A DNA stretch of 64,000 bases, taken from NCBI GenBank assembly GCA_964403585.1, contig CAYOFQ010000001.1, positions 12,456 through 76,455 on the forward strand, read 5' to 3'. The position numbers and the translations under genes were made by a program. Positions 1-64,000 of the stretch are shown piece after piece. The notes under the pieces are model-generated. The model had not been told where the DNA came from and searched no databases. It was given only the letters and a program-made list of their open reading frames with translations. This stretch comes from an uncultured Gammaproteobacteria bacterium. Its GTDB lineage: Bacteria > Patescibacteriota > Microgenomatia > JALYQM01. How positions within the stretch are numbered: the first letter of the stretch is position 1; every line of letters begins with the position of its first letter.

Positions 1-1640
1 CGCAAAGCAAGCAACTGGACGGCGGTATCCACCCGGGGCCTATAAGCAGCTGCCCGCTCCCAAAGTACTTCCTGAACATGCTGCTCTTGAGCTTGCCGCA
101 TCATCCGGTTACGCCGACCGGTAAGTTCAGGGAGGCATAAATCCCATCCGCAATCCACATATGGACAGCACGTCCCCATCTCTTTTTTATAGACAAATCC
201 CCGTCCGCAACCACCCCGCGAATAAGGACATATAATCCAGGCACCTTCCTTTTTCTCTCCGGGGGTGACACTTACTGCTATCGCTTCAGACTCACTAAGC
301 GCTGCTAAGCTCGCAACCACACTCCCCATAACCTGGCACACACTCCCCTTACTTCTCCCGTCAACTGCCTGACCATACGACCTCCGGGCTCTTTTTTCGT
401 CTGCAGCCGTTTTGACTTTCCCTTGCTTTTTATCGTTTTCAATCATTAAATCCTCATACCAGCGCTTGGCTTCATTTTCAAATCCATAGAGCGCCTGCCA
501 CAAGTCCTGCTCAGTTGCTCCTTCCTTGAGCAATTGGACAAAGTACTTTCGACTGTGTAACAAGGCGTTATGAAAACGGTCCACCAGCTCTTTGTCTTTA
601 AGCCGGGTTTCAATAAGCTCAATTTGTCGCCTCCAGGCTCCCCGGGTAAACCCCTTCATAAAAAACGCCTTTTTAAACAAAATCTCTTCTGTTTCTTCAA
701 CACACGCCTCCAACGCTTCAATTGAGTCTGCACTGAAGGTAGTTGAAAAAACTACGCTCATCAGATCTACATCACTCGGATTCCAGCGCATCGCATGGAT
801 ACGATGATAATGAGGGTCATCAGGATGAATGATATGCTTAGCCAACCGGCGATAATGTTCTCGGGTAAATTCGCCAATATGCGTCACCGCCCGAACCTCC
901 ACACAATTTTGATCCACTGCTTTGGCAGCATACTCATAAAGCAGGGTCCGCGTACCATAGCCCACTTTCTGTGCCGCAGCCGTCCTCCGGGGTGGTGCAC
1001 TGATCAGCACGTCCACCCTACCTTGCGCCTGCTCGTTAGAATCATTCAGTAAGGACAACCATCGGTCAAACATGTCGTTTGCAGTACGGAGGTAAATCCA
1101 GTCACGCAATTCCAGACTTTCCGGCATAACTTGAATTGCCCGCAGGTAACTAATGCGCACGTCTTCTCGTGACCATGCAGCGGCAAATGATTCCCCCTGG
1201 TGTTCCACAGCATCAAAAAACACCAACTTAGTTTCGCCCGTCTCCGGATGTCGCAGTACCTTGTGGCCAAACCGTGACGTACCACCGAGTACAAACTCTT
1301 CAGCCAAAGTACGCAAATTAGTCTCAACAATATTTTCAACTTCTTTAACACGGTTCCAATCCCCGGTAGTTGCTGCATATCGCATCGCATCTCGCATACG
1401 GACTTGTTCTGCTTTAACGTTACAAAATCGGGCAAAACCTTTTTTGGGCGGCGATACTTTTGGTTGTTCAATCGCTACCGCATTTAAATACTCCGCGGCA
1501 ACGCGTCGATAGGTCCGGATATCCCGCAAATCCACTCTGCTTGCTTCACGCAAAAAAGCAGCAAAACGCCGGTCAAATAGTCCTTGTTGCAATTGCTCAT
1601 GATCAACGGGAATTGTAGATTTGAATTGCTCGGAATCCAA
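1..1640 (-). CDS. Hypothetical protein with a central GNAT-like acetyltransferase motif and a Cys-rich C-terminal segment; partial, N-terminal ~545 aa, continues past the window start
   Basis: Manual reverse-complement translation gives one uninterrupted frame from about 1640 down to position 1. It is absent from the ORF track only because no stop lies in the window. It contains a GNAT motif-A-like stretch (RVDVLISAPPRRTAAAQKVGYGTRTLLYEYA) and a Cys-rich segment (ICPYSRGGCGRGF...CCPYVDCGWDLC). The only plausible start is TTG at 1640-1638, 4 nt after GAGGAGG; the first in-frame ATG is about 80 codons in. Confidence 0.5.
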   Translation of the reverse strand, partial: MDSEQFKSTIPVDHEQLQQGLFDRRFAAFLREASRVDLRDIRTYRRVAAEYLNAVAIEQPKVSPPKKGFARFCNVKAEQVRMRDAMRYAATTGDWNRVKEVENIVETNLRTLAEEFVLGGTSRFGHKVLRHPETGETKLVFFDAVEHQGESFAAAWSREDVRISYLRAIQVMPESLELRDWIYLRTANDMFDRWLSLLNDSNEQAQGRVDVLISAPPRRTAAAQKVGYGTRTLLYEYAAKAVDQNCVEVRAVTHIGEFTREHYRRLAKHIIHPDDPHYHRIHAMRWNPSDVDLMSVVFSTTFSADSIEALEACVEETEEILFKKAFFMKGFTRGAWRRQIELIETRLKDKELVDRFHNALLHSRKYFVQLLKEGATEQDLWQALYGFENEAKRWYEDLMIENDKKQGKVKTAADEKRARRSYGQAVDGRSKGSVCQVMGSVVASLAALSESEAIAVSVTPGEKKEGAWIICPYSRGGCGRGFVYKKEMGTCCPYVDCGWDLCLPELTGRRNRMMRQAQEQHVQEVLWERAAAYRPRVDTAVQLLAL

Positions 1641-1901
1641 AAAACCTCCTCAAGAATAATCACTCCCAAGAAGGCTACGTAAAATTAAGGAAATAAGAAA
1701 TATATTCCTGCTCGGGATGAATAACTTTTTGTCTGTTTTCTGACTTTACAGTAGCGGCACTGTCCCGGAATTCCACCGGAGTTACCAAAACAAAAAGAAT
1801 GTATATGCAAGGTATTAAATTTCTCGATTATTTGCAAGAAGAAATACCTGTCCAAAATTACCTATTTTTTTTAAACCAATTTTGATATAGTACAGATAGC
1901 T

Positions 1902-4900
1902 ATGAACCGTGATCTCGAGCGATTACAATACATTTTACAGCAACTCTCCCAAACCCTAGAAGAACTTCCTGCCGATGATTTTATCAAAACACGCAATGAT
2001 CGTCTTGCTATCTACCAGCAATTAAAAGACAAATACCCGGAACTGGTTAAAAGACTTGAAGACGAACCAAATGGCAGTAAAGCCTTTGAAAGAGGGGTCA
2101 TTGTCGACCTCATTTCAGCCATTGCAACCGATCTTAACAAACCGGTTTGGACAGCAATACCTACCAACCGCGACGAACTGATCAAAGAATATATCGATTC
2201 TCTCGAAGCATCACCAACCCAGAGCAGCGTTGCGCAATCCTACCAACGGGTAATGCAAGCTAGAAAACCCGGACAAACTTCTTTCCACCAGGCCTCCAAC
2301 GCGTTTGATGAAATCTACGATTCCACACAAAAGATAATCAATCCGGAAAACGTGCAATTCCCTGCCGATCATAGCGATCGTGCCCGTGATAATAAAGTAG
2401 TTGCGGATCAACTATCGACACGAATCGCCGAAATAGTTGCAGAAAACTCGTTTGGTGATCCGGAAGAACGTGCCGACACCATTGAAGAAGAAATTAACGA
2501 AGCCTATCGACAAATGTATAACGTCTCGGGCGTTACGAAAAGGCACCAGGAAGTTATTCGCCGTGAAGCGGAACGACTTGCCGCACTACCTGTTGAAACT
2601 CCGGAAATACCGTCATCAGGAAACGCCCTCACTGATGAAATCGCCAAAAAAATTGCCACTGTGACCATTGGTCAACAGGTTACTCCCGAACAAATTGCTG
2701 AAACTGCACAGGCAATAACTCCGCAAGTTCAGGCAGCAATAAATAATCCCGCAACCGACAAAACGCCTGATCAACAGGTTGCCGAAGTAATTCGCCAGGG
2801 GGTAGAGCAAACTATCGCTCCACTCGTTGATTCACCGGCAATAGATAAATACCTGCGTACAAGTACTAATTCATTTGTAGACATCCAGTCAGTTGAAAAC
2901 TTCCGTGAAGAACTTCCTCAAGCCGTCCAGCAAACTGCCTATCAGTCGGTGAACGAAGCGGTACAACAGCAACGCGGTATTTCCCCGGAAGCTGTTCAGG
3001 CGTATCAGGATCCGCAAGTCCAACAGGCACTCCAGCGCGCAATCGACACTACTGCTAATACCTTAAAAGTCGCTGCCAATCCTCGCGACAATGCCACCGC
3101 CATTCAGGAAGCCGCTCAGTCCATTATGGCCCAGGAAGTCTATACCTCACTCAAAGACGATCCCAGATACCAGCAGTGGAATCGGGATAAAGCCGGCTAT
3201 GAACAAGTAGCCCCCAGCCTTCAGGAATTAGTTACTATTGCCGCCGGAGGCATGGCCTCAGGATTCATGGATAAACAAGCCGAACATGCGGTCGCGCTAG
3301 CCCAGCGTGATGTAGCGGCCGCACCCCCGGTAGAAGCAGTTAGAAGCACCGCTCGCCAAATCGTCGATTCAGTTAAAGCATCACTTCCATCCGACATCAA
3401 TTTAAGCCGCGATGAAGAACAACAGTTATATAGCAAAGTAGTCAATACTATCGACGACAACACCTACCAGCTCCGGCCTTCCCCCGTCGAAACATTAAAA
3501 GAAAAAATTGCCACCGATATTGAAGAAGTAGTTATTAATGGTCCACAACGAGAAACCCTGGATTTGTCCGGTACACTGCAACAGATTGAACCTCAAATTG
3601 AACCGGCTCTTGGCAGATATAATTTTGAATTGACTAAAGCCGCCGCCGAAAAATCTCTTGACTATCTCGAAGCCCAAGCCAAAGCAGCTTTTCCAGCAGC
3701 CGAAACAGTTTCGATTAAAGCCGAGGACTTCCCTGCTCCACCGGCACCAACTCAGGAAGTTATTGTTACCGGTCGCGGCGAACGGGCAGCAGAAGTCTTT
3801 ACTCGCCCTGCGTCTTTGATTGTTAAGGAAGTTACACCAACGCTCCAGTTAGATGCCCAGGAACAAGCCGATCTCCAGGAACGATTAGAGCTGACGCTTA
3901 CCGGTATGGCTTCAGCGGGCAAAACCCGCCAGGAAATGCAGCAAAGAGTTGCCGAAATAATCGCCGAAAATCCTAAAGGAGTAGATTCGGACACTTTAGA
4001 CGCTGCTTTGAAACATGCCGATTTTATGGCCGAGGGTCAGGCCAAGGTTGGCCGCCGACAATTCAACAAAGTCATGGCCGGTCCGGAAGATGCCAGGGTT
4101 TACGACACCAACGCTGGCCAGGAACCTGCGACCAGTGAACTCGCCGGCAAATATGCCCAATCAATGTTAAATAATATCGATGGCGAATCCGCCAGTACGA
4201 AGTCAATTGTAGATGATGTTGCCAGAACACTGAAACTCGATAACCAGGAACGAAGAACACTCCAGGCACAGTTAGGGGCAGAGTTTAGCGGAATGGTAGC
4301 CGACGGTAGGACGCAACAGGAAATAAAAGAACGTGCTGCTGAAATTGTTTCTGCAATTCACGAAGAAAAATACAAAGAACTTAAAGAAAAAACAAAGCAA
4401 ACTAAGGAAGAAAAAGAGACATTAGAAAAAGCCGAAAAAGCCTTAAAAACAGCATTAGAGCAGGTAAATAATCAGGAACCGCCCGAAAGATCACGTCAAA
4501 TCGCAGGACAATTGATTGATTCGATGCAAAAGCAAGCCGCTTCAGGTGCATGGAAAGACGAACAAGCCCAACGCGAACTTGCTGCCTATGCTGCTCAACG
4601 TGAAGAGTTAATAAGAGCATTCGAAGTTGCCAAAATGAGTGGCGATGTGGCCGAAATGGATACTTTGCACAAGCTAATTATTGATAACGATCGTCACTTC
4701 ATTGCTTCCAACCAGAACACCATGCTTGCTTCCTACTATGACAGTGGTTCAGTCGAAAAGTATCAGAACGAACGCCTGCAAAAAATAGCTGCAGCTAAAG
4801 AAGCATATAAAGAACGCCAGGCAGAAATTCAGCAGCAAATGGACGAGAACCGTATCACAGCTCAGGAAGGCCTTGATGCTTTAAAAAGACTCCATAAAGA

Positions 4901-7900
4901 TAGCTCTGGTGAAATAACCCAAAACTTAATCGAATTGCAAATGCAATTGGATTCACAAGCCATCAAGAAATCCGACGAAGAAAAAATTCTGGCATTACAA
5001 AGAGCATATATTGGATCCAGAGAAGACCAGCGTCGACCCGCAACATCAGGTGAACTAAATGTACTGAAGCGTGGTTTAGAGGAAACCAACTGGTACGACC
5101 GCGGAAATTTCTTAGCCTCAACCACCGATAACGCCACCAGATCAGTTGAAAAACATGTCGGTGATATATTAGAAAAACTTGCTGAGCAGGACCCGTCAAT
5201 AAGATCCAGATTAGCCGGTACAGCATTCAGTGCTATTAAACGCGATACTGCCAGCGCGGTAATGCAGGATTTGGCCGCCACTACGAGTAAATCTGAAGTA
5301 CAGTTTTCTATTCTTTCTACACTAAAAACTACACTTGAGGATAAAGTTACCGAACTTACCGGAAAAAAGGTTAAACTTGATCCGGGATCCACTGCCGGTG
5401 ATCTCTTAGCCAATTCGGCGTCAAAACTCGCCGGAGATAAAAAAGTCCAGGCAGCCGCCGCCATGCAATCAATCATGCCTATCGTCCCCCATATGACCGA
5501 CGAAGTTGAAGAAGGCGATTTATATGGACACCGTGAAGCCATGCGCGAAATGATGGCTCAGGATTACGAAAAAGGCGTTCGTGACATTCAAAAAAATCTT
5601 GATCGGGAGATTAAAAGAGGATTACGAAAATACCGAAAAGCAGCCAGTACTCCCCCACCGGATTCTTCATCAGGAGTAATCATCACCGAAAGAGGAGAAA
5701 AAGCCTCGCAAAGTTTCGACCGAGCAGCAGCATTAATCGTTAAAGAAATAAATCCTACTTTAAACCTCGATATAAGCACTCAATACGAACTTCGTGAACA
5801 AATTGAGCTTTCATTAGTTGGCATGGCTTCAGCAGGAAAATCTCGCGCCGAGATGCGCGCCAAAGTACAAGAATTAGTAACTAAATACGCTGGCAACGTC
5901 TCAGACGATGTCCTAACTGCAGCATTAAAACACGCGGATTTTATGGCCGAAGGCCAAACCAGAGCAGGTCGACGGTTATTTAAAAAAGCCATGGCTGGTC
6001 CGGAAAACCCGCAATCATATGGCAATGATCTCCGCGATCAGGCCATCCAGGGAAGTTTTGACCAGACCGCCAATCGTCTCGCCAGCAAAGCCGCTAAAAC
6101 ATTTTCCATGGATGCTTATGATGAAGGCGAACTAAGACGACAAATATCTGACATGCTTGTCACCATGGCCCGTCAGGGTAAAACACAAGCAGAAATGCAA
6201 AGCAGCATCTCAAACTTGATCCAGCAGACCATTAGCACCACTGAAGGCGGTAAATTCCTCGCCGAAAGAGAACGGGAAAGCAAAATTGTCACCGGTAATC
6301 AGGCAATCTATCTTAGCCGAAAACAAAAGAGAGATCAGTTCTATCGTGAAGATGCCTCCATGTCAATTGCATCCCTTCTCGAAGCTGTACGTTCTGCAAA
6401 TCCAAACATCACTGATGACCAACTCAATGCCATTGCTGAAAACACCATTACCAACACGATGGGTGGACTTAAAATCGTCCCTATTCAAGCCAAAAAAGAT
6501 AATGGCGACCTGATGTTTGATAAAGATGGTCAGCCGGTTTATGTGACCAACGGGAAAGATGCTGATGGCAATGACCTGATTGAATATAAACTGGAAGAAG
6601 GCAGTAGTGTTTTCGGTGTCAACGGTATCATGGGCCTCTCAAAAACCCAGCTCCGTATGATGGCGAAAATGTCCCCTGCCGAACAACTGGAATACCTTTC
6701 CAAATTTGATGAGCTGCGACGACAGCAAATATTTAGCTCTTTATCCATCTCCTTAAAACACGAATTAATGCAATTTGGAGTGTGGACTCCTCAAATGGAG
6801 AAAAAACTCAACAGTCTACGCTTGAAAGATTTTTACGACCGCGACCAACAAGAAAGTTATATTAATAGCGCCATCGCCGATGCTCAAAACAAAGTTGGTC
6901 GACCATTAACCAATTCGGAAATTGCCCAAATCCGAGCAGAAATGAGCGCTAAATTAAATAAGAAGATGTCCGTTCAGGATGCTATCGCCTTCCACATGGA
7001 GCGCGGGTATTCCCTTGACCACTTTGTTAAACAATTCCGCGAAGATACGTTAAGGAAAATGCGCAACAACCGCGAAGATGAAGCATCCTTCTATGACTTA
7101 TCTCGAGCAAGAAACTCATTTAGTAATAATATCAACACCATTGAAGCATTACTCGATCCAAGATTTGCCCAGAAATATGCCCGCCGCAAAGTAAGAGCGT
7201 ATAAACGGGATGCTCAAAAATTCATACTTGGCGCCGTTGGAATCGATAAAGACTCTTCCTGGACTGCCTGGTTTGGCAGTATGGTAAACGGCACCTTTCA
7301 GCAAAAAATGATTGGCCATGAAAAAAATCTCGCCGCACTCTCTAAAAAATACAAAATGGATGTGGCTCAAATTGCCAAAACTGGAATCAAACCGAAAAAT
7401 ATATCGTTATTTAAGAGTTTAGAATTAGACCGAGCTATTCGCTCCCAACGCGGCTTAGACGCCATCAAAAAAGCCCGCGAAGCCAACCCGCGACTCGCAT
7501 TCCTCTTCGATAAACGCGCGCAACGCATGCAAAGTAATAAATATGAATTTTCTGCCGAATTGTTCGAAACCCTCCTCCACGGTTCAGCAGGAATTAAAGC
7601 GCTTCCTGGAGTTGTCTCCAGTAGATTAATGAATGCAACCATCAACAAAATACTTACCGAGGGCAAAGGTTTCCGTAACTTTTTTGTCTACGATCGCAAA
7701 AGCAGGCAAATTCTCTTTACTCCCTATGAAGAACTAAAAATGAAGCGCGATGAAGCAGTGAAACAGCTCAAGGAAGCAGCGTGGAATTCACGGCCAATGA
7801 TGTATGCGCGCGAACAGGGAGATAAAGTTAAAGAATACGCTAAAGATCAATTTAAGAAATATGTTTGGGATTCAAAGCCGGTCAAAGCAGTTAGAAATCG

Positions 7901-10544
7901 TGTCAAAATGGCCGTTGCCAAAGTGGCCGGTAATGCCGTAGTTAAAGGTATACAAAGTTTAGCTACTAAAATAGCCGCTCGACTAACCCTAGAAGGTATT
8001 CTTGCTGTACTCCCTACCGGTGTAACCCAGGTTGCCGCTTTAATATTGGCAATCGACACAGCTTTAAGTTCAATACCAATTGTTAATATTATCTATGGTG
8101 CTATAAAATTCGTTGTACTTACACCTTTACGCTGGCTTTGGAAGTTAATCAAGATCATCGCCGCCATCGAAGCGTTACTGGCACTCTACGCGATATATCG
8201 CCTTGCGATGTTTGCTGTTCAATTATTGCATGCCGTTGCATCGGTGGCCGCTATTGGAGGCGCCGCTGGAACAATAACAGGATTTCTTTTAGGTGGAGTC
8301 CCCGGCGCATTTCTCGGCGGTATTATTGGCTGGGGCGCTGGTGCAATCGCCGGCACTGTCTTCCAGGCAGGAAAATTCTTATTCGGCAAATTAACTGGAG
8401 CACTCCAGGGAGGCGTTGCTATTGGAACCGGCGGAGCACTCGGTGCTCTTATGCCGGGATGGTTAAGTGGTTTCCTTTCAGGTGGCGTATCCGCACTTTC
8501 CTTTGGATTATTCAGTGTCCCGGCAGCCTTACTTAACGTTGCCGTTGCCTCAACCAGTGCTATCGCCGGATGGCTCACTTCCATGGGTGCGGCACAAGCA
8601 CTCGCAGTAGTATCCACGGGAGCCGCTATCGGCTTAACTGCACTTTTCAGCCCTGCATATATCACTGCCGTGATGGAATCGCTGCGTAAACCACTGGATA
8701 AAGCAGTGGGCGAATTAGCTACTTTCTCTTATCCCCTGCAGGTGACCAAAATCGCAGATAAAACTAAAGTTAACCAAAACGGTGAACAAATTAAATATAC
8801 GATCACGGTCAGTGGTCCTGCTTGTAGCCCAACTCTAACAGTAACAGATAAATTACCGGATACCCTCACCTTTGATCCATCTGTTCCACCTTCATTTGGA
8901 ACTCCACTCGATCCGTTAGTAGACAGCATCACACCACCAACTGGGCCAGACGCCAATAATACCTTAACCTGGACAATTAAATTGAAGCCTACAGCCGGCG
9001 AGTCCTGTAATGCTGCCCAAATAGATACCGGAGCAAACATCAGTATTCTGGACCCCAATAAGAACTTAGTCAGCTTGGCAGATATGCAGGCATTATTAGC
9101 AGCCTATCCAGGTGGATCATTCAAACCAATGAAGGATACCGCCCAATACTTTATTGATGGACAACAAAAATATGGAATTAATCCTCTCTTTGTTGCCGGA
9201 ATCGCCGCCTTCGAATCAACCATGGGAATCGGTGGAATTGGACGCCCTCCAAATCAGGCAGGTACCTCCGGTTGTTATAATGCCACCAACCTGAAATCAC
9301 CTAACACAAATATTCCTCAAAAATATGGCGGCACACGAGACTGTACCAACCCGGATTTCTGGAGATTCCCCAGCTATGAAGCCAACCTGGCCGCAACCTA
9401 CGAATGGATCCAAACCTATCATGTAAATAAAGGTGAAACCGATGTTGATTCCATCATGGCTCGGTATCAGGGCACGGATGACTTACGTAACACCGAAGTA
9501 GCCATCATTAAATGTACTATGAAAACTAAACGAGTTTGTTCTGATGGATCTGGCGGTGGTGGTGGCACTACTGCCCCAACCTTTACCGCAACCTTAACCT
9601 TTGCCGGCATCGCCAATGCACCAAAGTCAGGCAATGGACCAAATGGTGATGGCTGTATCGTCAATACAGTTACAGCACAGCTCGGAAGCTCAGGCGATGT
9701 ACTTACCTCAACAGGTGGAGCAACTACTGCTGTCGGTCCGGCAAAATGTAATGAATTACAATCATTACCTCAGGGAACCATTGCCGAAGCCAAAGCGTTT
9801 ATGTGTTCCCATCCAACTATCAAAATATGTCCAACAGTCGGTACTAAATACCCGCCTAACTCAGACTGGACACGTGAGCAACTTGAAGCATTGTGGACTG
9901 TTGCGCAAAAAGTCTATCAGGCTGAACCGTATCGCAGCTACGCTGTTGGAAACTATGGAATCGAAGTACAACGCAGCCGCTGCTACATCTACTTTAGTGC
10001 AGTGAACTGTCCTCCAACCGGTGCCGACGGAAAATCCGATAATACACAGGGGTTCAATCAAGGTGTTGATGCCAGCTTCGCAACAATGCAATTCTCAGCA
10101 GGCGTCACACCGAAAGTAGTATTAATTATGAACGGCATCGGTAGCATTAACGGGAACAACGACATACTACAATACCTTTATGCCCACGAAATTGCCCACT
10201 CCGCACAAAAAGGTACCGCCAGTGGCGGTATCGGTGACCGCACCAGAAATCCAGCCAACCAACCGGTACTGGCTCTGAACGAAGTTGTCAGCTTATACGG
10301 AGCACCTACAACCTATTGTATCTCTACTGGTGGACGTTTGCGCTGCGGAAGTGGCCTTCCCTTTGAAAATAACGCTGACGCAATCTCCTACTACATGACC
10401 AACGGTGAGGTTGGCGGTAACTATCGCGCCTGGACCGGTAACACCAACAATTTGAAAACTGATCATCCAAACACCTATAATGCTCTCATGAATGGTTTCT
10501 TTGCTACCGGAGCAAGTGGAGGTCCGCAAGAATATGGCCCTTAA
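1902..10544 (+). CDS. Giant 2880-aa multidomain surface/membrane protein: ~2000-aa charged helical region with internal repeats, glycine-zipper TM region, DUF11-like domain, FlgJ-like glucosaminidase domain, poly-Gly linker, Cys-containing C-terminal domain with HExxH
   Basis: A single open frame of 8.6 kb. Motifs read in the translation: GxxxG-rich hydrophobic block (AIGGAAGTITGFLLGGVPGAFLGGIIGWGAGAIAG...), a DUF11-like stretch (GEQIKYTITVSGPACSPTLTVTDKLPDTLTF), a glucosaminidase-like stretch (QKYGINPLFVAGIAAFESTMG ... FPSYEANLAATYEWI), and HEIAH near the C-terminus. Confidence 0.85.
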   Translation: MNRDLERLQYILQQLSQTLEELPADDFIKTRNDRLAIYQQLKDKYPELVKRLEDEPNGSKAFERGVIVDLISAIATDLNKPVWTAIPTNRDELIKEYIDSLEASPTQSSVAQSYQRVMQARKPGQTSFHQASNAFDEIYDSTQKIINPENVQFPADHSDRARDNKVVADQLSTRIAEIVAENSFGDPEERADTIEEEINEAYRQMYNVSGVTKRHQEVIRREAERLAALPVETPEIPSSGNALTDEIAKKIATVTIGQQVTPEQIAETAQAITPQVQAAINNPATDKTPDQQVAEVIRQGVEQTIAPLVDSPAIDKYLRTSTNSFVDIQSVENFREELPQAVQQTAYQSVNEAVQQQRGISPEAVQAYQDPQVQQALQRAIDTTANTLKVAANPRDNATAIQEAAQSIMAQEVYTSLKDDPRYQQWNRDKAGYEQVAPSLQELVTIAAGGMASGFMDKQAEHAVALAQRDVAAAPPVEAVRSTARQIVDSVKASLPSDINLSRDEEQQLYSKVVNTIDDNTYQLRPSPVETLKEKIATDIEEVVINGPQRETLDLSGTLQQIEPQIEPALGRYNFELTKAAAEKSLDYLEAQAKAAFPAAETVSIKAEDFPAPPAPTQEVIVTGRGERAAEVFTRPASLIVKEVTPTLQLDAQEQADLQERLELTLTGMASAGKTRQEMQQRVAEIIAENPKGVDSDTLDAALKHADFMAEGQAKVGRRQFNKVMAGPEDARVYDTNAGQEPATSELAGKYAQSMLNNIDGESASTKSIVDDVARTLKLDNQERRTLQAQLGAEFSGMVADGRTQQEIKERAAEIVSAIHEEKYKELKEKTKQTKEEKETLEKAEKALKTALEQVNNQEPPERSRQIAGQLIDSMQKQAASGAWKDEQAQRELAAYAAQREELIRAFEVAKMSGDVAEMDTLHKLIIDNDRHFIASNQNTMLASYYDSGSVEKYQNERLQKIAAAKEAYKERQAEIQQQMDENRITAQEGLDALKRLHKDSSGEITQNLIELQMQLDSQAIKKSDEEKILALQRAYIGSREDQRRPATSGELNVLKRGLEETNWYDRGNFLASTTDNATRSVEKHVGDILEKLAEQDPSIRSRLAGTAFSAIKRDTASAVMQDLAATTSKSEVQFSILSTLKTTLEDKVTELTGKKVKLDPGSTAGDLLANSASKLAGDKKVQAAAAMQSIMPIVPHMTDEVEEGDLYGHREAMREMMAQDYEKGVRDIQKNLDREIKRGLRKYRKAASTPPPDSSSGVIITERGEKASQSFDRAAALIVKEINPTLNLDISTQYELREQIELSLVGMASAGKSRAEMRAKVQELVTKYAGNVSDDVLTAALKHADFMAEGQTRAGRRLFKKAMAGPENPQSYGNDLRDQAIQGSFDQTANRLASKAAKTFSMDAYDEGELRRQISDMLVTMARQGKTQAEMQSSISNLIQQTISTTEGGKFLAERERESKIVTGNQAIYLSRKQKRDQFYREDASMSIASLLEAVRSANPNITDDQLNAIAENTITNTMGGLKIVPIQAKKDNGDLMFDKDGQPVYVTNGKDADGNDLIEYKLEEGSSVFGVNGIMGLSKTQLRMMAKMSPAEQLEYLSKFDELRRQQIFSSLSISLKHELMQFGVWTPQMEKKLNSLRLKDFYDRDQQESYINSAIADAQNKVGRPLTNSEIAQIRAEMSAKLNKKMSVQDAIAFHMERGYSLDHFVKQFREDTLRKMRNNREDEASFYDLSRARNSFSNNINTIEALLDPRFAQKYARRKVRAYKRDAQKFILGAVGIDKDSSWTAWFGSMVNGTFQQKMIGHEKNLAALSKKYKMDVAQIAKTGIKPKNISLFKSLELDRAIRSQRGLDAIKKAREANPRLAFLFDKRAQRMQSNKYEFSAELFETLLHGSAGIKALPGVVSSRLMNATINKILTEGKGFRNFFVYDRKSRQILFTPYEELKMKRDEAVKQLKEAAWNSRPMMYAREQGDKVKEYAKDQFKKYVWDSKPVKAVRNRVKMAVAKVAGNAVVKGIQSLATKIAARLTLEGILAVLPTGVTQVAALILAIDTALSSIPIVNIIYGAIKFVVLTPLRWLWKLIKIIAAIEALLALYAIYRLAMFAVQLLHAVASVAAIGGAAGTITGFLLGGVPGAFLGGIIGWGAGAIAGTVFQAGKFLFGKLTGALQGGVAIGTGGALGALMPGWLSGFLSGGVSALSFGLFSVPAALLNVAVASTSAIAGWLTSMGAAQALAVVSTGAAIGLTALFSPAYITAVMESLRKPLDKAVGELATFSYPLQVTKIADKTKVNQNGEQIKYTITVSGPACSPTLTVTDKLPDTLTFDPSVPPSFGTPLDPLVDSITPPTGPDANNTLTWTIKLKPTAGESCNAAQIDTGANISILDPNKNLVSLADMQALLAAYPGGSFKPMKDTAQYFIDGQQKYGINPLFVAGIAAFESTMGIGGIGRPPNQAGTSGCYNATNLKSPNTNIPQKYGGTRDCTNPDFWRFPSYEANLAATYEWIQTYHVNKGETDVDSIMARYQGTDDLRNTEVAIIKCTMKTKRVCSDGSGGGGGTTAPTFTATLTFAGIANAPKSGNGPNGDGCIVNTVTAQLGSSGDVLTSTGGATTAVGPAKCNELQSLPQGTIAEAKAFMCSHPTIKICPTVGTKYPPNSDWTREQLEALWTVAQKVYQAEPYRSYAVGNYGIEVQRSRCYIYFSAVNCPPTGADGKSDNTQGFNQGVDASFATMQFSAGVTPKVVLIMNGIGSINGNNDILQYLYAHEIAHSAQKGTASGGIGDRTRNPANQPVLALNEVVSLYGAPTTYCISTGGRLRCGSGLPFENNADAISYYMTNGEVGGNYRAWTGNTNNLKTDHPNTYNALMNGFFATGASGGPQEYGP
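3757..4107 (+). repeat. Intragenic ~115-aa repeat unit, copy 1, inside the giant gene (SLIVKEV..LTGMASAGKTRQEM..LKHADFMAEGQAKVGRRQF..AGPED)
   Basis: Protein-level and ~75% nucleotide-level similarity to copy 2 at 5674-6023. Shorter versions of the GM(A/V)xxG(K/R)TxxE(M/I) motif also occur near 4270-4350 and 6130-6230. Confidence 0.7.
5674..6023 (+). repeat. Intragenic ~115-aa repeat unit, copy 2, inside the giant gene
   Basis: ALIVKEINPTLNLD..LVGMASAGKSRAEM..LKHADFMAEGQTRAGRRLF..AGPEN aligns with copy 1. Confidence 0.7.
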
Positions 10545-11175
10545 TAATCTTCGCCAACTGCAACAATATCGGAATACCCTTGTTTTAGGAGTAATATTAC
10601 TCGGTATTGGCATCGTTGCAGCCATCATCTACTTTGATAACCCCCAGCCGGCCGAAACCCCACTCTCTCCAAAACCACAGCTGGTTATCAAAGATAACCC
10701 AACCGAATTACAAGTTGATTGGTCTAAAGTCAAACTGGGAATGTCTCAGGAGTCTATCGAAAAACTAATTGGTAAGCCAAGTGCTGTAAATGAAAACAAC
10801 GGCGCAAAATTTATAGTCTACGTAGCCAATCCTAAAACACCGTTAGCAACTCATGTCATAACACTCAAGAACAATAAAGCAGTGGCCATCAAACGCAATG
10901 TCGACAGTCACAACCAGATCATTACCCGCGAGCAGTATGAAAGAAAATTCGGCAATGCTGAAGTCATTCGGGAACAAAGTGGAAATGAAGTCGAGGCATT
11001 ATATGCGTATAAAATTGCCGACAACGAATATCTGTTGATTGAAGTAGATACACAAAACAACCAGGTGTACAACATTTTAGATGTCGTTGGTGAAGAATAC
11101 GAAAACATCAAGAAAGAAGAGAAATTGGCTAAGGAACAGAGCCAACCGGAAGAACGCGGATTTGAAGCCTTTTAA
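10534..11175 (+). CDS. Hypothetical membrane-anchored protein with a single N-terminal TM helix
   Basis: The ORF track gives 10492-11175. The likely start is ATG 10534 (MALNNLRQ...), preceded by GGAGG, and overlaps the giant gene stop by 11 nt. The TM helix is LVLGVILLGIGIVAAIIYF. Confidence 0.6.
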   Translation: MALNNLRQLQQYRNTLVLGVILLGIGIVAAIIYFDNPQPAETPLSPKPQLVIKDNPTELQVDWSKVKLGMSQESIEKLIGKPSAVNENNGAKFIVYVANPKTPLATHVITLKNNKAVAIKRNVDSHNQIITREQYERKFGNAEVIREQSGNEVEALYAYKIADNEYLLIEVDTQNNQVYNILDVVGEEYENIKKEEKLAKEQSQPEERGFEAF

Positions 11176-11495
11176 AGTATTCCCGACCAGTAACGAACTT
11201 TCTTAATAACCCCCTTACCGAGTATTTCGTGCAAACAAAATACCAGCTTACGCTCCTTCATCCGAACCTCATGCCCCCAAACGGAAGAAGCCACAGCTAA
11301 AGTGAGTACACCATCTTTAAAAGATTTCGCCCGTACATTTCCCACCGCTTTTTCACCAAGAATTTTTCCAATCTCCTTTTGCACAACCTCCACCACCCGC
11401 GCCGCATCCATAGCTGCCGGATCACCCGAACGTTCAGCAACTGCAGATAACAAATCTGAAACTTTAACAAAAGACATAGTAGGATTATACGTCAT
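11172..11495 (-). CDS. DUF721-family protein (small conserved protein usually found downstream of dnaN/recF)
   Basis: The C-terminal pattern DGVLTLAVASSVWGHEVRMKERKLVFCLHEILGKGVIKKVRYW matches the DUF721 consensus (dGtLtvevdspawaqeLs...I.frv). It sits downstream of dnaN and shares an overlapping TTAA stop with the upstream convergent gene. Confidence 0.65.
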   Translation of the reverse strand: MTYNPTMSFVKVSDLLSAVAERSGDPAAMDAARVVEVVQKEIGKILGEKAVGNVRAKSFKDGVLTLAVASSVWGHEVRMKERKLVFCLHEILGKGVIKKVRYWSGIL

Positions 11496-11539
11496 ATATA
11501 AATAACTTTTTTTAGTAAAATTAAGGATCTGCTGTTTGT

Positions 11540-11675
11540 TTTACGAAGCGAGGACTTCCGCTGAAGGGAGCCAAATCGCAATAAGCGACCGAATACTTAC
11601 ATTAAGAACAAAAAAGACAGAGAGCGAGAAGACGTAAACTACGAAAGACTGAGCATCCGCAGCGAGTAAAACGAA
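11540..11675. repeat. Intergenic repeat element, copy A (GCGAGGACTTCCGCTGAAGGGAGCC...GAGCATCCGCAGCGAG)
   Basis: Shares 5' and 3' conserved blocks with the copies at 14690-14845, 35195-35400 and 50365-50480. Confidence 0.6.
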
Positions 11676-11692
11676 TACAGATCCTACTAAGT

Positions 11693-12817
11693 TTAATCCA
11701 CCAGCACCGGCATAATCACATGCAGATATTCCGATACCTCAGGTATTCGCCAAACACCCGGCTGATTCGAACCATTCATCTCAAAAACTACATCCGAACT
11801 CTTTATTTTTCCCAAAAATTCCAATAAATAACGACTATTGAAAGCAATCGTATTTGCGCTGCCTTCAATAGTTCCATTTACTTCACCGCTAAATTCTCCA
11901 ACCTGCTCAGTGGCGCTGGAAAGGCGCACCACACCGGCCGAAGGATCTATTACGGTTTTTAGTATCGATGCACCGCTACGGGCAAATAAAGAGGCTGTAC
12001 GGACAGTTCTAAGTAACTCATCCGATTTAAAAATTACCCGGGTAGCATAACTTTTAGGAATAATTTTATTGTACGGAGGAAAAGTACCTTCCAGAATTCT
12101 GGTCATAAACAAATTACCGTCAGGGAGTTTAAAAATTAACTGAGTACCTTCTTTAGACAAACCGCATTCAATATTTCCCGCATTTTCCCCGCTATATTCC
12201 CGCAACACTTTTCCTACCTCATTCAGGACTTTAGCACCTAATACTACTGCAAAATTCTTATCCAGAACCTCGGAACTGAATTTTTCCACCGACAAACGAA
12301 AACCGTCAGTAGCAGCCATCTCCATTTGACCGCTTTCAACACGTAAGGAAATACCGGTTAAAATCGCCCGGGCCTCATCACTACTCGCGGCAAAGGACAC
12401 TCTGTCGATCGCATCAACCAGCTGTCTTGTCGGCAAAGTATAGCGAGTCGGTTGCATATCAAAGGAAAGTTCCGGATATTCCTCAGAAAAAATACCGGTA
12501 AAATCAGACTTTGTCTTACCTTCAACAATTTTCAAAAGTTGTTCGGTAGTTTCGATAACTAATACACCTGCCGGCAAATTAAGAACAAAATCGGTAAGAA
12601 GCTTTGCTGGAGCAACAAAGAAACCGTCTTCACCACCGTTAACTTCCAGAACAACCCGTAACGCAACTTCCGTATTATTTCCAATCAGAGTTAACTTATT
12701 TCCTTCAAGATCCATCAATACCCCGGATAAAACGGGCAACGTAGTCCGCGTAGCAATACCACGGCCCACCAAACTTAAAGCTCGGGCAAATTGGTCCTGT
12801 TGTACTGAAAATTTCAT
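11693..12817 (-). CDS. dnaN: DNA polymerase III beta sliding clamp
   Basis: MKFSVQQDQFARALSLVGRGIA..TLPVLSGVLM... is a typical DnaN N-terminus. Length is 374 aa and the gene lies just downstream of dnaA/oriC. Confidence 0.9.
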   Translation of the reverse strand: MKFSVQQDQFARALSLVGRGIATRTTLPVLSGVLMDLEGNKLTLIGNNTEVALRVVLEVNGGEDGFFVAPAKLLTDFVLNLPAGVLVIETTEQLLKIVEGKTKSDFTGIFSEEYPELSFDMQPTRYTLPTRQLVDAIDRVSFAASSDEARAILTGISLRVESGQMEMAATDGFRLSVEKFSSEVLDKNFAVVLGAKVLNEVGKVLREYSGENAGNIECGLSKEGTQLIFKLPDGNLFMTRILEGTFPPYNKIIPKSYATRVIFKSDELLRTVRTASLFARSGASILKTVIDPSAGVVRLSSATEQVGEFSGEVNGTIEGSANTIAFNSRYLLEFLGKIKSSDVVFEMNGSNQPGVWRIPEVSEYLHVIMPVLVD

Positions 12818-13205
12818 TTACCTCCTCACTTTCTATTATTATGAGAGTTTTCTCATTTAAAGAGAATTTATACGTGTGTAGGTGATACTACACTAAGTGC
12901 TACCAATTGTAAATTTTCTTCTCTTCTGTCTATTATCTTTATTTCTTATATATAAATATATAGTATTCTTAGTAATATACTCTGTGTATATCTGCATAAC
13001 ACGGTTACAGTGAAGCTAGCTTTTTTGTGGAATTAGCCGTTAATCCAACTGTAATAGTCTATCTCCTCTACTCTATCCTATATCATACGTAGTACTTTCG
13101 GATTATATTAGCCTTGATAACTTATACTATTTTGTGGATATCTTTGTGGATTACTTTTTTATTCTGTGGATAACCTACTTTTACTTATCCACACATGACT
13201 AAAAG
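12818..13205. other. Chromosomal replication origin (oriC): AT-rich unwinding region plus a cluster of DnaA boxes between dnaA and dnaN
   Basis: AT-rich stretch at ~12890-12990 (ttatatataaatatatagtattcttagtaatatactctg). DnaA-box-like 9-mers: tgtggaatt ~13027, ttgtggata 13132, tgtggatta 13146, tgtggataa 13165, ttatccaca 13185, ttatccaga 13206, and tgtggataa 13261 just inside the dnaA 3' end. Confidence 0.8.
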
Positions 13206-14657
13206 TTATCCAGATAGCTCCTGTTTTATCAACTGTATTTCACGACGGATTTGTTCATTTGTGGATAACGCCAATTCTATCTGCTTCACTCCATGCATGA
13301 CGGTAGTATGGTCTCTTCCGCCCAGTAACTCCCCTACTCTCTCGAGTGGTAAGCCCATTTCGGAATTAAGAAGATACATGGCAATCTGCCGTGGTATTAC
13401 CAGGTTCTTAGTTCGACGGGTTCCCAGCAGATCAGACTTCTTAATAGCGAAGTGATGGTGGATAACTTGCAAAACACGTTGTGGATTAATGGCATTCCCG
13501 AGGCTGACCGATTGAGTGGACTCTTCACCCCAGGCGGTCCGGACATTTTCCAGTGTCCCGATCCAGCCGTTCGTCTTTAATTTTGAAATTATTTGAAACA
13601 ATTTACCTTGTAATTCTCTGGTATTACTGCTGATACGTGACGCTAAGAAATCTACGGCATTCGGCTCTATATGTTCACCCATATCCTGACATTTAGTCTG
13701 AATAATTGCCACCCGCATTTCATAATCCGGCAAACCTACGTCGACCATCATTCCGCCTTTAAACCGCGAGGACAATCGTTCTTCCAGTTGCGGAATTTCC
13801 TCCGGCGTTCTATCCGAAGTCATGAGCACATGCCCGCCGCGCCCGACAATGTCATTAAATGTATGGAAAAACTCTTCCTGAGTACTGTCTTTCCCGGCTA
13901 TAAACTGAATATCATCTACCAGAATAATGTCACAGGAGCGGTAGCGCTCTCTAAACTTGTCCGTGGATTTAGTTGAAATACTATATATATATTCATTAGT
14001 AAATTTTTCAGATGAAAAATAAAGGATCTTCTTATTTGGGAATTTAGACAACACCGCATTCCCGACTGCCATCATCAAGTGGGTTTTGCCTAACCCAACC
14101 CCGCCATATATAAAAAGCGGATTGTATCCCTTACCCGGATTTTGCGCGACCGCCTGAGAGGCCGCATACGCCACGTTATTACTTTTGCCGACTATAAAGT
14201 TGTCGAAAACCAGATTAGGATTGAGCCCATTAAAAACACTCCCTCCCCCACTCCCTGCCGAAGTAGATACGGAATTTTGACGAACCGGAGGTGCAATATC
14301 ATCAATCTGCATGGTCGTATCTGCATAAACCTCTTCATTCTGCTGTACAAATAGCGGAGCCTGAACCCTATCCTGCTCCGGCCTGGTTCGGGCAGAATCC
14401 TTTATCTTTGCCTCCACAAACACCAGCTCTACTTCCTCAGGATAATATTCCTCAATCATTGAAGGAATCATCCCTTTAAATTTTTTCGTCAGTTCCTGTG
14501 CCGAGAATAAGCTCGACACCCCAATCGTCCAGGTATTACCGTCAACCGACACTACATCGGTATTATGAAAGTGCAATTTATACACCCCCACCGACAAGGC
14601 ACCCTTAATATCTTTTAATACTTTTTTCCAGATAGACTGTGCTTCTTCGAGAGTCAT
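13206..14657 (-). CDS. dnaA: Chromosomal replication initiator protein DnaA
   Basis: Walker A GGVGLGKTHLMMAVGN, an AAA+ domain, and a C-terminal DNA-binding helix-turn-helix region. Classic dnaA-dnaN context. Confidence 0.92.
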   Translation of the reverse strand: MTLEEAQSIWKKVLKDIKGALSVGVYKLHFHNTDVVSVDGNTWTIGVSSLFSAQELTKKFKGMIPSMIEEYYPEEVELVFVEAKIKDSARTRPEQDRVQAPLFVQQNEEVYADTTMQIDDIAPPVRQNSVSTSAGSGGGSVFNGLNPNLVFDNFIVGKSNNVAYAASQAVAQNPGKGYNPLFIYGGVGLGKTHLMMAVGNAVLSKFPNKKILYFSSEKFTNEYIYSISTKSTDKFRERYRSCDIILVDDIQFIAGKDSTQEEFFHTFNDIVGRGGHVLMTSDRTPEEIPQLEERLSSRFKGGMMVDVGLPDYEMRVAIIQTKCQDMGEHIEPNAVDFLASRISSNTRELQGKLFQIISKLKTNGWIGTLENVRTAWGEESTQSVSLGNAINPQRVLQVIHHHFAIKKSDLLGTRRTKNLVIPRQIAMYLLNSEMGLPLERVGELLGGRDHTTVMHGVKQIELALSTNEQIRREIQLIKQELSG

Positions 14658-14689
14658 AAACTTTATTTCATAAAGTGTGCGAATTATTT

Positions 14690-14845
14690 GATTTGCGCAG
14701 CGAGGACTATCCGCCTGTTGAGCCGGAGTCGAGTAGTTGCGTAACGAGCGAAGGCGAAATTACAAACCTTACGACTAGTAATAGTTCGAGAGCGCAACTG
14801 CTGGATAAAAGCACAGCCCGAGCATCCGCAGCAAGCAAATCAAAT
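14690..14845. repeat. Intergenic repeat element, copy B (GCGCAGCGAGGACTATCCGCC...CCGAGCATCCGCAGCAAG), in the rpmH-dnaA intergenic region
   Basis: Same conserved end blocks as copies A, C and D. Confidence 0.55.
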
Positions 14846-15050
14846 TAGAGCACAACGTAAAGGAAGGCTAATACCAAGATATTAACGTCTTATCCCCAAC
14901 AATACAAGACCAAAAATGAGTCTAAAACCTATAGTTTTTCCACAAAAAAAACACATTATCAACATCGAAAACAACGCCCTGTAGGCACAAAAACTGTGAA
15001 GCGAACACACTAATTGACACAATATCAAAATATACAGTATAATCCCCGTT

Positions 15051-15194
15051 ATGAAACGTACCTGGCAACCAAAAAAGACCAAAAGACTCCGTAAACACGG
15101 CTTTTTATCTCGCATGGCAACCCGCCTCGGAAGAAAAGTATTAGCACGTCGCCGCACCAAAGGCCGAGTAAAACTCACAGTTTCTGCTAAATAA
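15051..15194 (+). CDS. rpmH: 50S ribosomal protein L34
   Basis: Manual translation gives [47 protein letters not shown] (47 aa). It is below the 60-aa cutoff of the ORF track and canonically precedes rnpA. Confidence 0.9.
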
Positions 15195-15238
15195 TACCCA
15201 CTTCTCCTGGTTTAAGCGAAATAAGATATAATATACCC

Positions 15239-15595
15239 ATGTTACCTAAAAGCAATAGGCTGAATATCCGTACATATTTTGGTGAGATTCGCGGCACCGG
15301 TAAGAAGCTAAGCTCACCCTACTTTTCTTTTTATTATCGCCTTTCAGAATCGGGATCAACTCCGCAAATTAGCTGTGTAATATCAAAAAAGGTTGCCAAG
15401 TCCGCCGTCAAAAGAAACCGAATGAGACGACTCCTGAATACAGCCGCTAAATCACACTTGGACAAAATTAACCCGTCTTTGCAGGGGTTATTTTTCGTAT
15501 ATAAAGATTTCTCACACCTTAAAAGTCAGGACCTCTCCGAAGTAATTAAAAACGTCTTAGACTCAGGAGGTCTACTGGACCACCATCATGATTAA
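15239..15595 (+). CDS. rnpA: Ribonuclease P protein component
   Basis: Small basic protein ([12 protein letters not shown]...[10 protein letters not shown]) in the rpmH-rnpA-yidD-yidC order. Confidence 0.8.
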
Positions 15596-15794
15596 GTTGT
15601 ATCAGAGATTCATCTCTCCCCTACTCCATCAAATCTTCCCCACCTCTGTAAGTGGATGCAGATTTTATCCCAGTTGCTCCGAATATACCCACCTCGCCAT
15701 CGAAAAATACGGATTACTGCACGGCACGTATAAAGGAATTCTGAGATTTTTACGCTGTAACCCCTTCTTTAAAGGCGGCATCGACTATCCATAG
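15588..15794 (+). CDS. yidD: Membrane protein insertion efficiency factor YidD
   Basis: LYQRFISP...[14 protein letters not shown] is the conserved YidD motif. Overlaps the rnpA stop. Confidence 0.85.
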
Positions 15795-15836
15795 CGCCTT
15801 GTCCTGTCGCCCCTGCCACTGATATAATCCACCCAT

Positions 15837-16601
15837 ATGTGGAATTTACTTGATGTACCGTATCAGATAATCTTTCAAAGCCTTATATATTTATATTCCG
15901 TTCTCTTTGAGAATTTTGGATTGGCAATTATTGCACTGACAGTCCTTATCCGGGCCCTGCTTCTCCCTTTCACCCTTCCTGCTACCCGAACACAGAAAAA
16001 AATGGTGGAGCTTAAACCAAAACTTGACGAGTTAAAAGCCCAGCATGGGCATGACAAAAGAAAATTATCCGAAGAACAACTAAAACTCTACCAGGAGCAC
16101 GGAGTAAATCCGCTTGGCGGATGCTTACCTCAAATAGTACAAATTGTCCTTCTCATCGTCTTGTATCAGGTATTCATCACTTTCCTTGACCCAACCAAAG
16201 GCCACAAGCCCCCTATGATTAACGGCAATCCGGTACATACTGCTTTTCTCTGGTGGGATCTGGCTAAAAAAGACCAGTTCTATGTGCTTCCTGTTCTGGC
16301 CGGCATTACCCAATTCATTATGTCCAAGATGATGCTTCCGAATACCAAACTGGAAATCAAAAAGAACGACTCCAAAGCTGAGAAAAAGGAAAAAGAAGAC
16401 ATTGCCGATGTCATGCAGGAAGTCCAGGGTCAGATGGTCTATATGATGCCGGTAATGACTGTCTTTTTCAGCTTAAACTTCCCTTCCGGGTTGGCGTTGT
16501 ACTGGATCGTCGGCAACATTTGTTCTATCGTCCAGCAATATTTCATCACCGGCTGGGGTAGCTTGCCTGACCTCTTAAAATGGTTTAAAAACTCCAAATA
16601 A
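15837..16601 (+). CDS. yidC: Membrane protein insertase YidC (short form)
   Basis: LLLPFTL...Q.KM..L.P....LK....D...L..E...LY.EHGVNPLGGCLP.L.Q matches the YidC/Oxa1 core, followed by several TM helices. Confidence 0.85.
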   Translation: MWNLLDVPYQIIFQSLIYLYSVLFENFGLAIIALTVLIRALLLPFTLPATRTQKKMVELKPKLDELKAQHGHDKRKLSEEQLKLYQEHGVNPLGGCLPQIVQIVLLIVLYQVFITFLDPTKGHKPPMINGNPVHTAFLWWDLAKKDQFYVLPVLAGITQFIMSKMMLPNTKLEIKKNDSKAEKKEKEDIADVMQEVQGQMVYMMPVMTVFFSLNFPSGLALYWIVGNICSIVQQYFITGWGSLPDLLKWFKNSK

Positions 16602-16674
16602 ATCCGCTTTACGGGTGAGCCTAACCAGTGTATAATCCCCTAAGTAAAATAAAAAAGTAAAGAAAAGAAATTGT

Positions 16675-17142
16675 ATGGATACAGTTCAAATCATTGGTAC
16701 TTCTACACAAGAGCTTCTTGCTCATCTTAAAATACCTGCCAAAGTGGCAGTTTCTGAATTTAAAGATGACAACGATAAAACAGGTTATAATGTTGAAATT
16801 TCCGGTGAAGACCTCGGAGTACTGATTGGGTATCATGGCGAAACCTTAAGCCACCTACAGCAGGTTCTAGCACTCGTAGTAAACAATAAGTTAGAAGAGT
16901 GGGTTCGTATCATCGTAGATATCGACGGCTGGAGACAACAGCGCAAAGAAGCGATCTCCTCACTTGTCCAGCAAGCAGTACAAAAAGTCCGATCGTCAGG
17001 ACAATCTCAGGTGTTACCTCCAATGTCTGCACACGAGCGACGCATAGTGCACACTGAAATAATTAACTATGACGATATGACATCTCATTCTGAAGGCGAA
17101 GGTCTTTCGCGAAAAGTCATCATCGAACGAAAAAGAGATTAA
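16675..17142 (+). CDS. jag: Jag/KhpB RNA-binding protein (KH + R3H domains)
   Basis: GEDLGVLIGYHGETLSHLQ (KH-like) and the R3H segment SAHERRIVHTEI. Canonical position after yidC. Confidence 0.75.
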   Translation: MDTVQIIGTSTQELLAHLKIPAKVAVSEFKDDNDKTGYNVEISGEDLGVLIGYHGETLSHLQQVLALVVNNKLEEWVRIIVDIDGWRQQRKEAISSLVQQAVQKVRSSGQSQVLPPMSAHERRIVHTEIINYDDMTSHSEGEGLSRKVIIERKRD

Positions 17143-17226
17143 TCCCCTGCCTCAAATTTTCATGTAGTGAATTTCTGACAGTTTTGTCAGGATTATGAAA
17201 ATAAATCTAAATGGTACAATGTCTTC

Positions 17227-18501
17227 ATGTCGACAATACGTAAAGTGACTTCCAACACCCTATGGCAGATAGCCGGCAAAGCAATTAATGTTATTAGCGG
17301 ACTAATTATAATTCGCTTGGTAACACAATACTTTGGCGAAGAAGGTACAGGCCTATATACGCTGGTCATTGGCTATATCGCGTTTTTCTTTATGCCTGTA
17401 GACTTCGGACTGAATGCGGTTGCAGTTAAACACCTCCTTGATGAGTCGCGCTCACCACAAAAAATATTCCGGAATTTACTTGGTCTGCGGCTAACTATTG
17501 GAACAGTCGTTACAGCAATTGCCTTACTAATATTGGTCATATTGCCCTACAATTCATTTAATAATACGGGATACTCACCTCAGGTAAAATTTGGTATTAC
17601 ACTACAGATTATAACCATTCTTGCACAGGCGATTCTCGCAACTTCCAACGCCTATTTTCAAGCTAATCACAAATACAAATACTCTTTCATCTCAAATGCA
17701 GCTGCTGCCCTGTTCAACACAATTCTGGTCGCATTCCTAATCATTTCAGGCTTCCCGCTTATATTCGCTATCGCAATCTTCAGCATCTCAGGCCTGATCG
17801 GCGCTGGAACCTCACTGTACCTCGTGAAGATAAAATTAAGGAATGTGTATCCTTTAAAAGAACCGGACTACTGGAAAGAATTATTTAGTCAAACCCTCCC
17901 GCTGACTATCTCAATTCTACTAAATCTTGTCTATTTTAGAAGCGATGCGCTAATCCAGCCTTTTTACAGGCAACTAGACGAAGTCGGACACTACAACGTA
18001 GCCTACAAAATATTCGAAGCAATGCTGGTTATTCCCAGCTACTTTGTTAACTCTCTCTACCCTGTCATGCTTGAAAAATTTAATCAGGGTGGAAATAAAT
18101 TTAAAGTGATTATACGCAAGTCTGCACTAAGTCTGGGAATGCTATCCTTATGTGCAAGCATCACCACCTACGCATTGGCACCGTACATGACGTTTCTATT
18201 ACTAAAGAGTTATGAGACTCAAACTATCCTTCTCTTAAGAATACTCTCCTCTGGTCTAATTTTCTTCTTCCTCTCCTCTATCGCAACCTGGGCCCTTATA
18301 ATAATTGGCAAACAAAAGTACCTTGCATATATATATGCCATAACCATGATTGTGAACATTTCTCTCAACCTGATTTTTATTCCACAATATGGTGCACTAG
18401 CCTCGGCGATAATTACCATCTCCACAGAGGCAATTGTCTTGATCTGCACAGCCTGGCTGCTCATGGCAAATAAAAATAATTTAACTACGGGGAAAGAATA
18501 A
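17227..18501 (+). CDS. MOP-superfamily (Wzx/MurJ-like) oligosaccharide/lipid-linked flippase
   Basis: 424 aa with about 12 predicted TM helices and a polysaccharide-biosynthesis-protein style N-terminus. The family call is from topology and general similarity only. Confidence 0.55.
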   Translation: MSTIRKVTSNTLWQIAGKAINVISGLIIIRLVTQYFGEEGTGLYTLVIGYIAFFFMPVDFGLNAVAVKHLLDESRSPQKIFRNLLGLRLTIGTVVTAIALLILVILPYNSFNNTGYSPQVKFGITLQIITILAQAILATSNAYFQANHKYKYSFISNAAAALFNTILVAFLIISGFPLIFAIAIFSISGLIGAGTSLYLVKIKLRNVYPLKEPDYWKELFSQTLPLTISILLNLVYFRSDALIQPFYRQLDEVGHYNVAYKIFEAMLVIPSYFVNSLYPVMLEKFNQGGNKFKVIIRKSALSLGMLSLCASITTYALAPYMTFLLLKSYETQTILLLRILSSGLIFFFLSSIATWALIIIGKQKYLAYIYAITMIVNISLNLIFIPQYGALASAIITISTEAIVLICTAWLLMANKNNLTTGKE

Positions 18502-18502
18502 A

Positions 18503-18925
18503 ATGCTTAACAGTGAAAAAGAATTAATTATAAACACTGACGGAGGTTCACGGGGCAATCCTGGCCAAGCGGCTATTGGTATTGTAATTAGAAATAGCGA
18601 CCGGGAAATTTTACACCAAATAGCTGAGACTATTGGCATCACTACCAACAATGTGGCTGAATATACTGCGGTTCGTGAGGCATTGAAATTTATAAAAAGC
18701 GAAACGTGTGAAGCTGTAGTGAGTTTTTTTCTCGATTCCGAACTGGTGGTTAGGCAACTAACTGGAATCTATAAAATCAAAGATCCTACGCTACGCAACT
18801 ATCTAATTGAAATAAAAGAACTTGAAAATTGCTTTCCAAAAGTCAGCTATACGCATGTCAAACGTGAATTCAATAAAGAAGCCGACGCTCTTGTAAATAA
18901 AGCCCTCGATGCAGAGACTGCTTGA
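18503..18925 (+). CDS. rnhA: Ribonuclease HI-like protein
   Basis: INTDGGSRGNPG (Asp), NNVAEYTAV (Glu), FLDSELVV (Asp) and EADALVNKA (Asp) reproduce the spacing of the RNase H DEDD catalytic residues. Ends with TGA. Confidence 0.7.
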   Translation: MLNSEKELIINTDGGSRGNPGQAAIGIVIRNSDREILHQIAETIGITTNNVAEYTAVREALKFIKSETCEAVVSFFLDSELVVRQLTGIYKIKDPTLRNYLIEIKELENCFPKVSYTHVKREFNKEADALVNKALDAETA

Positions 18926-18985
18926 CTCTCCCAAGCCTATCCAACTATGATAGAGACGTACCACTAGAGTATCGTATCTAATAGC

Positions 18986-21847
18986 ATGCCTGAATCAACT
19001 AAAACAAAAACGAAACCAAGCATTTCCCAAGCCCTTGTTATTGGTGGTGCCGGCTTTGTCGGTTCATATGTGTGCGAAAGTCTACTCGCGCAGAATCTCC
19101 AGGTCGTAGCCATTGATGACCTATCCAGTGGCAAAGAAGAGTACTTGGAGCCGCTGCTCAAAGATAAGAATTTTCAGTTTATAAAATTAGACATTGATCA
19201 ATCCCCCTTTCCCGAGTTCCCTAATGTGAAATACATATTTCACATCGGTGGCATCGAGTCATACATCAATGGTGTAGATCTTTCGCTAAAAACAATGCTG
19301 GTCAACTCCATCGGAACATATAATATTTTGGAACTCGCCCGTAAAAACAATGCCAGGCTTTTATTAGCTTCTTCACTGGATATCTACTCCGGCATCATGT
19401 CATCCTTAAATCTGAAAAACTACTTTGGTCAGAGCGACCGGGATATCAAAAGGTACACACATCATGAAGCAAAAAGATATGCAGAGGCATTAGTAACCGA
19501 GTATTACCGCAAGTATGAACTTGATGCGCGCATTGTGCGGGTCGCCGACGTATACGGACCACGCATGGACCTCAGCTCCGGGACAGAAATAGCACAGTTA
19601 TTCCAGGAGGCAATCACGAGCGACGCCCTGACTATTCATGGTGATGGCTTAAAAACACTCCACCCTACCTTCGTAACCGACGTAGTCGCAGGTATAACTA
19701 AAGCCATGTTTACTGAAGATACTTCAGGCAAAATATACAACATCACAGCGCACGAAGAAATCAACGTTTTAAACTTTGCATATACTATCCAAAAAAACTC
19801 TACCAAACCACTCAAAATTCAATTCACACAAGAGTATAAAGAAGTTAAATTTCCATTGCACCCTACCGAGATCCAACAGACTGAAAGTGAATTAGCATGG
19901 AACGCCAAAACTAAGCTGCCGGAAGGAGTAACACTAACACTTGAGTACTTCTTCCTACGCGCTGCTAAAGAAAAACCTGAGAAGAAAAAGGCTGCTGCGG
20001 TCGAAAAGACCCCCGCCTTAGCGCCAACAGAAAATCCGGACTCATCCAAAACAATTCTTCTCGAAAATATGAGCAGTAAAGAAGTTAAACCTATCCCTCG
20101 CTCTGCTGAGTTAAGCAATAAAGTTACTAAGGATATTAAAGGTAATGAACCGAAGGCAACGGGTGAAGAGAAAACTAATCACCCTATAAATAAATGGAAC
20201 GCCTTAATTTTAGCGACCAGCCTCTTTGTCGTTTTAACCCTTTTTATCTTCCCTATGCTCGCTCTCTATTCTACCAACGACAAATCGGTAGCCGCGACCC
20301 AGGAAGCTCTTTCACAGGAGAGCCTCGAATCGGCTATCAATGCGCAGGAAAACCTGTACTATGGTAATGTGCAGTATGACAACCTTGAATGGTTTTTTAA
20401 TACTATTCAAAAACGCAGTGCCTTTGAAAACACCAGGGCATCCCTTCAGGCCCTAGATAAAATTAACATCGCAGTTGCTGTGCAAAGTAAGTTACGTTCA
20501 ACAGTATACGGAACCGTCAATGCGCTTGTAAACGGCAAGGCCACGACTGCGCAAATCGAATCTTCAAAGCAACAGTTAACCACCAGCTTTATCAGCATCC
20601 AAAATGCCGTAATTGAAAATGAAACAGTGAAGCAAAAGCTTGCCGAAGCCGATTCCGAGGTTCTCCTTTCACAAGCTACGACTGGGAAACTCAACGAAAT
20701 ACTAATGCGGGCGGAACCCCTTTTAAAGAAATATGAGCAGCAATCTTCACTAATGCAAAACGTAGTGCAGTTCCTCTCCCCTGCTCAGAGTAAAGCATAT
20801 TTAGTAATCTTCCAGGACACCCTGTACCCCAACAAACTTGACGCTAAAGTTCTTGGCTATGCCTATGTACAACTTGGCAAAAACGGAATCGCCAAAGTTA
20901 ACTTGCAGCAATACCAGTATAAAAATGACAAAGCCAACAGTACGGAAGTAATAAAAGATATCTTGGATCAGAGCAAAACTAACGGCTGGTTACCGCTCAG
21001 TGCTATATTCATGGGAAATACTACCACGCTTGAAGACCTGGTTATAGCCGAAGGATCTCTAACCGTTTCTACCCTCGCTCAGATAGTTTCTGCCAATGAT
21101 ATTGAGCAAAAACTTCTGGAAAACCGTGCTAACAACGAGTTTCAATACTTAATCTGGAAAGAGATATTCACTTCAATTCCTTCGCTATCTAACGATAAAT
21201 TATCTAAAGTTGGAACTGCTCTTTATAACGGCATCCTCCACGAAGACATCAAAATGTTAACACAGGACGACAAGGGCACGGTTACTTTTCCCGTTTGCGA
21301 TACAAACCGGATACTTCAACGGGACTTTGTTAACAGCGATGACCAGCTCTATCCAAATAAAACCAACGGAAACCCCTACTGTGTTGTACTTCAGGAACGG
21401 CAAATTTCTGTGCAGACAACGAAAAATTTGCAGAAAAGCATCGAACTTACTGCCGATGAAAAAGATCAGGACAACTATAAATTCAAACTCACCTACACAA
21501 TTAAAAACAACAGCAAAACTACATTTAACGGCGACGTGGAACTATCTTTTCCCGGCACTCCACAGCTAACCAATTTACAATTAGTTTTCCCGTTGTCACT
21601 GGACAAAGCTAAATCTGAAAAGAAAGACAACAATACGTCATATACAGTCAATGTCAACATTGAGCCAGGTACACAAAAAGAATTGGTCATCGAATGGACT
21701 TCTAAAAAGTCCGATGGGGACATCAACAAGTCCGGCATCTACCTGGCCAAGCCATACGGAACCGCCATCGATAAGTCTTCAATTACAATAAACAGACAGA
21801 AACCGGCAACTGCAGTTGGTCAAAATTCAGACCTGTACCTCAATTAA
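18986..21847 (+). CDS. Fusion protein: N-terminal NAD-dependent epimerase/dehydratase-like Rossmann domain (~330 aa), single TM helix, ~530-aa extracytoplasmic domain of unknown function
   Basis: GGAGFVGSYVCESL is a GxxGxxG NAD-binding motif. The catalytic YxxxK looks degenerate (YTHHEAKRYAEAL). TM helix ALILATSLFVVLTLFIFPMLALY at about aa 405. The C-terminal region is Asn/Lys/Thr-rich and uncharacterised. Confidence 0.65.
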   Translation: MPESTKTKTKPSISQALVIGGAGFVGSYVCESLLAQNLQVVAIDDLSSGKEEYLEPLLKDKNFQFIKLDIDQSPFPEFPNVKYIFHIGGIESYINGVDLSLKTMLVNSIGTYNILELARKNNARLLLASSLDIYSGIMSSLNLKNYFGQSDRDIKRYTHHEAKRYAEALVTEYYRKYELDARIVRVADVYGPRMDLSSGTEIAQLFQEAITSDALTIHGDGLKTLHPTFVTDVVAGITKAMFTEDTSGKIYNITAHEEINVLNFAYTIQKNSTKPLKIQFTQEYKEVKFPLHPTEIQQTESELAWNAKTKLPEGVTLTLEYFFLRAAKEKPEKKKAAAVEKTPALAPTENPDSSKTILLENMSSKEVKPIPRSAELSNKVTKDIKGNEPKATGEEKTNHPINKWNALILATSLFVVLTLFIFPMLALYSTNDKSVAATQEALSQESLESAINAQENLYYGNVQYDNLEWFFNTIQKRSAFENTRASLQALDKINIAVAVQSKLRSTVYGTVNALVNGKATTAQIESSKQQLTTSFISIQNAVIENETVKQKLAEADSEVLLSQATTGKLNEILMRAEPLLKKYEQQSSLMQNVVQFLSPAQSKAYLVIFQDTLYPNKLDAKVLGYAYVQLGKNGIAKVNLQQYQYKNDKANSTEVIKDILDQSKTNGWLPLSAIFMGNTTTLEDLVIAEGSLTVSTLAQIVSANDIEQKLLENRANNEFQYLIWKEIFTSIPSLSNDKLSKVGTALYNGILHEDIKMLTQDDKGTVTFPVCDTNRILQRDFVNSDDQLYPNKTNGNPYCVVLQERQISVQTTKNLQKSIELTADEKDQDNYKFKLTYTIKNNSKTTFNGDVELSFPGTPQLTNLQLVFPLSLDKAKSEKKDNNTSYTVNVNIEPGTQKELVIEWTSKKSDGDINKSGIYLAKPYGTAIDKSSITINRQKPATAVGQNSDLYLN

Positions 21848-21922
21848 CCTACTTGACCACTCCCCTAACCTCATAGTATACCTATTAAACTTAACATATA
21901 CCTACCCAAAAGGAGTTTTTGT

Positions 21923-22585
21923 ATGCCCGCAAGACAAGTTATTCACGCTACTAAACGCGATGTGTTTGGTAAGCGCATTAGTTCCCACCGCAACCAGGGG
22001 CATGTACCCGCAAATATCTATGCCAGGGATACCGAATCAATTGCTATCTGGTTCGATGAAAAAGAACTTCGTACTATTTTAAAAGATGTCAGTGAGTCCA
22101 CACTTATTGATCTCTCCCTCGAAGGTGAGTCCAAAACCAGACCGGTTATCCTCCGCCATATCGAAGAAAATATGTTTAAACCCCAGGTTATTCATGTCGA
22201 TGTCCAGCAGGTCAACTTGAAAGAAAAAATGGTTATTAATATTCCTGTCGAGGTGACCGGTGAAGCACAAATTATCGTTGACGGCCTCGGCTTACTGGAA
22301 ACACCAACTACCGAAGTTGAAGTCGAAGCTTTACCAACCGATCTTCCGGAGTCTTTTACTATCGACATTTCCCCTCTTACTGAAATCGGTCAACACATCT
22401 TAGTTAAAGACTTAAAAGCCCCCAAAGGCGTGGAAATCCTCTCTGACCCTGAAGCAATCCTTGCTGTGGTCACCGAACCGGCTAAGGAAGAAGAAGCCGC
22501 ACCTGCTGATGAAGCTGCAGCAGTAGATGCCGTTGAAACAACTGAGGAAGGGAAATCTGAAGAGTCTGAAGAAGCAGCTGAGTAA
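21923..22585 (+). CDS. rplY: 50S ribosomal protein L25 / general stress protein Ctc
   Basis: The MPARQVIHATKRDVFGKRISSHRNQGHVPANIYA... N-terminus is typical of bL25, with a long acidic C-terminal tail as in Ctc-type L25. Confidence 0.8.
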   Translation: MPARQVIHATKRDVFGKRISSHRNQGHVPANIYARDTESIAIWFDEKELRTILKDVSESTLIDLSLEGESKTRPVILRHIEENMFKPQVIHVDVQQVNLKEKMVINIPVEVTGEAQIIVDGLGLLETPTTEVEVEALPTDLPESFTIDISPLTEIGQHILVKDLKAPKGVEILSDPEAILAVVTEPAKEEEAAPADEAAAVDAVETTEEGKSEESEEAAE

Positions 22586-22602
22586 CAAAAATGTAAATAT
22601 AT

Positions 22603-22640
22603 TAAAAGAGGCTACCGGCAAGGTAGTCTCTTTTTTATTG
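22603..22640. terminator. Bidirectional intrinsic terminator between rplY and the convergent hypothetical gene
   Basis: aaaagaGGCTACCggcaaGGTAGTCTCttttttatt: a GC-rich stem followed by a T-run. Confidence 0.6.
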
Positions 22641-23276
22641 GCCGAGCAAGTTAAGCACTTTCTCCCCTTGCAAAAACTGAGGATCCATATTAACAGCTTC
22701 TTGTACAAGTACCCGCGCGTGAGCATCATCAAATAGCATATACGATTTTTGACCTAATCGGTAAAGAACATCGCGGTAATCCGGATGGGTCTTAGAGATG
22801 TCATTCCAGTGATTGTACTCCCCTATAGTTGTATGAAAAACGATTTTACGTGCGGAAATACTTTCTTCGAGAGTACGAAGTGCAGACAACTCCTCTTGAG
22901 TCGGCACCAGCACCTCCTGGGCAACATGCAAAAATGCCACTTCATGTTGCGCCTCCTCTAACCTGTTCTTAACGGTCAAAGACTCCAGATATAAAAGATG
23001 TGATCGATAAGATTTCGGCGAAGTTACTAGGTCATCCGAGAAACTGTTCGCTGTGGTAGAAACAGGGAAAAAGATTCGTATTTGTACGAGGGCGAAAAAT
23101 ATAATACAGCTATATAGCAACGTATGAAATACATACGCCGCCGTATTCCCGGGCTTAAAAGGCAGTGCGGGAATCGATCGGAAAAAATGCGGGAATTGAA
23201 AAGGGGGCTTTGATACCTCAGGCTCGGAATTAGTGCTTTCACGCTTCACAAAATATCGTTTATTGAACTGAGCCAT
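22635..23276 (-). CDS. Hypothetical membrane-anchored protein
   Basis: Open frame with one TM segment (LLYSCIIFFALVQIRIFF). No recognisable motif. Confidence 0.45.
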   Translation of the reverse strand: MAQFNKRYFVKRESTNSEPEVSKPPFQFPHFFRSIPALPFKPGNTAAYVFHTLLYSCIIFFALVQIRIFFPVSTTANSFSDDLVTSPKSYRSHLLYLESLTVKNRLEEAQHEVAFLHVAQEVLVPTQEELSALRTLEESISARKIVFHTTIGEYNHWNDISKTHPDYRDVLYRLGQKSYMLFDDAHARVLVQEAVNMDPQFLQGEKVLNLLGQ

Positions 23277-23283
23277 ATACCGA

Positions 23284-23856
23284 TTATAACTTCTTTACCT
23301 GATACACACTATGGCCATTACGCTTTTTTATTTCCCGCATCCTCAGTTCGTTCTGGCTACCAACTCGCGGCACTAAATGATTCAGCGCCGTGACAACGAC
23401 CAGCCATAAACTACCGCCGGGACGAAGCATCGAGTAGGGGGTTAAGATAAAATCGCGGGTAATTGCTTCATCACCAATTTTTGCCGGTACATTAGATACT
23501 ATCAAATCAAAAGTCCGGCCATCAACCGACTCTGTTCCGACGCTGCCTAATATTTCCACATTCTCCACGCGGTTCTTAACTGCGTTATTTATAGCATAAC
23601 GAATCGCCAGTAAATCTTTATCCAGCATCGTAACTGTGGCCTTGGGAAACTTTTTAGCCAAAATTATCCCGATCGGACCATACCCACAGCCAATATCCAG
23701 AATCGAAGCAGGGGAGTTCTCAAAAGTCATTGCTCGAAGCAAACAGTCAGTCCCGTGATCCATCTCATATGTCGAAAACAAGGTATTACCGACATCAAAT
23801 GTGAAATTTTCACCGGAGTAACGGTATTGAATTTCTTTTTTAAAATAAGGATCCAT
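23284..23856 (-). CDS. Class I SAM-dependent methyltransferase (small-domain, RsmC/RlmG-like family)
   Basis: LDIGCGYGPIG is the SAM-binding motif I, followed by DLIVSNVP (motif IV-like). The substrate is unknown. Confidence 0.65.
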   Translation of the reverse strand: MDPYFKKEIQYRYSGENFTFDVGNTLFSTYEMDHGTDCLLRAMTFENSPASILDIGCGYGPIGIILAKKFPKATVTMLDKDLLAIRYAINNAVKNRVENVEILGSVGTESVDGRTFDLIVSNVPAKIGDEAITRDFILTPYSMLRPGGSLWLVVVTALNHLVPRVGSQNELRMREIKKRNGHSVYQVKKL

Positions 23857-23858
23857 AA

Positions 23859-24491
23859 TCAGCGCGAGAATGCAATGTCGATCCGCAAGGGATCTAATGA
23901 TGCCAAATGAAAAATATAATCTGGCGTTATTATACCAGAATAAGGCTCTCCAAGCGAGTATTGTGCCTCATAATAGATTTTCCATATAAGCTGCGAACAG
24001 TACGCGACAGTATCGTCCAATGCATTCCGTGTAAAACCAAATTTCAGATGGGGAGAGCTAGCATATTTATTGACGAGAGATATGACATCATTTATAGTTG
24101 AGACTTCGGCGGCTGGCCGTAGCACAATCCAATCTTCCATTTCCTTGGAAACCCACTGTGTAGCCGCTTTATGGGAGAGAGAGATTTCATTAGCCTTGTT
24201 TGTATCGAACCCTTTAGCTTCAAGTATCAGATCATTTCCCATATAAAGCGCTGCATGCGTAAAATGGAGATTGTAAACCCGTGAAGGAATCGCTGTAGAG
24301 TCTGTGAGTTCTCGCTTAAGGAGAATATCTCCGGCATGTAAGTCGCATGCGGAAATCATCGACGAAGTACAGCCATCACGGGCAAATCGTATCCTCGAAT
24401 TATGGTCGGCTTTTTGCAAAGAATAAACAGATGGAGAGAATATACAAGCAGCTGAGATAAAAACTAATATCACAACTAAGACTATTTTCAT
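23859..24491 (-). CDS. Secreted permuted papain-fold enzyme of the YiiX/DUF830 (peptidase C92) family
   Basis: N-terminal signal/TM, then GDILL...HAALYMG..LILEA...YCSQLIWKIYYEA, matching the conserved Cys/His arrangement of YiiX-like proteins. Confidence 0.55.
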   Translation of the reverse strand: MKIVLVVILVFISAACIFSPSVYSLQKADHNSRIRFARDGCTSSMISACDLHAGDILLKRELTDSTAIPSRVYNLHFTHAALYMGNDLILEAKGFDTNKANEISLSHKAATQWVSKEMEDWIVLRPAAEVSTINDVISLVNKYASSPHLKFGFTRNALDDTVAYCSQLIWKIYYEAQYSLGEPYSGIITPDYIFHLASLDPLRIDIAFSR

Positions 24492-25021
24492 TTAGCTGTG
24501 TATCGCATTCGCTTTATTCTACGAGTTTCTAGCCAGAAACTTATTCCAAATAATATCAATGCATTTAACGCTATTACTAAATATGCGAACAAATTATTAT
24601 CAGTCGGATCTAAATCGAGAGCAACTAACGCAAACATAGTAGGGGAGGTGGGCATCACGAGGGCTAAGCCACAGAGTTTTTCGGTACAGTGTAAAGCATA
24701 ATACGCTACATCTATAGCCCAAATAAGATAACCAGCCGTTAATGTAATAGGAAACGTCAGAATCCATTCAGGAGGGGATTTTAAGTATTTAAGAGTCAAA
24801 TAATAGAGTATAAAGGCGTTAAGAGCAAATATGAGAAAATAACCAAAGAATAAAAGAATACTTAATTGGCTAAAGACGGAGGTTAAAGCTACCCAGGGAT
24901 ACAATGGTATAAATAATAGGTTACTATTACTCGAGGAACCATTCGTATGAAGGCAAAACCAGGTGAGGAGTGAATATAAAGCAACAATACCACTTGAAGG
25001 GCGCAGAAAGTTTTTATTCAT
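24488..25021 (-). CDS. Hypothetical integral membrane protein (4-5 TM)
   Basis: Hydrophobic throughout and translationally coupled to the upstream gene. Confidence 0.45.
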   Translation of the reverse strand: MNKNFLRPSSGIVALYSLLTWFCLHTNGSSSNSNLLFIPLYPWVALTSVFSQLSILLFFGYFLIFALNAFILYYLTLKYLKSPPEWILTFPITLTAGYLIWAIDVAYYALHCTEKLCGLALVMPTSPTMFALVALDLDPTDNNLFAYLVIALNALILFGISFWLETRRIKRMRYTAK

Positions 25022-25059
25022 AGTATGAAGATGGTATTCTCAACACGAGTAATTGACAA

Positions 25060-25095
25060 CTATATAAAAAAAGCCCGGTTCCCCGAGCTTTTCCT
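25060..25095 (-). terminator. Intrinsic terminator downstream of valS
   Basis: Minus-strand read aaaGCTCGGggaaCCGGGCttttttt: a hairpin followed by a T7 run. Confidence 0.5.
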
Positions 25096-25114
25096 ATTTA
25101 AGCCCTGGTAATAA

Positions 25115-27403
25115 CTACTCGCTTACCGAAATACTTTTTCCTTCGTGTGGCAGACGCTGCCAGATCTCTTCCGTAATAAACGGCATAAATGGGTGCATCA
25201 TCTCCATAGAAGCCTTTAAAACGAATTCCAGGACGCCCTGGGTAGTCTCTCGTTTGTCTTTCGCATATTCTATATATATGTCACAAAACTCATGCCAGTA
25301 AAACTCATACAGCGCCACAGCCGCGTCGGAGAAACGGTATCGTTCAATAGCTTCTTTAACCAGCTTTAATAAAGAATTCAATTTTTCCAGAATCTCTCTG
25401 TCTTCATCACTCTTGGCAAGTTTCTCCAACGCAATTTCGCACTGACTCTCACCGGATAAAAATACATTTGAAGCAAACAACTCTGTGTGAGATTCTAACC
25501 CGACAAAAGTTTTTCCGGCTTTCTTTTCTTCTTCTGCTTTAAAGTCCATTACAAATCGTGCCGAGTTCCATATTTTATTCGTGAAATTTCGATACCCCTT
25601 TACTTTAGCTTCACCAAGCGGCACATCATTACCTAAGGCCGATCCGGCAATCAATGAATAGCGGAACGCATCGGTACCATATTTCCCCGTTAGATCCAGC
25701 GGATTTACCACATTGCCCTTGGATTTACTCATCTTCTGTCCGCGCTCATCAACCACGCGGGAGTGGAGGAGCACCTGCTTAAACGGCACTTCACCGGTAA
25801 TATAAATACCAAGCATGATCATGCGCGAAACCCAGAACGGCAAAATATCCCACATCGTGTCCAATACCGAAGTAGGGTAGAGCTTTTTGTAATCCTCACC
25901 TTCGGGATATCCTAAAGTAACTAACGGCCACTGTCCGGAAGAAAACCACGTATCAAAAGTATCGGTCTCCGGAAGATACAAAGCCCCGTCAGTGGGTTTT
26001 TCGTCGGCAATCACAAACACTGCCGAATTATCTGCCGTAAGATTTTGCAAACCGGATTCAATTTCTTCAAAAGAATAATCTTTCATCACTTCATCAATAG
26101 TTCCATAAACTGTCTCTCCGGCCGAATTTAAAAACGTGACAAGCAATCCGGGGTTTTTTGCCACGTCATACCACGCCGGAATACGAATACCCCACACGAT
26201 TTGTCGTGAAATCGGCCAATCGCGAATATTTTCCAGCCAGCGATAAAACTCATCGGCAAATCGCTCCGGGTAAAAAGCAACGCGTCCTGCTTTAGCCGCT
26301 TCAATTCCTTTTTCAGCCAGTGGCTTCATTTTCAAAAACCAGTTTGGCAAAACCATCGGCTCAATATCCCGGCCGCATTTGTAACAAACTGAAACCCGGT
26401 GCGAATAGTTTTCATCAATTTTTTCAATGAATCCCTTCGCTTTCATATCTTCAATTACTTTTTTGCGAGCCTCATTAACTTTCATCCCGACATACGGTCC
26501 GGTCTTCTCATTTAATCGTCCCTTAAAATCTATAACCTGTTTTACTTCCAAACCATGTCGACGACCCATTTGAAAGTCATTGGGGTCATGTGCCGGAGTA
26601 ACTTTCACGGCACCGGTACCAAATTCCATATCCACAAAATCATCGGCAATAACCTTAATCTTGAATTTGCCAAGTAACCCTTCGGCTTCAATCTCTTGTC
26701 CTATATATTTCTGGTAACGCGGATCGTTCGGGTTAACTGCGATCGCCGTATCTCCAAACTTTGTCTCTGGACGAACAGTCGCTAACACAAACGGACCATA
26801 TTTCATGTACACAAGCGGATCGATACGGTCTTTGTACTCAACCTCAAGTTCCGAAAAAGAAGTCCCACAGTGTGTACAATAGTTAACAATATAATTATCA
26901 CGGTAAATAAGTCCGTCTTTATACATTTTCTCAAACGTCTCATAAACCGTTGTAATAACGTTTTTGTCCAAGGTAAATGTCTTGCGGGACCAATCCAAAG
27001 AAAACCCTAATTTCTTTAATTGTGTCTCAATTAATCCGGAATTATCCTCTACAAATTTATACACCGCAGCATACAAATCCTTACGGCTGAACTGAAAACG
27101 GGATTTGCCTTCCTTAGACAACTGTTTCTCAAATACATACTGCGTTTCAAATCCTGCATGATCGGTCCCGGGTACCCATACGGCATTTTCACCTAACATG
27201 CGATGGTAACGAATCAGAATATCCTGTACCACAAACATCGCATGCCCGGCGTGCAGCGAAGCATTAGCATTCGGGGGCGGTAAAAGAATTGAATAATTCT
27301 TCCGTCCTTCTCGCAGTGGAGTAGGGGAGTACAATTTCTCTTGATCCCAATAATTCAACCATTTTTCTTCAATGGCTGCAGGCTCGTACACTTTGTCCAT
27401 CAT
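25115..27403 (-). CDS. valS: Valine--tRNA ligase (short form)
   Basis: LPPPNANASLHAGHA is the ValRS-type HIGH region, GTDHAGFETQ follows, and KMSKSKGN is the KMSKS motif. The start was set at the ATG directly downstream of the AAAGGAG Shine-Dalgarno sequence (MMDKVYEP...). The 762-aa product lacks the usual long C-terminal coiled-coil extension. Confidence 0.85.
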   Translation of the reverse strand: MMDKVYEPAAIEEKWLNYWDQEKLYSPTPLREGRKNYSILLPPPNANASLHAGHAMFVVQDILIRYHRMLGENAVWVPGTDHAGFETQYVFEKQLSKEGKSRFQFSRKDLYAAVYKFVEDNSGLIETQLKKLGFSLDWSRKTFTLDKNVITTVYETFEKMYKDGLIYRDNYIVNYCTHCGTSFSELEVEYKDRIDPLVYMKYGPFVLATVRPETKFGDTAIAVNPNDPRYQKYIGQEIEAEGLLGKFKIKVIADDFVDMEFGTGAVKVTPAHDPNDFQMGRRHGLEVKQVIDFKGRLNEKTGPYVGMKVNEARKKVIEDMKAKGFIEKIDENYSHRVSVCYKCGRDIEPMVLPNWFLKMKPLAEKGIEAAKAGRVAFYPERFADEFYRWLENIRDWPISRQIVWGIRIPAWYDVAKNPGLLVTFLNSAGETVYGTIDEVMKDYSFEEIESGLQNLTADNSAVFVIADEKPTDGALYLPETDTFDTWFSSGQWPLVTLGYPEGEDYKKLYPTSVLDTMWDILPFWVSRMIMLGIYITGEVPFKQVLLHSRVVDERGQKMSKSKGNVVNPLDLTGKYGTDAFRYSLIAGSALGNDVPLGEAKVKGYRNFTNKIWNSARFVMDFKAEEEKKAGKTFVGLESHTELFASNVFLSGESQCEIALEKLAKSDEDREILEKLNSLLKLVKEAIERYRFSDAAVALYEFYWHEFCDIYIEYAKDKRETTQGVLEFVLKASMEMMHPFMPFITEEIWQRLPHEGKSISVSE

Positions 27404-27586
27404 AGGAACTCCTTTCAAGTGGTGCGTTCAGGACCGTTGGCGCAGTGCCAAACCAAATCCCTCGAGCGAACGCGGAAAGCTATTAAGATACCCGTATTTT
27501 ACAACAAATAGCAGTATCCGCCTAGAGACAGTTGGCGTGAGTGGGGAAATACGCTAGAATTGAACTACAGTAAGGAGGAAATAAGT

Positions 27587-28300
27587 ATGGAACAATCTCC
27601 GGGTGCATCGGGCGAGCCGCCCAAACCGCTATCATTGGTTGAGGAAGTTAAAACCGAAGTTGAAGATCGGAAACTACTCACCACTGAAAAAATCGGCGAA
27701 CAAGACAATGTCTACGATTACCCGCCATTTAACATTGTATTTAAACGTCTCCTTGATAAACCGTTCCCGGGCAGTGGTCGCACAATTCGAGCAGAAATAG
27801 AAGAAAAATTAGCCTTAGGTATTTCCGTTTCAGCGCGGGAATCCTTACCGGACCAGTCCGGGGATCGGGCGCTCGATGTTGTCAGGCTCTTAACTACCGA
27901 TACCATTAAAGATATGCCGGGAGAAATGGACGAGCCCGGGATTCAGGAAGGAAATGCTAAAATCCTCCGGTTTAAAGGGCGATTGAGGAGTAGTATCAAA
28001 GACAAGCCAATGTTTAGAACTATGGGAAATCGACCGGATGGACTGGCATCATTTATTGCTCAGGAAGTATTAAGAGAAACACATGTCGTCGCTCCATACG
28101 CGATACAATACCTTAAAAGCGTCGATTTTAAAGGTGGATATACTAGCTCTGGGTATCCGAGACCCGATCAGGTTACCAGAATGCCGGCCTCAAATTATTA
28201 TTTCTGGGAAGCAGACACATTAGGTCGAGAGAAAAAATTAGCTAACCTGGATGCCTCCGCTGCGACCGAAGGCATGGGGTACGATCAAAAGAAGTGGTAA
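27587..28300 (+). CDS. Hypothetical protein
   Basis: The ORF track gives 27560. The AAGGAGG Shine-Dalgarno sequence lies inside that extension, so the start is more likely ATG 27587 (MEQSPGAS...). No known motif. Confidence 0.5.
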   Translation: MEQSPGASGEPPKPLSLVEEVKTEVEDRKLLTTEKIGEQDNVYDYPPFNIVFKRLLDKPFPGSGRTIRAEIEEKLALGISVSARESLPDQSGDRALDVVRLLTTDTIKDMPGEMDEPGIQEGNAKILRFKGRLRSSIKDKPMFRTMGNRPDGLASFIAQEVLRETHVVAPYAIQYLKSVDFKGGYTSSGYPRPDQVTRMPASNYYFWEADTLGREKKLANLDASAATEGMGYDQKKW

Positions 28301-28304
28301 ATAG

Positions 28305-30101
28305 TTAGTTATCTTTAGTTCCAACCATTACCACCCGTTGCCAGGCTTTATAATTACTCTTAAAAGTATCGGCAAGATGCTGTTGGCCGTCTTTCATCAC
28401 TTTTCTATTGAATACAACATTGGCACCCCATACAGCATGGTCAACCTCATTTTCCACTCCACGCTTTAATGTAGGATCATCAATTCGCAACTCAGGGGGT
28501 GGGGGAGTCTGGTTCGTTACCACCGGCTTACTTATCTCTACTGTTCTACCATCTTTAACACCGTACAAGTTAAATTCCGCCGACATAGCTTTAGTATCTA
28601 CTTTAGTCTGCAATAATAGATAATTTCCGGTATCATTCTGGAATTTAAAATCCCAGGAAGGGAAGTACACTGCCGCATCAATACCGGGAGCTGAATTCTG
28701 CTCGTAATAATAAACACGGTAAGCATGTTGATGACGCTCTTTAATCGGTAATCCGGCATTTAATACTGCTCGGAATAGTGTCGTCGAAACTTGACATAAA
28801 CCCCCACCTACGCCCGGAACAGTACGACCATTGAGAATAACAAACGCATCCTGGTATCCGGTGGATTTCTCAACTTCGCCCACAACTTTATACATTGAAA
28901 AAGTTTCGCCCGGTGCAATGAGCACCCCATTTAACTTACTGGAAGCCAGGCTTAGGTTATGAATACGTCCTGAAGGAGATCCCTTAAATCGCGAAGTACC
29001 TTGTCCCACTAACTCCTTTATTCCATAATTATTTACTGCGGCAGTAGTAATTGCCGCCTCTTTTGTTTTTACGGGAATATCTATTTCAGCTGGCTTCGTA
29101 GGGTCAAACGCCCGGACAGAAATTTCATTTGTCAATGCTTCAGTATTCAGAGCAAGTCCGGGTTGTGCCGGCTCGAATACGGTCACACGCTCGCCTTCCA
29201 GTTGAAACTTGGCTTCAATAGGTTCACGGTTCATGAGATTCGCTATCTCGGCAGTATAGGAAGCCACCTTATAATCGGTAACAACAACATCCACTCCGGT
29301 ATCCGACTTCTTCAAATCAAGCAGTGAGAACAGCTGATCTCTATTTAAATTCCAGGTGCTACCGGGCAAATAAGTAGACTTAAGTGTAAGTGGACGGGCT
29401 AATGCTACTTGAGCTTTCTGTAATGCCTGCTGACTATTCTCAATAGATATATCCGGTTTCTTATCCGCCATCGGCAGATCAAACGTTGGAGTATCTGACC
29501 GGAAGGCTAGATAGGATTCAAAGTCGCGCAAAGCCGTATCTCGATTAGCTACATACCCGATCTGAGATTGAGATAAATATACTCCTTCTTTGGTCATTCC
29601 TAATTCCGAATTCACAACCGGCTTTTCCAGCGGACGTATTGCATCAGCTAATCTCGAGTCAAAAGTAATTTTATCGTACGCATAAATAGGGGAGAGATTA
29701 ACACCTCCTCGCAATGCCCGTCCGGCATTTCTGAATCTATTATTTAAATCTCCGGAATGACCGATACTGAAAGCAGCATCGGCCGTTTTCTCAATATCAT
29801 AACTGGTATAATAACCAACCTTGCCAAGAGATATCTGAGGTGCACCATTCGAAGGGGTAAACTGTACTGTATGCGCTTCACGGTTTTGAAATTCCTTCCG
29901 GAGTAAAGCTATAGACTCGTCCCGGGATTTTCCGGACAAATCTACTGAACCGATATGTACACCCGGAAGCACTCGATTAGAATAAAAAAGAATCGGGAGT
30001 CCAAGAGCCAAAATAGGCAGACCAATAAAAAAACTGATCAATACAATGACCTGCCATTTCGGCATTTTTTGAAAAAATTTAAAAAAAGATTTCTTTTTCA
30101 T
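28305..30101 (-). CDS. VanW-family protein (N-terminal TM anchor, YoaR-like)
   Basis: GETFSMYKVVG...GY.DAFVILNG...GVGGGLCQVSTTLFRAVLNAGLPIKERHQHAYRVYYY...GIDAAVYFPSWDFKFQNDT is the conserved VanW core. Confidence 0.8.
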   Translation of the reverse strand: MKKKSFFKFFQKMPKWQVIVLISFFIGLPILALGLPILFYSNRVLPGVHIGSVDLSGKSRDESIALLRKEFQNREAHTVQFTPSNGAPQISLGKVGYYTSYDIEKTADAAFSIGHSGDLNNRFRNAGRALRGGVNLSPIYAYDKITFDSRLADAIRPLEKPVVNSELGMTKEGVYLSQSQIGYVANRDTALRDFESYLAFRSDTPTFDLPMADKKPDISIENSQQALQKAQVALARPLTLKSTYLPGSTWNLNRDQLFSLLDLKKSDTGVDVVVTDYKVASYTAEIANLMNREPIEAKFQLEGERVTVFEPAQPGLALNTEALTNEISVRAFDPTKPAEIDIPVKTKEAAITTAAVNNYGIKELVGQGTSRFKGSPSGRIHNLSLASSKLNGVLIAPGETFSMYKVVGEVEKSTGYQDAFVILNGRTVPGVGGGLCQVSTTLFRAVLNAGLPIKERHQHAYRVYYYEQNSAPGIDAAVYFPSWDFKFQNDTGNYLLLQTKVDTKAMSAEFNLYGVKDGRTVEISKPVVTNQTPPPPELRIDDPTLKRGVENEVDHAVWGANVVFNRKVMKDGQQHLADTFKSNYKAWQRVVMVGTKDN

Positions 30102-30190
30102 GGAGTTGTGATATTGTACAGGAAAATGCTAACAAACTCAATTAAGAAAACGATCTATCAAAAAGGAGATACCTTACTATATAATAGTAA

Positions 30191-31450
30191 GTGATGAGAA
30201 AAATCTGGTACTTGCTACCTGTATCAATAATGGTTTTTGTCCTCACGGCCTGTACAAACAACCAGCCTGCGAACGAAAAAGTCTCACTTAATTATTGGAG
30301 TGTTTTTGAACCACAGGAAAATATACAGGAGCTTATTAACGAGTTCCAGACCAAAAACCCCAATATAACCATCAACTATACGCGGAAAAGTTTGAAGGAC
30401 TATCGGCAACAGGTCGAAGCAAGAGCCGGACAAACTAACGGGCCGGATATTTTTCGTTACCATAACTCCTGGATACCCCAGATGAAAGGCTATCTTACCG
30501 AGACTCCTCAGGCCATTACCGACGGCTTAAATTATGATCAGACCTTTTATCCGGTTGTAAGTAGAGATCTTAAGGCCAATCGTGGGTATTTTGGTATTCC
30601 TTTAATGTATGACGGTCTTGTCTTGTACTATAATAAAGACTTGTTTGAACGCGCCGGAATTCTTAAGCCGCCAACAGAGTGGGGACAAATAATTGATACT
30701 GCCCAGCAGTTAAAGTCACCCAAGAATGGACCCTTGGATACTGCTGGATTAGCCATGGGAACCACCACCAATGTTGATTACTGGTCAGATATTTTTACGC
30801 TCCTCATGTACCAGAACAATGCTAATTTAACCGATCCGCTATTAACTCGCGAAAATACGGAAACTGCCATTAATTTTTACAAACAACAGGCCAACGATAC
30901 CGGTGTATGGAATGCCGCATTCCCAAGTTCTACAGAAACCTTCGCTCAGGGAAAAGTAGCCATGATCTTCGGAGTGTCCTGGACAGCATTCGAAATACAG
31001 CAAAAAAATCCCTCTCTTCAGTTTGCAACTGTCCCCGTGCCACAACTCCCCGGTAGTAAGGTCGGGGTTGCCAGTTATTGGGTGGAAGGAGTAGCCAACA
31101 ATATCTCCAAGGGAAAGCAAGACGCCGCCTGGAAATTTTTGTCATACTTGGCTCAAAAAGAAAATATGCAAAAGATGCACGCACTTCAGGCAAAAAATAG
31201 ACTATTTGGCGAGCCGTACTCCCGTCAGGACCTCTCCCTGGAATTACAGAACAATCAATACCTTTCTGCTGTATTAGAAACAGCACCTGAAGCACAATCC
31301 TTTTATATGGCCGACCGAACCTTCGGCGGAGGACTGAATGACGAGTTGAAAGATAACTACGCCAAACTGTTGCAAAATCCAGGACAAATCGCCGAACTCG
31401 ATTCTGCTATACAAAGTACCTTAAGTAAATATGGAGTGCCGCTGCAATAG
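30191..31450 (+). CDS. ABC transporter substrate-binding lipoprotein (family 1, sugar-type)
   Basis: The lipobox LTAC follows the signal peptide. Overall SBP-1 pattern (YW..F.P....LI.EFQ..NPNI.I). No permease or ATPase genes are adjacent. Confidence 0.6.
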   Translation: MMRKIWYLLPVSIMVFVLTACTNNQPANEKVSLNYWSVFEPQENIQELINEFQTKNPNITINYTRKSLKDYRQQVEARAGQTNGPDIFRYHNSWIPQMKGYLTETPQAITDGLNYDQTFYPVVSRDLKANRGYFGIPLMYDGLVLYYNKDLFERAGILKPPTEWGQIIDTAQQLKSPKNGPLDTAGLAMGTTTNVDYWSDIFTLLMYQNNANLTDPLLTRENTETAINFYKQQANDTGVWNAAFPSSTETFAQGKVAMIFGVSWTAFEIQQKNPSLQFATVPVPQLPGSKVGVASYWVEGVANNISKGKQDAAWKFLSYLAQKENMQKMHALQAKNRLFGEPYSRQDLSLELQNNQYLSAVLETAPEAQSFYMADRTFGGGLNDELKDNYAKLLQNPGQIAELDSAIQSTLSKYGVPLQ

Positions 31451-31564
31451 CCGAGACTCGCACCAGAACAGGAAGGTACTTCAACGGGGATGGATTCCCG
31501 GTGCCCAATCCCCATTGGCCATAATAGCAGGTACACCTCTTGACACCCGCCCGCATTTTTGACA

Positions 31565-31593
31565 AAATATCACTCGTAAGATGTAAGTGCTAA
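31565..31593. promoter_or_regulatory. CIRCE-like inverted repeat (HrcA operator) upstream of groES
   Basis: ttatCACTC-gtaagatgt-aAGTGCTAA has 9-nt spacing and matches the TTAGCACTC-N9-GAGTGCTAA consensus on the right arm and partly on the left. Confidence 0.5.
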
Positions 31594-31658
31594 ATGCATT
31601 TATTTTTCTATCGTTTCCATTATTTCGGTAATAAAAAGTACACAAGGAGGATTTTGTT

Positions 31659-31961
31659 ATGGCGCTTAAGTTTCAGCCAACACGCGGACGCATCGTCGTC
31701 AAACCATTAAAAAAAGATGATGTATCTAAAGGAGGAATATACCTTCCGGATACAGCTAATAAAGAAAAACCTCAGGAAGGTGAAGTTCTTGCGGTCGGAT
31801 CAGATGCCGTATCCAACAGCGGTGAAAAAATCACCTCTCCCGCTAAAGTTGGCGACGTCGTTCTCTTCGCCAAATGGGGTGGAGAAGAGTATAAAGACGA
31901 TGACGGGGTAGAGTATAAGTTTATTAAATTTGATGACGTCATAGCGGTTGCATCTAAATAA
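31659..31961 (+). CDS. groES: Co-chaperonin GroES
   Basis: MALKFQPTRGRIVVKPLKKDDVSKGGIYLPDTA...GEVLAVG. Confidence 0.92.
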   Translation: MALKFQPTRGRIVVKPLKKDDVSKGGIYLPDTANKEKPQEGEVLAVGSDAVSNSGEKITSPAKVGDVVLFAKWGGEEYKDDDGVEYKFIKFDDVIAVASK

Positions 31962-32044
31962 CCAACCGCGCAGATCCCGGAGCATGCCTAGTGCGAACGG
32001 GATGATCGCTAGTAAATAATTTAGTCACAGGAGGTTTAATTAAT

Positions 32045-33685
32045 ATGGCAGCAAAACAAATGAAATTTAAGGACGATGCGCAGGCATCGCTCCTTAAGGG
32101 AATTAATACACTTACCGACGCTGTTGCAACAACACTCGGCCCACGCGGTCGCAACGTTGCAATAGACAAAAAATGGGGAGCACCAACCGTACTGCACGAT
32201 GGTGTTTCGGTAGCTAAGGAAATTGAATTAAAAGATCCGTATGAAAATATGGGCGCACAGTTATTAAAAGAAGCCGCATCCAAAACAGCCGATGTCGCCG
32301 GAGACGGGACTACCACCGCAACCGTATTGGCCCAGGCAGTTGTTACTTCCGGTCTTAAGGCAATGGCCGCCGGAGCTAACCCGATGATGATCCGTACCGG
32401 TTTACAAAAAGGTACCCAGATGATTGTCGACGAACTCATGAAAATGCGCCGAGAAGTCTCCGGCAACGCCGTAGAGCAGGTCGCCACCATCTCGGCAGCT
32501 GATAACGAAATCGGTAAATTAATCGCCGAAGCGTTGAATAAAGTTGGGAAAGATGGCGTTATTACCGTAGAAGAATCCAAAGGCTTGGATCTTACTCTGG
32601 AATATAAGGAAGGTATGCTCTTCGATAAAGGCTATTCTTCAGCCTATTTCGTTACCGACACTGGCCGCATGGAATCCACTATTCAGGATACATATATTCT
32701 TATCACAGACAAGAAAATATCGGCGATGTCCGACTTACTCCCGTTCCTCGAGCAGTTCGTAAAGGTTTCCAAAAACCTCGTTATCATCGCTGACGATGTT
32801 GATGGAGAAGCCCTCGCCACACTTATCGTCAACAAGATCAAAGGCACCTTTAACGCGCTTGTAGTTAAAGCCCCGGGATTCGGTGACCGCCGCAAGGCTA
32901 TGCTCGCCGACATCGCTACCTTAACCGGAGCCACAGTAATTACTGAGGACCTCGGCCGTAAATTAGAATCTGCACGTATGGAAGACCTCGGACGGGCTGA
33001 CCGCGTAACAGCTTCCAAAGACGAAACAGTAATTGTTGGCGGAAAAGGCAAGCAGGCAGATATCGAAGCTCGCGTTGCTCAGATCAAACAGGAAATCAGT
33101 AACACAACCTCCGACTTTGATAAAGAAAAGCTCCAGGAACGTCTCGCCAAGTTAACCGGTGGCGTCGCTGTTATTCAGGTCGGTGCACCAACCGAAGTCG
33201 CACTCAAAGAAAAGAAAGAGCGCGTCATTGATGCTGTCGCTGCAACCAAAGCCGCTGTTGAAGAAGGTATTGTTCCGGGTGGAGAAGTAGCACTCTTAAA
33301 GGCTGCTAAGGTTCTTGAGAACGTAAAAGGCGCTTCCGACGACGAACAGATCGGATATAACATCCTGAAGGATGCTCTCAAACAGCCGTTCACCAGACTC
33401 TTGGAGAACGCCGGTGAAGACGCTGGATGGGCGCTCCGCGAAGTTTTAAAGAGCAACGAAGCCAACTACGGCTACAATGTCGTCAGTCAGAAATTTGTTG
33501 ACCTTGTCGCTGATGGAGTTATCGATCCGGTCAAAGTAACTCGTTCAGCTCTGCAGAACGCAGTTTCAGTTGCCGAATTAATTCTCACCACCGAAGTCCT
33601 CATCACCGAAGTACCGGAAGAAAAACCGGCAATGCCAATGGGTGGACCAGGCGGCATGGGTGGTATGGGCGGAATGGATTACTAA
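32045..33685 (+). CDS. groEL: Chaperonin GroEL
   Basis: [12 protein letters not shown]... start, ATP-binding [11 protein letters not shown], and a C-terminal GGM repeat ([12 protein letters not shown]). Confidence 0.95.
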
Positions 33686-33760
33686 TCCGATCGAACATAA
33701 TCTAAGTAGAAGAGCTCGAGTAATCGGGCTCTTCTTGTAATAGTGATATAATGCCCTGAA

Positions 33761-34720
33761 ATGAGCGAAACCAGAGTCCTCCTCGCCACCGACCTTACCT
33801 TTGCCCGCCCGCACCCTGCGGATAACCCGGCAGGCGGAATTCTCCGTATGGTTCGGGATTATGCCCGCCGCAGCGTCACTGGGCTCCACAACTACGCTAA
33901 AAGTCTAGGGGCCGATGGTGCGTATTATATGGCCAACAGAGGCTCGGTAAGCGGCTGGCAGCTACGACTCGGAATACTCAACGAAACAGGTACCAATTCC
34001 TTGGAACAGGGAGCAGTATTACAATCCTGGCTGGGCGAAAAACTCCGCATTCTTAACCCGAACGCCGAAATCGATGTCTTTTATGAAATGAAACAATGGG
34101 AGCAGCAAACAAAGCAGAAATACCCATACCTAGTGCTCGGAATGTACCGCCACAAAGACAATGAACTTACTTGGTTAAAGCGACTTCGCGGCAGATCCCC
34201 GCATATCCCCATAACCTGGCAATATACGCCGGATACACTACAACTACTGCAGAGCTTTAATGAACTTGATCAGGACAATACCATGCAGATAACACCTGAA
34301 GTTTGGGGTCAACTGCAAGTCCAGGGTAATGGAAGTATTGATCACAGGCTGCTTCGGGAACATCGCTTGCGCTTATGCTATCATGTCCCAACCACGCGCA
34401 AAGCAGTAAAAACTACCGTAGACTGGAAAGCCATCCGGCAAAATCCGGGGATCATCAGAGCATTCGAAGGCACCTTTGGCCGGGAAGATATCGGCAACGA
34501 CGCCACCGCAGAAGTACGGGATATCCAGGCCTACATCGACGGCCAGGACATTGGCATGGTGCAACAACTGGAACGCCTGAAGCAGTCCGGTGTAAAATTA
34601 CGGAGAATAATAGTTGGCGTACCACTGGCGGCACTTTCTCAGGCACTTGGTTCAAAAGAGAAAAGTGATCTCGAAGCAGGTTTAAAATTAATTATTAATC
34701 GCACCAGACATCTTACCTAA
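33761..34720 (+). CDS. Hypothetical protein (locally elevated GC), translationally coupled to ybaK-like gene
   Basis: 319-aa frame. The surrounding region has several overlapping long frames, consistent with GC-rich coding sequence. The stop is 1 nt before the next start. No motif recognised. Confidence 0.5.
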   Translation: MSETRVLLATDLTFARPHPADNPAGGILRMVRDYARRSVTGLHNYAKSLGADGAYYMANRGSVSGWQLRLGILNETGTNSLEQGAVLQSWLGEKLRILNPNAEIDVFYEMKQWEQQTKQKYPYLVLGMYRHKDNELTWLKRLRGRSPHIPITWQYTPDTLQLLQSFNELDQDNTMQITPEVWGQLQVQGNGSIDHRLLREHRLRLCYHVPTTRKAVKTTVDWKAIRQNPGIIRAFEGTFGREDIGNDATAEVRDIQAYIDGQDIGMVQQLERLKQSGVKLRRIIVGVPLAALSQALGSKEKSDLEAGLKLIINRTRHLT

Positions 34721-34721
34721 T

Positions 34722-35189
34722 ATGAGCGAAGTCTTTGAAAAAATAAAACAACTCCTTGATGCGCAAAAAGTTCAGTACACGCTTACTGAGCACGAACCCG
34801 TCCGAACTAGCATCGAGGCTGCCCAAATCAGGGGCGTCGATCTCTCCACCGGAGCCAAAGCCATGGTCGTCAAAGCCAATAATCAATACTATTTAATAGT
34901 CATACCCGCAGACCGTAAAATCGACTGGAAACTGGTAAAGTCACTTCTAAACACCAAAGAAATCCGTTTTGCTACTGAAGAAGAAGCCGAGCAGGTAACT
35001 CAAGTAAAAATGGGATCCGTTCCGCCGTTTGGCAACATTCTCGGATTACCAACCTACTTTGACCAGTTAATTCGCGACAAAGAAACCGTCCATTTTAACC
35101 CCGGCAGCCTCCGCCATTCTATCGGCATGAAAGCAGCAGATTTAATACGGCTGGTTAGCCCGACAATATCTTCCGTTTCTAAAGAATAA
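34722..35189 (+). CDS. YbaK/ProX-family aminoacyl-tRNA deacylase domain protein
   Basis: HEPVRTSIEAA......GAKAMVVKANNQYYLIVIPADRKIDWKLVK.LL......FATEEE....T....GSVPPFG matches the YbaK trans-editing domain pattern. Confidence 0.65.
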   Translation: MSEVFEKIKQLLDAQKVQYTLTEHEPVRTSIEAAQIRGVDLSTGAKAMVVKANNQYYLIVIPADRKIDWKLVKSLLNTKEIRFATEEEAEQVTQVKMGSVPPFGNILGLPTYFDQLIRDKETVHFNPGSLRHSIGMKAADLIRLVSPTISSVSKE

Positions 35190-35194
35190 GTAGT

Positions 35195-35400
35195 TACAGC
35201 GAGGTATTGTTCTTTTGCGAAGTCGAACTTCCGCCCTAGAACCAATTCGAAGAATTAAATTATTTCGCCGCGAGGACATCCGCTGGAGGGAGCCGAACAC
35301 GCAATAAGCGACCGAATGACAAGGTTACTAATGCACAGCGTAAGGGGGCAAGTTAACATTAAGGTGCACTGTCTGAGCTTCCGCAGCAAGAAATAATTTA
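35195..35400. repeat. Intergenic repeat element, copy C (tandem 5' block: TTTGCGAAGTCGAACTTCCGCCC... then GCCGCGAGGACATCCGCTGGAGGGAGCCGAACACGCAATAAGCGACCGAATGA...GAGCTTCCGCAGCAAG)
   Basis: The longest copy. Its internal part is about 85% identical to copy A over roughly 50 nt, and its first block resembles copy D. Confidence 0.6.
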
Positions 35401-35416
35401 ATCGAGAATTTTACAA

Positions 35417-36352
35417 TTACAAACCCTGCACCACACCGCGTGGGTTAAACGGCACATCATTTCGGTGGATTTCGAAGTGCAGGTGAGGACCTGACGAATG
35501 ACCGGTGGTTCCGACTAATCCCAATACAGTACCGGTACCAACCTGCTGGCCGGTAGAAACATTTATTTTACTCATGTGAGCATAAAGCGTCTGAACCCCA
35601 TTGGCGTGCTGTACATAAACTACATTTCCGTAACCCCACAAACTCCAACCGGCTGAAGTAACATAACCGTCAGCTACCGGATAAATCGGCGTACCTGAAT
35701 CGACGACCAGGTCCATACCGGGATGCCCCGCGCGGAAGTACGTCGAGATCTGTTTTAACGGTACTTTCAATGGGTTAAGATATACACCGTTAGAGGAAAC
35801 TGCCGGGGGAATAAAGTTCTCCGGGAGTTTTTGCGCAACACCGACCTTAGATAAATCCTGAGCCGCAACATATTTCTTTACCACAGGAGCCGGAGTAGGG
35901 GTAGGAGCTAACTCGGTAACGATCGGCATCATAGCCGCGCGAACTTCTGCCGACGCGGTAGCTGTAGCCGAAGGGCTTGCCTGAATTTCAACTACTGCTT
36001 CTTCGGCAAAGGCAATACCTTGCTGGTTGATTACTACATAATATTGACCATCAAACTGACGTAACATTGGCTGGTATAAGAAGAAGAGTACTGCTATTCC
36101 GGCAATCGAACCGCCGAAGAACATATGCAGATTCGAGTTAGTGATAATTAAACGACCGAGACGTGAGAACCAGTTAGTTCCAAAACGGGGATTCCACAAT
36201 CGCTGGACAAATCCAATAGACAGGAAAGATACCCTAATCTTCTTTAGAACGTAATTGAGTGCAAATACGATCAAAGAAAGAGGGAACGTTAAGATATAAA
36301 ACACACTCTTAACGATCGAATATAACTCCAAAAACAATTTCAACAGTACCAT
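35417..36352 (-). CDS. M23-family (LytM-like) metallo-endopeptidase with N-terminal TM anchor
   Basis: HPGMDL...D.G...YP.ADG.V and GTTGHSSGPHLHFEIH are the M23 HxxxD and HxH motifs. Confidence 0.8.
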   Translation of the reverse strand: MVLLKLFLELYSIVKSVFYILTFPLSLIVFALNYVLKKIRVSFLSIGFVQRLWNPRFGTNWFSRLGRLIITNSNLHMFFGGSIAGIAVLFFLYQPMLRQFDGQYYVVINQQGIAFAEEAVVEIQASPSATATASAEVRAAMMPIVTELAPTPTPAPVVKKYVAAQDLSKVGVAQKLPENFIPPAVSSNGVYLNPLKVPLKQISTYFRAGHPGMDLVVDSGTPIYPVADGYVTSAGWSLWGYGNVVYVQHANGVQTLYAHMSKINVSTGQQVGTGTVLGLVGTTGHSSGPHLHFEIHRNDVPFNPRGVVQGL

Positions 36353-36792
36353 AAAGGCTTCAACAACACACCGAATAAGACGGACAGAACGGGTTAACGG
36401 GTAGTCTTATTTAACAGAAAATCAGGGCAGGAAAAATGAGAAACGGACAGAATTTCTAGTGTATTGTGAAGATAAGCTAAAGAATCTTGTGTACAAATTG
36501 AGGCTAAATTACCTCAAAGAATACAACTTGCTCTTAATAAGTACAGGTAAAATCATATCAAATTAGATCACTCTTGTCAAACGAGATAGGGCAAAAAAAT
36601 ATAGCCGTAATGAGGCTAAATAAGTCTCATTTGCAGAGAAATTAGCCTCAAAATATAACATACAGATATAACGTTATTTGAGCTCATTAATAGCAATTGA
36701 CTCATGCTATTTTCCTTGGTAACCTGCTAACGTTTTAGAGGTTTATCGTAAATAGGTAACACCGAAGTATTATTCACCACAAAAAGGAATAT

Positions 36793-38403
36793 ATGAGGAA
36801 AAAAATACTTACCTTAAGTATAATTACAAGCATTATAATGCTACCGGTCATAATGCTCTACACCCAAACCCAAGCTGCCAACCCCAATGAAATTCTCCAA
36901 ACCAGCTGGAATAACTACAAAAACGCTATGATTGACCCTGACGGCGCCGTCAGACGACGTGATCAGGGGAATGACGTGGTATCCGAAGGCATTGCCTACA
37001 CTATGTTACGGGCCGTCTGGATCAACGACCAGGAAACCTTTGATAAAGTCTATGGTTTCGCTGAGAAAAAAATGTCGCGTCTCAATAACAGCAGCCTGGG
37101 AGATAATCTTTTGGCCTGGCTGTATCAGGGTAATAACGTAACCGACTGGGGAGCCGCTTCAGATGCCGACGAAGACTATGCCTTGGCGCTGGCTTTTGCT
37201 GAAAAGAAGTGGGGAAAGCCAAAATCAGGCAATCTTCCGGATTATCGGGAGAAATCGATCGCCGTCCAAAAGGACATCTTACGCCTCGAAACAGGCTGGG
37301 CAGGAGATAAAGTCTATCTGCAGCCGGGCACCTGGTATGCCTTTAAAGCACCAATTCCGGTTAACCCTTCATATTTAGCACCTGGACACTATAAAATTTT
37401 CAACCAGATGTCACCGGACCCGCGCTGGGAAAAACTTATTGAATCATCCTATGATATCCTCTGGAAGTCCTCAGGATCAATTGATGGTCAGATAGGGATT
37501 GGGTTACCCGCCGATTGGGTCAATGTTCAGGCGAATGGTAGCATCACTAAGGCTCCTAATTTGGGCATCGACTACAAGTACGACGCTATTCGAACCAGCA
37601 TGCGCGTAGCAATGGACTACGCCTGGTTTAACGATATGCGGGCCAAAAACTATCTAACTTTGTCCGGCGCTCGCAATTTCTTATTAAATACAATCAATAA
37701 CAAAGGCAAAATCGGTACCGAATACCAGCACGACGGAACACCAATTGGTGGCGAATATACCAACGCTGCTTCCTATGGAACTAATATCGGCTGGTTCATG
37801 CCGGAAAACTCAGACAAAGTCCAGCAGTTCTTAGGAATAATGCAGGACGAGTACCATAAAAACGGCAATAAATTTATGGCCGGTACCAATTATTATATGG
37901 AAAATCTTGCCTGGATGGGCTACGCTTTGGGAACCGGAAATATGCCCAATATCTACGGCGGCCAAACCAACGCTGGTGGCAATCCAACTATCATGGCAGC
38001 TATCGCCACACCCGAGAGAAACACCCCTAACCCGACAATTGTCGCAACCGTTACCCCCTCAGTTACACCGTCACCGTCTGTCCAACCGACAGCTACACCG
38101 GGCTCACAGCAACCAAGCACCGGGCAATGGCTGCAAATCTCTAATCCCAATGACAATCAGAATCTTAACGGCAAATTTACCATGAAGATTAAGAATAACT
38201 TACCAAACAATCAGGGTACCTGGTGGTCGGTAGATAGCGGAGGATGGGTTGGTATGCAAAACGTCGGCAATAATGAATGGGCCGGCGAAATAGATATTTC
38301 CGGATGGAATTGGAAGTCGGACCAAAACTACACCTTACACGGCTGGACCAAAGATCAGAACGGCAATCAGATCCATACGCAGGTAAATATACACAAACAA
38401 TAG
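36793..38403 (+). CDS. Secreted glycoside hydrolase family 8 enzyme with Pro/Thr linker and C-terminal ~110-aa domain (possible carbohydrate-binding module)
   Basis: ASDADEDYALALAFAEKKWGK fits the GH8 signature (A-[ST]-D-[AG]-D-x2-[IM]-A-x-[SA]-[LIVM]-x-A-x3-[FW]) with one conservative deviation. Signal peptide, a PT-rich linker TPNPTIVATVTPSVTPSPSVQPTATP, then a Trp/Asn-rich terminal domain. Confidence 0.7.
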   Translation: MRKKILTLSIITSIIMLPVIMLYTQTQAANPNEILQTSWNNYKNAMIDPDGAVRRRDQGNDVVSEGIAYTMLRAVWINDQETFDKVYGFAEKKMSRLNNSSLGDNLLAWLYQGNNVTDWGAASDADEDYALALAFAEKKWGKPKSGNLPDYREKSIAVQKDILRLETGWAGDKVYLQPGTWYAFKAPIPVNPSYLAPGHYKIFNQMSPDPRWEKLIESSYDILWKSSGSIDGQIGIGLPADWVNVQANGSITKAPNLGIDYKYDAIRTSMRVAMDYAWFNDMRAKNYLTLSGARNFLLNTINNKGKIGTEYQHDGTPIGGEYTNAASYGTNIGWFMPENSDKVQQFLGIMQDEYHKNGNKFMAGTNYYMENLAWMGYALGTGNMPNIYGGQTNAGGNPTIMAAIATPERNTPNPTIVATVTPSVTPSPSVQPTATPGSQQPSTGQWLQISNPNDNQNLNGKFTMKIKNNLPNNQGTWWSVDSGGWVGMQNVGNNEWAGEIDISGWNWKSDQNYTLHGWTKDQNGNQIHTQVNIHKQ

Positions 38404-38452
38404 TCTCGGGAAAAACAATGAGGAAGACAGGTGCTAAAACCACCTGTCTTTT

Positions 38453-39976
38453 TTATTTAACATCATATCGCAAGATATACGACCGCATCTCCAGACCGGG
38501 GGAAAAACGTTGAGTGGTATAAATCTCATAGTGCTCGTCCATATACTTGCGAATCTTACTCTCATAACCCTGATCATACGAAAGCACGACAAACACCCGC
38601 ATATACTGCTTTTTATATTCTTCTATCTGTTTTGCCAGGGCCTCATCCGAATAGGGAGGAATAGCCCCGCCTTTTTCATCATAACGGTTCCAATAGGGAA
38701 TAGTGTCAATTCGTGCCTGACCATTATATCCGTATTCAATCGGATATATTGTGAATGGAGCCGATACCGCAATAATATCCTTGGCGGTAGTATGTTGGCT
38801 AAGGTAGGCATCTACGCCGGCATAATCTTCCTTAACCGGAGTCGCAGCAGAAATATTCTGGTACCCTGAAAGGCCCAAGAGAATCAGCATAAAGCCGGTA
38901 ACTAAATATGTTGCAATACGTTTGGAGTATGAAAGCATCGACCACGACAAAATAAAGAACAGGGAAGGAGTAACGAGAATCAAATAGCGGGACAAAAATA
39001 TCGGCCGAATAAACGACACAAAGAACACTAAAATAATCGGCAGTACGGTGACAAATCCGAAATAGGCGATTCCTACCACCGGCAATCGTTTCCGTTTGGT
39101 AAAAAGCATAAACAGCATAATTAAAGATAACGGCCATAACGCGATAATAAAAGCCTGTACTGCCTGAGTCTGGAAACCGAACAGAAATTGTACAATTATC
39201 TGGAAAATATTAAAGCTGGTTGGTCGTGGAATAAGCGGCGAGGCATTACTTGCCGTACCGAGACTATAAACATAGGTAATCCAGGGCGTAAGGAATAAAA
39301 AGGATTCCAAAGCCAGGCCTAACCATTTCAGTGGAAATCCAATATACTTTCGCACCAGCTGCCAGAACGAAACCTCGCCAAATGCCGGGTCACGATATAC
39401 AGCAGATAACATACGGCCAAGTATAAACACACCTTGTGTAATTAATAAGAACAGGAAAAAATAGTGAGTATAAAGACCTAAAATAGCACTAACTAGATAG
39501 CCGAATTTTGAGGTCTTGCCTTCACTGCGAACCAGACGCAAAAAGTATAAATGATTCAAGCTGGTAACAAGCGTAAACAGAGTATACATGCGGGCTTCAT
39601 TGCTATACCACATCACAAACGGCGATAACGTAAACAGCGCCACAGTAAGATACGCTACACGCTTTGAACTCGACTCCCGGGCAAAGCGATACAATACCGG
39701 TAACGTAAGAATAAAAAACAGAAACGACAACGCCCGCACAACCATAATGTCGGTACCGAATAACTGCATCCAGAAATGAAGCAGAAGCGCATACAACGGA
39801 ACGTGCACATCCTGAGCAATATAACTCAGTAATGCCGGAATAGATTTCGTCGAGGCCCAGATCGACTGCGATTCATCCAACCGGATCGACTGCGAATAAA
39901 GAGTAATCAACGAAAGCGTGCACGCTGCGAGTATTAAAACCACAAAGCTGATATCTAATAATTTCTCTCTCTTCAT
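38453..39976 (-). CDS. Polytopic membrane glycosyltransferase of the GT39/GT83 (PMT/ArnT-like, GT-C fold) type
   Basis: 507 aa with more than 10 TM helices and DE-containing first loop (LDESQSIWAS) typical of GT-C enzymes. The family assignment is from topology only. Confidence 0.5.
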   Translation of the reverse strand: MKREKLLDISFVVLILAACTLSLITLYSQSIRLDESQSIWASTKSIPALLSYIAQDVHVPLYALLLHFWMQLFGTDIMVVRALSFLFFILTLPVLYRFARESSSKRVAYLTVALFTLSPFVMWYSNEARMYTLFTLVTSLNHLYFLRLVRSEGKTSKFGYLVSAILGLYTHYFFLFLLITQGVFILGRMLSAVYRDPAFGEVSFWQLVRKYIGFPLKWLGLALESFLFLTPWITYVYSLGTASNASPLIPRPTSFNIFQIIVQFLFGFQTQAVQAFIIALWPLSLIMLFMLFTKRKRLPVVGIAYFGFVTVLPIILVFFVSFIRPIFLSRYLILVTPSLFFILSWSMLSYSKRIATYLVTGFMLILLGLSGYQNISAATPVKEDYAGVDAYLSQHTTAKDIIAVSAPFTIYPIEYGYNGQARIDTIPYWNRYDEKGGAIPPYSDEALAKQIEEYKKQYMRVFVVLSYDQGYESKIRKYMDEHYEIYTTQRFSPGLEMRSYILRYDVK

Positions 39977-39977
39977 A

Positions 39978-41543
39978 CTATTTCTCCGAAGCTGCTAACT
40001 CAGATTTTCCGTATCCAAAACTAAATAAACGGGCGAACAGACCTTTCCAGTCATATGCTGCCTGAATAAAGGGAATAAACATAATTACGTTAAATAAGCC
40101 CCACGTAATGTTGGTTATCACCGACGGAGTAAGCCCTTCCCGGCGGATACCAATTACTGCACAGGCGACAATGATAACTACATACATTAGGTGCGGATAA
40201 GCGAGGAATAAAAAGTTACCTTCCTGAGCTTGTTTTGGCGTAACGGCAAATCCCATCTTCTGTTTTAACAATATGGATTTGATTGCCTGCAATTGTAAAG
40301 GCCAGGAAGACATTGAGAATGACAGTCCACGGAATGTTACAGAATTACCTGAGGCAATGTACAACGTATAAAGGTTCAGGAACATAAAAGGCAGGAAGAA
40401 GAATGCAAAGGAAGTGGTAGTCCCTTCCACCGGCTGGATACCGGTAGCCAGAGAAATTATCGGGATCAGTGCATCCACCACAATAATAACACCGTTAAAG
40501 TAATACAGCGCCGAGGAAAGGTACTGCATCTTCTGGCCCCAGGACATATTTTTCTTGAAGAGCGGATTGAATCCGAAGAGAACCTCTAAGGAACCACGAG
40601 CCCAGCGAAGTTGCTGCTTACAGTAGGAAAGCAAGTCTTCAGGCGCGAAACCCTCAGCCAGGACTTCCGGTACATAGTAGGATTTCCATCCGTTCTGGTG
40701 AATAAAGAACGATGTTAAGAAATCTTCGGCAATATTGTCTTCACACATACCACCAACTTGTTCCAGGGCAGTTCTCCGGATCGCCACATTAGTGCCACAG
40801 ATAAATGCTGCATTACTTTTTTCTTTACCGGCCATAATTGGACCGAAGAATAATTCCTGTTGTTCCCATGCTCCACCGGCAACCTGATTCACATCATGAT
40901 TGAGGTAATACTGGGGTGTCTGTACAAATCCCACCTGCTTGTCTTTGAAATACGGTACAACTTTTTGCAAAAAGTCTTCGTGTGGAGCCATATCCGCATC
41001 GAATATAACGATAATGGAGCCCTGAGTCTGTTTAAGTGTGTTATTAATATTTCCGGCTTTCGCCCCACCTGGAGTTTTACGGGTGATACAAAAGACACCA
41101 ATCTCTTCAGCCATCCGCTCGTATTCCTGCCAGTTTGGTTTCTTGGCAACATAACCGTCATTAAGGATATAGACTTTATGATTTGAATACTTCATCCGCT
41201 TTGCAGCCAATGCCGTACTACGGACAATCTCTACCGGTTCACCGGCACAGGGGATATAGATATCTACAGAAGGTTGTCTACCCCGTAATGCAAACTCACG
41301 GGCTGCTTGCTCTCTCTGCTGGCCGGTAAGCGTATATTTAGAATCAGCTGGCCAAACAGTGAACCAGAAGCAAAATGCCATTATGATGTGATAAACCTCA
41401 CCGATTACCAGCAACCAGTAGAAAACCGGATGTCCCACATGACTTAAGTCCATCCACCACGAAAAATAAATAATCGCCATAACTACATTGAAGATAATTA
41501 ACGTTCTATTTACTCTTCCGGTTGGTATTCGTGCTTTGTTCAT
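39978..41543 (-). CDS. Processive family-2 beta-glycosyltransferase (cellulose-synthase/BcsA-like catalytic subunit, no PilZ domain)
   Basis: Conserved D,D,D residues, FICGTNVAIRRTAL (matching FFCGS..RR.AL), TEDFLTSFFIHQNGWKS (TED motif) and QQLRWARG (QxxRW) are all present and in the correct order. Flanking TM helices. Confidence 0.8.
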   Translation of the reverse strand: MNKARIPTGRVNRTLIIFNVVMAIIYFSWWMDLSHVGHPVFYWLLVIGEVYHIIMAFCFWFTVWPADSKYTLTGQQREQAAREFALRGRQPSVDIYIPCAGEPVEIVRSTALAAKRMKYSNHKVYILNDGYVAKKPNWQEYERMAEEIGVFCITRKTPGGAKAGNINNTLKQTQGSIIVIFDADMAPHEDFLQKVVPYFKDKQVGFVQTPQYYLNHDVNQVAGGAWEQQELFFGPIMAGKEKSNAAFICGTNVAIRRTALEQVGGMCEDNIAEDFLTSFFIHQNGWKSYYVPEVLAEGFAPEDLLSYCKQQLRWARGSLEVLFGFNPLFKKNMSWGQKMQYLSSALYYFNGVIIVVDALIPIISLATGIQPVEGTTTSFAFFFLPFMFLNLYTLYIASGNSVTFRGLSFSMSSWPLQLQAIKSILLKQKMGFAVTPKQAQEGNFLFLAYPHLMYVVIIVACAVIGIRREGLTPSVITNITWGLFNVIMFIPFIQAAYDWKGLFARLFSFGYGKSELAASEK

Positions 41544-41557
41544 ACATTAGTCCTTTC

Positions 41558-42733
41558 TTAGTACGCCACCAATCGCTCATTGTATAAAGCTGCACCAAAC
41601 CACAGCCAGTTTTGCTCGTAGTAGGGTAGGGTGTCTTTAAATTGTGTTTTGTCGGTAGAATAAAGATCTAAAATCTTCTCCTGGTAAACCTTATCGGCAG
41701 ATTGTGGATCAATGATCTTAAAATAACCAATTGCTGTGGCATACATAGTCGGATTCTCATAATCTTCCAGAACCGTGCCGTCGTGGGAATAAGAACTGGC
41801 AAGTTTATATCCGGACTTCTTATACAGTTGGGAAAATATTTGTAGCGAAGACAAATACTCATAAGCGCGCGCATCACGGTTCCACTGGTAATCTAAAGCA
41901 ATTCTCCAAGGGATACGCATTGCATCATACGAGTAATTTGTTTTAAGGTTTGGTAGCGGAGCAGCTTTAAGCGCGCCGTTTGATTTTTCGATTGCTACCC
42001 AGTCCGGGGGAAGTCCGATACTCTTTGCCGTATCAAGTGGTTGCTTGGAGCTTTCATTAAGTAATTCATAAGCCGGACCGATTAAACTGTTCCAGTCATG
42101 CTCCGTATCTACTGTCGCGAAAATTCTCCAGGCATACGGTGCAAAGTACGAAGGATTAACCACAACCGATTCTGAAGACTGAGCCCAGTTCCCGGCAGTA
42201 AGATATCGTTTATTCTGCACAACAGCAGTTTCTTTCTCCCACATGGCACCGAGAATCTGTTTTGCTTGAGCAAGATATTCTTCATTACTCCAGCGTCGTC
42301 CGGCGAGTATCAACGCCAAGGCGATATCCGAATCTGCATCACTTGCTGAATTTATGCCGCCATCCGGTAAGAAACCGTATTTGTTCTCACCTAACTTACC
42401 CCACTTCCATCCGAACAGCCAATCGTCCTTATGCTGCATGTTATTTTTAGTGAACACCCATACTTTATCGAAAGTAGCACGGTCATCACTCCACACCGCG
42501 CGGAGTAATGCATAACTTTGGCCTTCTGATGTAGTAATGTTATCCTGGGTATCATCGAGAATACGGCCATCTTCGGATAAGAAATTTACTTTGTATTTTT
42601 CCCAGGAAGACTGGAGCAACGTGTATGGGGAAAATGTCCGTGTGTAGGCACTATATCGGCTGTTTGAGTAGAGCACAAAACCAATAACTCCAATACCAAG
42701 CAATAATAGTAGTAAGCCAATATATTTTTTCAT
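41558..42733 (-). CDS. Secreted glycoside hydrolase family 8 endoglucanase (BcsZ-like)
   Basis: ASDADSDIALALILAGRRW is an exact-class match to the GH8 signature. N-terminal signal/TM. Immediately upstream of, and 14 nt from, the BcsA-like gene. Confidence 0.8.
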   Translation of the reverse strand: MKKYIGLLLLLLGIGVIGFVLYSNSRYSAYTRTFSPYTLLQSSWEKYKVNFLSEDGRILDDTQDNITTSEGQSYALLRAVWSDDRATFDKVWVFTKNNMQHKDDWLFGWKWGKLGENKYGFLPDGGINSASDADSDIALALILAGRRWSNEEYLAQAKQILGAMWEKETAVVQNKRYLTAGNWAQSSESVVVNPSYFAPYAWRIFATVDTEHDWNSLIGPAYELLNESSKQPLDTAKSIGLPPDWVAIEKSNGALKAAPLPNLKTNYSYDAMRIPWRIALDYQWNRDARAYEYLSSLQIFSQLYKKSGYKLASSYSHDGTVLEDYENPTMYATAIGYFKIIDPQSADKVYQEKILDLYSTDKTQFKDTLPYYEQNWLWFGAALYNERLVAY

Positions 42734-42736
42734 AAG

Positions 42737-43432
42737 CTAAAATAATTCGGTAATAAGTTGGGATGCGCCGCGAATACGTGTAGAAACGTTCTGTAATGGT
42801 CTAGGATACATCATAAGTAATCCAATTATAGAAAACGTAAAACCTGAACTTAGAAGAATTTTAGTACTCGACTGAGATAAGCCATGCGGATGGTAATAAT
42901 CACGGTCCTTATCCTGAACCAGGAACGAAAGTGGCGAGTCGAGAAGTGTGTTGTATGCATTATCTCCAATATCCTGGATGATTGGCTTGGATTTTTTAGT
43001 TTCAGTATTTAAGATTCTTTCAATCGTGACCTTCGGTGAAGCCGTGGGAGTGGGCGACGGACTCGTAGAAGGACTCACCGAAGGAGCTGGTGTCGAAGTC
43101 GCGGGAGTAACACCGCCTACCTGAGGAGCAGAACTTGGCGTTGCTGATGCCACAGGACTGGCTACTACCGAAGCCGACGGTGCAACGGTACCAGCCGGAG
43201 TCACACTTGGAATAGGTGAGGGGCTTGTAACAGGAGTAACTGTTGGTTGAACGGAAGGCGCGGCACTTGCAGTCGGTGCGACGGTAGGTGCTGGTGAAGC
43301 AGTTGGCTCAACAGTCGCTACTGGCGTCGGGCTTCCCGGCAATTGAACAGTTATATCCACTGCATAAGATCGAGTGCTTGAAACACCGAAGAGAACAACC
43401 AGAATTGGAACGAAGAGTACTTTCTTTACCAT
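42737..43432 (-). CDS. Secreted Pro/Thr/Ser/Ala/Val-rich low-complexity protein with C-terminal hydrophobic segment
   Basis: Signal peptide, about 140 aa of (P/T/S/A/V) repeats, then a globular tail with TM-like FTFSIIGLLMMY. Confidence 0.5.
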   Translation of the reverse strand: MVKKVLFVPILVVLFGVSSTRSYAVDITVQLPGSPTPVATVEPTASPAPTVAPTASAAPSVQPTVTPVTSPSPIPSVTPAGTVAPSASVVASPVASATPSSAPQVGGVTPATSTPAPSVSPSTSPSPTPTASPKVTIERILNTETKKSKPIIQDIGDNAYNTLLDSPLSFLVQDKDRDYYHPHGLSQSSTKILLSSGFTFSIIGLLMMYPRPLQNVSTRIRGASQLITELF

Positions 43433-43653
43433 ACAAAATATCCGTGTAAATAACCTTCATATTATATTCCGAATAACACTATAAGTCAACCTATAGTATA
43501 TTGTAGTGTATATTTCATGCTATCTATGAGAATAGAATTAATTATACTATAAAATAAATTGATAGTCCAGCTATAATATTTAGGATAGAAATAATCTCCT
43601 TGCTACATATAGAAGTTAAGTGATGAAAGGAGAAAAGATGCGGACAATAACTT

Positions 43654-44874
43654 TTATGGATACCAATCCTTGATTCGTGTTCTGAGAATATCTTCGGTCA
43701 TTGGGTAGGGGGCAATTCCTAAACTCTGGAAACCAACATTCAGCAACTCCGCAGCGGCCATGTCCCGCTTTAATATACCTTCTGCACCGAGAACGACTGC
43801 CACAACTTGCTTACCGTTCCGTGTTGCCGAAGCCACCGTAGTATGCCCGGCATCACCGGTATTACCAATTTTTACACCATTAGCACCGGGATACGTATTT
43901 ATAAGCATATTCCAGTTCGGTAAGCGAATCGCCTGGTGGCGGGTATTTGCAGCAAGGTACCCGTCTTTGCGTGCGACGATACCTGCAAGTTCCGGATAAT
44001 GGGTCATAGCGTAGTGCGCAATAACCGCCAGATCTTCACAATTAGAATAGTGCTCCGGTCCATCATAACCTTGCGGATTCTGAAAATGTGTATTCTTCAG
44101 ACCCAGGAACTTTGCCTTCTCATTCATTGCCGCGACAAATAAATCGGTATTACCACCGTATTTTTTACCAATCTCTTCGGCGAGAACCGCCATTGCATCA
44201 TTTCCGGATGTTAATAACCCGCCTTGTATGAGTTCACGGGTGGTGAGTATATCTCCGGCTCGTACACCAATTACTGTTGGTTCAACCTGAGTAGCCGGCG
44301 TCTCCACAGTAAACTCCTCATCCAGACTAGCCAGGTCCATTGCAACCATCGACGTCATGATTTTAGTAGTCGAAGCGATCGGCATCCGCTGGGAAGCATT
44401 CTGTGCATAGTAAACTTCTCCTGTTTCAAAATTGATCGATAAAGCCGCTTTGGTAGTTAGGGCATCTTTCAACAAACCGGGTCCGCCACCAACGGCTTGC
44501 TGAGGACGCGTCTCTGAAACTTTCCAGGGGTCCGGTGAAGTTTTTAAGAACGGAATGACTTGACTAAGCAGGCGCTGAGAAGGGGAAACGGTGGCGGCTA
44601 TTGCTTGCGCCGAGTCGGTCGAAGTGCTCTCACTAATCGAGGCGTTGAGAAGCTCAGGTTGACGGAGTGTCGAAAGACCGACACCAACTCCAAGTGCAAT
44701 CACACCGAAGCCAAAAATATAGGATGAAAATAATGAGCGTTTAGGTTTTTGAATGTATTCTGCGCGTGTAATTTTGGGGGGACGATAAGAATAATATGTC
44801 CGCATCAGATAGCTCCTTGCATGAAATGTACAAAAACTATAACAACGTATGCTATAGTAATCAATTTCAAACAA
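43654..44874 (-). CDS. dacA: D-alanyl-D-alanine carboxypeptidase (peptidase S11, PBP5/6-like)
   Basis: IASTTKIMT (SxxK), LLTSGNDAM (SxN) and KTG-like VKIGNTGDAG. The start is probably the internal Met (MRTYYS, ~44805) rather than the extended track start. Confidence 0.75.
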   Translation of the reverse strand: MFEIDYYSIRCYSFCTFHARSYLMRTYYSYRPPKITRAEYIQKPKRSLFSSYIFGFGVIALGVGVGLSTLRQPELLNASISESTSTDSAQAIAATVSPSQRLLSQVIPFLKTSPDPWKVSETRPQQAVGGGPGLLKDALTTKAALSINFETGEVYYAQNASQRMPIASTTKIMTSMVAMDLASLDEEFTVETPATQVEPTVIGVRAGDILTTRELIQGGLLTSGNDAMAVLAEEIGKKYGGNTDLFVAAMNEKAKFLGLKNTHFQNPQGYDGPEHYSNCEDLAVIAHYAMTHYPELAGIVARKDGYLAANTRHQAIRLPNWNMLINTYPGANGVKIGNTGDAGHTTVASATRNGKQVVAVVLGAEGILKRDMAAAELLNVGFQSLGIAPYPMTEDILRTRIKDWYP

Positions 44875-44997
44875 AGCAATAAATATATGTTATATTGCAA
44901 ATATAACAATCGAGCGTGTAGCTGGCTAAAATAGCTGAGTAAGAAAACTTTTCACACAAACTACAAAAAAATGCTGATTGATGTATAATTGTATCTT

Positions 44998-45840
44998 ATG
45001 AAACGTGAAGTCATAAAAGAACAGTTTGTACCACTTGCGCTTACCTGGGTAATTTTGGGAGCCCTCATCGGACTGTATTATTTGGAAATTAAATTCCTCA
45101 ACCTCTTTACTAAAGATCAAATCTCTACAGGTATAAATTTCGCTGATGTCACTATTGGACTGACCATTTATCTAAAAACGTCCATCGACTTTGCCATCTT
45201 TATGGGCAACTTAATGAAGTCCAATCCCGGCTGGAAAAATCGCATCGCCATTGAAGGGGGTACCGCGTTAGGTAATGCTCTTGGAACCTTTGCCATTTTA
45301 CTAATGTGGGACTTCTTCAAAGAAATTGCCTGGCTGCTTTTCATAATGATCTTCATAGCGTCTCTGGTGCTATTCAGATTAGCTAAAGATGGAATCGAAC
45401 ACGCCAAAGCCGAAGAAGAGAACAACTCCGATACCTTTAAGAAATTAGTGAGACATACCGAAAAGTTTGTCAGCTATATTAATAAGTTTATCGACCCCAT
45501 TTTGGACAAACTGATGCCCCATGCCAGTATGAAGACAAAACGCAATCTTACCTGGACCAGTCTCTTCATGTTTTCATTCTCAGTACCGTTCATCTTAGGA
45601 CTGGATGATTTCGCAGGCTATGTCCCGTTGTTTAATATTATTAATGTCTTTGGCTTCGGCATCGGTGTTATGCTTGGCCACACTATTTTAAACATTCTGC
45701 TTTTCTTATCGCCATCCCGAACTATCGCCTTAGTGAAAAACCCGCTTATTTCCTATTTGGGAAGTCTGGCTTTTATTGCTTTGGCTATCTGGGGTCTGTA
45801 CGAAGCTTTTCATACCTTAATCGAAGCATACCTTCATTAA
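44998..45840 (+). CDS. Hypothetical integral membrane protein (~7 TM)
   Basis: The ORF track starts at TTG 44989. ATG 44998 (MKREVIKEQF) was chosen instead. Hydrophobic throughout. Confidence 0.5.
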   Translation: MKREVIKEQFVPLALTWVILGALIGLYYLEIKFLNLFTKDQISTGINFADVTIGLTIYLKTSIDFAIFMGNLMKSNPGWKNRIAIEGGTALGNALGTFAILLMWDFFKEIAWLLFIMIFIASLVLFRLAKDGIEHAKAEEENNSDTFKKLVRHTEKFVSYINKFIDPILDKLMPHASMKTKRNLTWTSLFMFSFSVPFILGLDDFAGYVPLFNIINVFGFGIGVMLGHTILNILLFLSPSRTIALVKNPLISYLGSLAFIALAIWGLYEAFHTLIEAYLH

Positions 45841-45945
45841 GTGCGCGCTAAGATATCTCTTGACAGCGCTGTTTCCATGGTCCAAACTAATCGCATCACA
45901 CCTCTGTAACACACTAATTCTAACAACACACAACGCAGAAAGGAG

Positions 45946-46590
45946 GTGATACTTACGTACAGACTCATCCTTAGTTTCCTTACCATCGCGATAGTTTTTA
46001 CTGCCGCGACCGGTACTACCTACGCCTATTTCACGAGTTCGCAATCGTTTGCTGGAAATTTAATCTCTACAGGCAGCTTGAATTTTCAGGGGACCATGAC
46101 CGATATAACCGGGCTCCAGGAGTATTCGATTATTGAAAATAATTTTGCCCCCGGAATGACTGCCACCCGTTGTATCTTTATTCACAATTCAGGAACGTTA
46201 CCGGGACGGTTTAAAATATATCGCGGCACCGATTCGGGTGATACAACCACGCTTGGCCCAACACTCCAGGTGACGGCAACGTTATCACCTAACTCGGGAG
46301 CATGTTCTTCGCTAACGCCTCCGGGCTTTGCCAATTTAAACAGATATACGGTCACTCCCGTTACTTTGACTATTGGAATGACTGACCAGTCGTTTAAGTC
46401 GCTATCCGCTACACCAGTAAAAATTCCTAAAACAGCTGCTACCATACAGCCGGGACAATTTGCGGTGTATCGGCTGGAGATAACCTTACCGAGTACTACC
46501 ACCGCCGCAGTTAGTTCCGCCAGCTATACAGCCAATTTAGAAGTCTTCGGCATGCAAGCCGAAGGCTCTGGTACTGACTCGGATTGGTAA
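45946..46590 (+). CDS. TasA/camelysin-family secreted protein with SipW-cognate signal peptide
   Basis: N-terminus LILSFLTIAIVFTAATGTTYAYFTSSQSFAGNLISTGSLNF matches the TasA-type G-T-x-A-x-F-[ST/ND]...F-x-SG-L-L signal/cleavage region. Only a GTG start is in frame and it overlaps the AGGAGG Shine-Dalgarno sequence, so the exact start is uncertain. Confidence 0.65.
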   Translation: MILTYRLILSFLTIAIVFTAATGTTYAYFTSSQSFAGNLISTGSLNFQGTMTDITGLQEYSIIENNFAPGMTATRCIFIHNSGTLPGRFKIYRGTDSGDTTTLGPTLQVTATLSPNSGACSSLTPPGFANLNRYTVTPVTLTIGMTDQSFKSLSATPVKIPKTAATIQPGQFAVYRLEITLPSTTTAAVSSASYTANLEVFGMQAEGSGTDSDW

Positions 46591-46679
46591 AGAAAGAAAC
46601 AGCGTAGAGCAGCCTACGCTGATACTTATATGAAACAATTTTTTTTTCGATATATAAATGTAGTTCTGTAACATTCTTA

Positions 46680-47156
46680 ATGATCGCGGCATTGTTGGGC
46701 ACACTTTCCGTTGCCCGAAAAATAAATCCGGATCTGCCGCTTAAAGTACTTTCAGTTGTCTCGGGTTCCATGGAGCCTGCCATCCCGGTCGGAAGCGGAG
46801 TAGTGGTACTTTCTCAACCGTCATACTTCGACAATGACATCATTACGTTTAAATTCTCTGGTAATTTAGTAACACATCGAATAATTTTCGCCGGAAATTA
46901 TTTTTTAACGAAAGGGGATGCCAATCGATCTATCGATCCTGAGACAGTCGAGAAAGAGCAAATAGTCGGCAAGGTAATTCTACACATTCCGTATCTGGGG
47001 TATTTACAGGAGTCGACTAAGCATTTATCCGGCCTGGTTCTATTTATCATTATTCCATCATGCCTGATCATCATTCACGAAATAATTATTAGTATCAAGC
47101 TAATTAAAAGTTATCGGTTCCGTTTCCTGTCTCGCCGCAACTCCCGAAGTTCCTGA
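46680..47156 (+). CDS. sipW: Type I signal peptidase, archaeal/eukaryal-type (S26B; SipW-like)
   Basis: VVSGSMEP (Ser box), GDIITFK, LVTHRII (His box) and LTKGDANRSIDP (box D). Confidence 0.8.
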   Translation: MIAALLGTLSVARKINPDLPLKVLSVVSGSMEPAIPVGSGVVVLSQPSYFDNDIITFKFSGNLVTHRIIFAGNYFLTKGDANRSIDPETVEKEQIVGKVILHIPYLGYLQESTKHLSGLVLFIIIPSCLIIIHEIIISIKLIKSYRFRFLSRRNSRSS

Positions 47157-49390
47157 TCCATATCCCGCTGCATTTCCGCCAAGCGCTGACTAAGATCATT
47201 GGTCTGATTTATCGGTACGAAAGAGGGAGTCGCGAAAGGACGATTAGTCGAGTCACCGGCAACATTCGGCTGAAGTACACTTGGATCAGTCAGACCCATT
47301 CCTGCCTGTAAGTCCTGAACCTGCTTTCGTACCGAATTACAATTGGATTCGACACTTCCGGCGATATAAACTTCTCGCGCCGAATTAAATTCATAAAAAA
47401 GTTTTTCTTGACCATTATCATTAACCCGTTTCTCCACCAGGGAACACATTTCTCCCTCGATCACTCCTGGTGGACGGGCAAATTGCTCAAAGCCCGTATC
47501 TTTAAGAGTTCCTTCCATAATATCTTTCCAGATCGGAGCCGCTCCTAAAGAGCCCGCAACACTATCCATCTCCGTGTTGTCGTTATTCCCAACCCACACC
47601 CCAACCACCAGCGACGGAGTATACCCAATCGTCCAGGCGTCCCTGTATTCATCGGTAGTACCTGTTTTGACAGCAGCCGGTCTGCCGCTCGGCAACTTTA
47701 GTGAAGTCGATCCAAACACCTCTTGTCGTGCCGTATTATCCGACAAAATATTAGTTGTAATATAAACGGCTCCTTCATTTGCTACACGCTGTGGTTCATG
47801 TTCATGTATATATATCGTTTGCCCGTATTTATCGACAATTTTTTCAATGGCATATGCCTGGTTATAAATTCCGGTGTTGGCCAACGTCGCATATCCTGTG
47901 GTCATCTCCAGTGGTGTAACTTCACCACCACCAAGTACCAGACTTAATCCGTAATTCGACGGTTCACCTAAACTTTTTACACCCAGTGATTTAGCGTAAT
48001 TAAGTCCGTCTTCAACTCCAACCATCTTCATCGTTTGCACAGCCGGCAAGTTTAGAGAATTTGCTAACGCTCGCCGCGTCGTAACTTTTCCGCGGAACTT
48101 TCCGTCATAATTCTTCGGCTTATAATTACCACCAAAGTCAGTCGGGGTATCATCCAGTTGCGTTGCTGCAGTAATAAGTTTCCGTTCGATAGCTCGTGTA
48201 TAAATATAAGGCTTAAAAGAGGAACCCGGCTGTTGATTGGATAACGTAATATTCACCTTCCCATCGATAGCGTCATTATCCCAATCCGCCGAACCGACCA
48301 TTGCCATGATTGCACCGTTCTTTGGATTAAGCACCACAGCTGCACCATTGGTGACTTTATTTTTAGCTAAATTACGCACCTGTTTTGTCACTTCTTCTTG
48401 AGATAAATCCTGCACCCGCGAATCAAGAGTAGTAAACACACGGTAACCGAAACGCTCCAGAGAGTCTTCACCAAATTGATTAAGTATTCGTTGACGGATA
48501 TATAAAGAGAAGTGGGGATATTTACCTTGAACTATTTTTCGTTCTACGAAAGTTAATTTTTCTTTTGTTGCTTCTTCCATGTCCGTAGCAGTAATAAATT
48601 TCTCATCATGCATTCGTTGAAGAACAAATAATTGGCGCTTAATCGCCAGATCGGTATTGGTAGAGAGAGTGGAGGGAGCATTAGGTAAAGCTGCTAAAAA
48701 CGCTGCTTGAGCCAGAGATACTTTTTCAATCGGCACACCAAAGTACGCAAGCGATGCCTCACCAATCCCATACGCACCTCGACCATAATAGCTTGAGTTA
48801 AGGTACATCTCCAAAACCTGGTCCTTGCTATACCGTTTATCAACACCTACTGCTAACACCAGCTCCTTCAACTTTCGTGTATATGATTTTGAACGGTCAT
48901 CAAGCAGAGCATTTTTTACCAACTGTTGCGTAATGGTTGAACCTCCATAGGCGTAGGCATTACTCTTCTGGAAATTCAGCGCAATCGAGCGGAATATACC
49001 GCCCCACGAAAAACCCTGGTGATCATAAAACTGGGCGTCTTCAACAGCCAGTGTGGCGTATTTCGCTACCCGCGGCACTGCGGTAATGGAGACATTCCCG
49101 ACCTCATGCGCGCCATCACTCTCGTAAATAATCTGGTTATTTTTATCGTAAATTATTAATCCCCGGAAATGGCGATTCAGAAGGCGATCCTTAGAAACCA
49201 GATCTTCTGCGTAAACTACATATGTTTGGAAGGCAAAAAGTAAACCGAAGGCCAGGAAAATAAGGCCAAAAAAGAAAAAGAGTGCAATATACACGCCACG
49301 CCGGCGCTTACTTTCAATTCGCTCCAGTAAGGTTACCGGTTCTTTATGAATGTGCAAAAAAGGAAAGCGGCGCGACACATGAATTTGCAT
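47111..49390 (-). CDS. Bifunctional class A penicillin-binding protein (GT51 transglycosylase + transpeptidase)
   Basis: EDAQFYDHQGFSWGG and RGAYG-like (GT51 motifs), SNQQPGSSFKP (SxxK), SLN, KTGTTDEY (KTG), with an N-terminal TM anchor. The 3' end overlaps sipW convergently by 46 nt. Confidence 0.85.
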   Translation of the reverse strand: MQIHVSRRFPFLHIHKEPVTLLERIESKRRRGVYIALFFFFGLIFLAFGLLFAFQTYVVYAEDLVSKDRLLNRHFRGLIIYDKNNQIIYESDGAHEVGNVSITAVPRVAKYATLAVEDAQFYDHQGFSWGGIFRSIALNFQKSNAYAYGGSTITQQLVKNALLDDRSKSYTRKLKELVLAVGVDKRYSKDQVLEMYLNSSYYGRGAYGIGEASLAYFGVPIEKVSLAQAAFLAALPNAPSTLSTNTDLAIKRQLFVLQRMHDEKFITATDMEEATKEKLTFVERKIVQGKYPHFSLYIRQRILNQFGEDSLERFGYRVFTTLDSRVQDLSQEEVTKQVRNLAKNKVTNGAAVVLNPKNGAIMAMVGSADWDNDAIDGKVNITLSNQQPGSSFKPYIYTRAIERKLITAATQLDDTPTDFGGNYKPKNYDGKFRGKVTTRRALANSLNLPAVQTMKMVGVEDGLNYAKSLGVKSLGEPSNYGLSLVLGGGEVTPLEMTTGYATLANTGIYNQAYAIEKIVDKYGQTIYIHEHEPQRVANEGAVYITTNILSDNTARQEVFGSTSLKLPSGRPAAVKTGTTDEYRDAWTIGYTPSLVVGVWVGNNDNTEMDSVAGSLGAAPIWKDIMEGTLKDTGFEQFARPPGVIEGEMCSLVEKRVNDNGQEKLFYEFNSAREVYIAGSVESNCNSVRKQVQDLQAGMGLTDPSVLQPNVAGDSTNRPFATPSFVPINQTNDLSQRLAEMQRDMDQELRELRRDRKRNR

Positions 49391-49455
49391 AATAATAGTA
49401 TACCATTAATATAACTTCAGGTACATATTCTTAGTAGTAAGGGAAAAACAAACCA

Positions 49456-50124
49456 CTAAATAATTTCTATAGTCTTCAGTACCTCATCTACTCCTGCCTT
49501 AAGTAGCGTATCGGAGGGGGATATGGAGATAATATAGAAGTAATTTTTAGTCGCAAACACAACCTCTCTATTCGCACTGGCTGCTGCTAAGTAAAGCCGT
49601 TCAATCCCGTCAAAGGAATCAACAGTACGGTTGTTTTCTTCTTTTACGGCAGTCGTCGACATCGCCTCTTTATAGAACTTCAGTCGGGTCTCTAAAAATT
49701 CAGTTAATTTCTGTTTTGAACTCTCTTTTTTGGCACGGGTAATAGTAAGAGCAACCACATCTTTGGTCAACTTATCGTCAGTCAGGGTTTTTGGATCATA
49801 ACTCGTAATCTTTATCTTCGCCGAGTCGGAAGCCGCAACATACCAGTTTGCCGGATATTCCAGTTTGATACTTAAATCATCATTGGAGAGCTTCTTCCAT
49901 TCTGCCGTCGCAGATAAAGGTGAAGCCGAAGCACTCGCCACAGGAGAGGAAGAAGCTACCAGCGAAGCACTCGGAGTCGCACTGACGATTACCGTATTCG
50001 AAGTTGTGCTCCGTGTTGGCATAGCCGTCGATCGCTCAATCAATAAGAACAACAATCCACCAGTTGAGCCAATTGCGACTAAAAATAAAACAATAACTAA
50101 CCACTTAGGAAGTAACATATACAA
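49456..50124 (-). CDS. Hypothetical membrane-anchored protein with Ser/Ala-rich linker
   Basis: N-terminal TM (WLVIVLFLVAIGSTGGLLFLL) followed by an S/A/T linker and a ~140-aa domain. Confidence 0.45.
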   Translation of the reverse strand: MYMLLPKWLVIVLFLVAIGSTGGLLFLLIERSTAMPTRSTTSNTVIVSATPSASLVASSSPVASASASPLSATAEWKKLSNDDLSIKLEYPANWYVAASDSAKIKITSYDPKTLTDDKLTKDVVALTITRAKKESSKQKLTEFLETRLKFYKEAMSTTAVKEENNRTVDSFDGIERLYLAAASANREVVFATKNYFYIISISPSDTLLKAGVDEVLKTIEII

Positions 50125-50364
50125 AGATATCTAAAAGATATCACGAGCAAAAATCGTGCGCAACTTGACAAATAAGCACAACAAACCTATACTTAGCCCT
50201 TAGTTAAGCAAAAAATATAGCGGGGTAGTGTAAAGTGCACGTGAGGCTCATAATCTCACAGACCCGGAGCGTTACCGGGCCCCGCAACACAGAAAATACC
50301 GATCTCGAAAAGGGGTCGGTATTTTGTTTTTTAATACGATGCCTGTTTGACTGTGAAACTTATT

Positions 50365-50480
50365 CGGCTTTGCGCAGGCGAACTTCCGCCCTGGGGTAAG
50401 TATACGCTGGGGATAAGTCCGTGGGGTGAATAGAGATTAAGAAAGATAAACTGGAGCATGTTCGGCTAGCAAAACGAATA
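50365..50480. repeat. Intergenic repeat element, copy D (TTTGCGCAGGCGAACTTCCGCCCTGGGG...CTGGAGCATGTTCGGCTAGCAAAACGAATAAG)
   Basis: The 5' block matches copy C's first block and copy B's start. The 3' block is degenerate relative to A and B. Confidence 0.5.
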
Positions 50481-50574
50481 AGTGAGCAGGTTATCTTAGG
50501 CAGCCAGGTAGTCATCAATATAAGAGAACTATAGATTTTCCTACACAAGTACGGTAAAATCGTAAAGACCAACT

Positions 50575-50646
50575 GGCAGGGTAGCTCAACGGTGGAGCAA
50601 TGGAATCATAACCCATCGGTTGTGGGTTCGAGTCCCACCCCTGCCA
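50575..50646 (+). tRNA. tRNA with CAT anticodon (Met, or Ile2 if lysidine-modified)
   Basis: Cloverleaf folded by hand: acceptor GGCAGGG/CCCTGCC, D arm GCTC..GAGC, anticodon stem ATGGA/CCCAT with one A-C mismatch, loop ATCATAA, T arm GTGGG-TTCGAGT-CCCAC, discriminator A. CCA is not encoded. Confidence 0.75.
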
Positions 50647-50885
50647 CACTAAGCATTGTGCAACACATGCCCCTGACCCGTAACCGCCCGAATCACCCCC
50701 CCGGCATCCCTTGTTCAACTAACTTCTCTCGTAAGCGCTGCATCTGCTTATTAATCGCCTGTAGAGAAAAATCGTCCTCCGAATCTTTCCACAAAATCTT
50801 CCCAAAACCTACGGCGTTTTATTCGAGGCTCAGAGCCGCGGTAATAGGGCATTGTAAGCGATAGGTAGTAGGGGATTTTTGTAAT

Positions 50886-51254
50886 CTATCCAAAAAACAA
50901 CTTCCACCAGTTTCCAACTTCACCAAACACAAACCCGCCATGCGAACTCTCATCAACCTCTATTTCAGGTAAAGTCACCGGCTTTTCCTTAGCAGGTGGG
51001 ACTATATATACAACATCACCCTCACGCGCAAATCCCAGTTTTTCGCGGGCAATTTTTTCAGCATAGGTATCTGTCTTCACAAACTCAAATTGAGCTTGCT
51101 TTTCCTCATAGCGTTTTGCTAGAATATCTCGCTGTATTTTGAACTCAGCTATACGCTTCTGAGACTGCAATATCGCCACAATTCGGCTAATACAGTTAAA
51201 GATCACGAATAACTCTATAATTACGATAGAAATTAACCAGAAAGTACGCCTCAT
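50886..51254 (-). CDS. ftsB: FtsB/DivIC-like septum formation initiator
   Basis: Single TM (FWLISIVIIELFVIF), a coiled coil, then ...AEKIAREKLGFAREGDVVYIV, the conserved FtsB/DivIC C-terminus. The start was set at the internal Met MRRTFW. Confidence 0.65.
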   Translation of the reverse strand: MRRTFWLISIVIIELFVIFNCISRIVAILQSQKRIAEFKIQRDILAKRYEEKQAQFEFVKTDTYAEKIAREKLGFAREGDVVYIVPPAKEKPVTLPEIEVDESSHGGFVFGEVGNWWKLFFG

Positions 51255-51386
51255 AAGCTTATAGTATATATTATTGACACAATAAATACTTAGGTGTATA
51301 CTCAGAATCCTGTACTTGCACAGAAACGGCAAAAACAGTTACAATGAAACTATAACATAGATTATAATTTAATTTGATATAAATAT

Positions 51387-52262
51387 ATGATTCCATTACA
51401 CGAAGCCCACTCCAAGTTTATTGGTCACCTTAATGATAAGAAACGTTCCAAGTCTACCGTTTTGGCCTACGGTAAAGATATTGAGCAATTGCTCCAGTAC
51501 CTCAAAGGGAGTGGCGTAACCCACGTTCACCATGTCAAAAAAGACGACATCGAAAAATTCATGAAGAAATTAACCGATGAAGGGTACACATCCAAGAGTA
51601 TATCCCGTAAAACCAACTCCACCAAGACCTTCTTTCGCTATCTCCAGATCAACGAGTTCATTTCAGATGATCCGGCCGCATTGGTAGCACATCCTTCATA
51701 CGAAACCAAAGCACCGCGTATCCTTTCCAAAACCGAATACCGCGCGCTTCGCGATTCAGCTAAGAACGATATCCGTATTTACACTATTATAGAACTGCTT
51801 CTTCAGACCGGAATTCGTATTGGAGAGCTTGCTAACTTAAAGATTGAAGACATCTCCTTTGGCGAAGAAAATATCCCCGGCGAAATTAGAGTAACCGAAG
51901 CCGGAAAAATGAATCGCTCCATCCCGCTTAATAAGTCCTCGGAAGCTGCCTTAAAGAAATATTTGGAAATTCGACCTCAAGTTAAAGAAAAAACATTATT
52001 TATTACTAAAACCGGACGACCATTACTGGTACGCAATATCCGCACCGCTATCGATAGATACTTCAAGCTTGCCGGTATTAAGAATGCCAAGGTCAATGAC
52101 CTCCGACACACCTTCGTAGCACATCACCTGAAAGCCGGAGCTAACTTAGTCTTAATTTCCAAACTCGCCGGACACAAACGCATTTCAACTACTGAAAAGT
52201 ATTTGGAATATATTCAGCCGGACGAAGAAACAACCGATAAAGTTAAATTAGAAGAACTCTAA
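51387..52262 (+). CDS. Tyrosine site-specific recombinase, XerC/XerD family
   Basis: N-terminal SAM-like domain with TVLAYGKDIEQLLQYL. Catalytic LRHTFVAHHLKAGANLVLISKLAGHKRISTTEKYLE contains the R...HxxR...Y signature. Confidence 0.8.
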   Translation: MIPLHEAHSKFIGHLNDKKRSKSTVLAYGKDIEQLLQYLKGSGVTHVHHVKKDDIEKFMKKLTDEGYTSKSISRKTNSTKTFFRYLQINEFISDDPAALVAHPSYETKAPRILSKTEYRALRDSAKNDIRIYTIIELLLQTGIRIGELANLKIEDISFGEENIPGEIRVTEAGKMNRSIPLNKSSEAALKKYLEIRPQVKEKTLFITKTGRPLLVRNIRTAIDRYFKLAGIKNAKVNDLRHTFVAHHLKAGANLVLISKLAGHKRISTTEKYLEYIQPDEETTDKVKLEEL

Positions 52263-52263
52263 A

Positions 52264-52818
52264 ATGATTCTCATTGCCGGACTCGGTAATCCCGAAAAAC
52301 AGTACGACAACACACGTCATAACATTGGTTTTATGGCCGCTGATCGTTTGCGCGCCGAGCTGGCACCAACCGAAAAATGGTCACCAAGTGCTAAGCTCCA
52401 CGGTGAAATTATTAAATCCGGAAATCTTATTTTGTTAAAACCAACCACATATATGAACCTGTCTGGCCGGGCGATCAAAGCTACGGCGCAGATGTATAAA
52501 ATAAATCCTGCCGATATTTGGATACTCCACGATGAATTGGATTTAGAATTCGGCAGAATTAAAATCCAGGTGGGTGGAGGAGCAGCGGGTCACAACGGGA
52601 TTAAATCCATTGTCGAAAGTATAGGCACACCGGAGTTTATCCGCTGGCGGGTCGGTATTGGTCGGCCGCCCGGAGAAATCCCCTCAGCAGACTACGTACT
52701 GGATAAATTTACCGTAAAAGAGGAACCGACTCTTCACGAAATTCTCAATCGGCTTACCGAATCGGTGAACTATGCACTTCAAAATACAGTTATTGCAACA
52801 ATGAACAAATATAACTAG
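52264..52818 (+). CDS. pth: Peptidyl-tRNA hydrolase
   Basis: MILIAGLGNPEKQYDNTRHNIGF... is the canonical Pth N-terminus with the catalytic His. Confidence 0.9.
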   Translation: MILIAGLGNPEKQYDNTRHNIGFMAADRLRAELAPTEKWSPSAKLHGEIIKSGNLILLKPTTYMNLSGRAIKATAQMYKINPADIWILHDELDLEFGRIKIQVGGGAAGHNGIKSIVESIGTPEFIRWRVGIGRPPGEIPSADYVLDKFTVKEEPTLHEILNRLTESVNYALQNTVIATMNKYN

Positions 52819-52827
52819 AATAACAGT

Positions 52828-53436
52828 ATGTACACCTTAAGTCGCAGATATAAGGTCTCACTCGTAATTCCGGTATTATTTCTAATTCAGTTAGCAATTA
52901 CTGCAATTGTGTCTTCACAGGTTACAGTTCGTGTCGGAGCCACCAGTCCTACAGTCTCTTCTTTAGGCACCGCCTTGTATCTTCTCGAAGTTATTGGAGT
53001 ATTTATACTCTCGGTACTGTTTCTTTCCTGTGAAACATTAATTAGAGTGTATATTACAGATAAAGATGCTCCGCAAAATCAGGCAATTGCCCAGGCCCTA
53101 AAGACTTCTTCTGGAAAAAATTGGCTATCGGTTCTTAATAGGGCCGAACTGGCCGAAGGTACGAATAAAGTAACTCATTCGGTGTTATTTCAGTTAATGG
53201 TCCTGGTGATGTGTTTTTATGCCTCGACCAGCTCTAACTCGGTATTAGGCAAAGGCCTGGCACTCTCTATAATGTTACAGACATTGGTGGATATGGCCAT
53301 CTTATTAAAAAATAAATATGATCTGTCTTCCTGGTTTTGGCAGATCAATGCCAGATTCCCCTTACAGGCACATCAGATATATTTTGGTGTAGTAACCTTT
53401 ATATATCTCCTCTGTGTAATATTCAGCTTAAGATAA
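52828..53436 (+). CDS. Hypothetical integral membrane protein
   Basis: Multiple hydrophobic helices. No motif recognised. Confidence 0.4.
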   Translation: MYTLSRRYKVSLVIPVLFLIQLAITAIVSSQVTVRVGATSPTVSSLGTALYLLEVIGVFILSVLFLSCETLIRVYITDKDAPQNQAIAQALKTSSGKNWLSVLNRAELAEGTNKVTHSVLFQLMVLVMCFYASTSSNSVLGKGLALSIMLQTLVDMAILLKNKYDLSSWFWQINARFPLQAHQIYFGVVTFIYLLCVIFSLR

Positions 53437-53448
53437 ATTTGAAAATAA

Positions 53449-54192
53449 TTATTCAGCCAATCTGGTAAAGACAAGCAGTCGTTTTGTGGTAAAGCCTGGA
53501 GGTTCACAGGTAACGAGTGTCATTGTTTTTCCATTGTGGTAGCGGAGAACACGGGTGTCTTTTGGATCGACAACTTCCATACCTTCAACAACATAAGTAT
53601 ACGTAGTGTCTCCCCAGTGAAGATTAACCGTATCCGTCGCATTAAGCGTGTCTAAAGTAGTAAAAATACTTAAATAATTCTTCGGATTATAAAAAGTAGG
53701 CAAAATACTATGACCGTAAATAATTGCATTGCCGTCAGTACCCGGATAAGCACTACCTTTATAATGGGCCAGCGACTTTAGCAACACGGGTTTATAAATA
53801 TCTTCATTGTTCGACAAAACATCAGTGGTAACGACAGCATCCTTAATCCCAAGTTTATTAATGCTGAGACCAAAAGTAGGGAAGATCACATCCGAGTCGC
53901 CTGCAGCATTTACAGAACCCGGATCGGTTACTTCATTTTTAGAGGTATTTGGATTCTGTGCAACAAACGCTGATGCCGGTACCGTATCAAGAACACGGAC
54001 AAGGCCTGGCTTATTCGCTATTTGGTTCTCTTTAAGTCCCCACAAATAGTAGTAGCCACCAACGTAACTGAAAAGCGAAAGACCAACAAATAAAAAGCTG
54101 GCACTAACCGCTTTACGACCCTTTTCGCGCATTACTTGATGTTGGATGAAAAGCGCCTCGGTATTGGCTTTTACGTACGAATAAGGACGCAT
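53449..54192 (-). CDS. Sortase-family transpeptidase
   Basis: N-terminal TM anchor, catalytic His region IIYGHSILPT, the TLVTCEPP (TLxTC) active-site Cys motif and a downstream Arg (TKRLLV). Confidence 0.75.
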   Translation of the reverse strand: MRPYSYVKANTEALFIQHQVMREKGRKAVSASFLFVGLSLFSYVGGYYYLWGLKENQIANKPGLVRVLDTVPASAFVAQNPNTSKNEVTDPGSVNAAGDSDVIFPTFGLSINKLGIKDAVVTTDVLSNNEDIYKPVLLKSLAHYKGSAYPGTDGNAIIYGHSILPTFYNPKNYLSIFTTLDTLNATDTVNLHWGDTTYTYVVEGMEVVDPKDTRVLRYHNGKTMTLVTCEPPGFTTKRLLVFTRLAE

Positions 54193-54290
54193 AGGCAGGA
54201 TAAAACAGAACTAATAGACATAGGATAGCAGGAATGTAAGGAGAGGACAAGCTGCTTGACAAGAAGCTCAATAAAATTCACACTGCAGTC

Positions 54291-54677
54291 ATGGAATTAG
54301 TGCTTGTTGTATTTACTTCCATTTATATAATTCCGTTGCTTCTTGGTGTAGGAATAACAGTCTATACACTAAAGTTAATACACTGGAAAAAGGACTATAT
54401 TGCAACAAGTATTCTCGGTGTTCTATGTACAATCCTGTTTGCACCGTTATTCCTGGTAAGCCAAATAACAGGACCATACACTCTTTTCGAAGCGGCGCAA
54501 CTTATCATTACGATAGTACCGCCTTTGGCTGCATTGGGAATAGTTGTTGGGACAATAGCAAGCTGGATTTTCAGGAATAGTGAACCATATACATTTCGCA
54601 GTATATATTACTCAGTACTAAGCACACTGTCACCGACAGTATTCGTAATAATTACACAATTAATGCAAGCAATTTGA
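54291..54677 (+). CDS. Hypothetical small membrane protein (4 TM)
   Basis: Hydrophobic ORF only. Confidence 0.4.
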   Translation: MELVLVVFTSIYIIPLLLGVGITVYTLKLIHWKKDYIATSILGVLCTILFAPLFLVSQITGPYTLFEAAQLIITIVPPLAALGIVVGTIASWIFRNSEPYTFRSIYYSVLSTLSPTVFVIITQLMQAI

Positions 54678-54705
54678 AGTAATTTGGTATAATGGTGCAA
54701 CCTGT

Positions 54706-55413
54706 ATGTCAGATAAGAGTATTCCTAATCATATCGCCATAATCCCCGACGGGAACCGTCGGTGGGCCAAAGAACGGGGCCTCCCAACTCTGGAAGGACA
54801 CAAAAAGGGCGCTGAAGCCTTTGTAGAGGTCGCTAAAGCTGCCCGTCAAAGAGGTGTGCATACACTAACCGGCTGGGCATTTTCAACAGAAAATTGGGAA
54901 AGAGACCTTGGCGAAGTACGCTATCTCATGGCTCTTTTCAAAGCCTTGATTGAACCAAACGAAAAATTAGCCCATCAAGATCAAGTACGCATCCGCATGT
55001 TAGGACGGCGAGACCGTTTACCCAAAGACCTGCTTAAAGAAATCGAGAGAGTCGAGGAGGATACATCACACTACACAAAATACGATCTTAATATATGTCT
55101 TGACTACGGCGGACAAAACGAGATAGTTCGAGCAATAAATAAGGCTTTAAAAGAGGGTAAAAAAGAAATAACGGAAAAAGAATTTGAACAGTATCTGGAT
55201 ACAGCTACTCAAAGCTATCCAAACCCAGACTTACTGATACGTACTTCAGGTGAACAGCGCACCTCGGGATTATTACCGTATCAACTGGTGTATGCCGAGC
55301 TCTATTTTGAACCCTCTCCGATGCCGGAGTTCAATATTGAAAAACTGGATAAAGCCTTGGAAGTCTATGCCAATCGGGACCGCCGGTTCGGCGGCAACTC
55401 GGCTAAGAAGTAG
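54706..55413 (+). CDS. uppS: Undecaprenyl-diphosphate synthase (cis-isoprenyl transferase)
   Basis: HIAIIPDGNRRWA and ...GWAFSTENW..R..EV..L are conserved UppS motifs. Confidence 0.9.
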   Translation: MSDKSIPNHIAIIPDGNRRWAKERGLPTLEGHKKGAEAFVEVAKAARQRGVHTLTGWAFSTENWERDLGEVRYLMALFKALIEPNEKLAHQDQVRIRMLGRRDRLPKDLLKEIERVEEDTSHYTKYDLNICLDYGGQNEIVRAINKALKEGKKEITEKEFEQYLDTATQSYPNPDLLIRTSGEQRTSGLLPYQLVYAELYFEPSPMPEFNIEKLDKALEVYANRDRRFGGNSAKK

Positions 55414-55471
55414 TAAAGACTCATATTTTGTATCTTGCAGTAAGCTTTAAAATAATTTATTAGATAAAGTA

Positions 55472-55900
55472 ATGGCTACAATCGCAGAAGCAAGTCTTGA
55501 TCTTCATACATATATAGTAAAGCCTGCTGGCGAGGATCAAAATCGGGAAGTTCAAAATAGCCGCTCTCGACAGGAAGACAAGGCTCAACGACGAAGAATG
55601 AGAAGCGCAGTAGAGCTAACCTTCTCTCATATATATAGTGCTGTCGCACCACATTTTAAACCGGAAAAAGTTGAACCGGTGCCGACCAACGCAATGATTT
55701 GTGCAGCCGAATATGTAACTGCCATCCGGGCACTACGAGCCATTCAAATATTTCACAGCCAGTATCGGACTGCAGCCGAAAGGGAGGCAGGAATGCCCAA
55801 TTTTACAGGGATCCTCAGTTACAGCACCCGCCCCGATTCACCGGGTAATTCCAACATGGAAGCGGAGGTCTTAGGCCTTGACTTATCCCGCATGAAATGA
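55472..55900 (+). CDS. Hypothetical protein
   Basis: 142-aa ORF with no recognisable motif. Confidence 0.35.
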   Translation: MATIAEASLDLHTYIVKPAGEDQNREVQNSRSRQEDKAQRRRMRSAVELTFSHIYSAVAPHFKPEKVEPVPTNAMICAAEYVTAIRALRAIQIFHSQYRTAAEREAGMPNFTGILSYSTRPDSPGNSNMEAEVLGLDLSRMK

Positions 55901-56142
55901 TATAACTACTTCACTGTTAAACAAGTCATGTTCGTACAATTTCAAGGGAAATCAATGACGAATTCTGCCTCAAAATATAGAAACAACCATAATTTTAACA
56001 CTATTCTATATTTTCCCTAAAAAACGAACACTCATATAAATAAGGTAAGTAAAGTTAGCAAAGGATAAGTGCAAAACCTTTGTTTTTTTGTGTGAATTTG
56101 AGGAAATAGCGTCCAGCACAAAAGTGCCCAAGATTGACCTGT

Positions 56143-56172
56143 TGCAAATTGAGTAACAAACAGGTAGAATCA
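56143..56172 (+). promoter_or_regulatory. Candidate sigma70-type promoter for the tRNA-Ala/23S/5S transcription unit
   Basis: TTGCAA-17 nt-TAGAAT about 90 nt upstream of tRNA-Ala. Confidence 0.35.
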
Positions 56173-56257
56173 AAAAACTTGAATCAAGCAAGTTCGAGGG
56201 GGCTGGAGGCGAAGACATACCTTAATGTCGAGCCGGAAGTCCTGAGTTATAGACGAA

Positions 56258-56330
56258 GGGCCGCTAGCTCATTTGGTAGAGCGCCTCGTTTGCACCGAGG
56301 AGGTGAGGAGTTCGAGCCTCCTGCGGTCCA
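56258..56330 (+). tRNA. tRNA-Ala (TGC)
   Basis: Acceptor GGGCCGC/GCGGTCC with a G3:U70 pair (the alanine identity element), D arm GCTC..GAGC, anticodon stem CCTCG/CGAGG, loop TTTGCAC, T arm AGGAG-TTCGAGC-CTCCT. Confidence 0.85.
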
Positions 56331-56664
56331 CACACCAGTAAGATGTCTTTATGATGGTGTCAGTGAGTATTTCGGTACTCGCCGCCATCATAAAGCTATC
56401 TTAAATTGACGACCATAGCCTTAACAGGGAGTCAAGCAGATAATAGCTTGCCACTGGTTACGAGCCAGTATTAGTACCTTAACAAGTGAATAGTGAAATA
56501 TATCTCAATTTAAATCTAACAAGGTTTTTTTGAGTGTAATTCCGCATCTGATTTTGTCGCAAGACAAAATCACTCAGACACGTAAGTGTCTGAGTACAAT
56601 GATCAATTTAATATTGATCACCTTTGAAGATAAAAAAATATAAAATGTAAATGTTAAAAACTAC

Positions 56665-59590
<2,926 letters not shown>

Positions 59591-59925
59591 ATTGCGAACG
59601 CATACCTATGTGCGGAGCAATTTACCCTGAGCTATAAGCGAAGGGTTAGCATTTACATTAATAGGACAAATCGGAATTACAAAATTGACTTTCAGGAGTC
59701 CGGAATCGGGAGAAACGAACATCCCGCAAGGGAAAATTCCATGGATCTTCCGGTTCCATACTTCTGTCTGCGTTCACTATTCACTTTTTAAGGTACTAAT
59801 AAGCCGAAAGCGAAGACACTTTGTCGAGCCTTAGGTCCTGAGCTATAAGCGAAGGAAAACATTAACATTAAAATCTCGAATGAGTAATCGAAAAATAGGG
59901 TAGGAAGTTCATACTTTATTTCTCG

Positions 59926-60026
59926 GTTATTCGAGCGACATGGTACCACCTCTTCCCATCCCGAACAGAGAAGTGAAACGTGTTAGCGGTGACGATACTG
60001 GGGTCGCAAGGCCCGGGGAAAATAAC
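59926..60026 (+). rRNA. rrf: 5S ribosomal RNA
   Basis: CCACCTCTTCCCATCCCGAACAGAGAAGTGAAACGTGTTAGCGGTGACGATACTGGGG is 5S loop B/C/helix IV-like. The ends are approximate. Confidence 0.75.
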
Positions 60027-60046
60027 TCATAGCCGGGATTAACATC

Positions 60047-60073
60047 AAAGCCACCTTAACGGGTGGCTTTTTT
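60047..60073 (+). terminator. Intrinsic terminator after 5S rRNA
   Basis: aaaGCCACCttaacGGGTGGCttttttgtg: a stem followed by a T6 run. Confidence 0.7.
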
Positions 60074-60121
60074 GTGATTTTAACCATGGTCTGATCGCAA
60101 AAAACCTTCTACACTGTTAGC

Positions 60122-62182
60122 GTGGAAGAAAATTCAAGCTATGTCCTGACCCCCATAGAGCTCTCCAAAATTCATTGGAAATCACAAGCTTTAGCTCATT
60201 TCATAATTGGCATACCAATGGGGACGTTAACGACACTTTTTTGGGGAATAAGTATCACTTCCGTTTTAGGAGGAATTGCAGTTTGGTATCTTTTCCTCTA
60301 TATCTTTATTTACTTTCCCTTATATGGAATTATTCCCATATTTACATTAAAGGCAATTCAGGGTACAAACAAAAAATTAGCAGCCAGACAATTCTCAAAA
60401 ATATCTAATCAGGAAGCAATTGAGTTAATCAAATTCCTTATCAGCCTACCAATCAAAACTATTCCCTATGTCATGATTCTGGAGGTTTCCGCCTTTATCG
60501 CTGGAGCATTCCTTTGGCAGCTTGGTTTTGTACCTGAGCTATTACCTTTAATTGATATGGCGACCATTGAAACAATAATCTTAGGATTTGTTGTAAGCTT
60601 AAGCGCTGCATTATTAAACTTTGCACTGATTGAAGACAAAGCAGGCAATTCCATTCAAGTATTATTACAAAAAAAGCCTCACCTGCGAAAAGCTAACTTG
60701 AGAAGATCCCACATCTCTCTGAGCAAAAAAATCTTCATCCTTATCACTATCACCAGCTTCATCGGAGTATTTTCAATTTTATTGTTCTTTACTTCATATT
60801 TAGTAATTACTAATCCCGAAAAAGTCGGGATTAATTTAATGTACATAACTGCCGTACTACTCTTTACCTTGTTATATATTATTGTACTAGCCCCCATAAT
60901 CTCAAAAAACGTAACAAGGCCCCTCAAGCTTCTTATCAGTTGGAGTGAAAAAGTAAGTAAAGGCGATCTGAAAAGCCGCATATTATACGTAACTGATGAT
61001 GAAATAGATGATTTAATTAGTGATTCAAACAATATGATTGAGCACCTCGAGAATACCGAACAAAAGTTAGTTGAAAGTATGGAGGAAATATCGAGCGATA
61101 AAGACATTATTACGACAGAAAGAAATAAACTCAGCACAATAATTTCGGAGATCGAAGAGGGCATTATCACTTTGGATTCAACCTTTAGCCTTATATTAAT
61201 TAATAAAATGGCACAGCAAATGATTGGAATAGAAGAACAATCCGCGCTCGGTGAAAATATTGACAAAATCCTCATCATTGCCGACGCCAGCGACGATCAA
61301 ACCGAGGTAAAAGAAGAGTTAAAGCGACTATATCAAGGCACTATAACGGATGTTTTTTCCAAAGGAAACTATAAAATCCTCAAAACCAACAAATACGTAA
61401 CTATCAAAGCACGGTATTTTACGAGCAATTTTGATCAAAAAGTATACTTTATTATAACAATCAGAGATGTAACAAATCTTATGGCTCTTGAAGAAATGAG
61501 GTTGGATTTTGTATCTATGGCGGCTCATGAACTGCGTACGCCTCTAACTTCTATTAGAGGATATGTGGATATGTTCATCGAAGACAATAAAAACAACCTT
61601 ACGCCGGAGGGGTTAACTGACTTAACTCGGGCCGGAGATTCCGCTAAGCGGCTTGCCGAATTAGTAGATAACCTGCTAAATGTAGCCAAAATCGAACGGG
61701 GCAGTTTTCAAATGAATAGAGAGCCGATTGACTGGGTGGAAACCGTACAAGTTATAACCGAGCAACTAAAGGTTAACTGTAAAAATAAGCGCATTAGCCT
61801 TGAATTTAAAAATCCGGGCGTTACAGTACCGCATGTTATGGCGGATAAACTACGAATAACCGAAGTACTTTCGAATTTAATCACCAACGCCATTAACTAT
61901 ACTCAGGAAGGGGGAGAAATTAAGGTGTGGATCGAGGCAAACGGTTCTCAAATTACCACCCACGTTAAAGACAATGGACCAGGTATCGCACCTGAATCCC
62001 AAAAATACCTTTTCACTAAATTCTTCCGAGCCAAAAGATCACTAGAACAGGGAGTACATGGCACGGGATTAGGATTATATATGTCCAAATCTATAGTTGA
62101 AATGCATAACGGCAAAATTTGGTTTAGTTCAGAAGTAGGAAAAGGATCAACTTTTAGTTTTTATCTTCCCGTTAGTTCCTAA
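60122..62182 (+). CDS. Sensor histidine kinase with polytopic N-terminal membrane domain (~8 TM), PAS-like region, HisKA and HATPase_c domains
   Basis: H-box MAAHELRTPLTSIRGY, N-box VLSNLITNAINYT, G-boxes DNGPGIAPE and GTGLGLYMSKSIVEMHNG. The GTG start in the track is uncertain. No response-regulator gene is adjacent. Confidence 0.8.
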   Translation: MEENSSYVLTPIELSKIHWKSQALAHFIIGIPMGTLTTLFWGISITSVLGGIAVWYLFLYIFIYFPLYGIIPIFTLKAIQGTNKKLAARQFSKISNQEAIELIKFLISLPIKTIPYVMILEVSAFIAGAFLWQLGFVPELLPLIDMATIETIILGFVVSLSAALLNFALIEDKAGNSIQVLLQKKPHLRKANLRRSHISLSKKIFILITITSFIGVFSILLFFTSYLVITNPEKVGINLMYITAVLLFTLLYIIVLAPIISKNVTRPLKLLISWSEKVSKGDLKSRILYVTDDEIDDLISDSNNMIEHLENTEQKLVESMEEISSDKDIITTERNKLSTIISEIEEGIITLDSTFSLILINKMAQQMIGIEEQSALGENIDKILIIADASDDQTEVKEELKRLYQGTITDVFSKGNYKILKTNKYVTIKARYFTSNFDQKVYFIITIRDVTNLMALEEMRLDFVSMAAHELRTPLTSIRGYVDMFIEDNKNNLTPEGLTDLTRAGDSAKRLAELVDNLLNVAKIERGSFQMNREPIDWVETVQVITEQLKVNCKNKRISLEFKNPGVTVPHVMADKLRITEVLSNLITNAINYTQEGGEIKVWIEANGSQITTHVKDNGPGIAPESQKYLFTKFFRAKRSLEQGVHGTGLGLYMSKSIVEMHNGKIWFSSEVGKGSTFSFYLPVSS

Positions 62183-62505
62183 CCAACATAGAATTTGCTC
62201 TATAACTATGTTATAACGGGGACAGTGTTAAGTTCTGAAAAGCTCCTAATCTCCGGAACTACTTCTCTCCGGAACGCTTCTGGTAAGTGGATTTATTGAC
62301 GTTAATAGGCCGGTGAGAAATGAATGGACAGGAATAAAGATCATTTCTGCAGGATATCTGCTATTGGAAGGGGGAATCAATGGTCCACGCAGAGTATTAG
62401 CTGAAGAAGAAAAAGTATATAAAAGATTACGCAAAATAGATCAAAATAAATCAGATTCTTTGCCACTTGCCCAAAAAGAATAGAACTCCTACGATATTCC
62501 TATCT

Positions 62506-63042
62506 ATGCCCAACTCAAATGCTAAAGGTTTCACGCTTATTGAATTGCTGGTTGTTATTGCCGTAGTCGGCGTATTGTCGGTAATCGTCCTTTTTGCAGT
62601 TAACCCTGGTGAAAATCTGAAAAAAAGCCGTGACTCGGTTCGTATCCAGGACATTACCAATATCCGTAAAGCTATTGATGCCGATATCGCCGACGGCGCA
62701 GCAGTCTCGCTACCGCTTGCCGCGTGCCCGTATAACACTCCCTGTAAATCCACCGCCTCAGAAACAAGAGACGCCGACGGAACGGGGTGGATTCCCGTCA
62801 ACATTCAGAAATATATCTCCGTCCTGCCGGTTGACCCTCGAAATGAGGCGGGCGGCGTCCGAAACTCTGCCGGCAATGCTGTAACTCTGTATTACTATTT
62901 CGCCTCAGACGGCCAAACCTACCGCCTCGCTACCTACCTGGAAAGCACCGCCAATGCCGCTAAAACCACCGGGGACGGCGGCACCGAGCCGGATATGCTC
63001 GAAGTCGGTACCAATTTAACGACCGATCTGGCCACCCCGTAG
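62506..63042 (+). CDS. Type IV pilin / pseudopilin (prepilin N-terminal cleavage-methylation domain)
   Basis: MPNSNAKG|FTLIELLVVIAVVGVLSVIV is the class-III signal with the G-1/F+1 cleavage site and Glu+5. A Cys pair (CPYNTPC) is consistent with a pilin disulfide loop. The ORF track start at 62467 is over-extended. Confidence 0.75.
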   Translation: MPNSNAKGFTLIELLVVIAVVGVLSVIVLFAVNPGENLKKSRDSVRIQDITNIRKAIDADIADGAAVSLPLAACPYNTPCKSTASETRDADGTGWIPVNIQKYISVLPVDPRNEAGGVRNSAGNAVTLYYYFASDGQTYRLATYLESTANAAKTTGDGGTEPDMLEVGTNLTTDLATP

Positions 63043-63114
63043 GCTTCCCAGTTGTAACATCAGGCTGGTTCTGCTAAAATCCTCTGTATCTATAAAAGAA
63101 AAGAGGTGACACAA

Positions 63115-64000
63115 ATGGCAAAAACAGCTACATCAGAGCCCCAGACAATGGACGAACTGATGAAGGAATTTGAAGGCAAACAATTGGGCGTCTTCAAAAG
63201 CCAGACTCTTGAAGGTAAGATCATTTCCATCAACCCGAAAGAGATGCTCGTAGATATTGGCGCTAAGTCTGAAGGAGTCGTCTCCGGACGCGAACTCGAC
63301 GCAGTACGCGAATATCTCAAAGACTACAAAGTCGGTGACCCTGTTACCGTAACCGTAGTTCAGCCTGAAAACGACATGGGACAAGTAATGTTGTCACTCC
63401 GTCAGGCATCAGGCGAAAAGCGCTGGCAGACCTTCTACGACAAATATGAATCCGAAGAAGCAGTTGAAGTCAAAGGTATCGAAGTCAACAAAGGCGGACT
63501 TATCGTTGAAACCGACGGCATTCGTGGCTTCATTCCGTCGTCTCAGTTCTCAGCACAGCATCTCGGTAAAATCAACGATTTGGTCGGCAAAATGATTACC
63601 GCTAAAGTGATCGAAGTCGACAAGAAATCTAACCGGCTCGTTCTCTCCGAAAAAGCAATGCACCAGGCCGAAAGCCAAACTGCAATGAATGAACTCGCCC
63701 CAGGGCAGGAATACGACGGTATTGTATCTTCAGTCTTGCCATTTGGTGTTTTCGTAAACATCAATGGCGCGGAAGGATTAGTACACGTCTCCGAAATATC
63801 CTGGGAGAAGGTAACCAACCCGGCCGACTATTACCGACAAGGCGACAAAGTTCGCGTGTCTGTATTATCGGTTGATCCGGATGCAGGCAAACTTAATCTT
63901 TCTATCAAACAACTCCAACCGAACCCATGGAAAGAATTAAGCGATAAATACTCAATCGGCGATAAAATTAAAGGTACCGTAACCAAGAGCTCAGCTTATG
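63115..64000 (+). CDS. rpsA: 30S ribosomal protein S1 (partial, continues beyond the window end)
   Basis: Manual translation from ATG 63115, after the AAGAGGTG Shine-Dalgarno sequence, gives an open frame to the window end with repeated S1 domains (GKIISINPKEMLVDIGAKSEG.V, GIEVNKGGLIVETDGIRGFIP, GIVSSVLPFGVFVNINGAEGLVHVSEIS). Absent from the ORF track because no stop lies in the window. Confidence 0.85.
   Translation, partial: MAKTATSEPQTMDELMKEFEGKQLGVFKSQTLEGKIISINPKEMLVDIGAKSEGVVSGRELDAVREYLKDYKVGDPVTVTVVQPENDMGQVMLSLRQASGEKRWQTFYDKYESEEAVEVKGIEVNKGGLIVETDGIRGFIPSSQFSAQHLGKINDLVGKMITAKVIEVDKKSNRLVLSEKAMHQAESQTAMNELAPGQEYDGIVSSVLPFGVFVNINGAEGLVHVSEISWEKVTNPADYYRQGDKVRVSVLSVDPDAGKLNLSIKQLQPNPWKELSDKYSIGDKIKGTVTKSSAY

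Follow-up and report, generated by a model that had tools for sequence, protein, structure and literature searches.

Type IV secretion system (T4SS) genes of Patescibacteria lie near dnaA and dnaN. A 2025 survey found VirB1 homologues to be rare near virB4: VirB1-type hydrolases are mostly absent there, and other enzymes were suggested to act in their role (PMC12102498). The T4SS cluster of Southlakia epibionticum is essential. In it, a gene for a GH73/lysozyme protein precedes one for a small exported protein, and the cluster adjoins recF-dnaN-dnaA. Patescibacterial T4SSs have no relaxase and are suspected to export proteins; in the one species tested the system is essential for epibiotic growth (PMC10633639).

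We analysed a window of 64,000 nucleotides that contains a giant gene of 2,880 codons, and compared its product with these systems. The VirB1-type hydrolases of Gram-positive conjugation systems (PrgK of pCF10, TraG of pIP501, CwlT of ICEBs1, TrsG, CD419) are likewise encoded in a T4SS locus and combine, as is proposed for the giant protein, an N-terminal anchor with an ectodomain made of a glycan-cleaving enzyme and a peptidase (PMC12102498 and general background). At the corresponding positions, some relatives of the giant protein have an SLT or a CHAP-like module. However, in place of SLT and CHAP or NlpC/P60 domains the giant protein itself has a GH73 domain and a new zincin; it also has a polytopic, glycine-zipper-rich anchor rather than a single helix, a predicted cytoplasmic extension of about 2,000 aa and a CLIPPER stalk. 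There is no sequence homology between the two groups, and the giant gene lies outside the VirB4 operon.

A second similar case is SEML1_0006 of S. epibionticum (Saccharibacteria), a GH73 (PF01832) lytic protein from the essential cluster SEML1_0006-0019. Its gene lies between VirB4 and recF-dnaN-dnaA, and the next one encodes a small exported protein of about 211 aa, compared to 227 aa here. Unlike the giant protein, it has 643 aa, a second, lysozyme-like domain (PF18013) in place of the zincin and no reported giant arm; this comparison uses its published description. Giant genes of predatory Omnitrophota (bioRxiv 10.1101/2023.11.21.568195) are also very long and are reported to be linked to ultrasmall or host-dependent cells and to wall degradation. 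They belong to another lineage and are much longer, and the likeness is one of description. We know of no T4SS context for these genes.

The giant protein belongs to a rare and fast-evolving family encoded in an origin-side T4SS locus and is most likely a wall-opening component rather than a free-standing adhesin. Specifically, we think that it is probably the wall-opening component of the T4SS, a VirB1-like bifunctional hydrolase that also carries a polytopic anchor and a very long arm in the cytoplasm. As such it would be an integral membrane protein belonging to a chromosomal T4SS locus of Gram-positive type (MPF-FATA-like) close to the origin. About 2,020 aa would be cytoplasmic, namely a head of 105 aa, a Cys-free, repeat-bearing arm of about 1,350 aa and a juxtamembrane region of about 550 aa, followed by the glycine-zipper anchor and, outside the membrane, by a disulfide-bearing ectodomain of about 620 aa. 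There the CLIPPER/DUF11 Ig stalk would hold both enzymes. The GH73-type N-acetylglucosaminidase (catalytic Glu E2438) would cut the glycan strands and the zinc metallopeptidase (H2762, E2763, H2766, E2822) the peptide stems or cross-links. Together they may open the peptidoglycan locally and let the T4SS channel or pilus pass, the same job as that of the two-domain VirB1-type hydrolases. Physical membership of the T4SS is presumed; the target may be the cell's own wall or that of the host. As a VirB1-type hydrolase the protein would be required for T4SS assembly or function. The family is a concrete candidate for the hydrolase that is mostly missing near patescibacterial virB4.

The origin-proximal locus

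The features of the giant gene and its neighbours are listed in Table 1. As had been noted initially, the gene lies beside oriC: the genes for DciA, DnaN and DnaA come next, and clusters of DnaA boxes are found at 13133-13268 and 14890-14964. The partner gene encodes a protein with one N-terminal membrane helix and a weak BamE-like match. A counterpart follows every giant relative, and those in loci L002, L005, L006 and L007 are 33-47% identical to it.

Table 1. Positions of the giant gene, its domains and key residues, and the adjacent genes in the window
Feature	Residues	Position	Strand	Basis or remark
Minus-strand gene, 5' part in window		1..1397	-	called 524 aa; 605 aa if TTG at ~1634 is the start
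Giant ORF	2,880 aa plus stop	1902..10544	+	ATG 1902 to stop 10544
N-terminal head	1-105	1902..2216	+	MAFFT alignment, first 150 aa of 10 giants
Variable charged Cys-free arm	106-1465	2217..6296	+	
Internal repeat, copy 1	613-734	3738..4103	+	55% identity to copy 2
Internal repeat, copy 2	1252-1373	5655..6020	+	55% identity to copy 1
Juxtamembrane region	1466-2024	6297..7973	+	BLAST collinearity, alignment
Polytopic GxxxG-rich membrane block	2025-2262	7974..8687	+	hydropathy
DUF11/CLIPPER Ig-like domain	2279-2376	8736..9029	+	Pfam PF01345
GH73-like domain (predicted N-acetylglucosaminidase)	~2392-2545	9075..9536	+	
Invariant Glu	E2438	9213-9215	+	GH73-like domain
Invariant Tyr	Y2522	9465-9467	+	GH73-like domain
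Small beta-rich module after Gly5 linker	2555-2615	9564..9746	+	three strands in model
C-terminal zincin (gluzincin-type) domain	2616-2880	9747..10541	+	
HEIAH	2762-2766	10185-10199	+	
Invariant Glu	E2822	10365-10367	+	zincin domain
Invariant Glu	E2836	10407-10409	+	zincin domain
Partner gene	227 aa	10492..11175	+	overlaps last 53 nt of giant gene
DciA		11172-11495	-	
dnaN		11693-12817	-	
dnaA		13206-14657	-	

The T4SS genes themselves are situated 7-10 kb upstream of the giant gene, off the left edge of the window, and were thus missed by the initial annotation. They encode VirB4 (AAA_10, P-loop_TraG), two pilins of the PF18895 family and a VirB6-like protein of 509 aa with a weak match to PF04610 (E 0.013). 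The giant gene is not part of the VirB4 operon, as in the Logan contig L004 three divergently transcribed genes, encoding 524, 1336 and 305 aa, intervene between it and the genes of the VirB6-like protein, the pilins and VirB4. The first of them is the minus-strand gene of Table 1; no Pfam or NCBIfam match was obtained. Relatives have minus-strand genes for about 1,330 aa in the same place, and these can hardly be aligned.

In each of the 13 related loci covered, the zincin gene lies beside dnaN-dnaA, and VirB4 is found upstream wherever the flank suffices. Two giant relatives (P0002, P0005) have the same gene order as here, and two others with shorter flanks (P0003, P0008) retain the order giant gene, small partner, dnaN, dnaA; P0012 directly follows VirB4. 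In seven further loci the distance from the zincin gene to dnaN is 0.6-2.5 kb, and genes for PrgI, a TraC-like protein and VirB4 are upstream where the flank exists. The VirB4 of L007 passes the NCBIfam CD1110-family equivalog. Loci were scanned with the narrower alignment A3, which covers few loci, A1 and A2 being too divergent. This arrangement agrees with the origin-proximal T4SS of Gram-positive type known from Patescibacteria, to which the organism probably belongs; one relative comes from Ca. Levyibacteriota. The locus fits the likely episymbiont background assumed at the outset.

Independent transcription from VirB4, together with the fact that numerous housekeeping genes are located near oriC and that GH73 enzymes and peptidases are common autolysins, could mean that the giant protein serves housekeeping, as an autolysin or as a hydrolase in cell division, and is placed near the origin by chance, unrelated to the T4SS. 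We consider this improbable, since the family is extremely rare (35 representatives in an exhaustive representative search of 1.84 billion proteins, on which family membership rests), every locus with enough flank has genes for VirB4, PrgI, TraC-like proteins and pilins, and the family diverges much faster than housekeeping proteins. Furthermore, a separate set consisting of a class A PBP, an S11 carboxypeptidase and VanW is encoded elsewhere in the window. This set also indicates that the cell has its own peptidoglycan.

Candidate enzymes of the C-terminal part

A DUF11-type domain, a FlgJ/glucosaminidase-like domain and a possible HExxH metallopeptidase had been proposed from the sequence, and all three assignments are borne out. 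The DUF11 domain scores 26.9 bits against PF01345 in the whole protein and 32.4 bits as a fragment, above the gathering cut-off of 24.6, and matches at E <= 0.01 in five of the ten family members. Its fold is a CnaA-like beta-sandwich. Throughout the family, residues K2283, C2308, D2316 and W2357 do not vary. The isopeptide triad of CLIPPER domains is Lys-Asp-Asn (PMC12617251). Here the Lys (K2283) and an Asp (D2316) are invariant, but a conserved Asn was not seen in the last strands. The pairing of the invariant C2308 with the near-invariant C2369 suggests a disulfide instead of the isopeptide bond.

The next domain matches PF01832 at aa 2415-2524 with 18.5-22.3 bits, below the Pfam gathering cut-off of 30.2. 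Matches at E <= 0.01 are seen in three of ten relatives, and the best of these, P0005 with 23.0 bits, is also below the cut-off. However, profile and fold evidence support the assignment. A search of the PDB with the family profile yielded 8yxk (E 3.4e-8) and, with E of 2e-3 to 2e-2, 3fi7, 4pi7, 7pj3/4q2w, 7qfu and 3vwo/2zyc, among which are Auto, AtlE, LytB and FlgJ; and the fold is that of lysozyme-like GH73 enzymes. All 10 giants have E2438 and Y2522, which align with the ALES and KYAP motifs of 3fi7 and 8yxk. Thus the domain shares with known GH73 enzymes (LytB, Auto/Lmo1076, AtlE, FlgJ, endolysin Ecd09610) the profile match, the invariant Glu after a conserved helix and the C-terminal Tyr motif. 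It differs from them in scoring below the Pfam cut-off, in an identity of 16% or less and in an insertion with Cys that separates the catalytic Glu from the Tyr motif. We predict that it is an N-acetylglucosaminidase which hydrolyses the GlcNAc-MurNAc bond.

The Gly5 linker (aa 2549-2553) is present as described, as is the HEIAH motif. The small module between the linker and the zincin has conserved cysteines (C2585, C2616) and conserved GC(I/V)xN and C columns. For aa 2539-2880, neither Pfam (E up to 10) nor NCBIfam gave a match. Nevertheless, the metallopeptidase assignment is backed by a zincin fold and by the conservation of the motif: HExxH is found in all 29 zincin carriers, and H2762, E2763, H2766 and E2822 do not vary among 26 aligned sequences. 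These four residues sit on model helices 138-154 and 205-217. The M34-type zincins (PPEP-1/2/3, anthrax lethal factor) likewise have HExxH and a downstream Glu in a gluzincin-like arrangement, but the identity is 12-18% and no Pfam peptidase model matches. The giant's zincin has Cys pairs and an N-terminal sub-domain of its own, and is accompanied by peptidoglycan hydrolases rather than by toxins or adhesin-processing systems.

Fusions of the zincin in relatives involve SLT (P0016, P0018, P0020, P0023) or Amidase_2 (P0017, P0022) domains. P0025 has a CHAP-like domain in its place (E 7e-4, below the cut-off), and the C-terminus of P0027, which has no HExxH and no Pfam match at E <= 0.01, aligns with that of P0025. 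No SLT, CHAP or NlpC domain was found by Pfam HMMs in the giant protein itself. The cell-wall-cleaving role suggested earlier is reasonable. The zincin represents a previously unmodelled family, and its substrate would be peptidoglycan. On the other hand, its nearest structural relatives, the PPEPs and lethal factor, cut proteins, which is an argument against this role. The domain marks the origin-proximal T4SS locus.

Membrane block, arm and topology

The glycine-zipper membrane block of about 250 aa reported initially is supported by hydropathy and by 15 GxxxG motifs in aa ~2025-2262, compared to three in the preceding 2,024 aa. Extended VirB6 proteins (PMC12857230) are likewise polytopic, have very large hydrophilic extensions and are encoded in T4SS loci. 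However, a VirB6 fusion was rejected: the giant protein has no TrbL/VirB6 HMM match (PF04610), the hhalign probability for the membrane block against the family of the locus's own VirB6-like protein is 0.1%, and mid-size relatives of the giant have a single membrane helix.

The region before the block is highly charged, as had been claimed for the first ~2000 aa, with a D/E/K/R content of 20-36% per 200 aa. Starting out negative, the net charge rises to +22 in aa 1801-2000. In the head, a pattern of residues common to the giants, R..Y, P.L and (I/V)P.N..EL..Y, can be seen by eye; BLAST among giant relatives does not pick it up. Internal repeats, also reported before, are confirmed by the two copies in Table 1 (E 9e-38) and by sub-repeats of about 50 aa at 640-688, 769-817, 1279-1327 and 1386-1440. 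The juxtamembrane region is kept within the family and is collinear with P0005, P0014, P0027 and P0021 from aa ~1466-1686 on, as seen by BLAST. It is basic close to the membrane and predicted to be helical with low confidence (model pLDDT 37-69). Profile search of the PDB and Pfam revealed no relative of this region.

The AF2 model of aa 1805-2622 has a mean pLDDT of 54.8 and falls below 50 in the membrane block, too low for a reliable helix number or parity; hence the topology rests on indirect arguments. A signal peptide was looked for at the hydrophilic N-terminus and none was found. The 30 aa ahead of the first membrane helix contain six K/R and no D/E. There are no cysteines in the arm, and all 14 occur from aa 2308 on. 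Finally, the single helix of the mid-size relatives necessarily puts the membrane between their N-terminal part and their hydrolase part. Together, these features make it most likely that the arm is cytoplasmic and that about 620 aa alone are outside, that is, an N-in/C-out topology.

One possibility, which we consider unlikely, is that the protein or its arm is a T4SS substrate or penetration device, exported without a Sec signal, whose glycine-zipper segment enters the membrane of a partner cell and whose enzymes lyse the partner's wall. In phage T5 Pb2 and the tape measures of mycobacteriophages, long helices occur together with lytic domains and membrane-active segments. The giant protein is built similarly, from a long, putatively helical part, hydrophobic Gly-rich segments and lytic domains. 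The extremely fast divergence of the arm and the membrane block relative to housekeeping genes is consistent with such a device, and a Cys-free arm is expected if it is exported unfolded by a T4SS that has no relaxase and is a suspected protein exporter (PMC10633639). However, the disulfide-rich enzymes C-terminal to the membrane block resemble an ordinary anchored ectodomain. A tape-measure or prophage protein proper was rejected: among PHROGs there is no tape-measure match, only a weak endolysin match and one to a family of unknown function, no relatives occur in 2.9 million viral contigs (IMG/VR), and the neighbourhood has no phage genes. There is a small chance that the arm is threaded outward by the adjacent VirB4 machine and that the whole protein is a tethered, T4SS-exported penetration device. 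In that case the lytic head would open the partner wall, the glycine-zipper block and the arm would enter the partner envelope, and the family would be a new class of contact-dependent conduit setting the host range of episymbiotic bacteria.

The initial annotation placed a huge fibrous arm outside the cell. An arm of about 2,000 aa reaching the host as an extracellular fibre, anchored by the glycine zippers and combining adhesion with remodelling of the host wall, is very unlikely given the absence of a signal peptide, the basic residues just ahead of the first helix, the distribution of cysteines (none in the arm, 14 at the enzyme end) and the single-pass relatives, all of which argue against it. 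Low-complexity, repeat-bearing and fast-evolving sequence is typical of surface fibres, and CLIPPER/DUF11 domains are typical of the stalks of fibrillar adhesins (PMC12617251), but here the sole DUF11 copy is on the C-terminal side, so that there is no tandem stalk, and the arm is predicted to be opposite the ectodomain. The ectodomain may still act on a host wall.

Relatives and divergence

The frame is a real single ORF of the length given initially. Its domain order recurs in nine giant relatives of 1,825-3,039 aa, all from other samples, and these align collinearly with it from aa ~1470-1810 to the end. The identical protein is encoded on an NCBI contig of 1,573,555 bp and in the Logan assembly of SRR16481186, two assemblies that may share reads; nothing specific otherwise favours an assembly chimera or a frameshift fusion, which had been named beforehand as a reason to discard the gene and which is practically negligible in view of the collinear relatives, the alignable head and the even GC content along the gene.

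When the whole protein was used as the query in a word-indexed search, the sole match was the protein itself; the zincin profile matched one fragment, and the juxtamembrane profile produced no match. Related giant genes near oriC, which the initial annotation recommended searching for, were found beside dnaN-dnaA as listed above. Its statement that this is not a described family holds in that neither the giant family nor the zincin has a Pfam or NCBIfam model, the proteins being annotated as hypothetical. It does not hold for the kind of protein, as T4SS-linked, anchored combinations of a glycosidase and a peptidase are known from Gram-positive conjugation systems.

The giant family is fast-evolving, far faster than housekeeping genes. 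Where DnaA is about 85% identical and the C-terminus of VirB4 about 96% identical, the ectodomain is 28-44% identical, and aa 106-1465 have no detectable similarity to relatives and cannot be aligned. Fast divergence of the ectodomain and the arm is the pattern expected of a determinant of partner specificity.

The hypervariability of the arm among genomes this close in DnaA is not explained by a simple anchor role.

Domain architecture of the giant protein

The giant gene is a single uninterrupted ORF encoding 2,880 aa, as the initial annotation had stated. Public records annotate the protein as hypothetical; identical copies are found in the NCBI contig (1,573,555 bp) and in the Logan assembly of run SRR16481186. 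An assembly chimera is excluded by relatives collinear with the giant protein.

The first ~2,000 aa (the arm) are indeed highly charged and repetitive. Charged residues account for 20-36 % of this part, and its net charge changes from negative at the start to strongly basic (+22 in aa 1801-2000). Two segments, aa 613-734 and aa 1252-1373, share 55 % identity (E 9e-38), and several additional sub-repeats of ~50 aa were observed. The arm is followed by the expected membrane block (aa ~2025-2262), which is hydrophobic and has 15 GxxxG motifs, compared to three in the preceding 2,024 aa. The Gly5 linker and the HEIAH motif are both present in the sequence.

The proposed Ig-like domain DUF11, renamed CLIPPER (PMC12617251), was found at aa 2279-2376 above the Pfam cut-off. 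The proposed glucosaminidase domain is supported by family profiles, but not by the Pfam model, whose match is under the cut-off (18.5-22.3 bits vs 30.2). A profile of ten family members finds the glucosaminidase of a C. difficile endolysin (8yxk, E 3.4e-8) and then, as a consistent series, the GH73 enzymes Auto, AtlE, LytB and FlgJ. Both E2438, aligned with the GH73 catalytic Glu, and the C-terminal Tyr Y2522 are invariant.

The C-terminal 265 aa have no matches in Pfam or NCBIfam. They were modelled with high confidence (pLDDT 92.7) as a zincin fold, in line with the HExxH metallopeptidase suggested earlier. The HExxH motif is present in 29 of 29 zincin carriers. Residues H2762, E2763, H2766 and E2822 are invariant across 26 aligned sequences, E2822 being a part of the ENxA(D/E) motif ~55 residues downstream of HExxH. 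This is a signature of the gluzincin type, and the domain is a predicted family without an existing model. Immediately N-terminal of the zincin, the short zincin proteins (P0009-P0028) have a Pro-rich motif (PGQPLPS, or PPP in some) with one invariant Pro; its equivalent in the giant protein is aa ~2617-2625. By analogy, it could be a self-processing site or a mere linker. The former is conceivable because the nearest structural relatives of the zincin are Pro-Pro endopeptidases.

Membrane topology and divergence

The giant protein starts with a hydrophilic N-terminus and lacks a signal peptide. A basic stretch of 30 aa precedes the first membrane helix in every family member (six K/R and no D/E in the giant protein). 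The pre-membrane part is free of Cys in 12 of 13 members (P0001-P0027), including all 2,029 aa of the giant protein; the exception is P0008 with two. The post-membrane part contains 6-18 Cys per member, and all 14 Cys of the giant protein are positioned after aa 2308. The arm is likewise poor in Trp throughout the giant family (P0001-P0027). In the single-pass relatives, the N-terminal part and the predicted hydrolases would necessarily be on opposite sides of the membrane. CLIPPER domains and peptidoglycan hydrolases are expected to be extracellular. Because these domains belong outside, and given the single-pass relatives, the basic flank, the Cys distribution and the absence of a signal peptide, we infer that the 2,000-aa arm is most likely cytoplasmic, leaving an ectodomain of ~620 aa. 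The same features speak against the huge fibrous extracellular arm of the initial annotation. Helices of the membrane block could not be counted from its poor AF2 model.

Compared with its two closest relatives, this genome has 85-87 % identity in DnaA, 86 % in DnaN, 78-81 % in YidC and ~96 % in the VirB4 C-terminus. In contrast, the giant ectodomain is 44 % and 28 % identical, the juxtamembrane (aa 1466-2024) and membrane parts 21 % or less or undetectably similar, and the first 1,465 aa undetectably similar. Within the closest pair, the identity is 60-82 % in the zincin, 55 % in DUF11, 10-38 % in GH73 and 15-23 % in the rest. This rate contrast with housekeeping proteins is compatible with diversifying selection where the protein faces another organism, and keeps alive the reading that a part of the giant protein is exported or delivered. 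Alternatively, it could reflect drift in low-complexity sequence.

A neighbour gene of ~1,320-1,390 aa has a constant place upstream of the giant gene, yet its copies are almost unalignable. BLAST of the 1,336-aa copy of this genome against the same-position copies gave no match in relatives with ~85 % identical DnaA. These neighbours have no match in Pfam or NCBIfam.

The protein family and its T4SS loci

The family is rare: only 35 proteins were found when 1.84 billion representatives were searched exhaustively by HMMER with aa 2270-2880 as the query. Nine are giants (1,825-3,039 aa) built alike: a charged N-terminus lacking a signal peptide is followed by the membrane block, DUF11, the GH73-like domain, a small beta module and the C-terminal domain. 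Four mid-size members (1,026-1,284 aa) combine a charged N-terminus with a single membrane helix and a zincin-terminated ectodomain, with weak DUF11 matches in P0012 and P0016 and SLT in P0016, P0018 and P0020. P0012 can be aligned to the giant protein over the zincin alone; by eye, its middle region looks GH73-like. The remaining members are short secreted zincin proteins. SLT and Amidase_2 were observed above cut-off in four and two zincin-family proteins, respectively. In P0025 the zincin is replaced by a CHAP-like Cys/His domain (E 7e-4), and the C-terminus of P0027, with no Pfam match, aligns with this non-zincin one. This is analogous to two-domain wall hydrolases, where peptidase types interchange at one position beside a glycosidase. 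Thus the domain company of the zincin points to peptidoglycan.

The window opens within a minus-strand gene, and the contig was read further leftward for context. The partner gene overlaps the last 53 nt of the giant gene and is followed by DciA, dnaN and dnaA. Together with two DnaA-box clusters, this makes the claimed position beside oriC correct.

Coordinates of features in and around the window
Feature	Position	Strand	Comment
VirB4-like ATPase	upstream, left of window		AAA_10, P-loop_TraG, DUF87
Two PF18895 T4SS pilins	upstream, left of window
509-aa polytopic protein	upstream, left of window		weak TrbL/VirB6 match
Three divergently transcribed genes (305, 1,336, 524 aa)	upstream of giant gene		no family match
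Neighbour gene, ~1,320-1,390 aa	L004 (Logan contig of this genome) 3854-7864, left of window	minus	the 1,336-aa gene of the row above; same position in relatives' loci L002, L005, L007
Riboswitch-like leader, complete	1630-1854	minus	AdoCbl-II aptamer and hairpin
Leader: promoter-like site	1854..1827	minus
Leader: AdoCbl-II aptamer	1796..1726	minus	41.4 bits (gathering 36.5)
Leader: 15-bp hairpin	1676..1643	minus	contains GAGGAGG; then TTTTGG
Possible TTG start after leader hairpin	~1634	minus
Giant gene	ATG 1902, stop 10544	+
Partner gene, 227 aa	10492-11175	+	one N-terminal membrane helix; sub-threshold BamE-like match
DnaA-box cluster	13133-13268		three perfect copies
DnaA-box cluster	14890-14964
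VanW/PG_binding_4 protein	28305-30101
GH8, PMT_2, GT2 cluster	36793-41543
tRNA-Met genes	50219 and 50575
tRNA-Ala, 23S, 5S rRNA	56258-60038
DsbD_2/NicO-type protein	L006 (P0008 locus) 10550-11980		after partner gene

The P0002 and P0005 loci have the same gene order. At the P0003 and P0008 loci the part from the giant gene through its small partner to dnaN and dnaA was seen, with DciA recognised at P0003. The mid-size P0012 immediately follows TraC-like and VirB4 genes and precedes an SLT+M23 protein, dnaN and dnaA. Scans of genomes and metagenomes gave seven more loci, in which the zincin gene is 0.6-2.5 kb from dnaN and, where the flank exists, downstream of PrgI, TraC-like and VirB4. One relative has a VirB4 that passes the NCBIfam equivalog for the CD1110 conjugation ATPase of Firmicutes, and the C-terminal 116 residues of VirB4 of this genome are 96 % identical to it. 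This is the published arrangement of Patescibacteria T4SS, which are MPF-FATA-like with VirB2-like pilin arrays, usually lack a relaxase and often adjoin dnaA/dnaN; VirB1 homologues are rare near virB4 (PMC12102498). In the essential cluster SEML1_0006-0019 of Southlakia epibionticum, the first gene encodes a GH73/lysozyme protein of 643 aa and the next a small exported protein, resembling the giant gene and its partner; the cluster adjoins recF-dnaN-dnaA (PMC10633639). Two MAGs (L008, L009) titled "uncultured Gammaproteobacteria bacterium" bear a Patescibacteria-type T4SS/dnaA locus, and this label is probably wrong.

A counterpart of the partner (~210-240 aa, 29-47 % identity) follows every giant relative. 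Brucella SagA/PhiA offer an analogy, by which the partner may regulate or inhibit the hydrolase. The DsbD_2/NicO-type membrane protein of the P0008 locus fits the disulfide-handling need of a Cys-rich ectodomain. The riboswitch-like leader precedes the 524/605-aa, 1,336-aa and 305-aa genes, which separate the T4SS genes from the giant gene; the leader was not found in the same region of four relatives.

Possible function and other features of the window

The giant protein is probably an anchored bifunctional wall hydrolase in the service of the T4SS. Glycan strands would be the target of the GH73 domain and peptides that of the zincin, a substrate suggested by its domain company; the Pro-Pro endopeptidases themselves cut proteins. 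The CLIPPER stalk would keep both enzymes near the membrane, allowing a channel or pilus to cross the wall, and the arm might dock to the ATPase platform or the 1,336-aa neighbour. Gram-positive VirB1-type enzymes similarly open the wall for the T4SS channel or pilus. Genes in the window for a class A PBP, an S11 carboxypeptidase and a VanW protein indicate that the cell has a wall of its own.

A tape-measure-like or effector protein is architecturally attractive, but has no PHROGs support, no relative in viral contigs and no phage neighbours. An autolysin independent of the T4SS does not easily account for a family so rare and so strictly associated with the locus, and an adhesin with an extracellular arm conflicts with the topology evidence. 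Domain and profile comparisons did not support a VirB6 fusion.

A T4SS-linked anchored glycosidase and peptidase is an already known kind of protein. New here are the predicted zincin family, its pairing with GH73 on a CLIPPER stalk, the putative polytopic glycine-zipper anchor and the 2,000-aa hypervariable arm. Function, topology and taxonomy rest on inference. As a wall hydrolase, the giant protein is a concrete candidate to open the wall, a function that most Patescibacterial T4SS loci lack, and it may also determine specificity.

Elsewhere in the window, the clustered GH8 glycoside hydrolase, PMT_2 glycosyltransferase and cellulose-synthase-like GT2 suggest an exopolysaccharide locus. Two tRNA-Met genes were observed. 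The rRNA genes appear unlinked, because there is no 16S gene in 6 kb upstream of the 23S and 5S genes.

Follow-up and report, generated by a model that had tools for sequence, protein, structure and literature searches.

A lineage-restricted family of hairpin repeats includes the two elements that bracket dnaA–oriC–dnaN in an uncultured bacterium

Introduction

Two copies of an intergenic repeat bracket the dnaA–oriC–dnaN module in the genome of an uncultured bacterium, one in the spacer between dnaN and dciA and the other between dnaA and rpmH. Their placement raises the question of whether they take part in replication or came to lie on both sides of the putative origin by accident. A sequence-only reading of this DNA had recorded two copies and had offered, as explanations, (i) elements tied to replication and (ii) MITE-like insertions into intergenic regions. 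We analysed the whole stretch of 64,000 nucleotides that contains both copies (the window), together with loci of related genomes (given L numbers below) and wider sequence collections.

Results

Four copies and a fragment in the window

Both elements were found where the sequence-only reading had placed them, in the gene context of dnaN, dnaA and rpmH that it had given. The gene calls around them are dnaN (11693–12817, − strand), dnaA (13206–14657, −) and rpmH (15051–15194, +), with dciA beyond copy A, and copy A is antisense to both dnaN and dciA. The extents first assigned, 11540–11675 and 14690–14845, located the copies correctly and were too short, because an inverted repeat encloses each copy. 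The window holds not two copies but four, and in addition one 24-nt fragment:

11525–11685, + strand: copy A, in the dnaN–dciA spacer; 141.7 bits with covariance model R1
11525–11544 and 11666–11685: arms of the closing stem of copy A, ~19 bp with one bulge and two G-U pairs (+ strand reading)
11548–11561: 5′ core of copy A, GCGAGGACTTCCGC
11651–11666: 3′ core of copy A, GAGCATCCGCAGCGAG
14686–14845, + strand: copy B, in the dnaA–rpmH spacer; 111.2 bits with R1
14686–14696 and 14835–14845: stem arms of copy B, ATTTGATTTGC and GCAAATCAAAT, 11 bp, perfect
14700–14714: 5′ core of copy B, GCGAGGACTATCCGC
14820–14835: 3′ core of copy B, GAGCATCCGCAGCAAG
35214–35237, + strand: fragment of 24 nt, GCGAAGTCGAACTTCCGCCCTAG, resembling the 5′ half of copy D and lying directly left of copy C
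35254–35402, + strand: copy C; 141.5 bits with R1
35254–35266 and 35390–35402: stem arms of copy C, 13 bp, perfect
35270–35283: 5′ core of copy C
35375–35387: 3′ core of copy C, GAGCTTCCGCAGC
50359–50482, + strand: diverged copy D, between two tRNA-Met(CAU) calls; 13.9 bits with R1, E ~0.08
50359–50366 and 50475–50482: stem arms of copy D, CTTATTCG and CGAATAAG, followed by an inner stem UUUGC/GCAAA

The four copies and the fragment are all intergenic and all on the + strand. Copy C lies between convergent genes, a ybaK-like gene (34722–35189, +) and an M23 peptidase gene (35417–36352, −), and the fragment beside it matches positions 10–33 of copy D at 22 of 24 bases (blastn-short, E 0.004).

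Copies A and B have in common a 5′ core, GCGAGGAC-N1-3-CCGC, and a 3′ core, GAGCATCCGCAGC. The shared 5′ core had been described with one optional T; it is present in both copies, and the insert in copy B is 3 nt long (TAT). Between the cores, where about 100 nt of variable sequence had been described, copy A has 89 nt and copy B 105 nt. There are two exact occurrences of the 13-mer GAGCATCCGCAGC in the window, and three of GAGGAC-N1-4-CCGC against 0.23 expected, a count that none of 100 shuffles reached. In all five canonical copies the core motifs are paired ~100 nt apart; unpaired core motifs were absent from 235 kb of lineage DNA except for one 3′-core match with one mismatch in L126, which we take as chance. 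Searches with nhmmer and covariance models recovered A, B and C at E ≤ 1e-21, and D at E ~0.08 with R1. A second covariance model, R2, scores copy D at 53.3 bits, a value that is no independent evidence because D is among the eight copies on which R2 was trained.

Distribution in relatives and beyond

Four further copies of the family were found in two related MAGs, at loci L019, L105, L121 and L125. Three of these lie between unrelated genes, the flanking genes being DUF1861/GH130-like at L019, hypothetical genes at L105 and yidC/jag at L125. The dnaN–dciA spacer holds a family copy in L121 and is empty in L122 and L125; empty spacers of two relatives measure only 21 and 46 nt, and that of the closest relative (L126, 95%) holds an unrelated, unalignable hairpin element. 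Copy B is absent from the dnaA–rpmH spacer of L121, L122 and L123 (DnaN identity 84–86%), and copy C from L191, L192 and L193. The most similar pair of copies, C and the one at L105 (76% identity), comes from different genomes and different loci, while A and the L121 copy, at the same site, are just 65% identical. Copy numbers look low: they amount to 4 per 64 kb in the window and to 2 per 50 kb and 2 per 29 kb in two relatives, and ~93 kb sampled from five other relatives contained no copy. None of the filled and empty sites compared form a pair close enough to give exact insertion boundaries. Three other hairpin-bounded elements, at L126 2789–3027, L192 ~9480–9640 and 36498–36651 of the window, have no detectable homology to the family.

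We scanned GTDB genomes with the pattern GAGGAC-N1-4-CCGC-N75-105-GAGCNTCCGCAGC. Among the matches listed, which cover at least 119 stretches, two are true copies, those at L019 and L105 in MAGs related to this genome; the other 117 of 119 listed were read as chance, being GC-rich (typically 60–80% G+C) and without a flanking inverted repeat. Since this figure rests on the matches listed, the genomes that carry the element number at least those counted. A stricter pattern had no match in JGI metagenomes. JGI loci from distant bacteria (PBP1A identity 46% or less), 644 kb in all, were likewise free of copies, as were viral contigs, plasmids and phages. Rfam 15 returned no match at gathering thresholds and, at E ≤ 10, only chance-level snoRNA and Ocean-V hits of 14–19 bits. 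The repeat family is lineage-restricted.

A variable hairpin closes a conserved asymmetric core

Each copy is surrounded by an AT-rich closing inverted repeat (P1) of 8–20+ bp, whose sequence varies from copy to copy, and the whole unit measures about 125–200 nt, typically ~150 nt. Within P1 lies an asymmetric core, in which 5′ GC-GA-GGA pairs with 3′ UCC-GCA-GC to give two short helices with a purine-rich internal loop between them. After the core helices comes a conserved 5′ junction, C-N-UCCGCUG, and then a poorly conserved interior of ~90–150 nt that falls into subfamilies. The conserved ends that the sequence-only reading had singled out thus pair in part, 5′ GC and GGA with 3′ GC and UCC, and the main pairing lies outside its coordinates, in the flanking inverted repeat.

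In P1, 11 of 13 pairs have changed on both sides and two are invariant among the copies. Taking all 21 pairs in eight copies, pairing is kept in 89% of cells and both sides have changed in 16 pairs, counts that are inflated because the underlying alignment (A6) was fitted to the model. None of 500 shuffles reached the observed values for cells paired, for pairs or cells changed on both sides, or for the covariation score, and controls in which the partner was slid by 1–3 columns gave at most 53% paired. Both core helices take part in these changes: in L125, GC/GC has become AU/AU and GGA/UCC has become GAG/CUC; the counterpart of GGA/UCC is GAA/UUC in D and GGC/GCC in L121; and the compensatorily changed core of D pairs 5′ GCGAAC with 3′ GUUCGGC. 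The family is real, dispersed among unrelated genes, confined to one lineage and patchy at orthologous spacers, and the helices at its base co-vary.

Folding energies sum to −361 kcal/mol (+ strand) and −347 kcal/mol (− strand), and neither folding energy nor G-U pairs single out one strand. Predicted interiors differ between copies, both by RNAalifold and in single-sequence folds, and only a candidate helix P3 emerged, for which the best partner of the 5′ junction CNUCCGCU is an internal AGCG(A)GAAG-like motif located 37–52 nt before the 3′ core (A, D, L105, C and L125). The distance from this motif to the 3′ AGCRAG is fixed at 38–39 nt in A, B, C and L105. We discarded a local 5′ hairpin, GCGAGG-ACN-UCCGC, that would work together with the repeated UCCGC as a two-state switch, because L125 and L121 do not keep it and do keep the long-range core helices.

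Transcriptional context

The copies occupy convergent (C), divergent (B), antisense (A, L121) and operon or 3′-UTR (D, L019, L105, L125) positions next to unrelated genes, and not the constant sense 5′-UTR position before related genes that would mark a cis-acting leader. Consensus scans, a weak test, found neither a sigma-70 promoter nor an intrinsic terminator beside A, B, C or D; the same scans detect the promoter of rpmH (12/12), that of tRNA-Met (11/12) and a terminator-like hairpin after the first tRNA-Met call.

Several known classes were considered and set aside. Intrinsic termination as a general role was rejected by eye, only some copies having a U-run after the stem. Ribozyme cores such as hammerhead and twister, as well as attC sites, were ruled out by eye on sequence or context, and a retron msr/msd on finding no RT gene nearby.

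Copy B separates dnaA from its conserved upstream block

The dnaA–rpmH spacer measures 393 nt in the window vs 180–205 nt in L121, L122 and L123. The extra DNA falls between the dnaA ATG and a conserved block, AGATATTAAC-(N)TCTTATCCCCAAC:

14658–14876, no strand assigned: stretch containing the ~213 nt that are extra relative to the three relatives, made up of copy B and ~50 nt of flanks
14660–14676, + strand: small hairpin ACTTTAT-TTC-ATAAAGT between the dnaA start codon and copy B, found by eye

Copy B, whose start lies 28 nt from the dnaA start codon, splits that codon from the conserved dnaA promoter/DnaA-box block. Its insertion would have moved the block ~215 nt off the start codon, and with the block so displaced the dnaA mRNA should carry the reverse complement of copy B as a structured leader. 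Copy B would in that case illustrate how an insertion can swap the start-adjacent promoter of the essential gene dnaA for a long structured leader.

The arms of the small hairpin at 14660–14676 are similar to the closing stem of the L019 copy (ACACTTAT / ATAAAGTGT). It may be what is left of a copy reduced to its stem, or else a target hairpin.

Discussion

The position of A and B suggests functional parts of the replication module, either DnaA-titrating or -reactivating sites, insulators of oriC, or regulators of dnaA or dnaN, arranged symmetrically on purpose. We consider this very improbable, close to dismissal. Two of the four window copies do lie in spacers flanking dnaA–dnaN (P ~0.005–0.008 under random placement, for a pattern that was picked post hoc), copy B is located in the dnaA leader, and a hairpin element of some kind occupies the dnaN–dciA spacer in the window, L121 and L126, to which a fourth genome adds a spacer of 233 nt, judged by length only. 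However, A and B are both free of DnaA boxes: TTWTNCACA is matched at 13165, 13185, 13260 and 14936, all outside the two copies, the first three being perfect boxes. Copy B is missing in three relatives and copy A in two, the closest relative carries a non-homologous element at the A site, and six of the eight copies lie at four further sites with no link to replication, C and D being 20 and 36 kb away. The placement of A and B relative to oriC is not conserved across five relatives, which already contradict a replication role. Because the family is scattered between unrelated genes and is absent at these sites in close relatives, A and B are not replication machinery, and the tie to replication that the sequence-only reading had proposed is not supported; we infer that the bracketing of dnaA–oriC–dnaN is an accident of insertion.

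The copies probably form a new interspersed repeat that is specific to this lineage and constrained in structure. It would belong with REPIN/ERIC/MITE-type elements or be a structured RNA module present in several copies, and would have come to lie in these spacers incidentally. Such a unit would have spread, or would still spread, as a non-autonomous element, with a folded single strand as the probable intermediate, given that conservation falls on the hairpin shape and a subterminal core and not on identical terminal repeats. AT-rich intergenic spacers would provide the landing sites, an inserted copy would be transcribed only as a passenger in the mRNAs of its neighbours, and the long hairpin in a host mRNA could alter RNA processing or stability. 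The earlier suggestion of MITE-like insertions comes nearer to the data, in view of patchy presence, the fragment beside a full copy and the non-orthology of the most similar copies, but the defining traits of a MITE, namely sequence-constant inverted repeats, a target-site duplication and a parent IS, were not found. The conserved sequence is subterminal and not inverted, where a MITE has identical terminal inverted repeats; nor do the ends resemble the inverted 20–40 nt REPs of a REPIN, since the cores are not reverse complements and only GC/GC and GGA/UCC pair. No consistent target-site duplication was found at A, B and C (by script) or in the flanks of D, L019 and L105 (by eye), and the direct repeats seen near the ends of A–C (TAA, TAAAG and AAC) are neither adjacent nor shared. 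No longer element with the same ends was found in 235 kb of lineage DNA. A Pfam search of the window for a mobilising enzyme brought up neither a transposase nor a RAYT; its one find was an Xer-type recombinase, whose gene is syntenic in a relative. No RAYT (Y1 transposase) gene was present in the 64-kb window or in the relatives' loci that were read.

Conserved asymmetric loops and compensated helices are also what is expected of a functional RNA, so that a selfish repeat and a functional RNA module are not separable on these grounds. That the copies are first of all a multicopy functional structured RNA, either a small RNA that acts in trans or binds a protein, or a cis-acting module for mRNA processing, stability or ribozyme activity, with dispersal secondary, is a tentative reading that we regard as rather doubtful. 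Selection would then act on the fold, namely on P1, the two core helices, the junction nucleotides and possibly a three-way junction. Compensatory changes in P1 and in both core helices agree with this, as do the asymmetric internal loops that remain unpaired, which neutral ‘correction’ of palindromes by template switching would tend to erase. The candidate P3 pairing with its fixed 38–39 nt motif spacing also speaks for it, and so do the co-directional pairs, in which the + form is sense at four sites (D, L019, L105, L125) and antisense at one (A/L121). Yet no promoter or terminator adjoins the window copies, Rfam offers no match beyond chance level even at E ≤ 10, no gene is a conserved neighbour, the interior shows little conservation and differing predicted folds, and folding energies do not resolve the strand; absence from orthologous spacers and from ~93 kb of five relatives is unexpected for a needed RNA. 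Alternatively, the copies could be sites of single-stranded DNA recombination or transposition, with hairpins that a tyrosine recombinase or an HUH enzyme would read, as for attC, REPIN/RAYT or IS200/IS605, and shape would count more than sequence. The hairpin is kept while its stem sequence varies and unpaired core bases are conserved, which recalls attC and REPINs, turnover at the dnaN–dciA spacer is fast, and the Xer-type recombinase gene lies 0.9 kb from D. We give this reading only a slim chance: the Xer gene looks like a housekeeping gene, because it is syntenic beside pth in a relative without a nearby copy; the ends of A–D show by eye no attC R″/R′ boxes (RYYYAAC / GTTRRRY) and no cassette arrays; and the window is without RAYT or Y1 transposase. 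IS200/IS605 insertion is biased in orientation with the direction of replication; such a bias does not fit the window, where all four copies are on one strand but the putative origin separates A from B, C and D. It is likewise unlikely that the family is an undescribed class of structured nucleic acid with an activity of its own, be it a three-way-junction RNA (a ribozyme or a ligand of a host protein) or a single-stranded DNA element moved by a shape-reading enzyme. The three-way junction would possibly comprise P1, the core helices and the candidate P3, formed by CNUCCGCU with the internal AGCG-GAAG. If such a class existed, origin-proximal AT-rich spacers, e.g. dnaN–dciA, would be preferred landing sites.

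Read as an incidental interspersed repeat, the locus loses a tempting link between repeat and origin and gains a new lineage-restricted family of structured repeats in a small-genome uncultured bacterium. The family is unusual in that a hairpin and an asymmetric subterminal core, and not terminal repeats, are conserved, and in that its helices persist through compensatory change. Discovery of an enzyme that moves it, or of an RNA activity, would enlarge the small group of shape-recognised elements exemplified by REPINs, attC sites and the ends of IS200/IS605.

Among known systems, REPINs of Pseudomonas and E. coli, which RAYT transposases mobilise, are alike in being non-coding, strictly extragenic, multicopy units of ~100–150 nt that are predicted to form a long hairpin in single-stranded DNA or mRNA and that combine two conserved blocks with a less conserved spacer and compensatory changes, which have been reported in their hairpins (PMC3116915). 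The conserved blocks of REPINs, however, are inverted copies of one REP at the outer ends, whereas here the outermost stem varies and the cores are subterminal, pair over 5 bp and, as GAGGAC-N-UCCGC vs GAGC-W-UCCGC, look more like a direct repeat; REPINs also number tens to hundreds of copies and flank a RAYT gene, compared with four copies in 64 kb and no RAYT seen. ERIC/IRU, RUP, BOX and Correia elements are intergenic repeats of the MITE type, imperfect palindromes found in transcribed spacers and 3′ UTRs. They resemble the present family in size (~100–170 nt), in patchy distribution among related genomes and in an expected effect on mRNA processing or stability, but their terminal inverted repeats are constant in sequence, and in Correia, RUP and other MITEs the target is duplicated over a short length and a parent IS can be recognised; none of these features was seen here. 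Integron attC sites, 57–141 nt long, are folded single strands recognised by shape; they share variable stem sequence, conserved unpaired bases, a variable centre and comparable size, and differ in their R″/R′ core sites, promoterless cassette arrays and intI, none of which is present here, the copies being solitary between housekeeping genes. Without a fixed place upstream of a gene class and without an expression platform, the family departs from the riboswitch-like and orphan motifs of Rfam, with which it has in common a co-varying closing stem, a conserved junction near the base and variable distal parts.

Gene order and family copies around the replication module

The region carries the gene layout that the sequence-only reading had described for it.

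11478 (most likely start), − strand: dciA (Pfam)
11693–12817, − strand: dnaN (Pfam)
13206–14657, − strand: dnaA (Pfam)
15051–15194, + strand: rpmH (Pfam), followed by rnpA, yidD, yidC and jag on the + strand

Three perfect DnaA boxes (TTATCCACA; 13165, 13185 and 13260) in and beside the dnaA–dnaN spacer make this area the likely oriC. GC skew is negative over almost the entire window and does not change sign at the putative oriC near 13 kb, and the origin is therefore not visible in the skew; AT skew stays positive over nearly the whole length. The mechanical ORF start of dciA is 11495 (−). Alignment of the relatives (ATGTCTTTT...) and a TATAAT box indicate a start codon at 11476–11478 and a protein of ~101 aa rather than 107. 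A 2880-aa ORF (1902–10544, +) adjoins the dciA side of the module; in relatives the same place holds ORFs of 1.8–2.5 thousand aa for which no Pfam hit is recorded.

Two look-alike repeats had been proposed to flank dnaA–oriC–dnaN, and core matches and a shuffle test bear this out. The conserved cores are (i) GCGAGGACTTCCGC (11548–11561) and GAGCATCCGCAGCGAG (11651–11666) in copy A and (ii) GCGAGGACTATCCGC (14700–14714) and GAGCATCCGCAGCAAG (14820–14835) in copy B. Three matches to the 5′ core pattern lie in the window (0.23 expected), a number that none of 100 shuffles reaches; the 13-mer of the 3′ core has two exact matches. The similarity of A and B is not due to chance. The family extends beyond this pair to two further copies and a fragment, all window copies being intergenic and on the + strand.

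35254–35402, + strand: copy C, in the spacer that separates a ybaK-like gene from an M23 peptidase gene
50359–50482, + strand: copy D, diverged, between two tRNA-Met calls; 13.9 bits over the full length of covariance model R1
35214–35237, + strand: fragment of 24 nt, similar to the 5′ half of D and abutting C

The earlier element bounds located A and B correctly but cut off the inverted repeat that encloses each copy: GGATCTGCTGTTTGTTTTAC / GTAAAACGAATACAGATCC in A, ATTTGATTTGC / GCAAATCAAAT in B, ATTAAATTATTTC / GAAATAATTTAAT in C and CTTATTCG / CGAATAAG in D. Complementarity of the arms is perfect or near-perfect inside a copy, and their sequence differs from copy to copy.

Next to copy D, ARAGORN calls a 70-nt tRNA-Met (CAU; 50219–50288, +), preceded by an 11/12 sigma-70 promoter (50165–50193) and followed by a strong terminator-like hairpin (50293–50325). 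This call is missed by the Rfam tRNA model at a cut-off as loose as E ≤ 10, and the second tRNA-Met (50575–50646) scores 64 bits with that model. The T-loop of the 70-nt call is AGCGUUA in place of the common UUCGAAU type. The call may represent an atypical tRNA, either an initiator or one like tRNA-Ile2, or a pseudo-tRNA.

Distribution among relatives

We scanned GTDB genomes with the core pattern; among the matches listed, most were chance ones in GC-rich genomes and at least two were real (loci L019 and L105). DnaN homologues identify both source MAGs as relatives of the window genome. DnaN is 86% identical to that of the window in GCA_964535655.1 (loci L105, L121 and L191) and 68% in GCA_964525495.1 (L019 and L125); further relatives are represented by L126 (95%), L122 and L123 (84%) and L194 (66%). 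GCA_030154765.1 (L192) is also a relative, found via its M23 peptidase (74% identical). Beyond this group the best DnaN match falls to ~36%, and the lineage is therefore isolated.

Family copies found by covariance models R1 (trained on six copies) and R2 (eight copies)
Window: 4 copies in 64 kb
GCA_964535655.1: 2 copies in 50 kb
GCA_964525495.1: 2 copies in 29 kb
Five other relatives: 0 copies in about 93 kb
JGI loci from bacteria with at most 46% PBP1A identity: 0 copies in 644 kb

The family was not found in viral contigs or in plasmid and phage collections, and no Rfam match was found. The L019 copy lies between a DUF1861 gene and a GH130-like gene, the L105 copy between hypothetical genes after a canonical terminator, and the L125 copy in the yidC–jag spacer.

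Orthologous spacers and the bracket around the origin

The dnaA–rpmH spacer measures 393 nt in the window; in L121, L122 and L123 its length is 180–205 nt. The block AGATATTAAC-(N)TCTTATCCCCAAC...TTTTCCACA...TTATCAACA and the rpmH promoter are common to all four, and the ~213 extra nt of the window consist of copy B with short flanks, between the conserved block and the dnaA ATG. In L122 and L125 the dnaN–dciA spacer measures 21 and 46 nt, respectively. The L121 spacer contains a diverged member of the family (11137–11292; stem GACUUAUUUC / GAAAUAAGUC), and that of L126, from the closest relative, a different hairpin-bounded sequence of ~190 nt that neither R1 nor R2 recognises. This spacer appears to have received hairpin elements repeatedly, and of at least two kinds. 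At the ybaK–M23 site of copy C, three relatives have no copy.

When four copies are placed at random over the spacers of the window, one falls in each flanking spacer at P ~0.005–0.008, a value for a pattern picked post hoc. Because the bracket was chosen in this way and is not conserved, we conclude from the spacer comparison that the symmetric placement of A and B is most probably incidental. The link to replication suggested earlier is unsupported: the orthologous spacers decide against it, with the site of B lacking a copy in L121–L123 and the dnaN–dciA spacer variable, and a replication role of any sort is very improbable.

L191, from the 86% relative, has a PIN-domain toxin gene with a small ORF upstream (10937–11562) in place of the ybaK-like gene beside M23 (window 34722–35189); gene content thus varies as well at the convergent spacer of copy C. 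Other hairpin-bounded units are (i) a ~190-nt unit with arms of about 30 nt, GCGAAUUAGAAAAAAAUAUUUUUU / AAAAAAUAUUUUUUUCAAUCGC, in the dnaN–dciA spacer of the 95% relative (L126, 2789–3027), (ii) a unit with stem GUAAACUUUUC / GAAAAGUUUAC in the GH8–M23 spacer of L192 (~9480–9640) and (iii) a unit with 13-nt arms TTGAGGCTAAATT / AAATTAGCCTCAA in the GH8–M23 spacer of the window (36498–36651), whose sequence is partly present in L192 too. The family models recognise none of the three. The lineage seems rich in hairpin-bounded intergenic elements.

Probable local consequences of the insertions

In relatives a TAATAT-like box stands a few nt before the dnaA ATG, closely preceded by DnaA-box-like sequences. 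The window has this block displaced by ~215 nt from the ATG. Unless the insertion gained a promoter, and none was detected inside it, the dnaA mRNA should with this displacement carry the reverse complement of B as a long hairpin located 28 nt 5′ of the start codon. Since copy A lies 7 nt past the dnaN stop codon and upstream of TATAAT-7 nt-ATG (11478), the putative own promoter of dciA, it would be part of the dnaN 3′ UTR in antisense form.

TATAAT-like boxes ending 6–8 nt before the start codon, with no Shine–Dalgarno sequence, precede rpmH (15051; a perfect TTGACA-18-TATAAT-7-ATG), rnpA (15239), yidC (15837) and dciA (11478, −), and the same layout recurs upstream of 22635–23276 (−), 33761–34720 (+) and 47111–49390 (−). 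This arrangement suggests frequent use of leaderless mRNAs by the organism. For dnaN, groES and groEL, a classical GGAGG site is present instead.

Elsewhere in the window, tRNA-Ala, 23S rRNA (56659–59589) and 5S rRNA (59922–60038) lie together at 56258–60038. No 16S rRNA gene is present upstream, where the preceding 5 kb is protein-coding, so the rRNA operon is split. At 1726–1796 (−), an aptamer of the AdoCbl-II (cobalamin) riboswitch (41.4 bits, gathering score 36.5) lies upstream of a small minus-strand ORF (1046–1471).

Structure and covariation

Across six copies, 11 of 13 pairs of the AT-rich closing stem P1 change on both sides and 88% of cells are paired; neither the observed pairing nor the covariation score was reached by any of 500 shuffles. 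In the eight-copy alignment, which was fitted to the covariance model and so favours the pairing figures, pairing holds in 89% of cells, and both sides vary in 16 of the 21 pairs. Four of five measures were reached by none of 500 shuffles and the fifth, further pair types, by eight. Sliding the partner by 1–3 columns lowers pairing to 32–53%.

The raw sequences show the key compensatory cases directly, alignment aside. The canonical core pairs GC...GGA with UCC...GC, which becomes AU...GAG(C) with (G)CUC...AU in L125, GC-GAA(C) with (G)UUC-G-GC in D and GC...GGC with GCC...GC in L121. Between the two short core helices the strands are unpaired, 5′ GA facing 3′ GCA. The conserved 5′ junction C-N-UCCGCUG comes next, and in A, D, L105, C and L125 it would pair best with an AGCG(A)GAAG-like internal motif 37–52 nt before the 3′ core, a position that is conserved too. 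Their pairing would create a three-way junction, a candidate only, which B and L019 do not fit. The interiors are otherwise poorly conserved and split into subfamilies, A/C/L105/L121 sharing GCUGGAGGGAGC...GCGACCGAAU and B/L019/L125 sharing GCGUAAC...GAGCGA. G–U pairs in the stem of A occur on the + strand only; summed folding energies are similar for the two strands.

Nature of the family

The family is probably a dispersed non-autonomous repeat, formerly or currently mobile. We favour this because presence at orthologous sites is patchy; because the two most similar copies (C and L105, 76%) come from separate genomes and non-corresponding loci, while the same-site pair A and L121 reaches 65%; and because a fragment adjoins a full copy. 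It is further favoured by the lack of any conserved gene neighbour of the copies and of any promoter or terminator found flanking them, though the rpmH and tRNA promoters match the sigma-70 consensus at 12/12 and 11/12 positions. Conserved helices and asymmetric loops are also expected of a functional multicopy RNA module, a reading that we consider possible though unlikely. A specific mechanism as a single-stranded DNA recombination site is less likely still. These three readings overlap.

The proposal of MITE-like insertions was right in spirit but wrong in mechanism. A classical MITE is disfavoured by terminal repeats that are not conserved in sequence; no consistent target duplication was found at the copies, and neither a transposase nor a longer element with the same ends was found in the DNA read. 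It is unlikely, though conceivable, that the conserved core is the signature of an active RNA or of a new mobile element recognised by its shape.

For the dispersed repeat that we favour, the nearest analogy is with elements recognised as folded single strands. REPINs form a hairpin, have conserved blocks and often show compensatory changes (PMC3116915); the family resembles them in all three. It differs in that the conserved blocks of REPINs are inverted REP copies at the outer ends, which the family lacks, and in that REPINs are accompanied by a RAYT gene, of which none was seen for the family. The family is new, but its general kind is already known.

Follow-up and report, generated by a model that had tools for sequence, protein, structure and literature searches.

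Palindromic intergenic repeats, probably of a non-autonomous MITE-like kind, in a small group of related, uncultivated bacteria with small genomes

The dispersed repeats in the 64,000-nucleotide stretch of DNA analyzed here (the window) constitute a previously undescribed family that belongs to a small clade of uncultivated, small-genome bacteria. On balance, and with confidence somewhat above even, the repeats are considered to form a MITE-like family whose members are palindromic, non-coding, 145-212 bp long and non-autonomous. MITEs are smaller than approximately 200-400 bp, possess inverted arms, can form long RNA stem-loops and differ in their distribution between related strains (PMC3184786; PMC10969869). 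Small size, a lack of coding sequence, inverted arms, dispersion and insertion polymorphism are all exhibited by the present family; however, in contrast to the TIRs of classical MITEs, its copies have no common terminal sequence. No mobile elements or RNAs had been described for this deep-branching, uncultivated lineage with a small genome (1.57-Mb contig), to which the finding contributes a repeat family. The covariance model of the family can be used to flag its members, and annotation efforts and non-coding RNA screens can then avoid calling them novel RNA genes.

The covariance model was built from the repeat copies, and the window was scanned with all filters off at a threshold of E<=10. 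Exactly four full copies were recovered, where a first-pass annotation of the sequence had counted at least four. All four lie on the + strand with E-values of 1e-13 to 1e-29, and the next best match has E = 0.3. All window copies are intergenic, and two of them, A and C, are located just past stop codons. The elements are longer than the blocks recognized at first reading, and the hairpin symmetry runs further outward. A weak fifth copy that had been suspected at 27430-27540 was not sustained: this region gave no covariance model match with filters off at E<=10, and shares just the 9-mer TATCCGCCT with copy B.

Copy A (full element 11525-11684, + strand) occupies the spacer between dnaN and dciA and is antisense to both genes; its covariance model match spans 11534-11678 (136.9 bits). 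It possesses an outer helix, GGAUCUG/CAGAUCC, and a stem formed by UGUUUGUUUUAC/GUAAAACGAAUA with two G.U pairs, and its computed fold has an energy of -42.6 kcal/mol (z = -4.6). Copy B (14658-14869, + strand) is a 212-bp insertion, this length being measured against the empty site in a relative, and is antisense to dnaA. Its core hairpin covers 14677-14853 and its model match 14686-14847; the stem P1 pairs AUUUGAUUUGC with GCAAAUCAAAU, and the fold has z = -3.1 against shuffles. Copy D (50338-50507, + strand; core 50351-50490) is a divergent full element that is matched by the model at 50362-50481 with 65-75 bits, and its inner helix reads CGAAC/GUUCG in place of GAGGA/UCCGC. It sits between the terminator of one tRNA-Met (50219-50288) and the promoter, which is conserved, of another (50575-50647).

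Copy C had been described as a composite copy with two tandem 5' blocks, located between two convergent genes. The location is accurate: the spacer (35190-35416) is flanked by an ORF with a tRNA_edit domain (34722-35189, + strand) and an M23 peptidase gene (35417-36352, - strand), and is filled by a full A-type element, C2 (35246-35406, + strand; model match 35256-35402, 129-136 bits). Within copy C only C2 is a complete element; to its left lie one clear orphan 5' arm and a possible second fragment. The orphan arm, C1 (35214-35245, + strand), is of D type, begins with TTTGCGAAGTCGAACTTCCGCCC and is without a 3' arm, and the model match does not reach it. The possible fragment, CAGCGAGGTATTG (35198-35210, + strand), is without a partner, and similarity to GCGAGGAC is its only sign of kinship to a 5' arm. 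The sequence blocks reported to link copy C to the other copies were recovered as well. The sole other window match of TTTGCGAAGTCGAACTTCCGCCC (35214-35236) lies in copy D at 50369-50391 (21/23 identical, 0 expected in shuffles), and the C2 block GAGGACATCCGCTGGAGGGAGCC recurs once in the window, in copy A (11550-11572), against 0 chance matches expected. The 3' motif GAGCWTCCGCAGCRAG, given as the end of copy C, is present there and is identical in A, B and C.

In every copy, from the shortest (145 bp) to the longest (212 bp), the two arms fold together as a long irregular hairpin. They form inverted repeats over 25-45 nt, and their outermost 10-20 nt differ between copies. The outer helix is short and locus-specific, and is often set off by a purine-rich loop, 5' GAAG versus 3' CGA. 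It is followed by P1, an AU-rich stem of 10-13 bp whose sequence is copy-specific yet complementary within each copy; in C2, where all features described below lie on the + strand, AUUAAAUUAUUUC (35254-35266) pairs perfectly with GAAAUAAUUUAAU (35390-35402). Inside P1, a 3x2 internal loop is conserved that sets 5' G-C/A-A/C against 3' R-A, with GCC (35267-35269) opposite AA (35388-35389) in C2 and GCA or GAA on the 5' side elsewhere. The loop leads into P2, a conserved inner helix GC-GAGGA/UCCGC-A-GC in which an A.G mismatch is conserved and one A is bulged. In C2 the 5' strand of P2 (35270-35276) pairs with 35380-35387, which contains the bulged A (35385) and forms part of the conserved 3' arm GAGCUUCCGCAGCAA (35375-35389). 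The interior of 70-150 nt is variable and contains short blocks conserved in nearly all copies as well as at least one hairpin, P3. RNAalifold placed P3 in the A-type copies, and in C2 (35288-35313) it joins GGGAGC (35288-35293) to GCGACC (35308-35313) with tandem G.A; over all 10 copies, RNAalifold returned no consensus interior structure. The conserved parts of the element are internal, not terminal.

The proposal that these repeats are dispersed, structured and non-coding is borne out, and their structure is conserved with covariation across the copies. When the 10 copies from five genomes are aligned to the model, 87.4% of stem cells are paired, compared with 68% in shuffles. Changes on both sides are observed in 13 of 17 stem pairs, a number reached by 0 of 500 shuffles; alignment with covariation analysis was the check that the first-pass annotation had recommended. 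In a slid control in which the partner was shifted by 1-3 columns, pairing drops to 39-51%. Four of the six P2 pairs covary across copies, with GC>AU and CG>UA in L048, AU>CG in L046 and GC>AU in L054. These L-numbered loci are regions from related genomes; in five to six genomes they cover the syntenic dnaA neighborhood and the stretch that includes the C and D sites. The inner-helix register first returned by RNAalifold was dropped for GC-GAGGA/UCCGC-A-GC, which is supported by the covariation in L048, L046 and L054. Support for the P3 helix is modest: in L046 it reads GGUAGU/ACUACC and is fully Watson-Crick, versus tandem G.A elsewhere, and only this one lineage varies. All 12 elements for which folding was tested have z < 0 against dinucleotide shuffles (-1.05 to -9.0), 10 of them at <= -2. 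The pairing of the arms has been kept while their sequence drifts. The counts of G.U versus A.C in the + strand stems (6 versus 5 in the raw model alignment, approximately 6-7 versus 2 when hand-checked) and the folding energies of the + and - strands indicate neither which strand nor which molecule is involved.

The phylogenetic distribution of the family is narrow. A stringent gapped pattern searched against 185,579 GTDB species genomes identified two true copies (L004 and L008), along with eight chance matches in G+C-rich coding sequence. L004 and L008 lie in two MAGs labeled 'uncultured Gammaproteobacteria' whose DnaA proteins are 73% and 88% identical to that of the window; a DnaA identical to that of the window is recorded on a 1.57-Mb NCBI contig. 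Because DnaA identity falls to approximately 42% outside the small clade, the lineage is isolated and the Gammaproteobacteria label doubtful. A scan of approximately 300 kb yielded 10 full copies in five genomes, six of them in approximately 250 kb from four relatives and the other four in the window. Short interior blocks and subfamilies are conserved between genomes with DnaA only 73% identical, and this conservation across genomes suggests a constraint beyond simple selfish spread. The gapped pattern gave 0 matches in viral contigs and 31 in JGI metagenomes, all of the latter chance matches in G+C-rich coding sequence, and blastn against plasmid and phage collections gave no match.

Comparison of related loci reveals presence/absence polymorphism at several sites. 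Copy B is found only in the organism of the window, and its site is empty in L045-L048 and in L049, the closest relative. L049 reads ...GAGTCAT|AATACTAGAGATATTAAC, while the window reads ...GAGTCATAA[ACTTT...212 bp...AAGGCT]AATACCAAGATATTAAC, showing copy B to be a precise insertion in the dnaA leader. TA/TAA is present on both sides of the insertion, CA[TAA]...[TAA]TACC versus CA[TAA]TACT in L049; these flanks are possibly compatible with a target duplication of 2-3 bp (TA or TAA), at a single, AT-rich site where the match could be due to chance. Insertion of B into a pre-existing hairpin was considered and rejected, since the empty site is without a palindrome; therefore, the stems arrived with the element. 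The dnaN-dciA spacer is occupied by copy A in the window and by a diverged ortholog in L046; L047 and L048 have no element there, and L045 has only an 18-nt hairpin, CGAACCGCTGAAGGTTCG. The yidC-jag spacer is filled only in L048. At the C site, the relatives have other neighboring genes, and no element is found beside their M23 peptidase gene.

Sequence similarity among the copies cuts across these sites. Copy A of the window is most similar to the copy in the tRNA spacer of L052, over its whole length including P1 and not beyond, while the outer-arm sequence of B is common to L054 and L004 and its interior is shared with L004. From this sharing between A and L052, and among B, L054 and L004, it follows that the whole hairpin is the copied unit and that different species have subfamilies in common. 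Beside C2 and in L054, orphan arms and doubled stems are seen that resemble insertions which have decayed or been overlaid. Thus, the whole hairpin including its stems has been copied to new intergenic sites, some copies have been inherited vertically, in the tRNA-Met spacer and the dnaN-dciA spacer, and old copies decay or become overlaid and leave orphan arms behind.

The tRNA-Met spacer holds copy D in the window and orthologous copies in L052 and L053. In L050 it contains a diverged hairpin, UUUGC...UUGAG/CUCAA...GCAAA, that the covariance model does not recognize, and in L056 a hairpin that appears to be different and has a stem of 27 bp. The arms of copy D and its L052 ortholog differ at eight positions, none of which breaks a pair. 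Six of the eight make up three double compensatory changes (U-A>C-G, G-C>A-U and C-G>U-A); of the remaining two, one converts a U.G pair to C-G and one falls in an internal loop. Despite this orthology the interiors of the two copies differ strongly, being D-type in the window and A-type in L052, and one orthologous copy at the D site has lost approximately 30 nt, including a 'conserved' block. The persistence of a hairpin in the tRNA spacer with strictly compensatory change could reflect a host function. Such unusually clean compensatory evolution of a hairpin provides a good test case in which selection on the structure of RNA or ssDNA could be told apart from the repair of quasipalindromes by template switching.

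If the repeats are MITE-like elements, their movement would depend on a transposase or recombinase supplied in trans. The mobilizing enzyme may recognize the conserved loops and inner helix, not the termini, and may generate a TA/TAA duplication. The pairing of the arms might be kept in any of three ways: by selection on a hairpin in the transcript, by the need for a folded single strand during movement, or, without selection, by template-switch correction of quasipalindromes. The last process is known to make imperfect inverted repeats more perfect (PMC7202029). That the loops, the bulge and the mismatch have persisted in the face of any such correction is an argument for their being recognized by something. 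Side effects on the host may resemble those of known elements, with hairpins in mRNA that would alter stability, processing or termination and, in the case of copy B, a new dnaA 5' leader. Approximately 300 kb of clade loci yielded neither a transposase with matching ends nor a matching full-length IS. The only IS630-family element seen, in L058, a distant relative, was rejected as a partner; its TIRs are unrelated to the repeats, and alignment scores are within the shuffle range.

Known families, genes and expression signals are not represented among the repeats. As the first-pass annotation had indicated, the repeats do not match any known non-coding RNA family: Rfam at gathering score reported only rRNA, tRNA and AdoCbl-II in the whole window, and at E<=10 each of the four copies gave only chance-level snoRNA or Ocean-V matches, three in all and far below threshold. 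Look-alikes of the hammerhead, K-turn, GNRA tetraloop, ZTP, SRP, RNase P and group II domain V were set aside; by eye none holds across copies, and none has Rfam support. A small protein gene was also rejected, with six-frame translation revealing stops in every frame in most of the 10 copies and no conserved ORF; the minus-strand open frame 'LLAADAQ' is the conserved 3' arm, not a gene. No sigma-70 promoter (-35/-10 hexamers with 16-18-nt spacing) was found in or beside any copy, and no intrinsic terminator (G+C-rich stem with a T-run) in or at the edge of the copies. The sole terminator near a copy, at 50293-50325, belongs to the tRNA-Met upstream of D.

A second reading takes the repeats to be structured non-coding RNAs that act in cis or in trans and are encoded by duplicated genes, with the P1-loop-P2-P3 unit being a protein-binding or catalytic RNA kept by the host. 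The strong covariation of P1 and P2, the replacement of the tandem G.A of P3 by Watson-Crick pairs in L046, the invariant unpaired nucleotides with the conserved bulge and mismatch, and the interior blocks conserved across subfamilies and species would all be expected of such an RNA. The restriction of change in the tRNA-spacer ortholog to compensatory or neutral substitutions points the same way, as do the co-orientation of the element with flanking genes in 6 of 8 loci and a + strand excess, though slight, of G.U over A.C in the well-aligned stems. However, this excess nearly vanishes in the raw model alignment (6 versus 5), and the copies are without a promoter or terminator of their own, with D lying in a gap between terminator and promoter and with A and B antisense to all neighboring transcription. 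The orthologs at the D site are very different from one another (approximately 30 nt lost in one, and the L050 hairpin missed by the model), and the absence of a consensus interior structure over the 10 copies is not what a conserved RNA would lead one to expect. Presence/absence polymorphism and orphan arms, moreover, are typical of mobile DNA. An origin as non-coding RNA genes, which the initial description had implied, is therefore weaker than the mobile, MITE-like reading on the grounds of site polymorphism, the lack of an own promoter or terminator and the orphan arms beside C2, and is judged fairly unlikely.

Rather less probable is a new class of mobile structured nucleic acid in which the loop, bulge, mismatch and blocks would be recognized by a protein of the host or one encoded by an element, whether as a propagating functional RNA or as a ssDNA site that serves the Xer-like recombinase of the clade on the attC principle. 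If true, such a nucleic acid would explain the stems that drift and remain paired, the subfamilies that recur across species and the hairpin that is held in the tRNA-Met spacer clade-wide.

The specific case of a folded ssDNA site resembling attC or an IS200/IS605 end, where a tyrosine or HUH recombinase would read structure and not sequence, is quite improbable. attC sites are recognized by their structure, in which the unpaired spacer and extrahelical base are conserved while the paired sequence and the terminal structure vary. The present hairpins could be regarded as having a comparable layout of paired boxes, unpaired central spacer, extrahelical base and variable terminal structure, and a site of this kind would explain why variable stems are combined with conserved irregularities and a variable terminal part. 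The stems are also almost purely Watson-Crick with few G.U pairs, and a XerC/D-like recombinase gene (51387-52262) lies approximately 0.9 kb from the D site and is conserved in all relatives. This recombinase, however, scores 80 bits against an integron-integrase cut-off of 265 and looks like a housekeeping Xer. Unlike attC, the repeats are associated with no cassettes and no integron integrase: by direct reading, the RYYYAAC/GTTRRRY cores are absent from all copies, there are no cassette-like ORFs and no array, and the neighbors are housekeeping genes. No Y1/HUH transposase was found in any fetched locus.

Ordinary intergenic signals (bidirectional terminators, promoters or RNase III stems) that are alike by convergence, or by chance similarity, would suit copies that are always intergenic, that in two cases (A and C) lie just past stop codons and that each fold into a hairpin, but this explanation is highly improbable given the long exact shared blocks (0 expected by chance) and model E-values of 1e-13 to 1e-29, the lack of G+C-rich stems with T-runs and of promoter hexamers, the position of B inside a 5' leader and of D after an existing terminator, and the recurrence of the same subfamilies at unrelated sites in different genomes. 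The possibility raised at the outset that the copies are ordinary promoter or terminator sequences was thus not borne out, as neither signal is present in or beside them.

In its workings the MITE-like family is similar to Correia/NEMIS, ERIC, bcr1 and the Rickettsia palindromic elements (RPEs), and it is not a REP/REPIN, attC, terminator or Rfam family. REPs are G+C-rich sequences of 20-40 nt with a conserved GTAG-like 5' tetranucleotide, and are highly conserved within a genome. REPINs, which Bertels and Rainey reportedly described in 2011, are said to be REP doublets that fold as one long hairpin and are mobilized by RAYT transposases. The present elements are likewise intergenic, hairpin-forming repeats but, unlike REP/REPIN, are AU-rich, 145-212 nt long and divergent, and no RAYT/Y1_Tnp gene was found in the fetched loci.

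The Correia/NEMIS elements, a Neisseria MITE, share with this family a length of 100-200 bp, the lack of coding sequence, inverted arms, intergenic location, a long transcript hairpin and insertion polymorphism between strains (PMC10969869; PMC3184786). They generate a TA target duplication and, when located in 5' leaders, can alter expression or be cut by RNase III (PMC10969869; PMC3184786). In contrast, Correia elements possess highly conserved 26-bp TIRs and occur in hundreds of near-identical copies, whereas the present family has variable termini, internal conservation and very divergent copies, and exhibits TA/TAA at one site only. The bcr1 elements of the Bacillus cereus group are dispersed repeats of approximately 155 bp whose distribution is non-conserved between close strains, and provide an example of MITE-type elements that sometimes keep their structure by compensatory change, as seen here (PMC3184786). 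They differ in that their direct repeats are 5 bp long (TTTAT) and that two separate stem-loops make up a cruciform, and have no sequence relationship to the present repeats. bcr1 elements are transcribed (PMC3184786); the present family is read here from DNA sequence alone.

Similarly, ERIC elements are imperfect intergenic palindromes of approximately 127 bp with size variants arising by internal insertions and deletions, and their effects on mRNA stability depend on orientation; processing by RNase III or RNase E is known for both Correia and ERIC elements (PMC10969869). The ERIC consensus is conserved across genera, versus the copy-specific stems found here, and no similarity was detected, E. 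coli lying outside the search. The RPEs are palindromes of approximately 150 bp that form several families in small genomes and have no known transposase (PMC10969869). Contrary to the view that such repeats are unusual for a reduced genome, palindromic repeats have a precedent there, the RPEs being the classic example (PMC10969869). By their description RPEs are nevertheless set apart, as they often lie in-frame in coding genes and encode a peptide segment, whereas the present elements are intergenic with no frame open.

Copy B provides a site at which an element may have consequences for a host gene. It lies between the dnaA promoter with its DnaA box and the dnaA start codon (CAT, 14655-14657). 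By separating promoter and DnaA box from the start codon, the insertion would imply that expression of the replication initiator must have changed. As judged from the sequence, dnaA of the window would have a leader of approximately 230 nt that contains the reverse-complement hairpin and a two-codon uORF, or else the end of the element may supply the start site. In the relatives, the dnaA promoter, TTGTAT-17-TAATAT, overlaps the DnaA box TTATCCCCA; because it ends approximately 10 nt before the ATG, the dnaA mRNA is nearly leaderless there. The dciA and jag mRNAs likewise appear nearly leaderless.

The spacer that separates two tRNA-Met genes, which in the window holds copy D of the dispersed hairpin repeat, looks like a hot spot or a safe harbour for palindromic elements. 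The first of these genes is a 70-nt tRNA-Met called by ARAGORN at 50219-50288; it has its own promoter (TTGACA-17-TATACT) and a strong terminator, and is absent from the matches to the Rfam tRNA model at gathering score. A second tRNA-Met adjoins it, and this arrangement is kept in all relatives. In a more distant relative (locus L056, approximately 256-435 on the minus strand of the locus), the corresponding spacer is occupied by a different hairpin of approximately 180 nt, which folds into a near-perfect 27-bp stem (z = -9) and has only GGAGCATCCG in common with the repeat family. At another site, the dnaN-dciA spacer, a relative (locus L045, approximately 12962-12980) has nothing beyond an 18-nt hairpin, which in the orientation of the window reads CGAACC GCTGAA GGTTCG. 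This hairpin resembles the inner helix of the repeat together with its CGCUGAAGG block and may accordingly be what remains of a copy, or else a minimal version of the repeat.

Repeat B, a 212-bp copy, lies among the expression signals of dnaA (window 14870-14960 and 14655-14680). A DnaA box, TTATCCCCA, shares bases with the dnaA promoter (TTGTAT-17-TAATAT), and more DnaA boxes, TTTTCCACA and TTATCAACA, lie in the direction of rpmH in the window. In relatives the ATG is found approximately 10 nt from the -10 element, and the dnaA mRNA is therefore near-leaderless there. In the window, repeat B is interposed between promoter and ATG and leaves a mini-uORF, AUGAAAUAA, 5 nt ahead of the dnaA AUG. 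An extended -10 box (TGTATAAT) also stands 6-8 nt ahead of the start codon of dciA in the window (11484-11490, minus strand) and of jag in relatives (L045-L049), a spacing which hints that many mRNAs of the clade lack a leader.

A distant relative (L058) contains one IS630-family element (DDE_3, with 36-nt TIRs and a TA at each end) and one IS3-family element (14519-15612 and 15848-17024), and transposases are therefore present in the wider clade, although neither element is related to the repeats. PIN and MazE toxin-antitoxin pairs (L050 19274-19899; L052 2586-3246), inserted at places that differ among relatives, replace or flank genes found in the window; in small genomes whose gene order is otherwise syntenic, they are a further, second indication that genes come and go locally.

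The label 'uncultured Gammaproteobacteria' carried by related MAGs (L004, L008, L046 and L048) is probably wrong, since DnaA reaches at most approximately 42% identity outside the clade, and GroEL is no nearer to that of E. coli than to those of other phyla. The next DnaA matches beyond the clade belong to Patescibacteria and Chloroflexota.

The genome apparently has a split rRNA operon: tRNA-Ala, 23S and 5S rRNA lie at 56258-60038 with protein genes immediately upstream, and no 16S rRNA occurs within the 64-kb window. An AdoCbl-II (cobalamin) riboswitch scoring above the Rfam gathering threshold (1726-1796, minus strand) lies upstream of a minus-strand ORF (1046-1471). Finally, the dciA-dnaN-dnaA cluster is adjoined by a giant ORF of 2880 aa (1902-10544), and ORFs of equal size, although poorly conserved, occupy the same position beside the cluster in relatives.

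Follow-up and report, generated by a model that had tools for sequence, protein, structure and literature searches.

The locus described here is one copy of a cassette that is widespread in the ultra-small Patescibacteria (CPR), and its product is probably a decorated cellulose-like surface polymer. It lies within a 64-kb window (the whole stretch of DNA analyzed) and combines a GH8 endoglucanase, a BcsA-like GT2 synthase, a GT-C glycosyltransferase and a small PT-rich protein. An initial sequence-only reading had proposed a minimal bcsA-bcsZ core. However, the GT-C is obligatory (and sometimes fused to the synthase) and the PT-rich ORF recurs as a fourth member, so that what is conserved is a separate system of four parts and not a pared-down bcs operon. 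All five ORFs that had been called were found at exactly the positions listed below. Their arrangement had to be revised: the large GH8 gene is not divergent from the operon but convergent with it, tail to tail, with stop codons 49 bp apart, and the PT-rich ORF, thought to follow the operon, is its first gene.

36793..38403, plus strand: accessory secreted GH8, 536 aa, with signal peptide (PF01270 E=1e-39); catalytic-domain motifs VSEGI 36979-36993, ASDADEDY.. 37156-37212 and YDAIR 37579-37593; PT-rich linker 37981-38121; Trp-rich Ig-like module 38122-38400
38424..38450, minus strand: hairpin with a 10-bp stem, a probable bidirectional terminator, lying between the convergent stop codons (49-bp gap)
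38453..39976, minus strand: GT-C-fold glycosyltransferase, 507 aa (PMT_2 match and predicted fold); L-D-E-x-Q (invariant, after TM1) 39866-39880, EARMY 39584-39598, SRYL 38981-38992
39978..41543, minus strand: BcsA-like processive GT2 synthase/translocase, 521 aa, 2+4 TM helices, no PilZ; NDG 41154-41165, KAGN 41049-41060, DAD 40992-41000, QTPQ 40911-40922, FICGTN..RRTAL 40764-40805, AED 40722-40730, QQLRWARG 40593-40616, FAVTPK gating loop 40233-40250
41558..42733, minus strand: BcsZ/CMCax-like GH8 endoglucanase, 391 aa, N-terminal membrane anchor at aa 5-23 (PF01270 E=2e-54); E70 in TSEGQ 42518-42532, signature ASDADSDIALALILAGRRW 42290-42346, D270 in YDAMR 41915-41929
42737..43432, minus strand: small C-terminally anchored PT-rich protein, 231 aa (held-out family HMM E=4.5e-7); signal peptide aa 1-24; P/S/T/A/V-rich disordered region aa ~31-135 (43028-43342); juxtamembrane motif (DYYHP-HGLSQ) and C-terminal TM helix aa 178-210 (42803..42901)
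43461..43489, minus strand: promoter-like site TTGACT-17-TATAAT, matching the consensus at 11/12 positions ~30 nt upstream of the first operon gene; such sites are no more numerous across the region than expected from shuffling
43489 to 38424, minus strand: operon

Among 80 related GTDB loci, the GH8, GT2 and GT-C genes were all found in 74, and contig ends truncate the remaining six. Wherever scoring was possible (67 loci), the three genes run in the same direction, and the median gaps between them are 1 and -4 nt. The loci come from most lineages of Patescibacteria and from a few Actinobacteria, e.g. Klenkia and Quadrisphaera. The family HMM matches of the ORFs described above, with E-values from 1e-9 to 1e-83, are not chance results. 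We found no published description of a GH8/GT2/GT-C cassette in the literature. Glycoside hydrolases of CPR bacteria are commonly read as carbon-degradation genes, and secreted GH5, GH6 and GH8 enzymes with binding-type modules do resemble classic cellulases; the locus would then be a catabolic cluster acting on environmental cellulose, with the GT2 and GT-C as unrelated neighbors. We regard this as extremely improbable, given that the GH8 and synthase genes are coupled, ~1 nt apart, in 74 of the 80 loci and in more than one phylum, that the operon GH8 is membrane-tethered and that a sugar transporter and downstream catabolic genes are absent from the operon.

The GT2 matches five GT2/Cellulose_synt Pfam families and also Glyco_transf_21. 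It aligned with the NCBIfam CelA model (TIGR03030) at 279 bits over positions 59-564 of 714, under the cellulose synthase equivalog cutoff of 699, and the next-best NCBIfam matches, PgaC and NodC, scored far under CelA. Because this alignment ends at position 564, the GT2 has no PilZ domain, as had been claimed. Consistent with this, the GT2 family profile aligned with residues 201-702 of E. coli BcsA (E=3e-78) and 62-581 of R. sphaeroides BcsA (E=3e-72), in both cases spanning the TM channel and stopping before PilZ. The motifs ASDADSDIALAL, FICGTNVAIRRTAL, QQLRWARG, DAD and NDG were verified in the locus sequence; of the set listed earlier (D,D,D / FxCGxxxxxRRxAL / TED / QQLRWARG), "TED" reads AED (aa 272-274). 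Across 78 GT2 sequences, conservation is 95% or higher for all catalytic motifs and for the FxVTxK gating loop. Identity to BcsA is 25%, and the best structural match is BcsA as well (synthase half of a fusion model on 4p00, E=4e-24, rmsd 4.0 Å, 544 columns). Pairs of a GT2 and a GT-C (Ppm1/Pmt, ArnC/ArnT, GtrB/GtrC) are the norm and, like the Glyco_transf_21 match, would suit a non-processive lipid/polyprenyl-phosphate glycosyltransferase that only supplies the GT-C donor. Such a role is very improbable for an enzyme whose full-length alignment with BcsA includes the channel helices, QxxRW and the gating loop, whose structural match is BcsA and beside which, in 33 cassettes, a separate and genuine small GtrB/ArnC-like GT2 is encoded. 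The earlier assignment to the processive BcsA type, rather than to DPM/DPG-like enzymes, is therefore upheld. As also proposed, BcsB and BcsC are absent, and a missing BcsC is to be expected where a cell lacks an outer membrane; the suggested lack of c-di-GMP control holds only as a missing PilZ domain, because of which the GT2 would escape c-di-GMP gating in the manner of BcsA.

Both GH8 proteins exceed the family thresholds and keep their catalytic residues, in agreement with the first assignment. The operon enzyme is nearest to BcsZ/CMCax-type endoglucanases, although under the NCBIfam BcsZ cutoff (155 vs 299), and within its family E70 and D132 are present in 70/70 sequences and D270 in 66/70. 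The accessory GH8 is a paralog with 35% identity. Its linker and Trp-rich tail are as had been described, whereas the proposed carbohydrate-binding nature of the tail is unproven: Pfam PKD/Ig-like matches were only sub-threshold. This tail is a recurrent module of ~90 aa common to GH5, GH6, GH8 and GH113 enzymes beside the cassette, and all module-bearing hydrolases have PT linkers. The accessory slot is most often occupied by GH6 (23 loci), otherwise by GH5, GH8 or GH113.

It is solely from these associated hydrolases that we infer the β-glucan linkage and the identity of the sugar. The kinship of the operon GH8 with BcsZ/CMCax and the predominance of GH6, for which we know of no activity other than β-1,4-glucanase (CAZy), suggest a β-1,4 backbone. 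Another β-linked polymer, such as a (gluco)mannan, a mixed-linkage or curdlan-type glucan or a chitosan-like chain, is possible but doubtful. The sub-cutoff CelA score and the low identity to BcsA would allow it; GH113 adjoins 6 cassettes, one fusion gene (P0272) adjoins GH113 and nucleotidyltransferases, one of them GMPPB-like, chitosanases, xylanases and lichenases are also members of GH8 (PDB matches), and CesA-like enzymes of plants produce glucomannan as well as mixed-linkage glucans (PMC11022532). GH113, a mannanase family, and a GDP-mannose-pyrophosphorylase-like gene beside some cassettes point to possible mannose in the polymer of some lineages, which speaks against a pure glucan there. 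Against another β-linked polymer, besides the two hydrolase families just named, stand the poor PgaC and NodC scores and the window itself, which holds two GH8s and zero GH113.

The 507-aa protein is of the GT-C type, as first proposed (PMT_2, 38.2 bits vs cutoff 26.1), and its model has a GT-C fold that matches ArnT, STT3, ALG9, Pmt4 and Pmt1-2. Across 66 orthologs, D34-E35 after TM1 and ~40 further residues are invariant; together with the fold matches, this suggests that the GT-C is an enzyme. Its C-terminal extracytoplasmic α/β domain (aa ~376-507) bears invariant aromatic residues. The GT-C occurs in every cassette, here with its start codon 1 nt past the GT2 stop, and three divergent natural GT2::GT-C fusions of ~1000 aa (P0253, P0272 and P0283) have intact motifs in both halves, the first being found on 4 independent contigs. 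The predicted fusion structure (pLDDT 89, pTM 0.83) bears, through its pTM, indirectly on a defined GT2/GT-C interface. Because it constantly adjoins the synthase and is sometimes fused to it, the GT-C is an obligatory partner and not an incidental neighbor. GtrB-like and GtrA-like genes, which supply lipid-linked sugar, flank the cassette in 33/80 loci (GtrB-like, i.e. ArnC/PgfS/Dol-P-hexose-synthase-like GT2) and 23/80 loci (GtrA-like, often as a GtrB::GtrA fusion). Within the 64-kb window neither was found, so that the donor pathway of this genome is hypothetical; of the Microgenomates-clade loci (L003-L021), a single one has a GtrB-like gene close by.

The PT-rich ORF is a member of a recurrent family whose genes lie immediately upstream of the GH8 in roughly half of the related loci. 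It had been taken for a secreted protein, but its C-terminal TM anchor makes it membrane-anchored rather than freely secreted. Its richest 60-aa window is 63% P/S/T, and PST-rich stretches are frequent in cassette neighbors, many upstream ORFs of relatives included. These regions, together with the linkers of the GH5/6/8/113 enzymes, could be targets of the GT-C if it were a protein O-glycosyltransferase that uses a polyprenyl-P-sugar to protect them against proteolysis and leaves the glucan undecorated. The PMT_2 assignment, the Pmt4 and Pmt1-2 fold matches and the PgfS match of the GtrB-like neighbor are in line with this reading. Yet it is unlikely, because the GT-C is present in every cassette and PST-rich partners are not (the P/S/T content of the upstream ORFs of L007, L008 and L012 does not exceed 28%), the core GH8 lacks a PT region, the P0283 fusion has no hydrolase next to it, and it is hard to see why a general protein O-glycosyltransferase would be fused to a polysaccharide synthase.

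Characterized bacterial cellulose synthases all need a non-homologous membrane partner encoded adjacently (BcsB, CcsB or GlxA), and CslA activity requires GlxA (PMC11022532). The GT-C might likewise be mainly a structural partner that guides the chain with its extracytoplasmic domain or stabilizes the channel, with transferase activity secondary or lost. Strict gene adjacency, translational coupling and fusion would fit this, as would the invariant aromatic residues and the GT2's apparent lack of a counterpart of the first ~60 residues of BcsA, i.e. its first two TM helices. We hold it to be quite unlikely as a main role: the catalytic D-E and other active-site positions typical of GT-C enzymes do not vary between phyla, which speaks for an enzyme that is still catalytic, and donor-supply genes recur beside the cassette. 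A structural contribution is nevertheless compatible with modification of the chain by the GT-C.

That the locus is a synthase-dependent β-1,4-glucan system in which the GT-C modifies the nascent chain outside the membrane is the explanation we favor, with an even chance of being correct. The GT2 would polymerize a nucleotide-sugar, most likely UDP-glucose, and thread the β-1,4-linked chain through its own six-helix channel. Beside it, translationally coupled here and fused in some relatives, the GT-C would transfer a sugar at the external face of the membrane from a polyprenyl-phosphate donor, in many relatives made and flipped by the GtrB-like and GtrA-like neighbors, to the chain as it emerges, so that the glucan becomes decorated or branched. 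The tethered GH8 would trim or release chains, like BcsZ; the small protein may be a structural accessory, possibly a counterpart of the essential TM anchor of BcsB; and the convergent GH8, with its putative Trp-rich targeting module, would remodel the polymer in the wall.

Compared with known systems, the cassette shares with proteobacterial Bcs (BcsA-BcsB-BcsZ-BcsC) a GH8 endoglucanase within the operon and a GT2 with D, DxD, (T/A)ED, QxxRW, an FxVTxK loop and a channel-forming TM bundle. However, it has no PilZ, BcsB or BcsC and instead includes the obligatory GT-C and the small anchored protein; its synthase has six TM helices, not eight, and its host is a presumably single-membraned Patescibacterium. 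Streptomyces CslA-GlxA-CslZ(-LpmP) is likewise monoderm, with a BcsA-like synthase without BcsB, a membrane partner immediately downstream and a glucanase alongside (GH6 in many cassette relatives), but that partner is a radical copper oxidase, and CslA has a partial PilZ and c-di-GMP stimulation (PMC11022532, PMC9040799); no LPMO was seen at the cassette. In E. coli, BcsG, which docks on BcsA, is also a polytopic enzyme with an extracytoplasmic site that modifies the nascent chain from a lipid-borne donor (PMC8892547; PDB 9fmz); it is an alkaline-phosphatase-fold pEtN transferase using phosphatidylethanolamine, whereas the GT-C, a presumed polyprenyl-P-sugar user, would add a sugar. The polyprenyl-P-sugar synthase (GtrB/ArnC-like), GtrA flippase and GT-C that are co-encoded in many relatives recall GtrA/GtrB/GtrC, CsbB/GtcA/YfhO and GacI-L (PMC5836110, PMC8035078, PMC11127046). 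Wall polymers are glycosylated outside the membrane by GtrA/GT-A/GT-C systems of three components (PMC8035078, PMC13390465). The acceptors known for three-component systems are either proteins or polymers that are Und-PP-built or lipid-anchored (O-antigen, LTA, WTA, rhamnan), and we found no description in the literature of one coupled or fused to a synthase-dependent BcsA-type polymerase. The clostridial CcsA-CcsB-CcsZ operon is of Gram-positive type with a GH5 'cellulase', a family also found beside some cassettes; it differs from the cassette in having acetyltransferases and a functional homolog of BcsB and in lacking a GT-C (as cited in PMC11022532 and PMC8892547).

The cassette occupies a four-gene operon on the minus strand of the window, facing a plus-strand hydrolase gene. 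The sequence-only reading had placed five ORFs here, and all five are present with the same boundaries, each scoring above its family threshold.

Features of the cassette locus
36793..38403, plus strand: large GH8, 536 aa (PF01270, 1e-39)
38122-38400, plus strand: Trp-rich Ig-like module of ~90 aa (aa 444-536 of the large GH8)
38450-38424, minus strand: hairpin with a 10-bp stem, occupying the gap between the convergent genes
39976..38453, minus strand: GT-C, 507 aa (PMT_2, 38.2 bits against a cutoff of 26.1)
41543..39978, minus strand: GT2, 521 aa (five GT2/Cellulose_synt Pfam families)
42733..41558, minus strand: small GH8, 391 aa (PF01270, 2e-54)
43432..42737, minus strand: PT-rich ORF, 231 aa, without a Pfam family
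43489-43461, minus strand: near-consensus promoter-like site preceding the PT-rich ORF

The four operon genes are separated by gaps of 3, 14, and 1 nt. The layout required two corrections: the large GH8 gene, which had been called divergent, is convergent with the operon, the stop codons lying 49 bp apart, and the PT-rich ORF, which had been said to follow the operon, is its first gene. The motifs quoted for the encoded proteins were found at verified coordinates, with the exception of "TED" in the GT2, where the actual reading is AED. The window also contains dnaA, dnaN, rnpA, yidC, groES/EL, and 23S-5S rRNA. For the window proteins, the nearest homologs are found in Patescibacteria/CPR MAGs, whose sources name Levy-, Davies-, and Blackburnbacteria, and in a rough tree the window GT2 falls in a Microgenomates-like clade. 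The surroundings of the cassette (window 28305-49390) are rich in envelope genes, and locus L002, the closest relative, is the only one that shares the M23 and S11 flanks.

Envelope genes in the cassette neighbourhood
28305-30101: VanW/PG_binding
35417-36352: M23 peptidase
43654-44874: S11 DD-carboxypeptidase
47111-49390: class A PBP

The GT2 is very probably a processive synthase of the beta-glycan type, as the sequence-only reading had proposed, with the motif set, the channel helices, and the gating loop all present. Across 78 GT2 sequences, conservation reaches at least 95% in the motifs NDG, DAD, AED (T->A), QQLRW, and FICGTN; the same holds for D129, K162-A-G-N, D182-x-D184, Q208-T-P-Q, C249-G-T-N, E273-D274, and Q310-Q-x-R-W314, as well as for F432, T435, and K437 of the FxVTxK gating loop. 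The GT2 family profile matches residues 201-702 of Escherichia coli BcsA (~1e-78) and residues 62-581 of R. sphaeroides BcsA (~1e-72), in alignments that take in the post-GT transmembrane helices, and hydropathy gives 2+4 TM helices compared with 4+4 in BcsA. Further, the GT2 half of a modelled natural GT2::GT-C fusion protein found its best structural match in BcsA (4p00; E=4e-24, rmsd 4.0 Å, 544 columns, 25% identity), with plant CesA, CslF6, and hyaluronan synthases scoring lower. The BcsA-wide alignment, the gating loop, and the structural match rule out a DPM-like, non-processive GT2, the alternative that the sequence-only reading had itself raised.

The GT2 matches the NCBIfam CelA model (TIGR03030) over positions 59-564 of 714 with 279 bits, short of the 699 bits set as equivalog cutoff; for NF008558 the score is 194 bits against a cutoff of 992. 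The lack of a PilZ domain holds: the region of the CelA model for PilZ is unmatched, there is no RxxxR motif, and the protein terminates ~25 aa past its last TM helix. Likewise, as had been read from the sequence, the operon and flanking ORFs gave no Pfam or NCBIfam match to BcsB or BcsC, and neither turned up among the families recurring as neighbours in 80 related loci.

These loci are the best 80 of at least 591 confirmed matches from a scan that used one genome per GTDB species. GH8, GT2, and GT-C occur together in 74 of the 80, and in the remaining 6 the locus runs off the end of its contig. Among the 67 scorable loci, all three genes point the same way, in the order GH8-GT2-GT-C in 59 and GH8-GT-C-GT2 in 8, with median intergenic gaps of 1 and -4 nt. 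The loci cover Microgenomates, Paceibacteria/Parcubacteria, Saccharibacteria, WWE3, Gracilibacteria, and Dojka- and Doudnabacteria, and the cassette is also carried by the cultured Actinobacteria Klenkia soli, Klenkia sesuvii, and Quadrisphaera. We are close to certain that the cassette is real. In the openly accessible literature, we found no description of a BcsA-like synthase paired with a GT-C, nor of the cassette in CPR.

The actinobacterial loci (L051, Klenkia soli DSM 45843; L056, Klenkia sesuvii; L038, Quadrisphaera sp. INWT6; and L046) have GH8-GT2-GT-C at ~47% identity, with GtrA-like and GtrB-like genes upstream. Apparent GT2/GT-C overlaps in these high-GC loci proved to stem from long spurious ORFs and are not fusions. 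Klenkia nests among Patescibacteria in a rough NJ tree, and on this sequence comparison horizontal transfer of the cassette between Patescibacteria and Actinobacteria is likely.

The 507-aa ORF had been read as a GT-C type membrane glycosyltransferase, an assignment borne out by its Pfam score, its polytopic fold, and the acidic motif in its first extracytoplasmic loop. Its orthologs score 280-640 bits against the window GT-C and therefore form a specific family rather than generic PMT_2 neighbours. Sequence searches returned no relatives of solved structure; only fold comparison gave matches, the predicted model (pLDDT 87, pTM 0.85) lying nearest to ArnT, STT3/PglB, ALG9/12, and Pmt4 at TM-scores of ~0.5. 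Invariant positions in 66 orthologs are L33-D34-E35-x-Q37 directly past TM1, E127/R129/Y131, H171, and R330-Y331, together with several aromatic residues of the extracytoplasmic domain at the C-terminus. One of the two main rival explanations holds that the role of the GT-C is mainly structural, like that of BcsB or GlxA; against it stands this invariant catalytic signature, which reads as that of an active enzyme and not of a degenerate scaffold.

Searching 1.84 billion representative proteins with a profile yielded 1,530 relatives (E<=1e-30), three of which are proteins of ~1000 aa with the GT-C confined to the C-terminal half.

Natural GT2::GT-C fusion proteins and their loci
L082 6001-8988: P0253 (HEY0908469.1, Paceibacterota)
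L084 6001-9018: P0272
L085 6001-8988: P0283

The N-terminal half of the fusions is a GT2 with 47% identity to the window GT2 over residues 10-500, and every motif is intact in both halves. P0253 was seen on four independent contigs. The fusion topology is coherent, in that the six GT2 TM helices put the C-terminus in the cytoplasm, where TM1 of the GT-C begins, and the fusion model (pLDDT 89, pTM 0.83) suggests that GT2 and GT-C may hold a defined mutual arrangement. Overall, we consider it likely that the GT-C is an active enzyme whose function is tied to that of the synthase. Public records annotate all three fusions merely as "glycosyltransferase."

The PT-rich ORF encodes a signal peptide, a P/S/T/A/V-rich stretch of ~110 aa, a short region, a single TM helix, and a basic tail. 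An ORF of the same architecture is tightly coupled upstream of GH8 in about half of the best 80 of at least 591 loci, with a shared juxtamembrane pattern (aromatic-Tyr, four residues, [LIF]-[SNP], and a TM helix with a central Gly). A juxtamembrane HMM built without the window ORF and without its closest relative retrieved the PT-rich ORF as top match among 167 window ORFs (E=4.5e-7; next, 0.014) and, in 2,464 locus ORFs, separated cassette-adjacent matches (<=4e-4) cleanly from noise (>=0.19). The PT-rich ORF is thus a genuine fourth component that recurs across loci. The protein shares its topology with BcsB (signal peptide, outside, C-terminal anchor), and the discussion of PMC11022532, citing Omadjela 2013, names the BcsB anchor as what BcsA needs. 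Purely as a hypothesis, and by analogy, the PT-rich protein might be a "mini-BcsB." The second main rival explanation, that the GT-C O-glycosylates PT-rich regions, has precedent (PMC11092751); that the acceptor is instead the glucan has, in our estimate, at best an even chance.

With respect to donor supply, a small GtrB-like GT2 adjoins the cassette in 33 of the best 80 of at least 591 loci, and a GtrA-family protein, often fused to it, does so in 23 of the 80. The best matches of the GtrB-like GT2 are polyprenyl-phosphate sugar synthases (ArnC, 7e-24, followed by PgfS, AglJ, Dol-P-hexose transferase, and PpgS). At the P0253 locus the gene order is GtrB-like, GH8, GT2::GT-C, CTP-transferase-like, GtrA, and many relatives encode GtrB-like, GtrA, and GT-C proteins together, a combination presented in PMC8035078 and PMC13390465 as the standard three-component set for extracytoplasmic glycosylation. 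In the 64-kb window, tblastn and jackhmmer found no GtrB-like gene, a GtrA-like gene is absent as well, and in the Microgenomates-clade loci L003-L021 a GtrB-like gene lies nearby in only one. The GT-C donor is presumed from these gene associations to be a polyprenyl-phosphate-linked sugar.

Both GH8 calls of the sequence-only reading pass the family HMM threshold: PF01270 gave 185 bits for the small GH8 and 137 bits for the large GH8 against a cutoff of 24. Both fall short of the BcsZ equivalog cutoff (NF008305; 155 and 90 bits against 299). Of 70 sequences from the family of the small GH8, all 70 have E70 and D132, and 66 have D270; the large GH8, a paralog with 35% identity, has equivalent SEG, ASDADED, and YDAIR motifs. 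The operon GH8 carries an N-terminal membrane anchor, and its nearest solved structures are of the BcsZ/CMCax type. A catabolic cellulase locus was considered and set aside. The large GH8 has the Pro/Thr linker and Trp-rich end previously described, the latter a 93-aa tail. A public gene call for this protein begins at M21 (36853 rather than 36793; 516 aa), which removes the signal peptide (MRKKILTLSIITSIIMLPVIMLYTQTQA, then ANP); of the two versions, the 536-aa ORF more plausibly represents the actual protein.

The Trp-rich module has a consensus of about WWPT..QPFKA..Y.M.WQVDGG..M..PHKEA.VD.S.W.W..G.Y and occurs in 29 cassette-adjacent proteins from 25 sources (other copies include L019:11137-12699 and L049:10923-12713), in one or two copies and at either end. 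It has no Pfam family, giving only sub-threshold PKD/Ig-like matches, and a homolog search with the 94-aa module returned three short fragments only. Its partners are GH6 (23 loci), GH113 (6), GH5 (L011, L019), and GH8 catalytic domains; no GH6 was found in the window by tblastn and jackhmmer. The large GH8 fills a conserved "accessory glycanase" slot, because its module recurs on GH5, GH6, GH8, and GH113 enzymes beside cassettes. Because different beta-1,4-glycanase folds have repeatedly been recruited with one targeting module, the product is predicted to be beta-1,4-linked, and we favour, with reasonable confidence, a beta-1,4-glucan backbone. The GH8, GH6, and GH5 enzymes that accompany the cassette point indirectly to such a glucan, presumably made from UDP-glucose. 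Members of GH113, a beta-mannanase family, and a GMPPB-like nucleotidyltransferase are encoded next to some cassettes (at L084 9022-10911 and in six further loci, such as L048:2205-4076 and L071:7607-9532), which suggests that products in part of the family may contain mannose.

In the mechanism that we propose, the GT2 would most likely polymerise and export beta-1,4-glucan without PilZ gating, and the GT-C, held against it, would put a sugar from a polyprenyl-phosphate donor onto the emerging chain. The tethered GH8 would trim or free chains, the small anchored protein would steady the complex, and the secreted, module-bearing GH8 would remodel the polymer. Such a system would work like a Bcs or CslA-type synthase-dependent system, but it fails the BcsA and BcsZ equivalog cutoffs and lacks PilZ, BcsB/BcsC, and GlxA, no GlxA radical copper oxidase having been found in the operon, its flanks, or the recurrent neighbour families of the 80 loci. 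In logic it most resembles CslA-GlxA-CslZ, with an obligatory non-homologous partner (PMC11022532), and BcsA-BcsG, in which a modifying enzyme that draws on a lipid donor is docked to the synthase (PMC8892547).

A bolder proposal, which we hold tentatively and with some doubt, is that this is a hitherto unrecognised class of synthase-dependent glycan machine in Patescibacteria and a few Actinobacteria. Here, the GT-C would be an integral, sometimes fused, subunit of a PilZ-less cellulose synthase and would glycosylate the chain at the channel exit. The resulting beta-glucan, branched and hemicellulose-like, would rank as a major polymer in the envelope of these ultra-small, host-attached cells, and its remodelling would be the dedicated task of the many CPR "cellulases" (GH5/6/8/113 enzymes bearing the Trp-rich module). 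The GT-C would then join BcsB, CcsB, and GlxA as a fourth kind of partner of bacterial cellulose-type synthases and would be the first GT-C coupled, sometimes by fusion, to a synthase-dependent polymerase, joining two glycan-assembly paradigms treated as separate. Patescibacteria, whose genomes are very small and whose biosynthetic repertoire is scant, have kept the cassette across most of their lineages, from which it would follow that the polymer is important for the envelope or for host attachment. Many glycoside hydrolases of CPR are routinely counted as carbon-degradation potential in metagenomic surveys, and these may instead be biosynthetic or remodelling enzymes. The cassettes of cultured Klenkia soli DSM 45843, Klenkia sesuvii, and Quadrisphaera sp. 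make these hypotheses open to genetic and biochemical testing.

Several other features of the window were recorded. A giant plus-strand ORF (1902-10544; 2880 aa) contains seven TM-like segments in the region of aa 2030-2250. On the minus strand (1726-1796), a match to the AdoCbl-II (cobalamin) riboswitch exceeds the gathering score by a small margin (41.4 against 36.5 bits), and the minus-strand ORF downstream of it (1046-1471) is non-coding in appearance. A Wzx-like Polysacc_synt gene (17227-18501) precedes a plus-strand gene (18986-21847) whose 953-aa product combines an NAD-dependent sugar epimerase/dehydratase domain at the N-terminus (aa 16-311), one TM segment at ~aa 403, and an extracytoplasmic region of ~530 aa without a Pfam match. 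The plus-strand stretch 45946-47156 encodes a camelysin/TasA-like secreted protein (weak PF12389, N-terminal signal of the "AYFTS" type) and, after it, a SipW-like S24/S26 signal peptidase. Finally, tRNA-Ala(TGC), 23S, and 5S rRNA genes lie at 56258-60038 (plus strand); because no 16S gene is found immediately upstream of them, the 16S gene is probably unlinked to 23S-5S.
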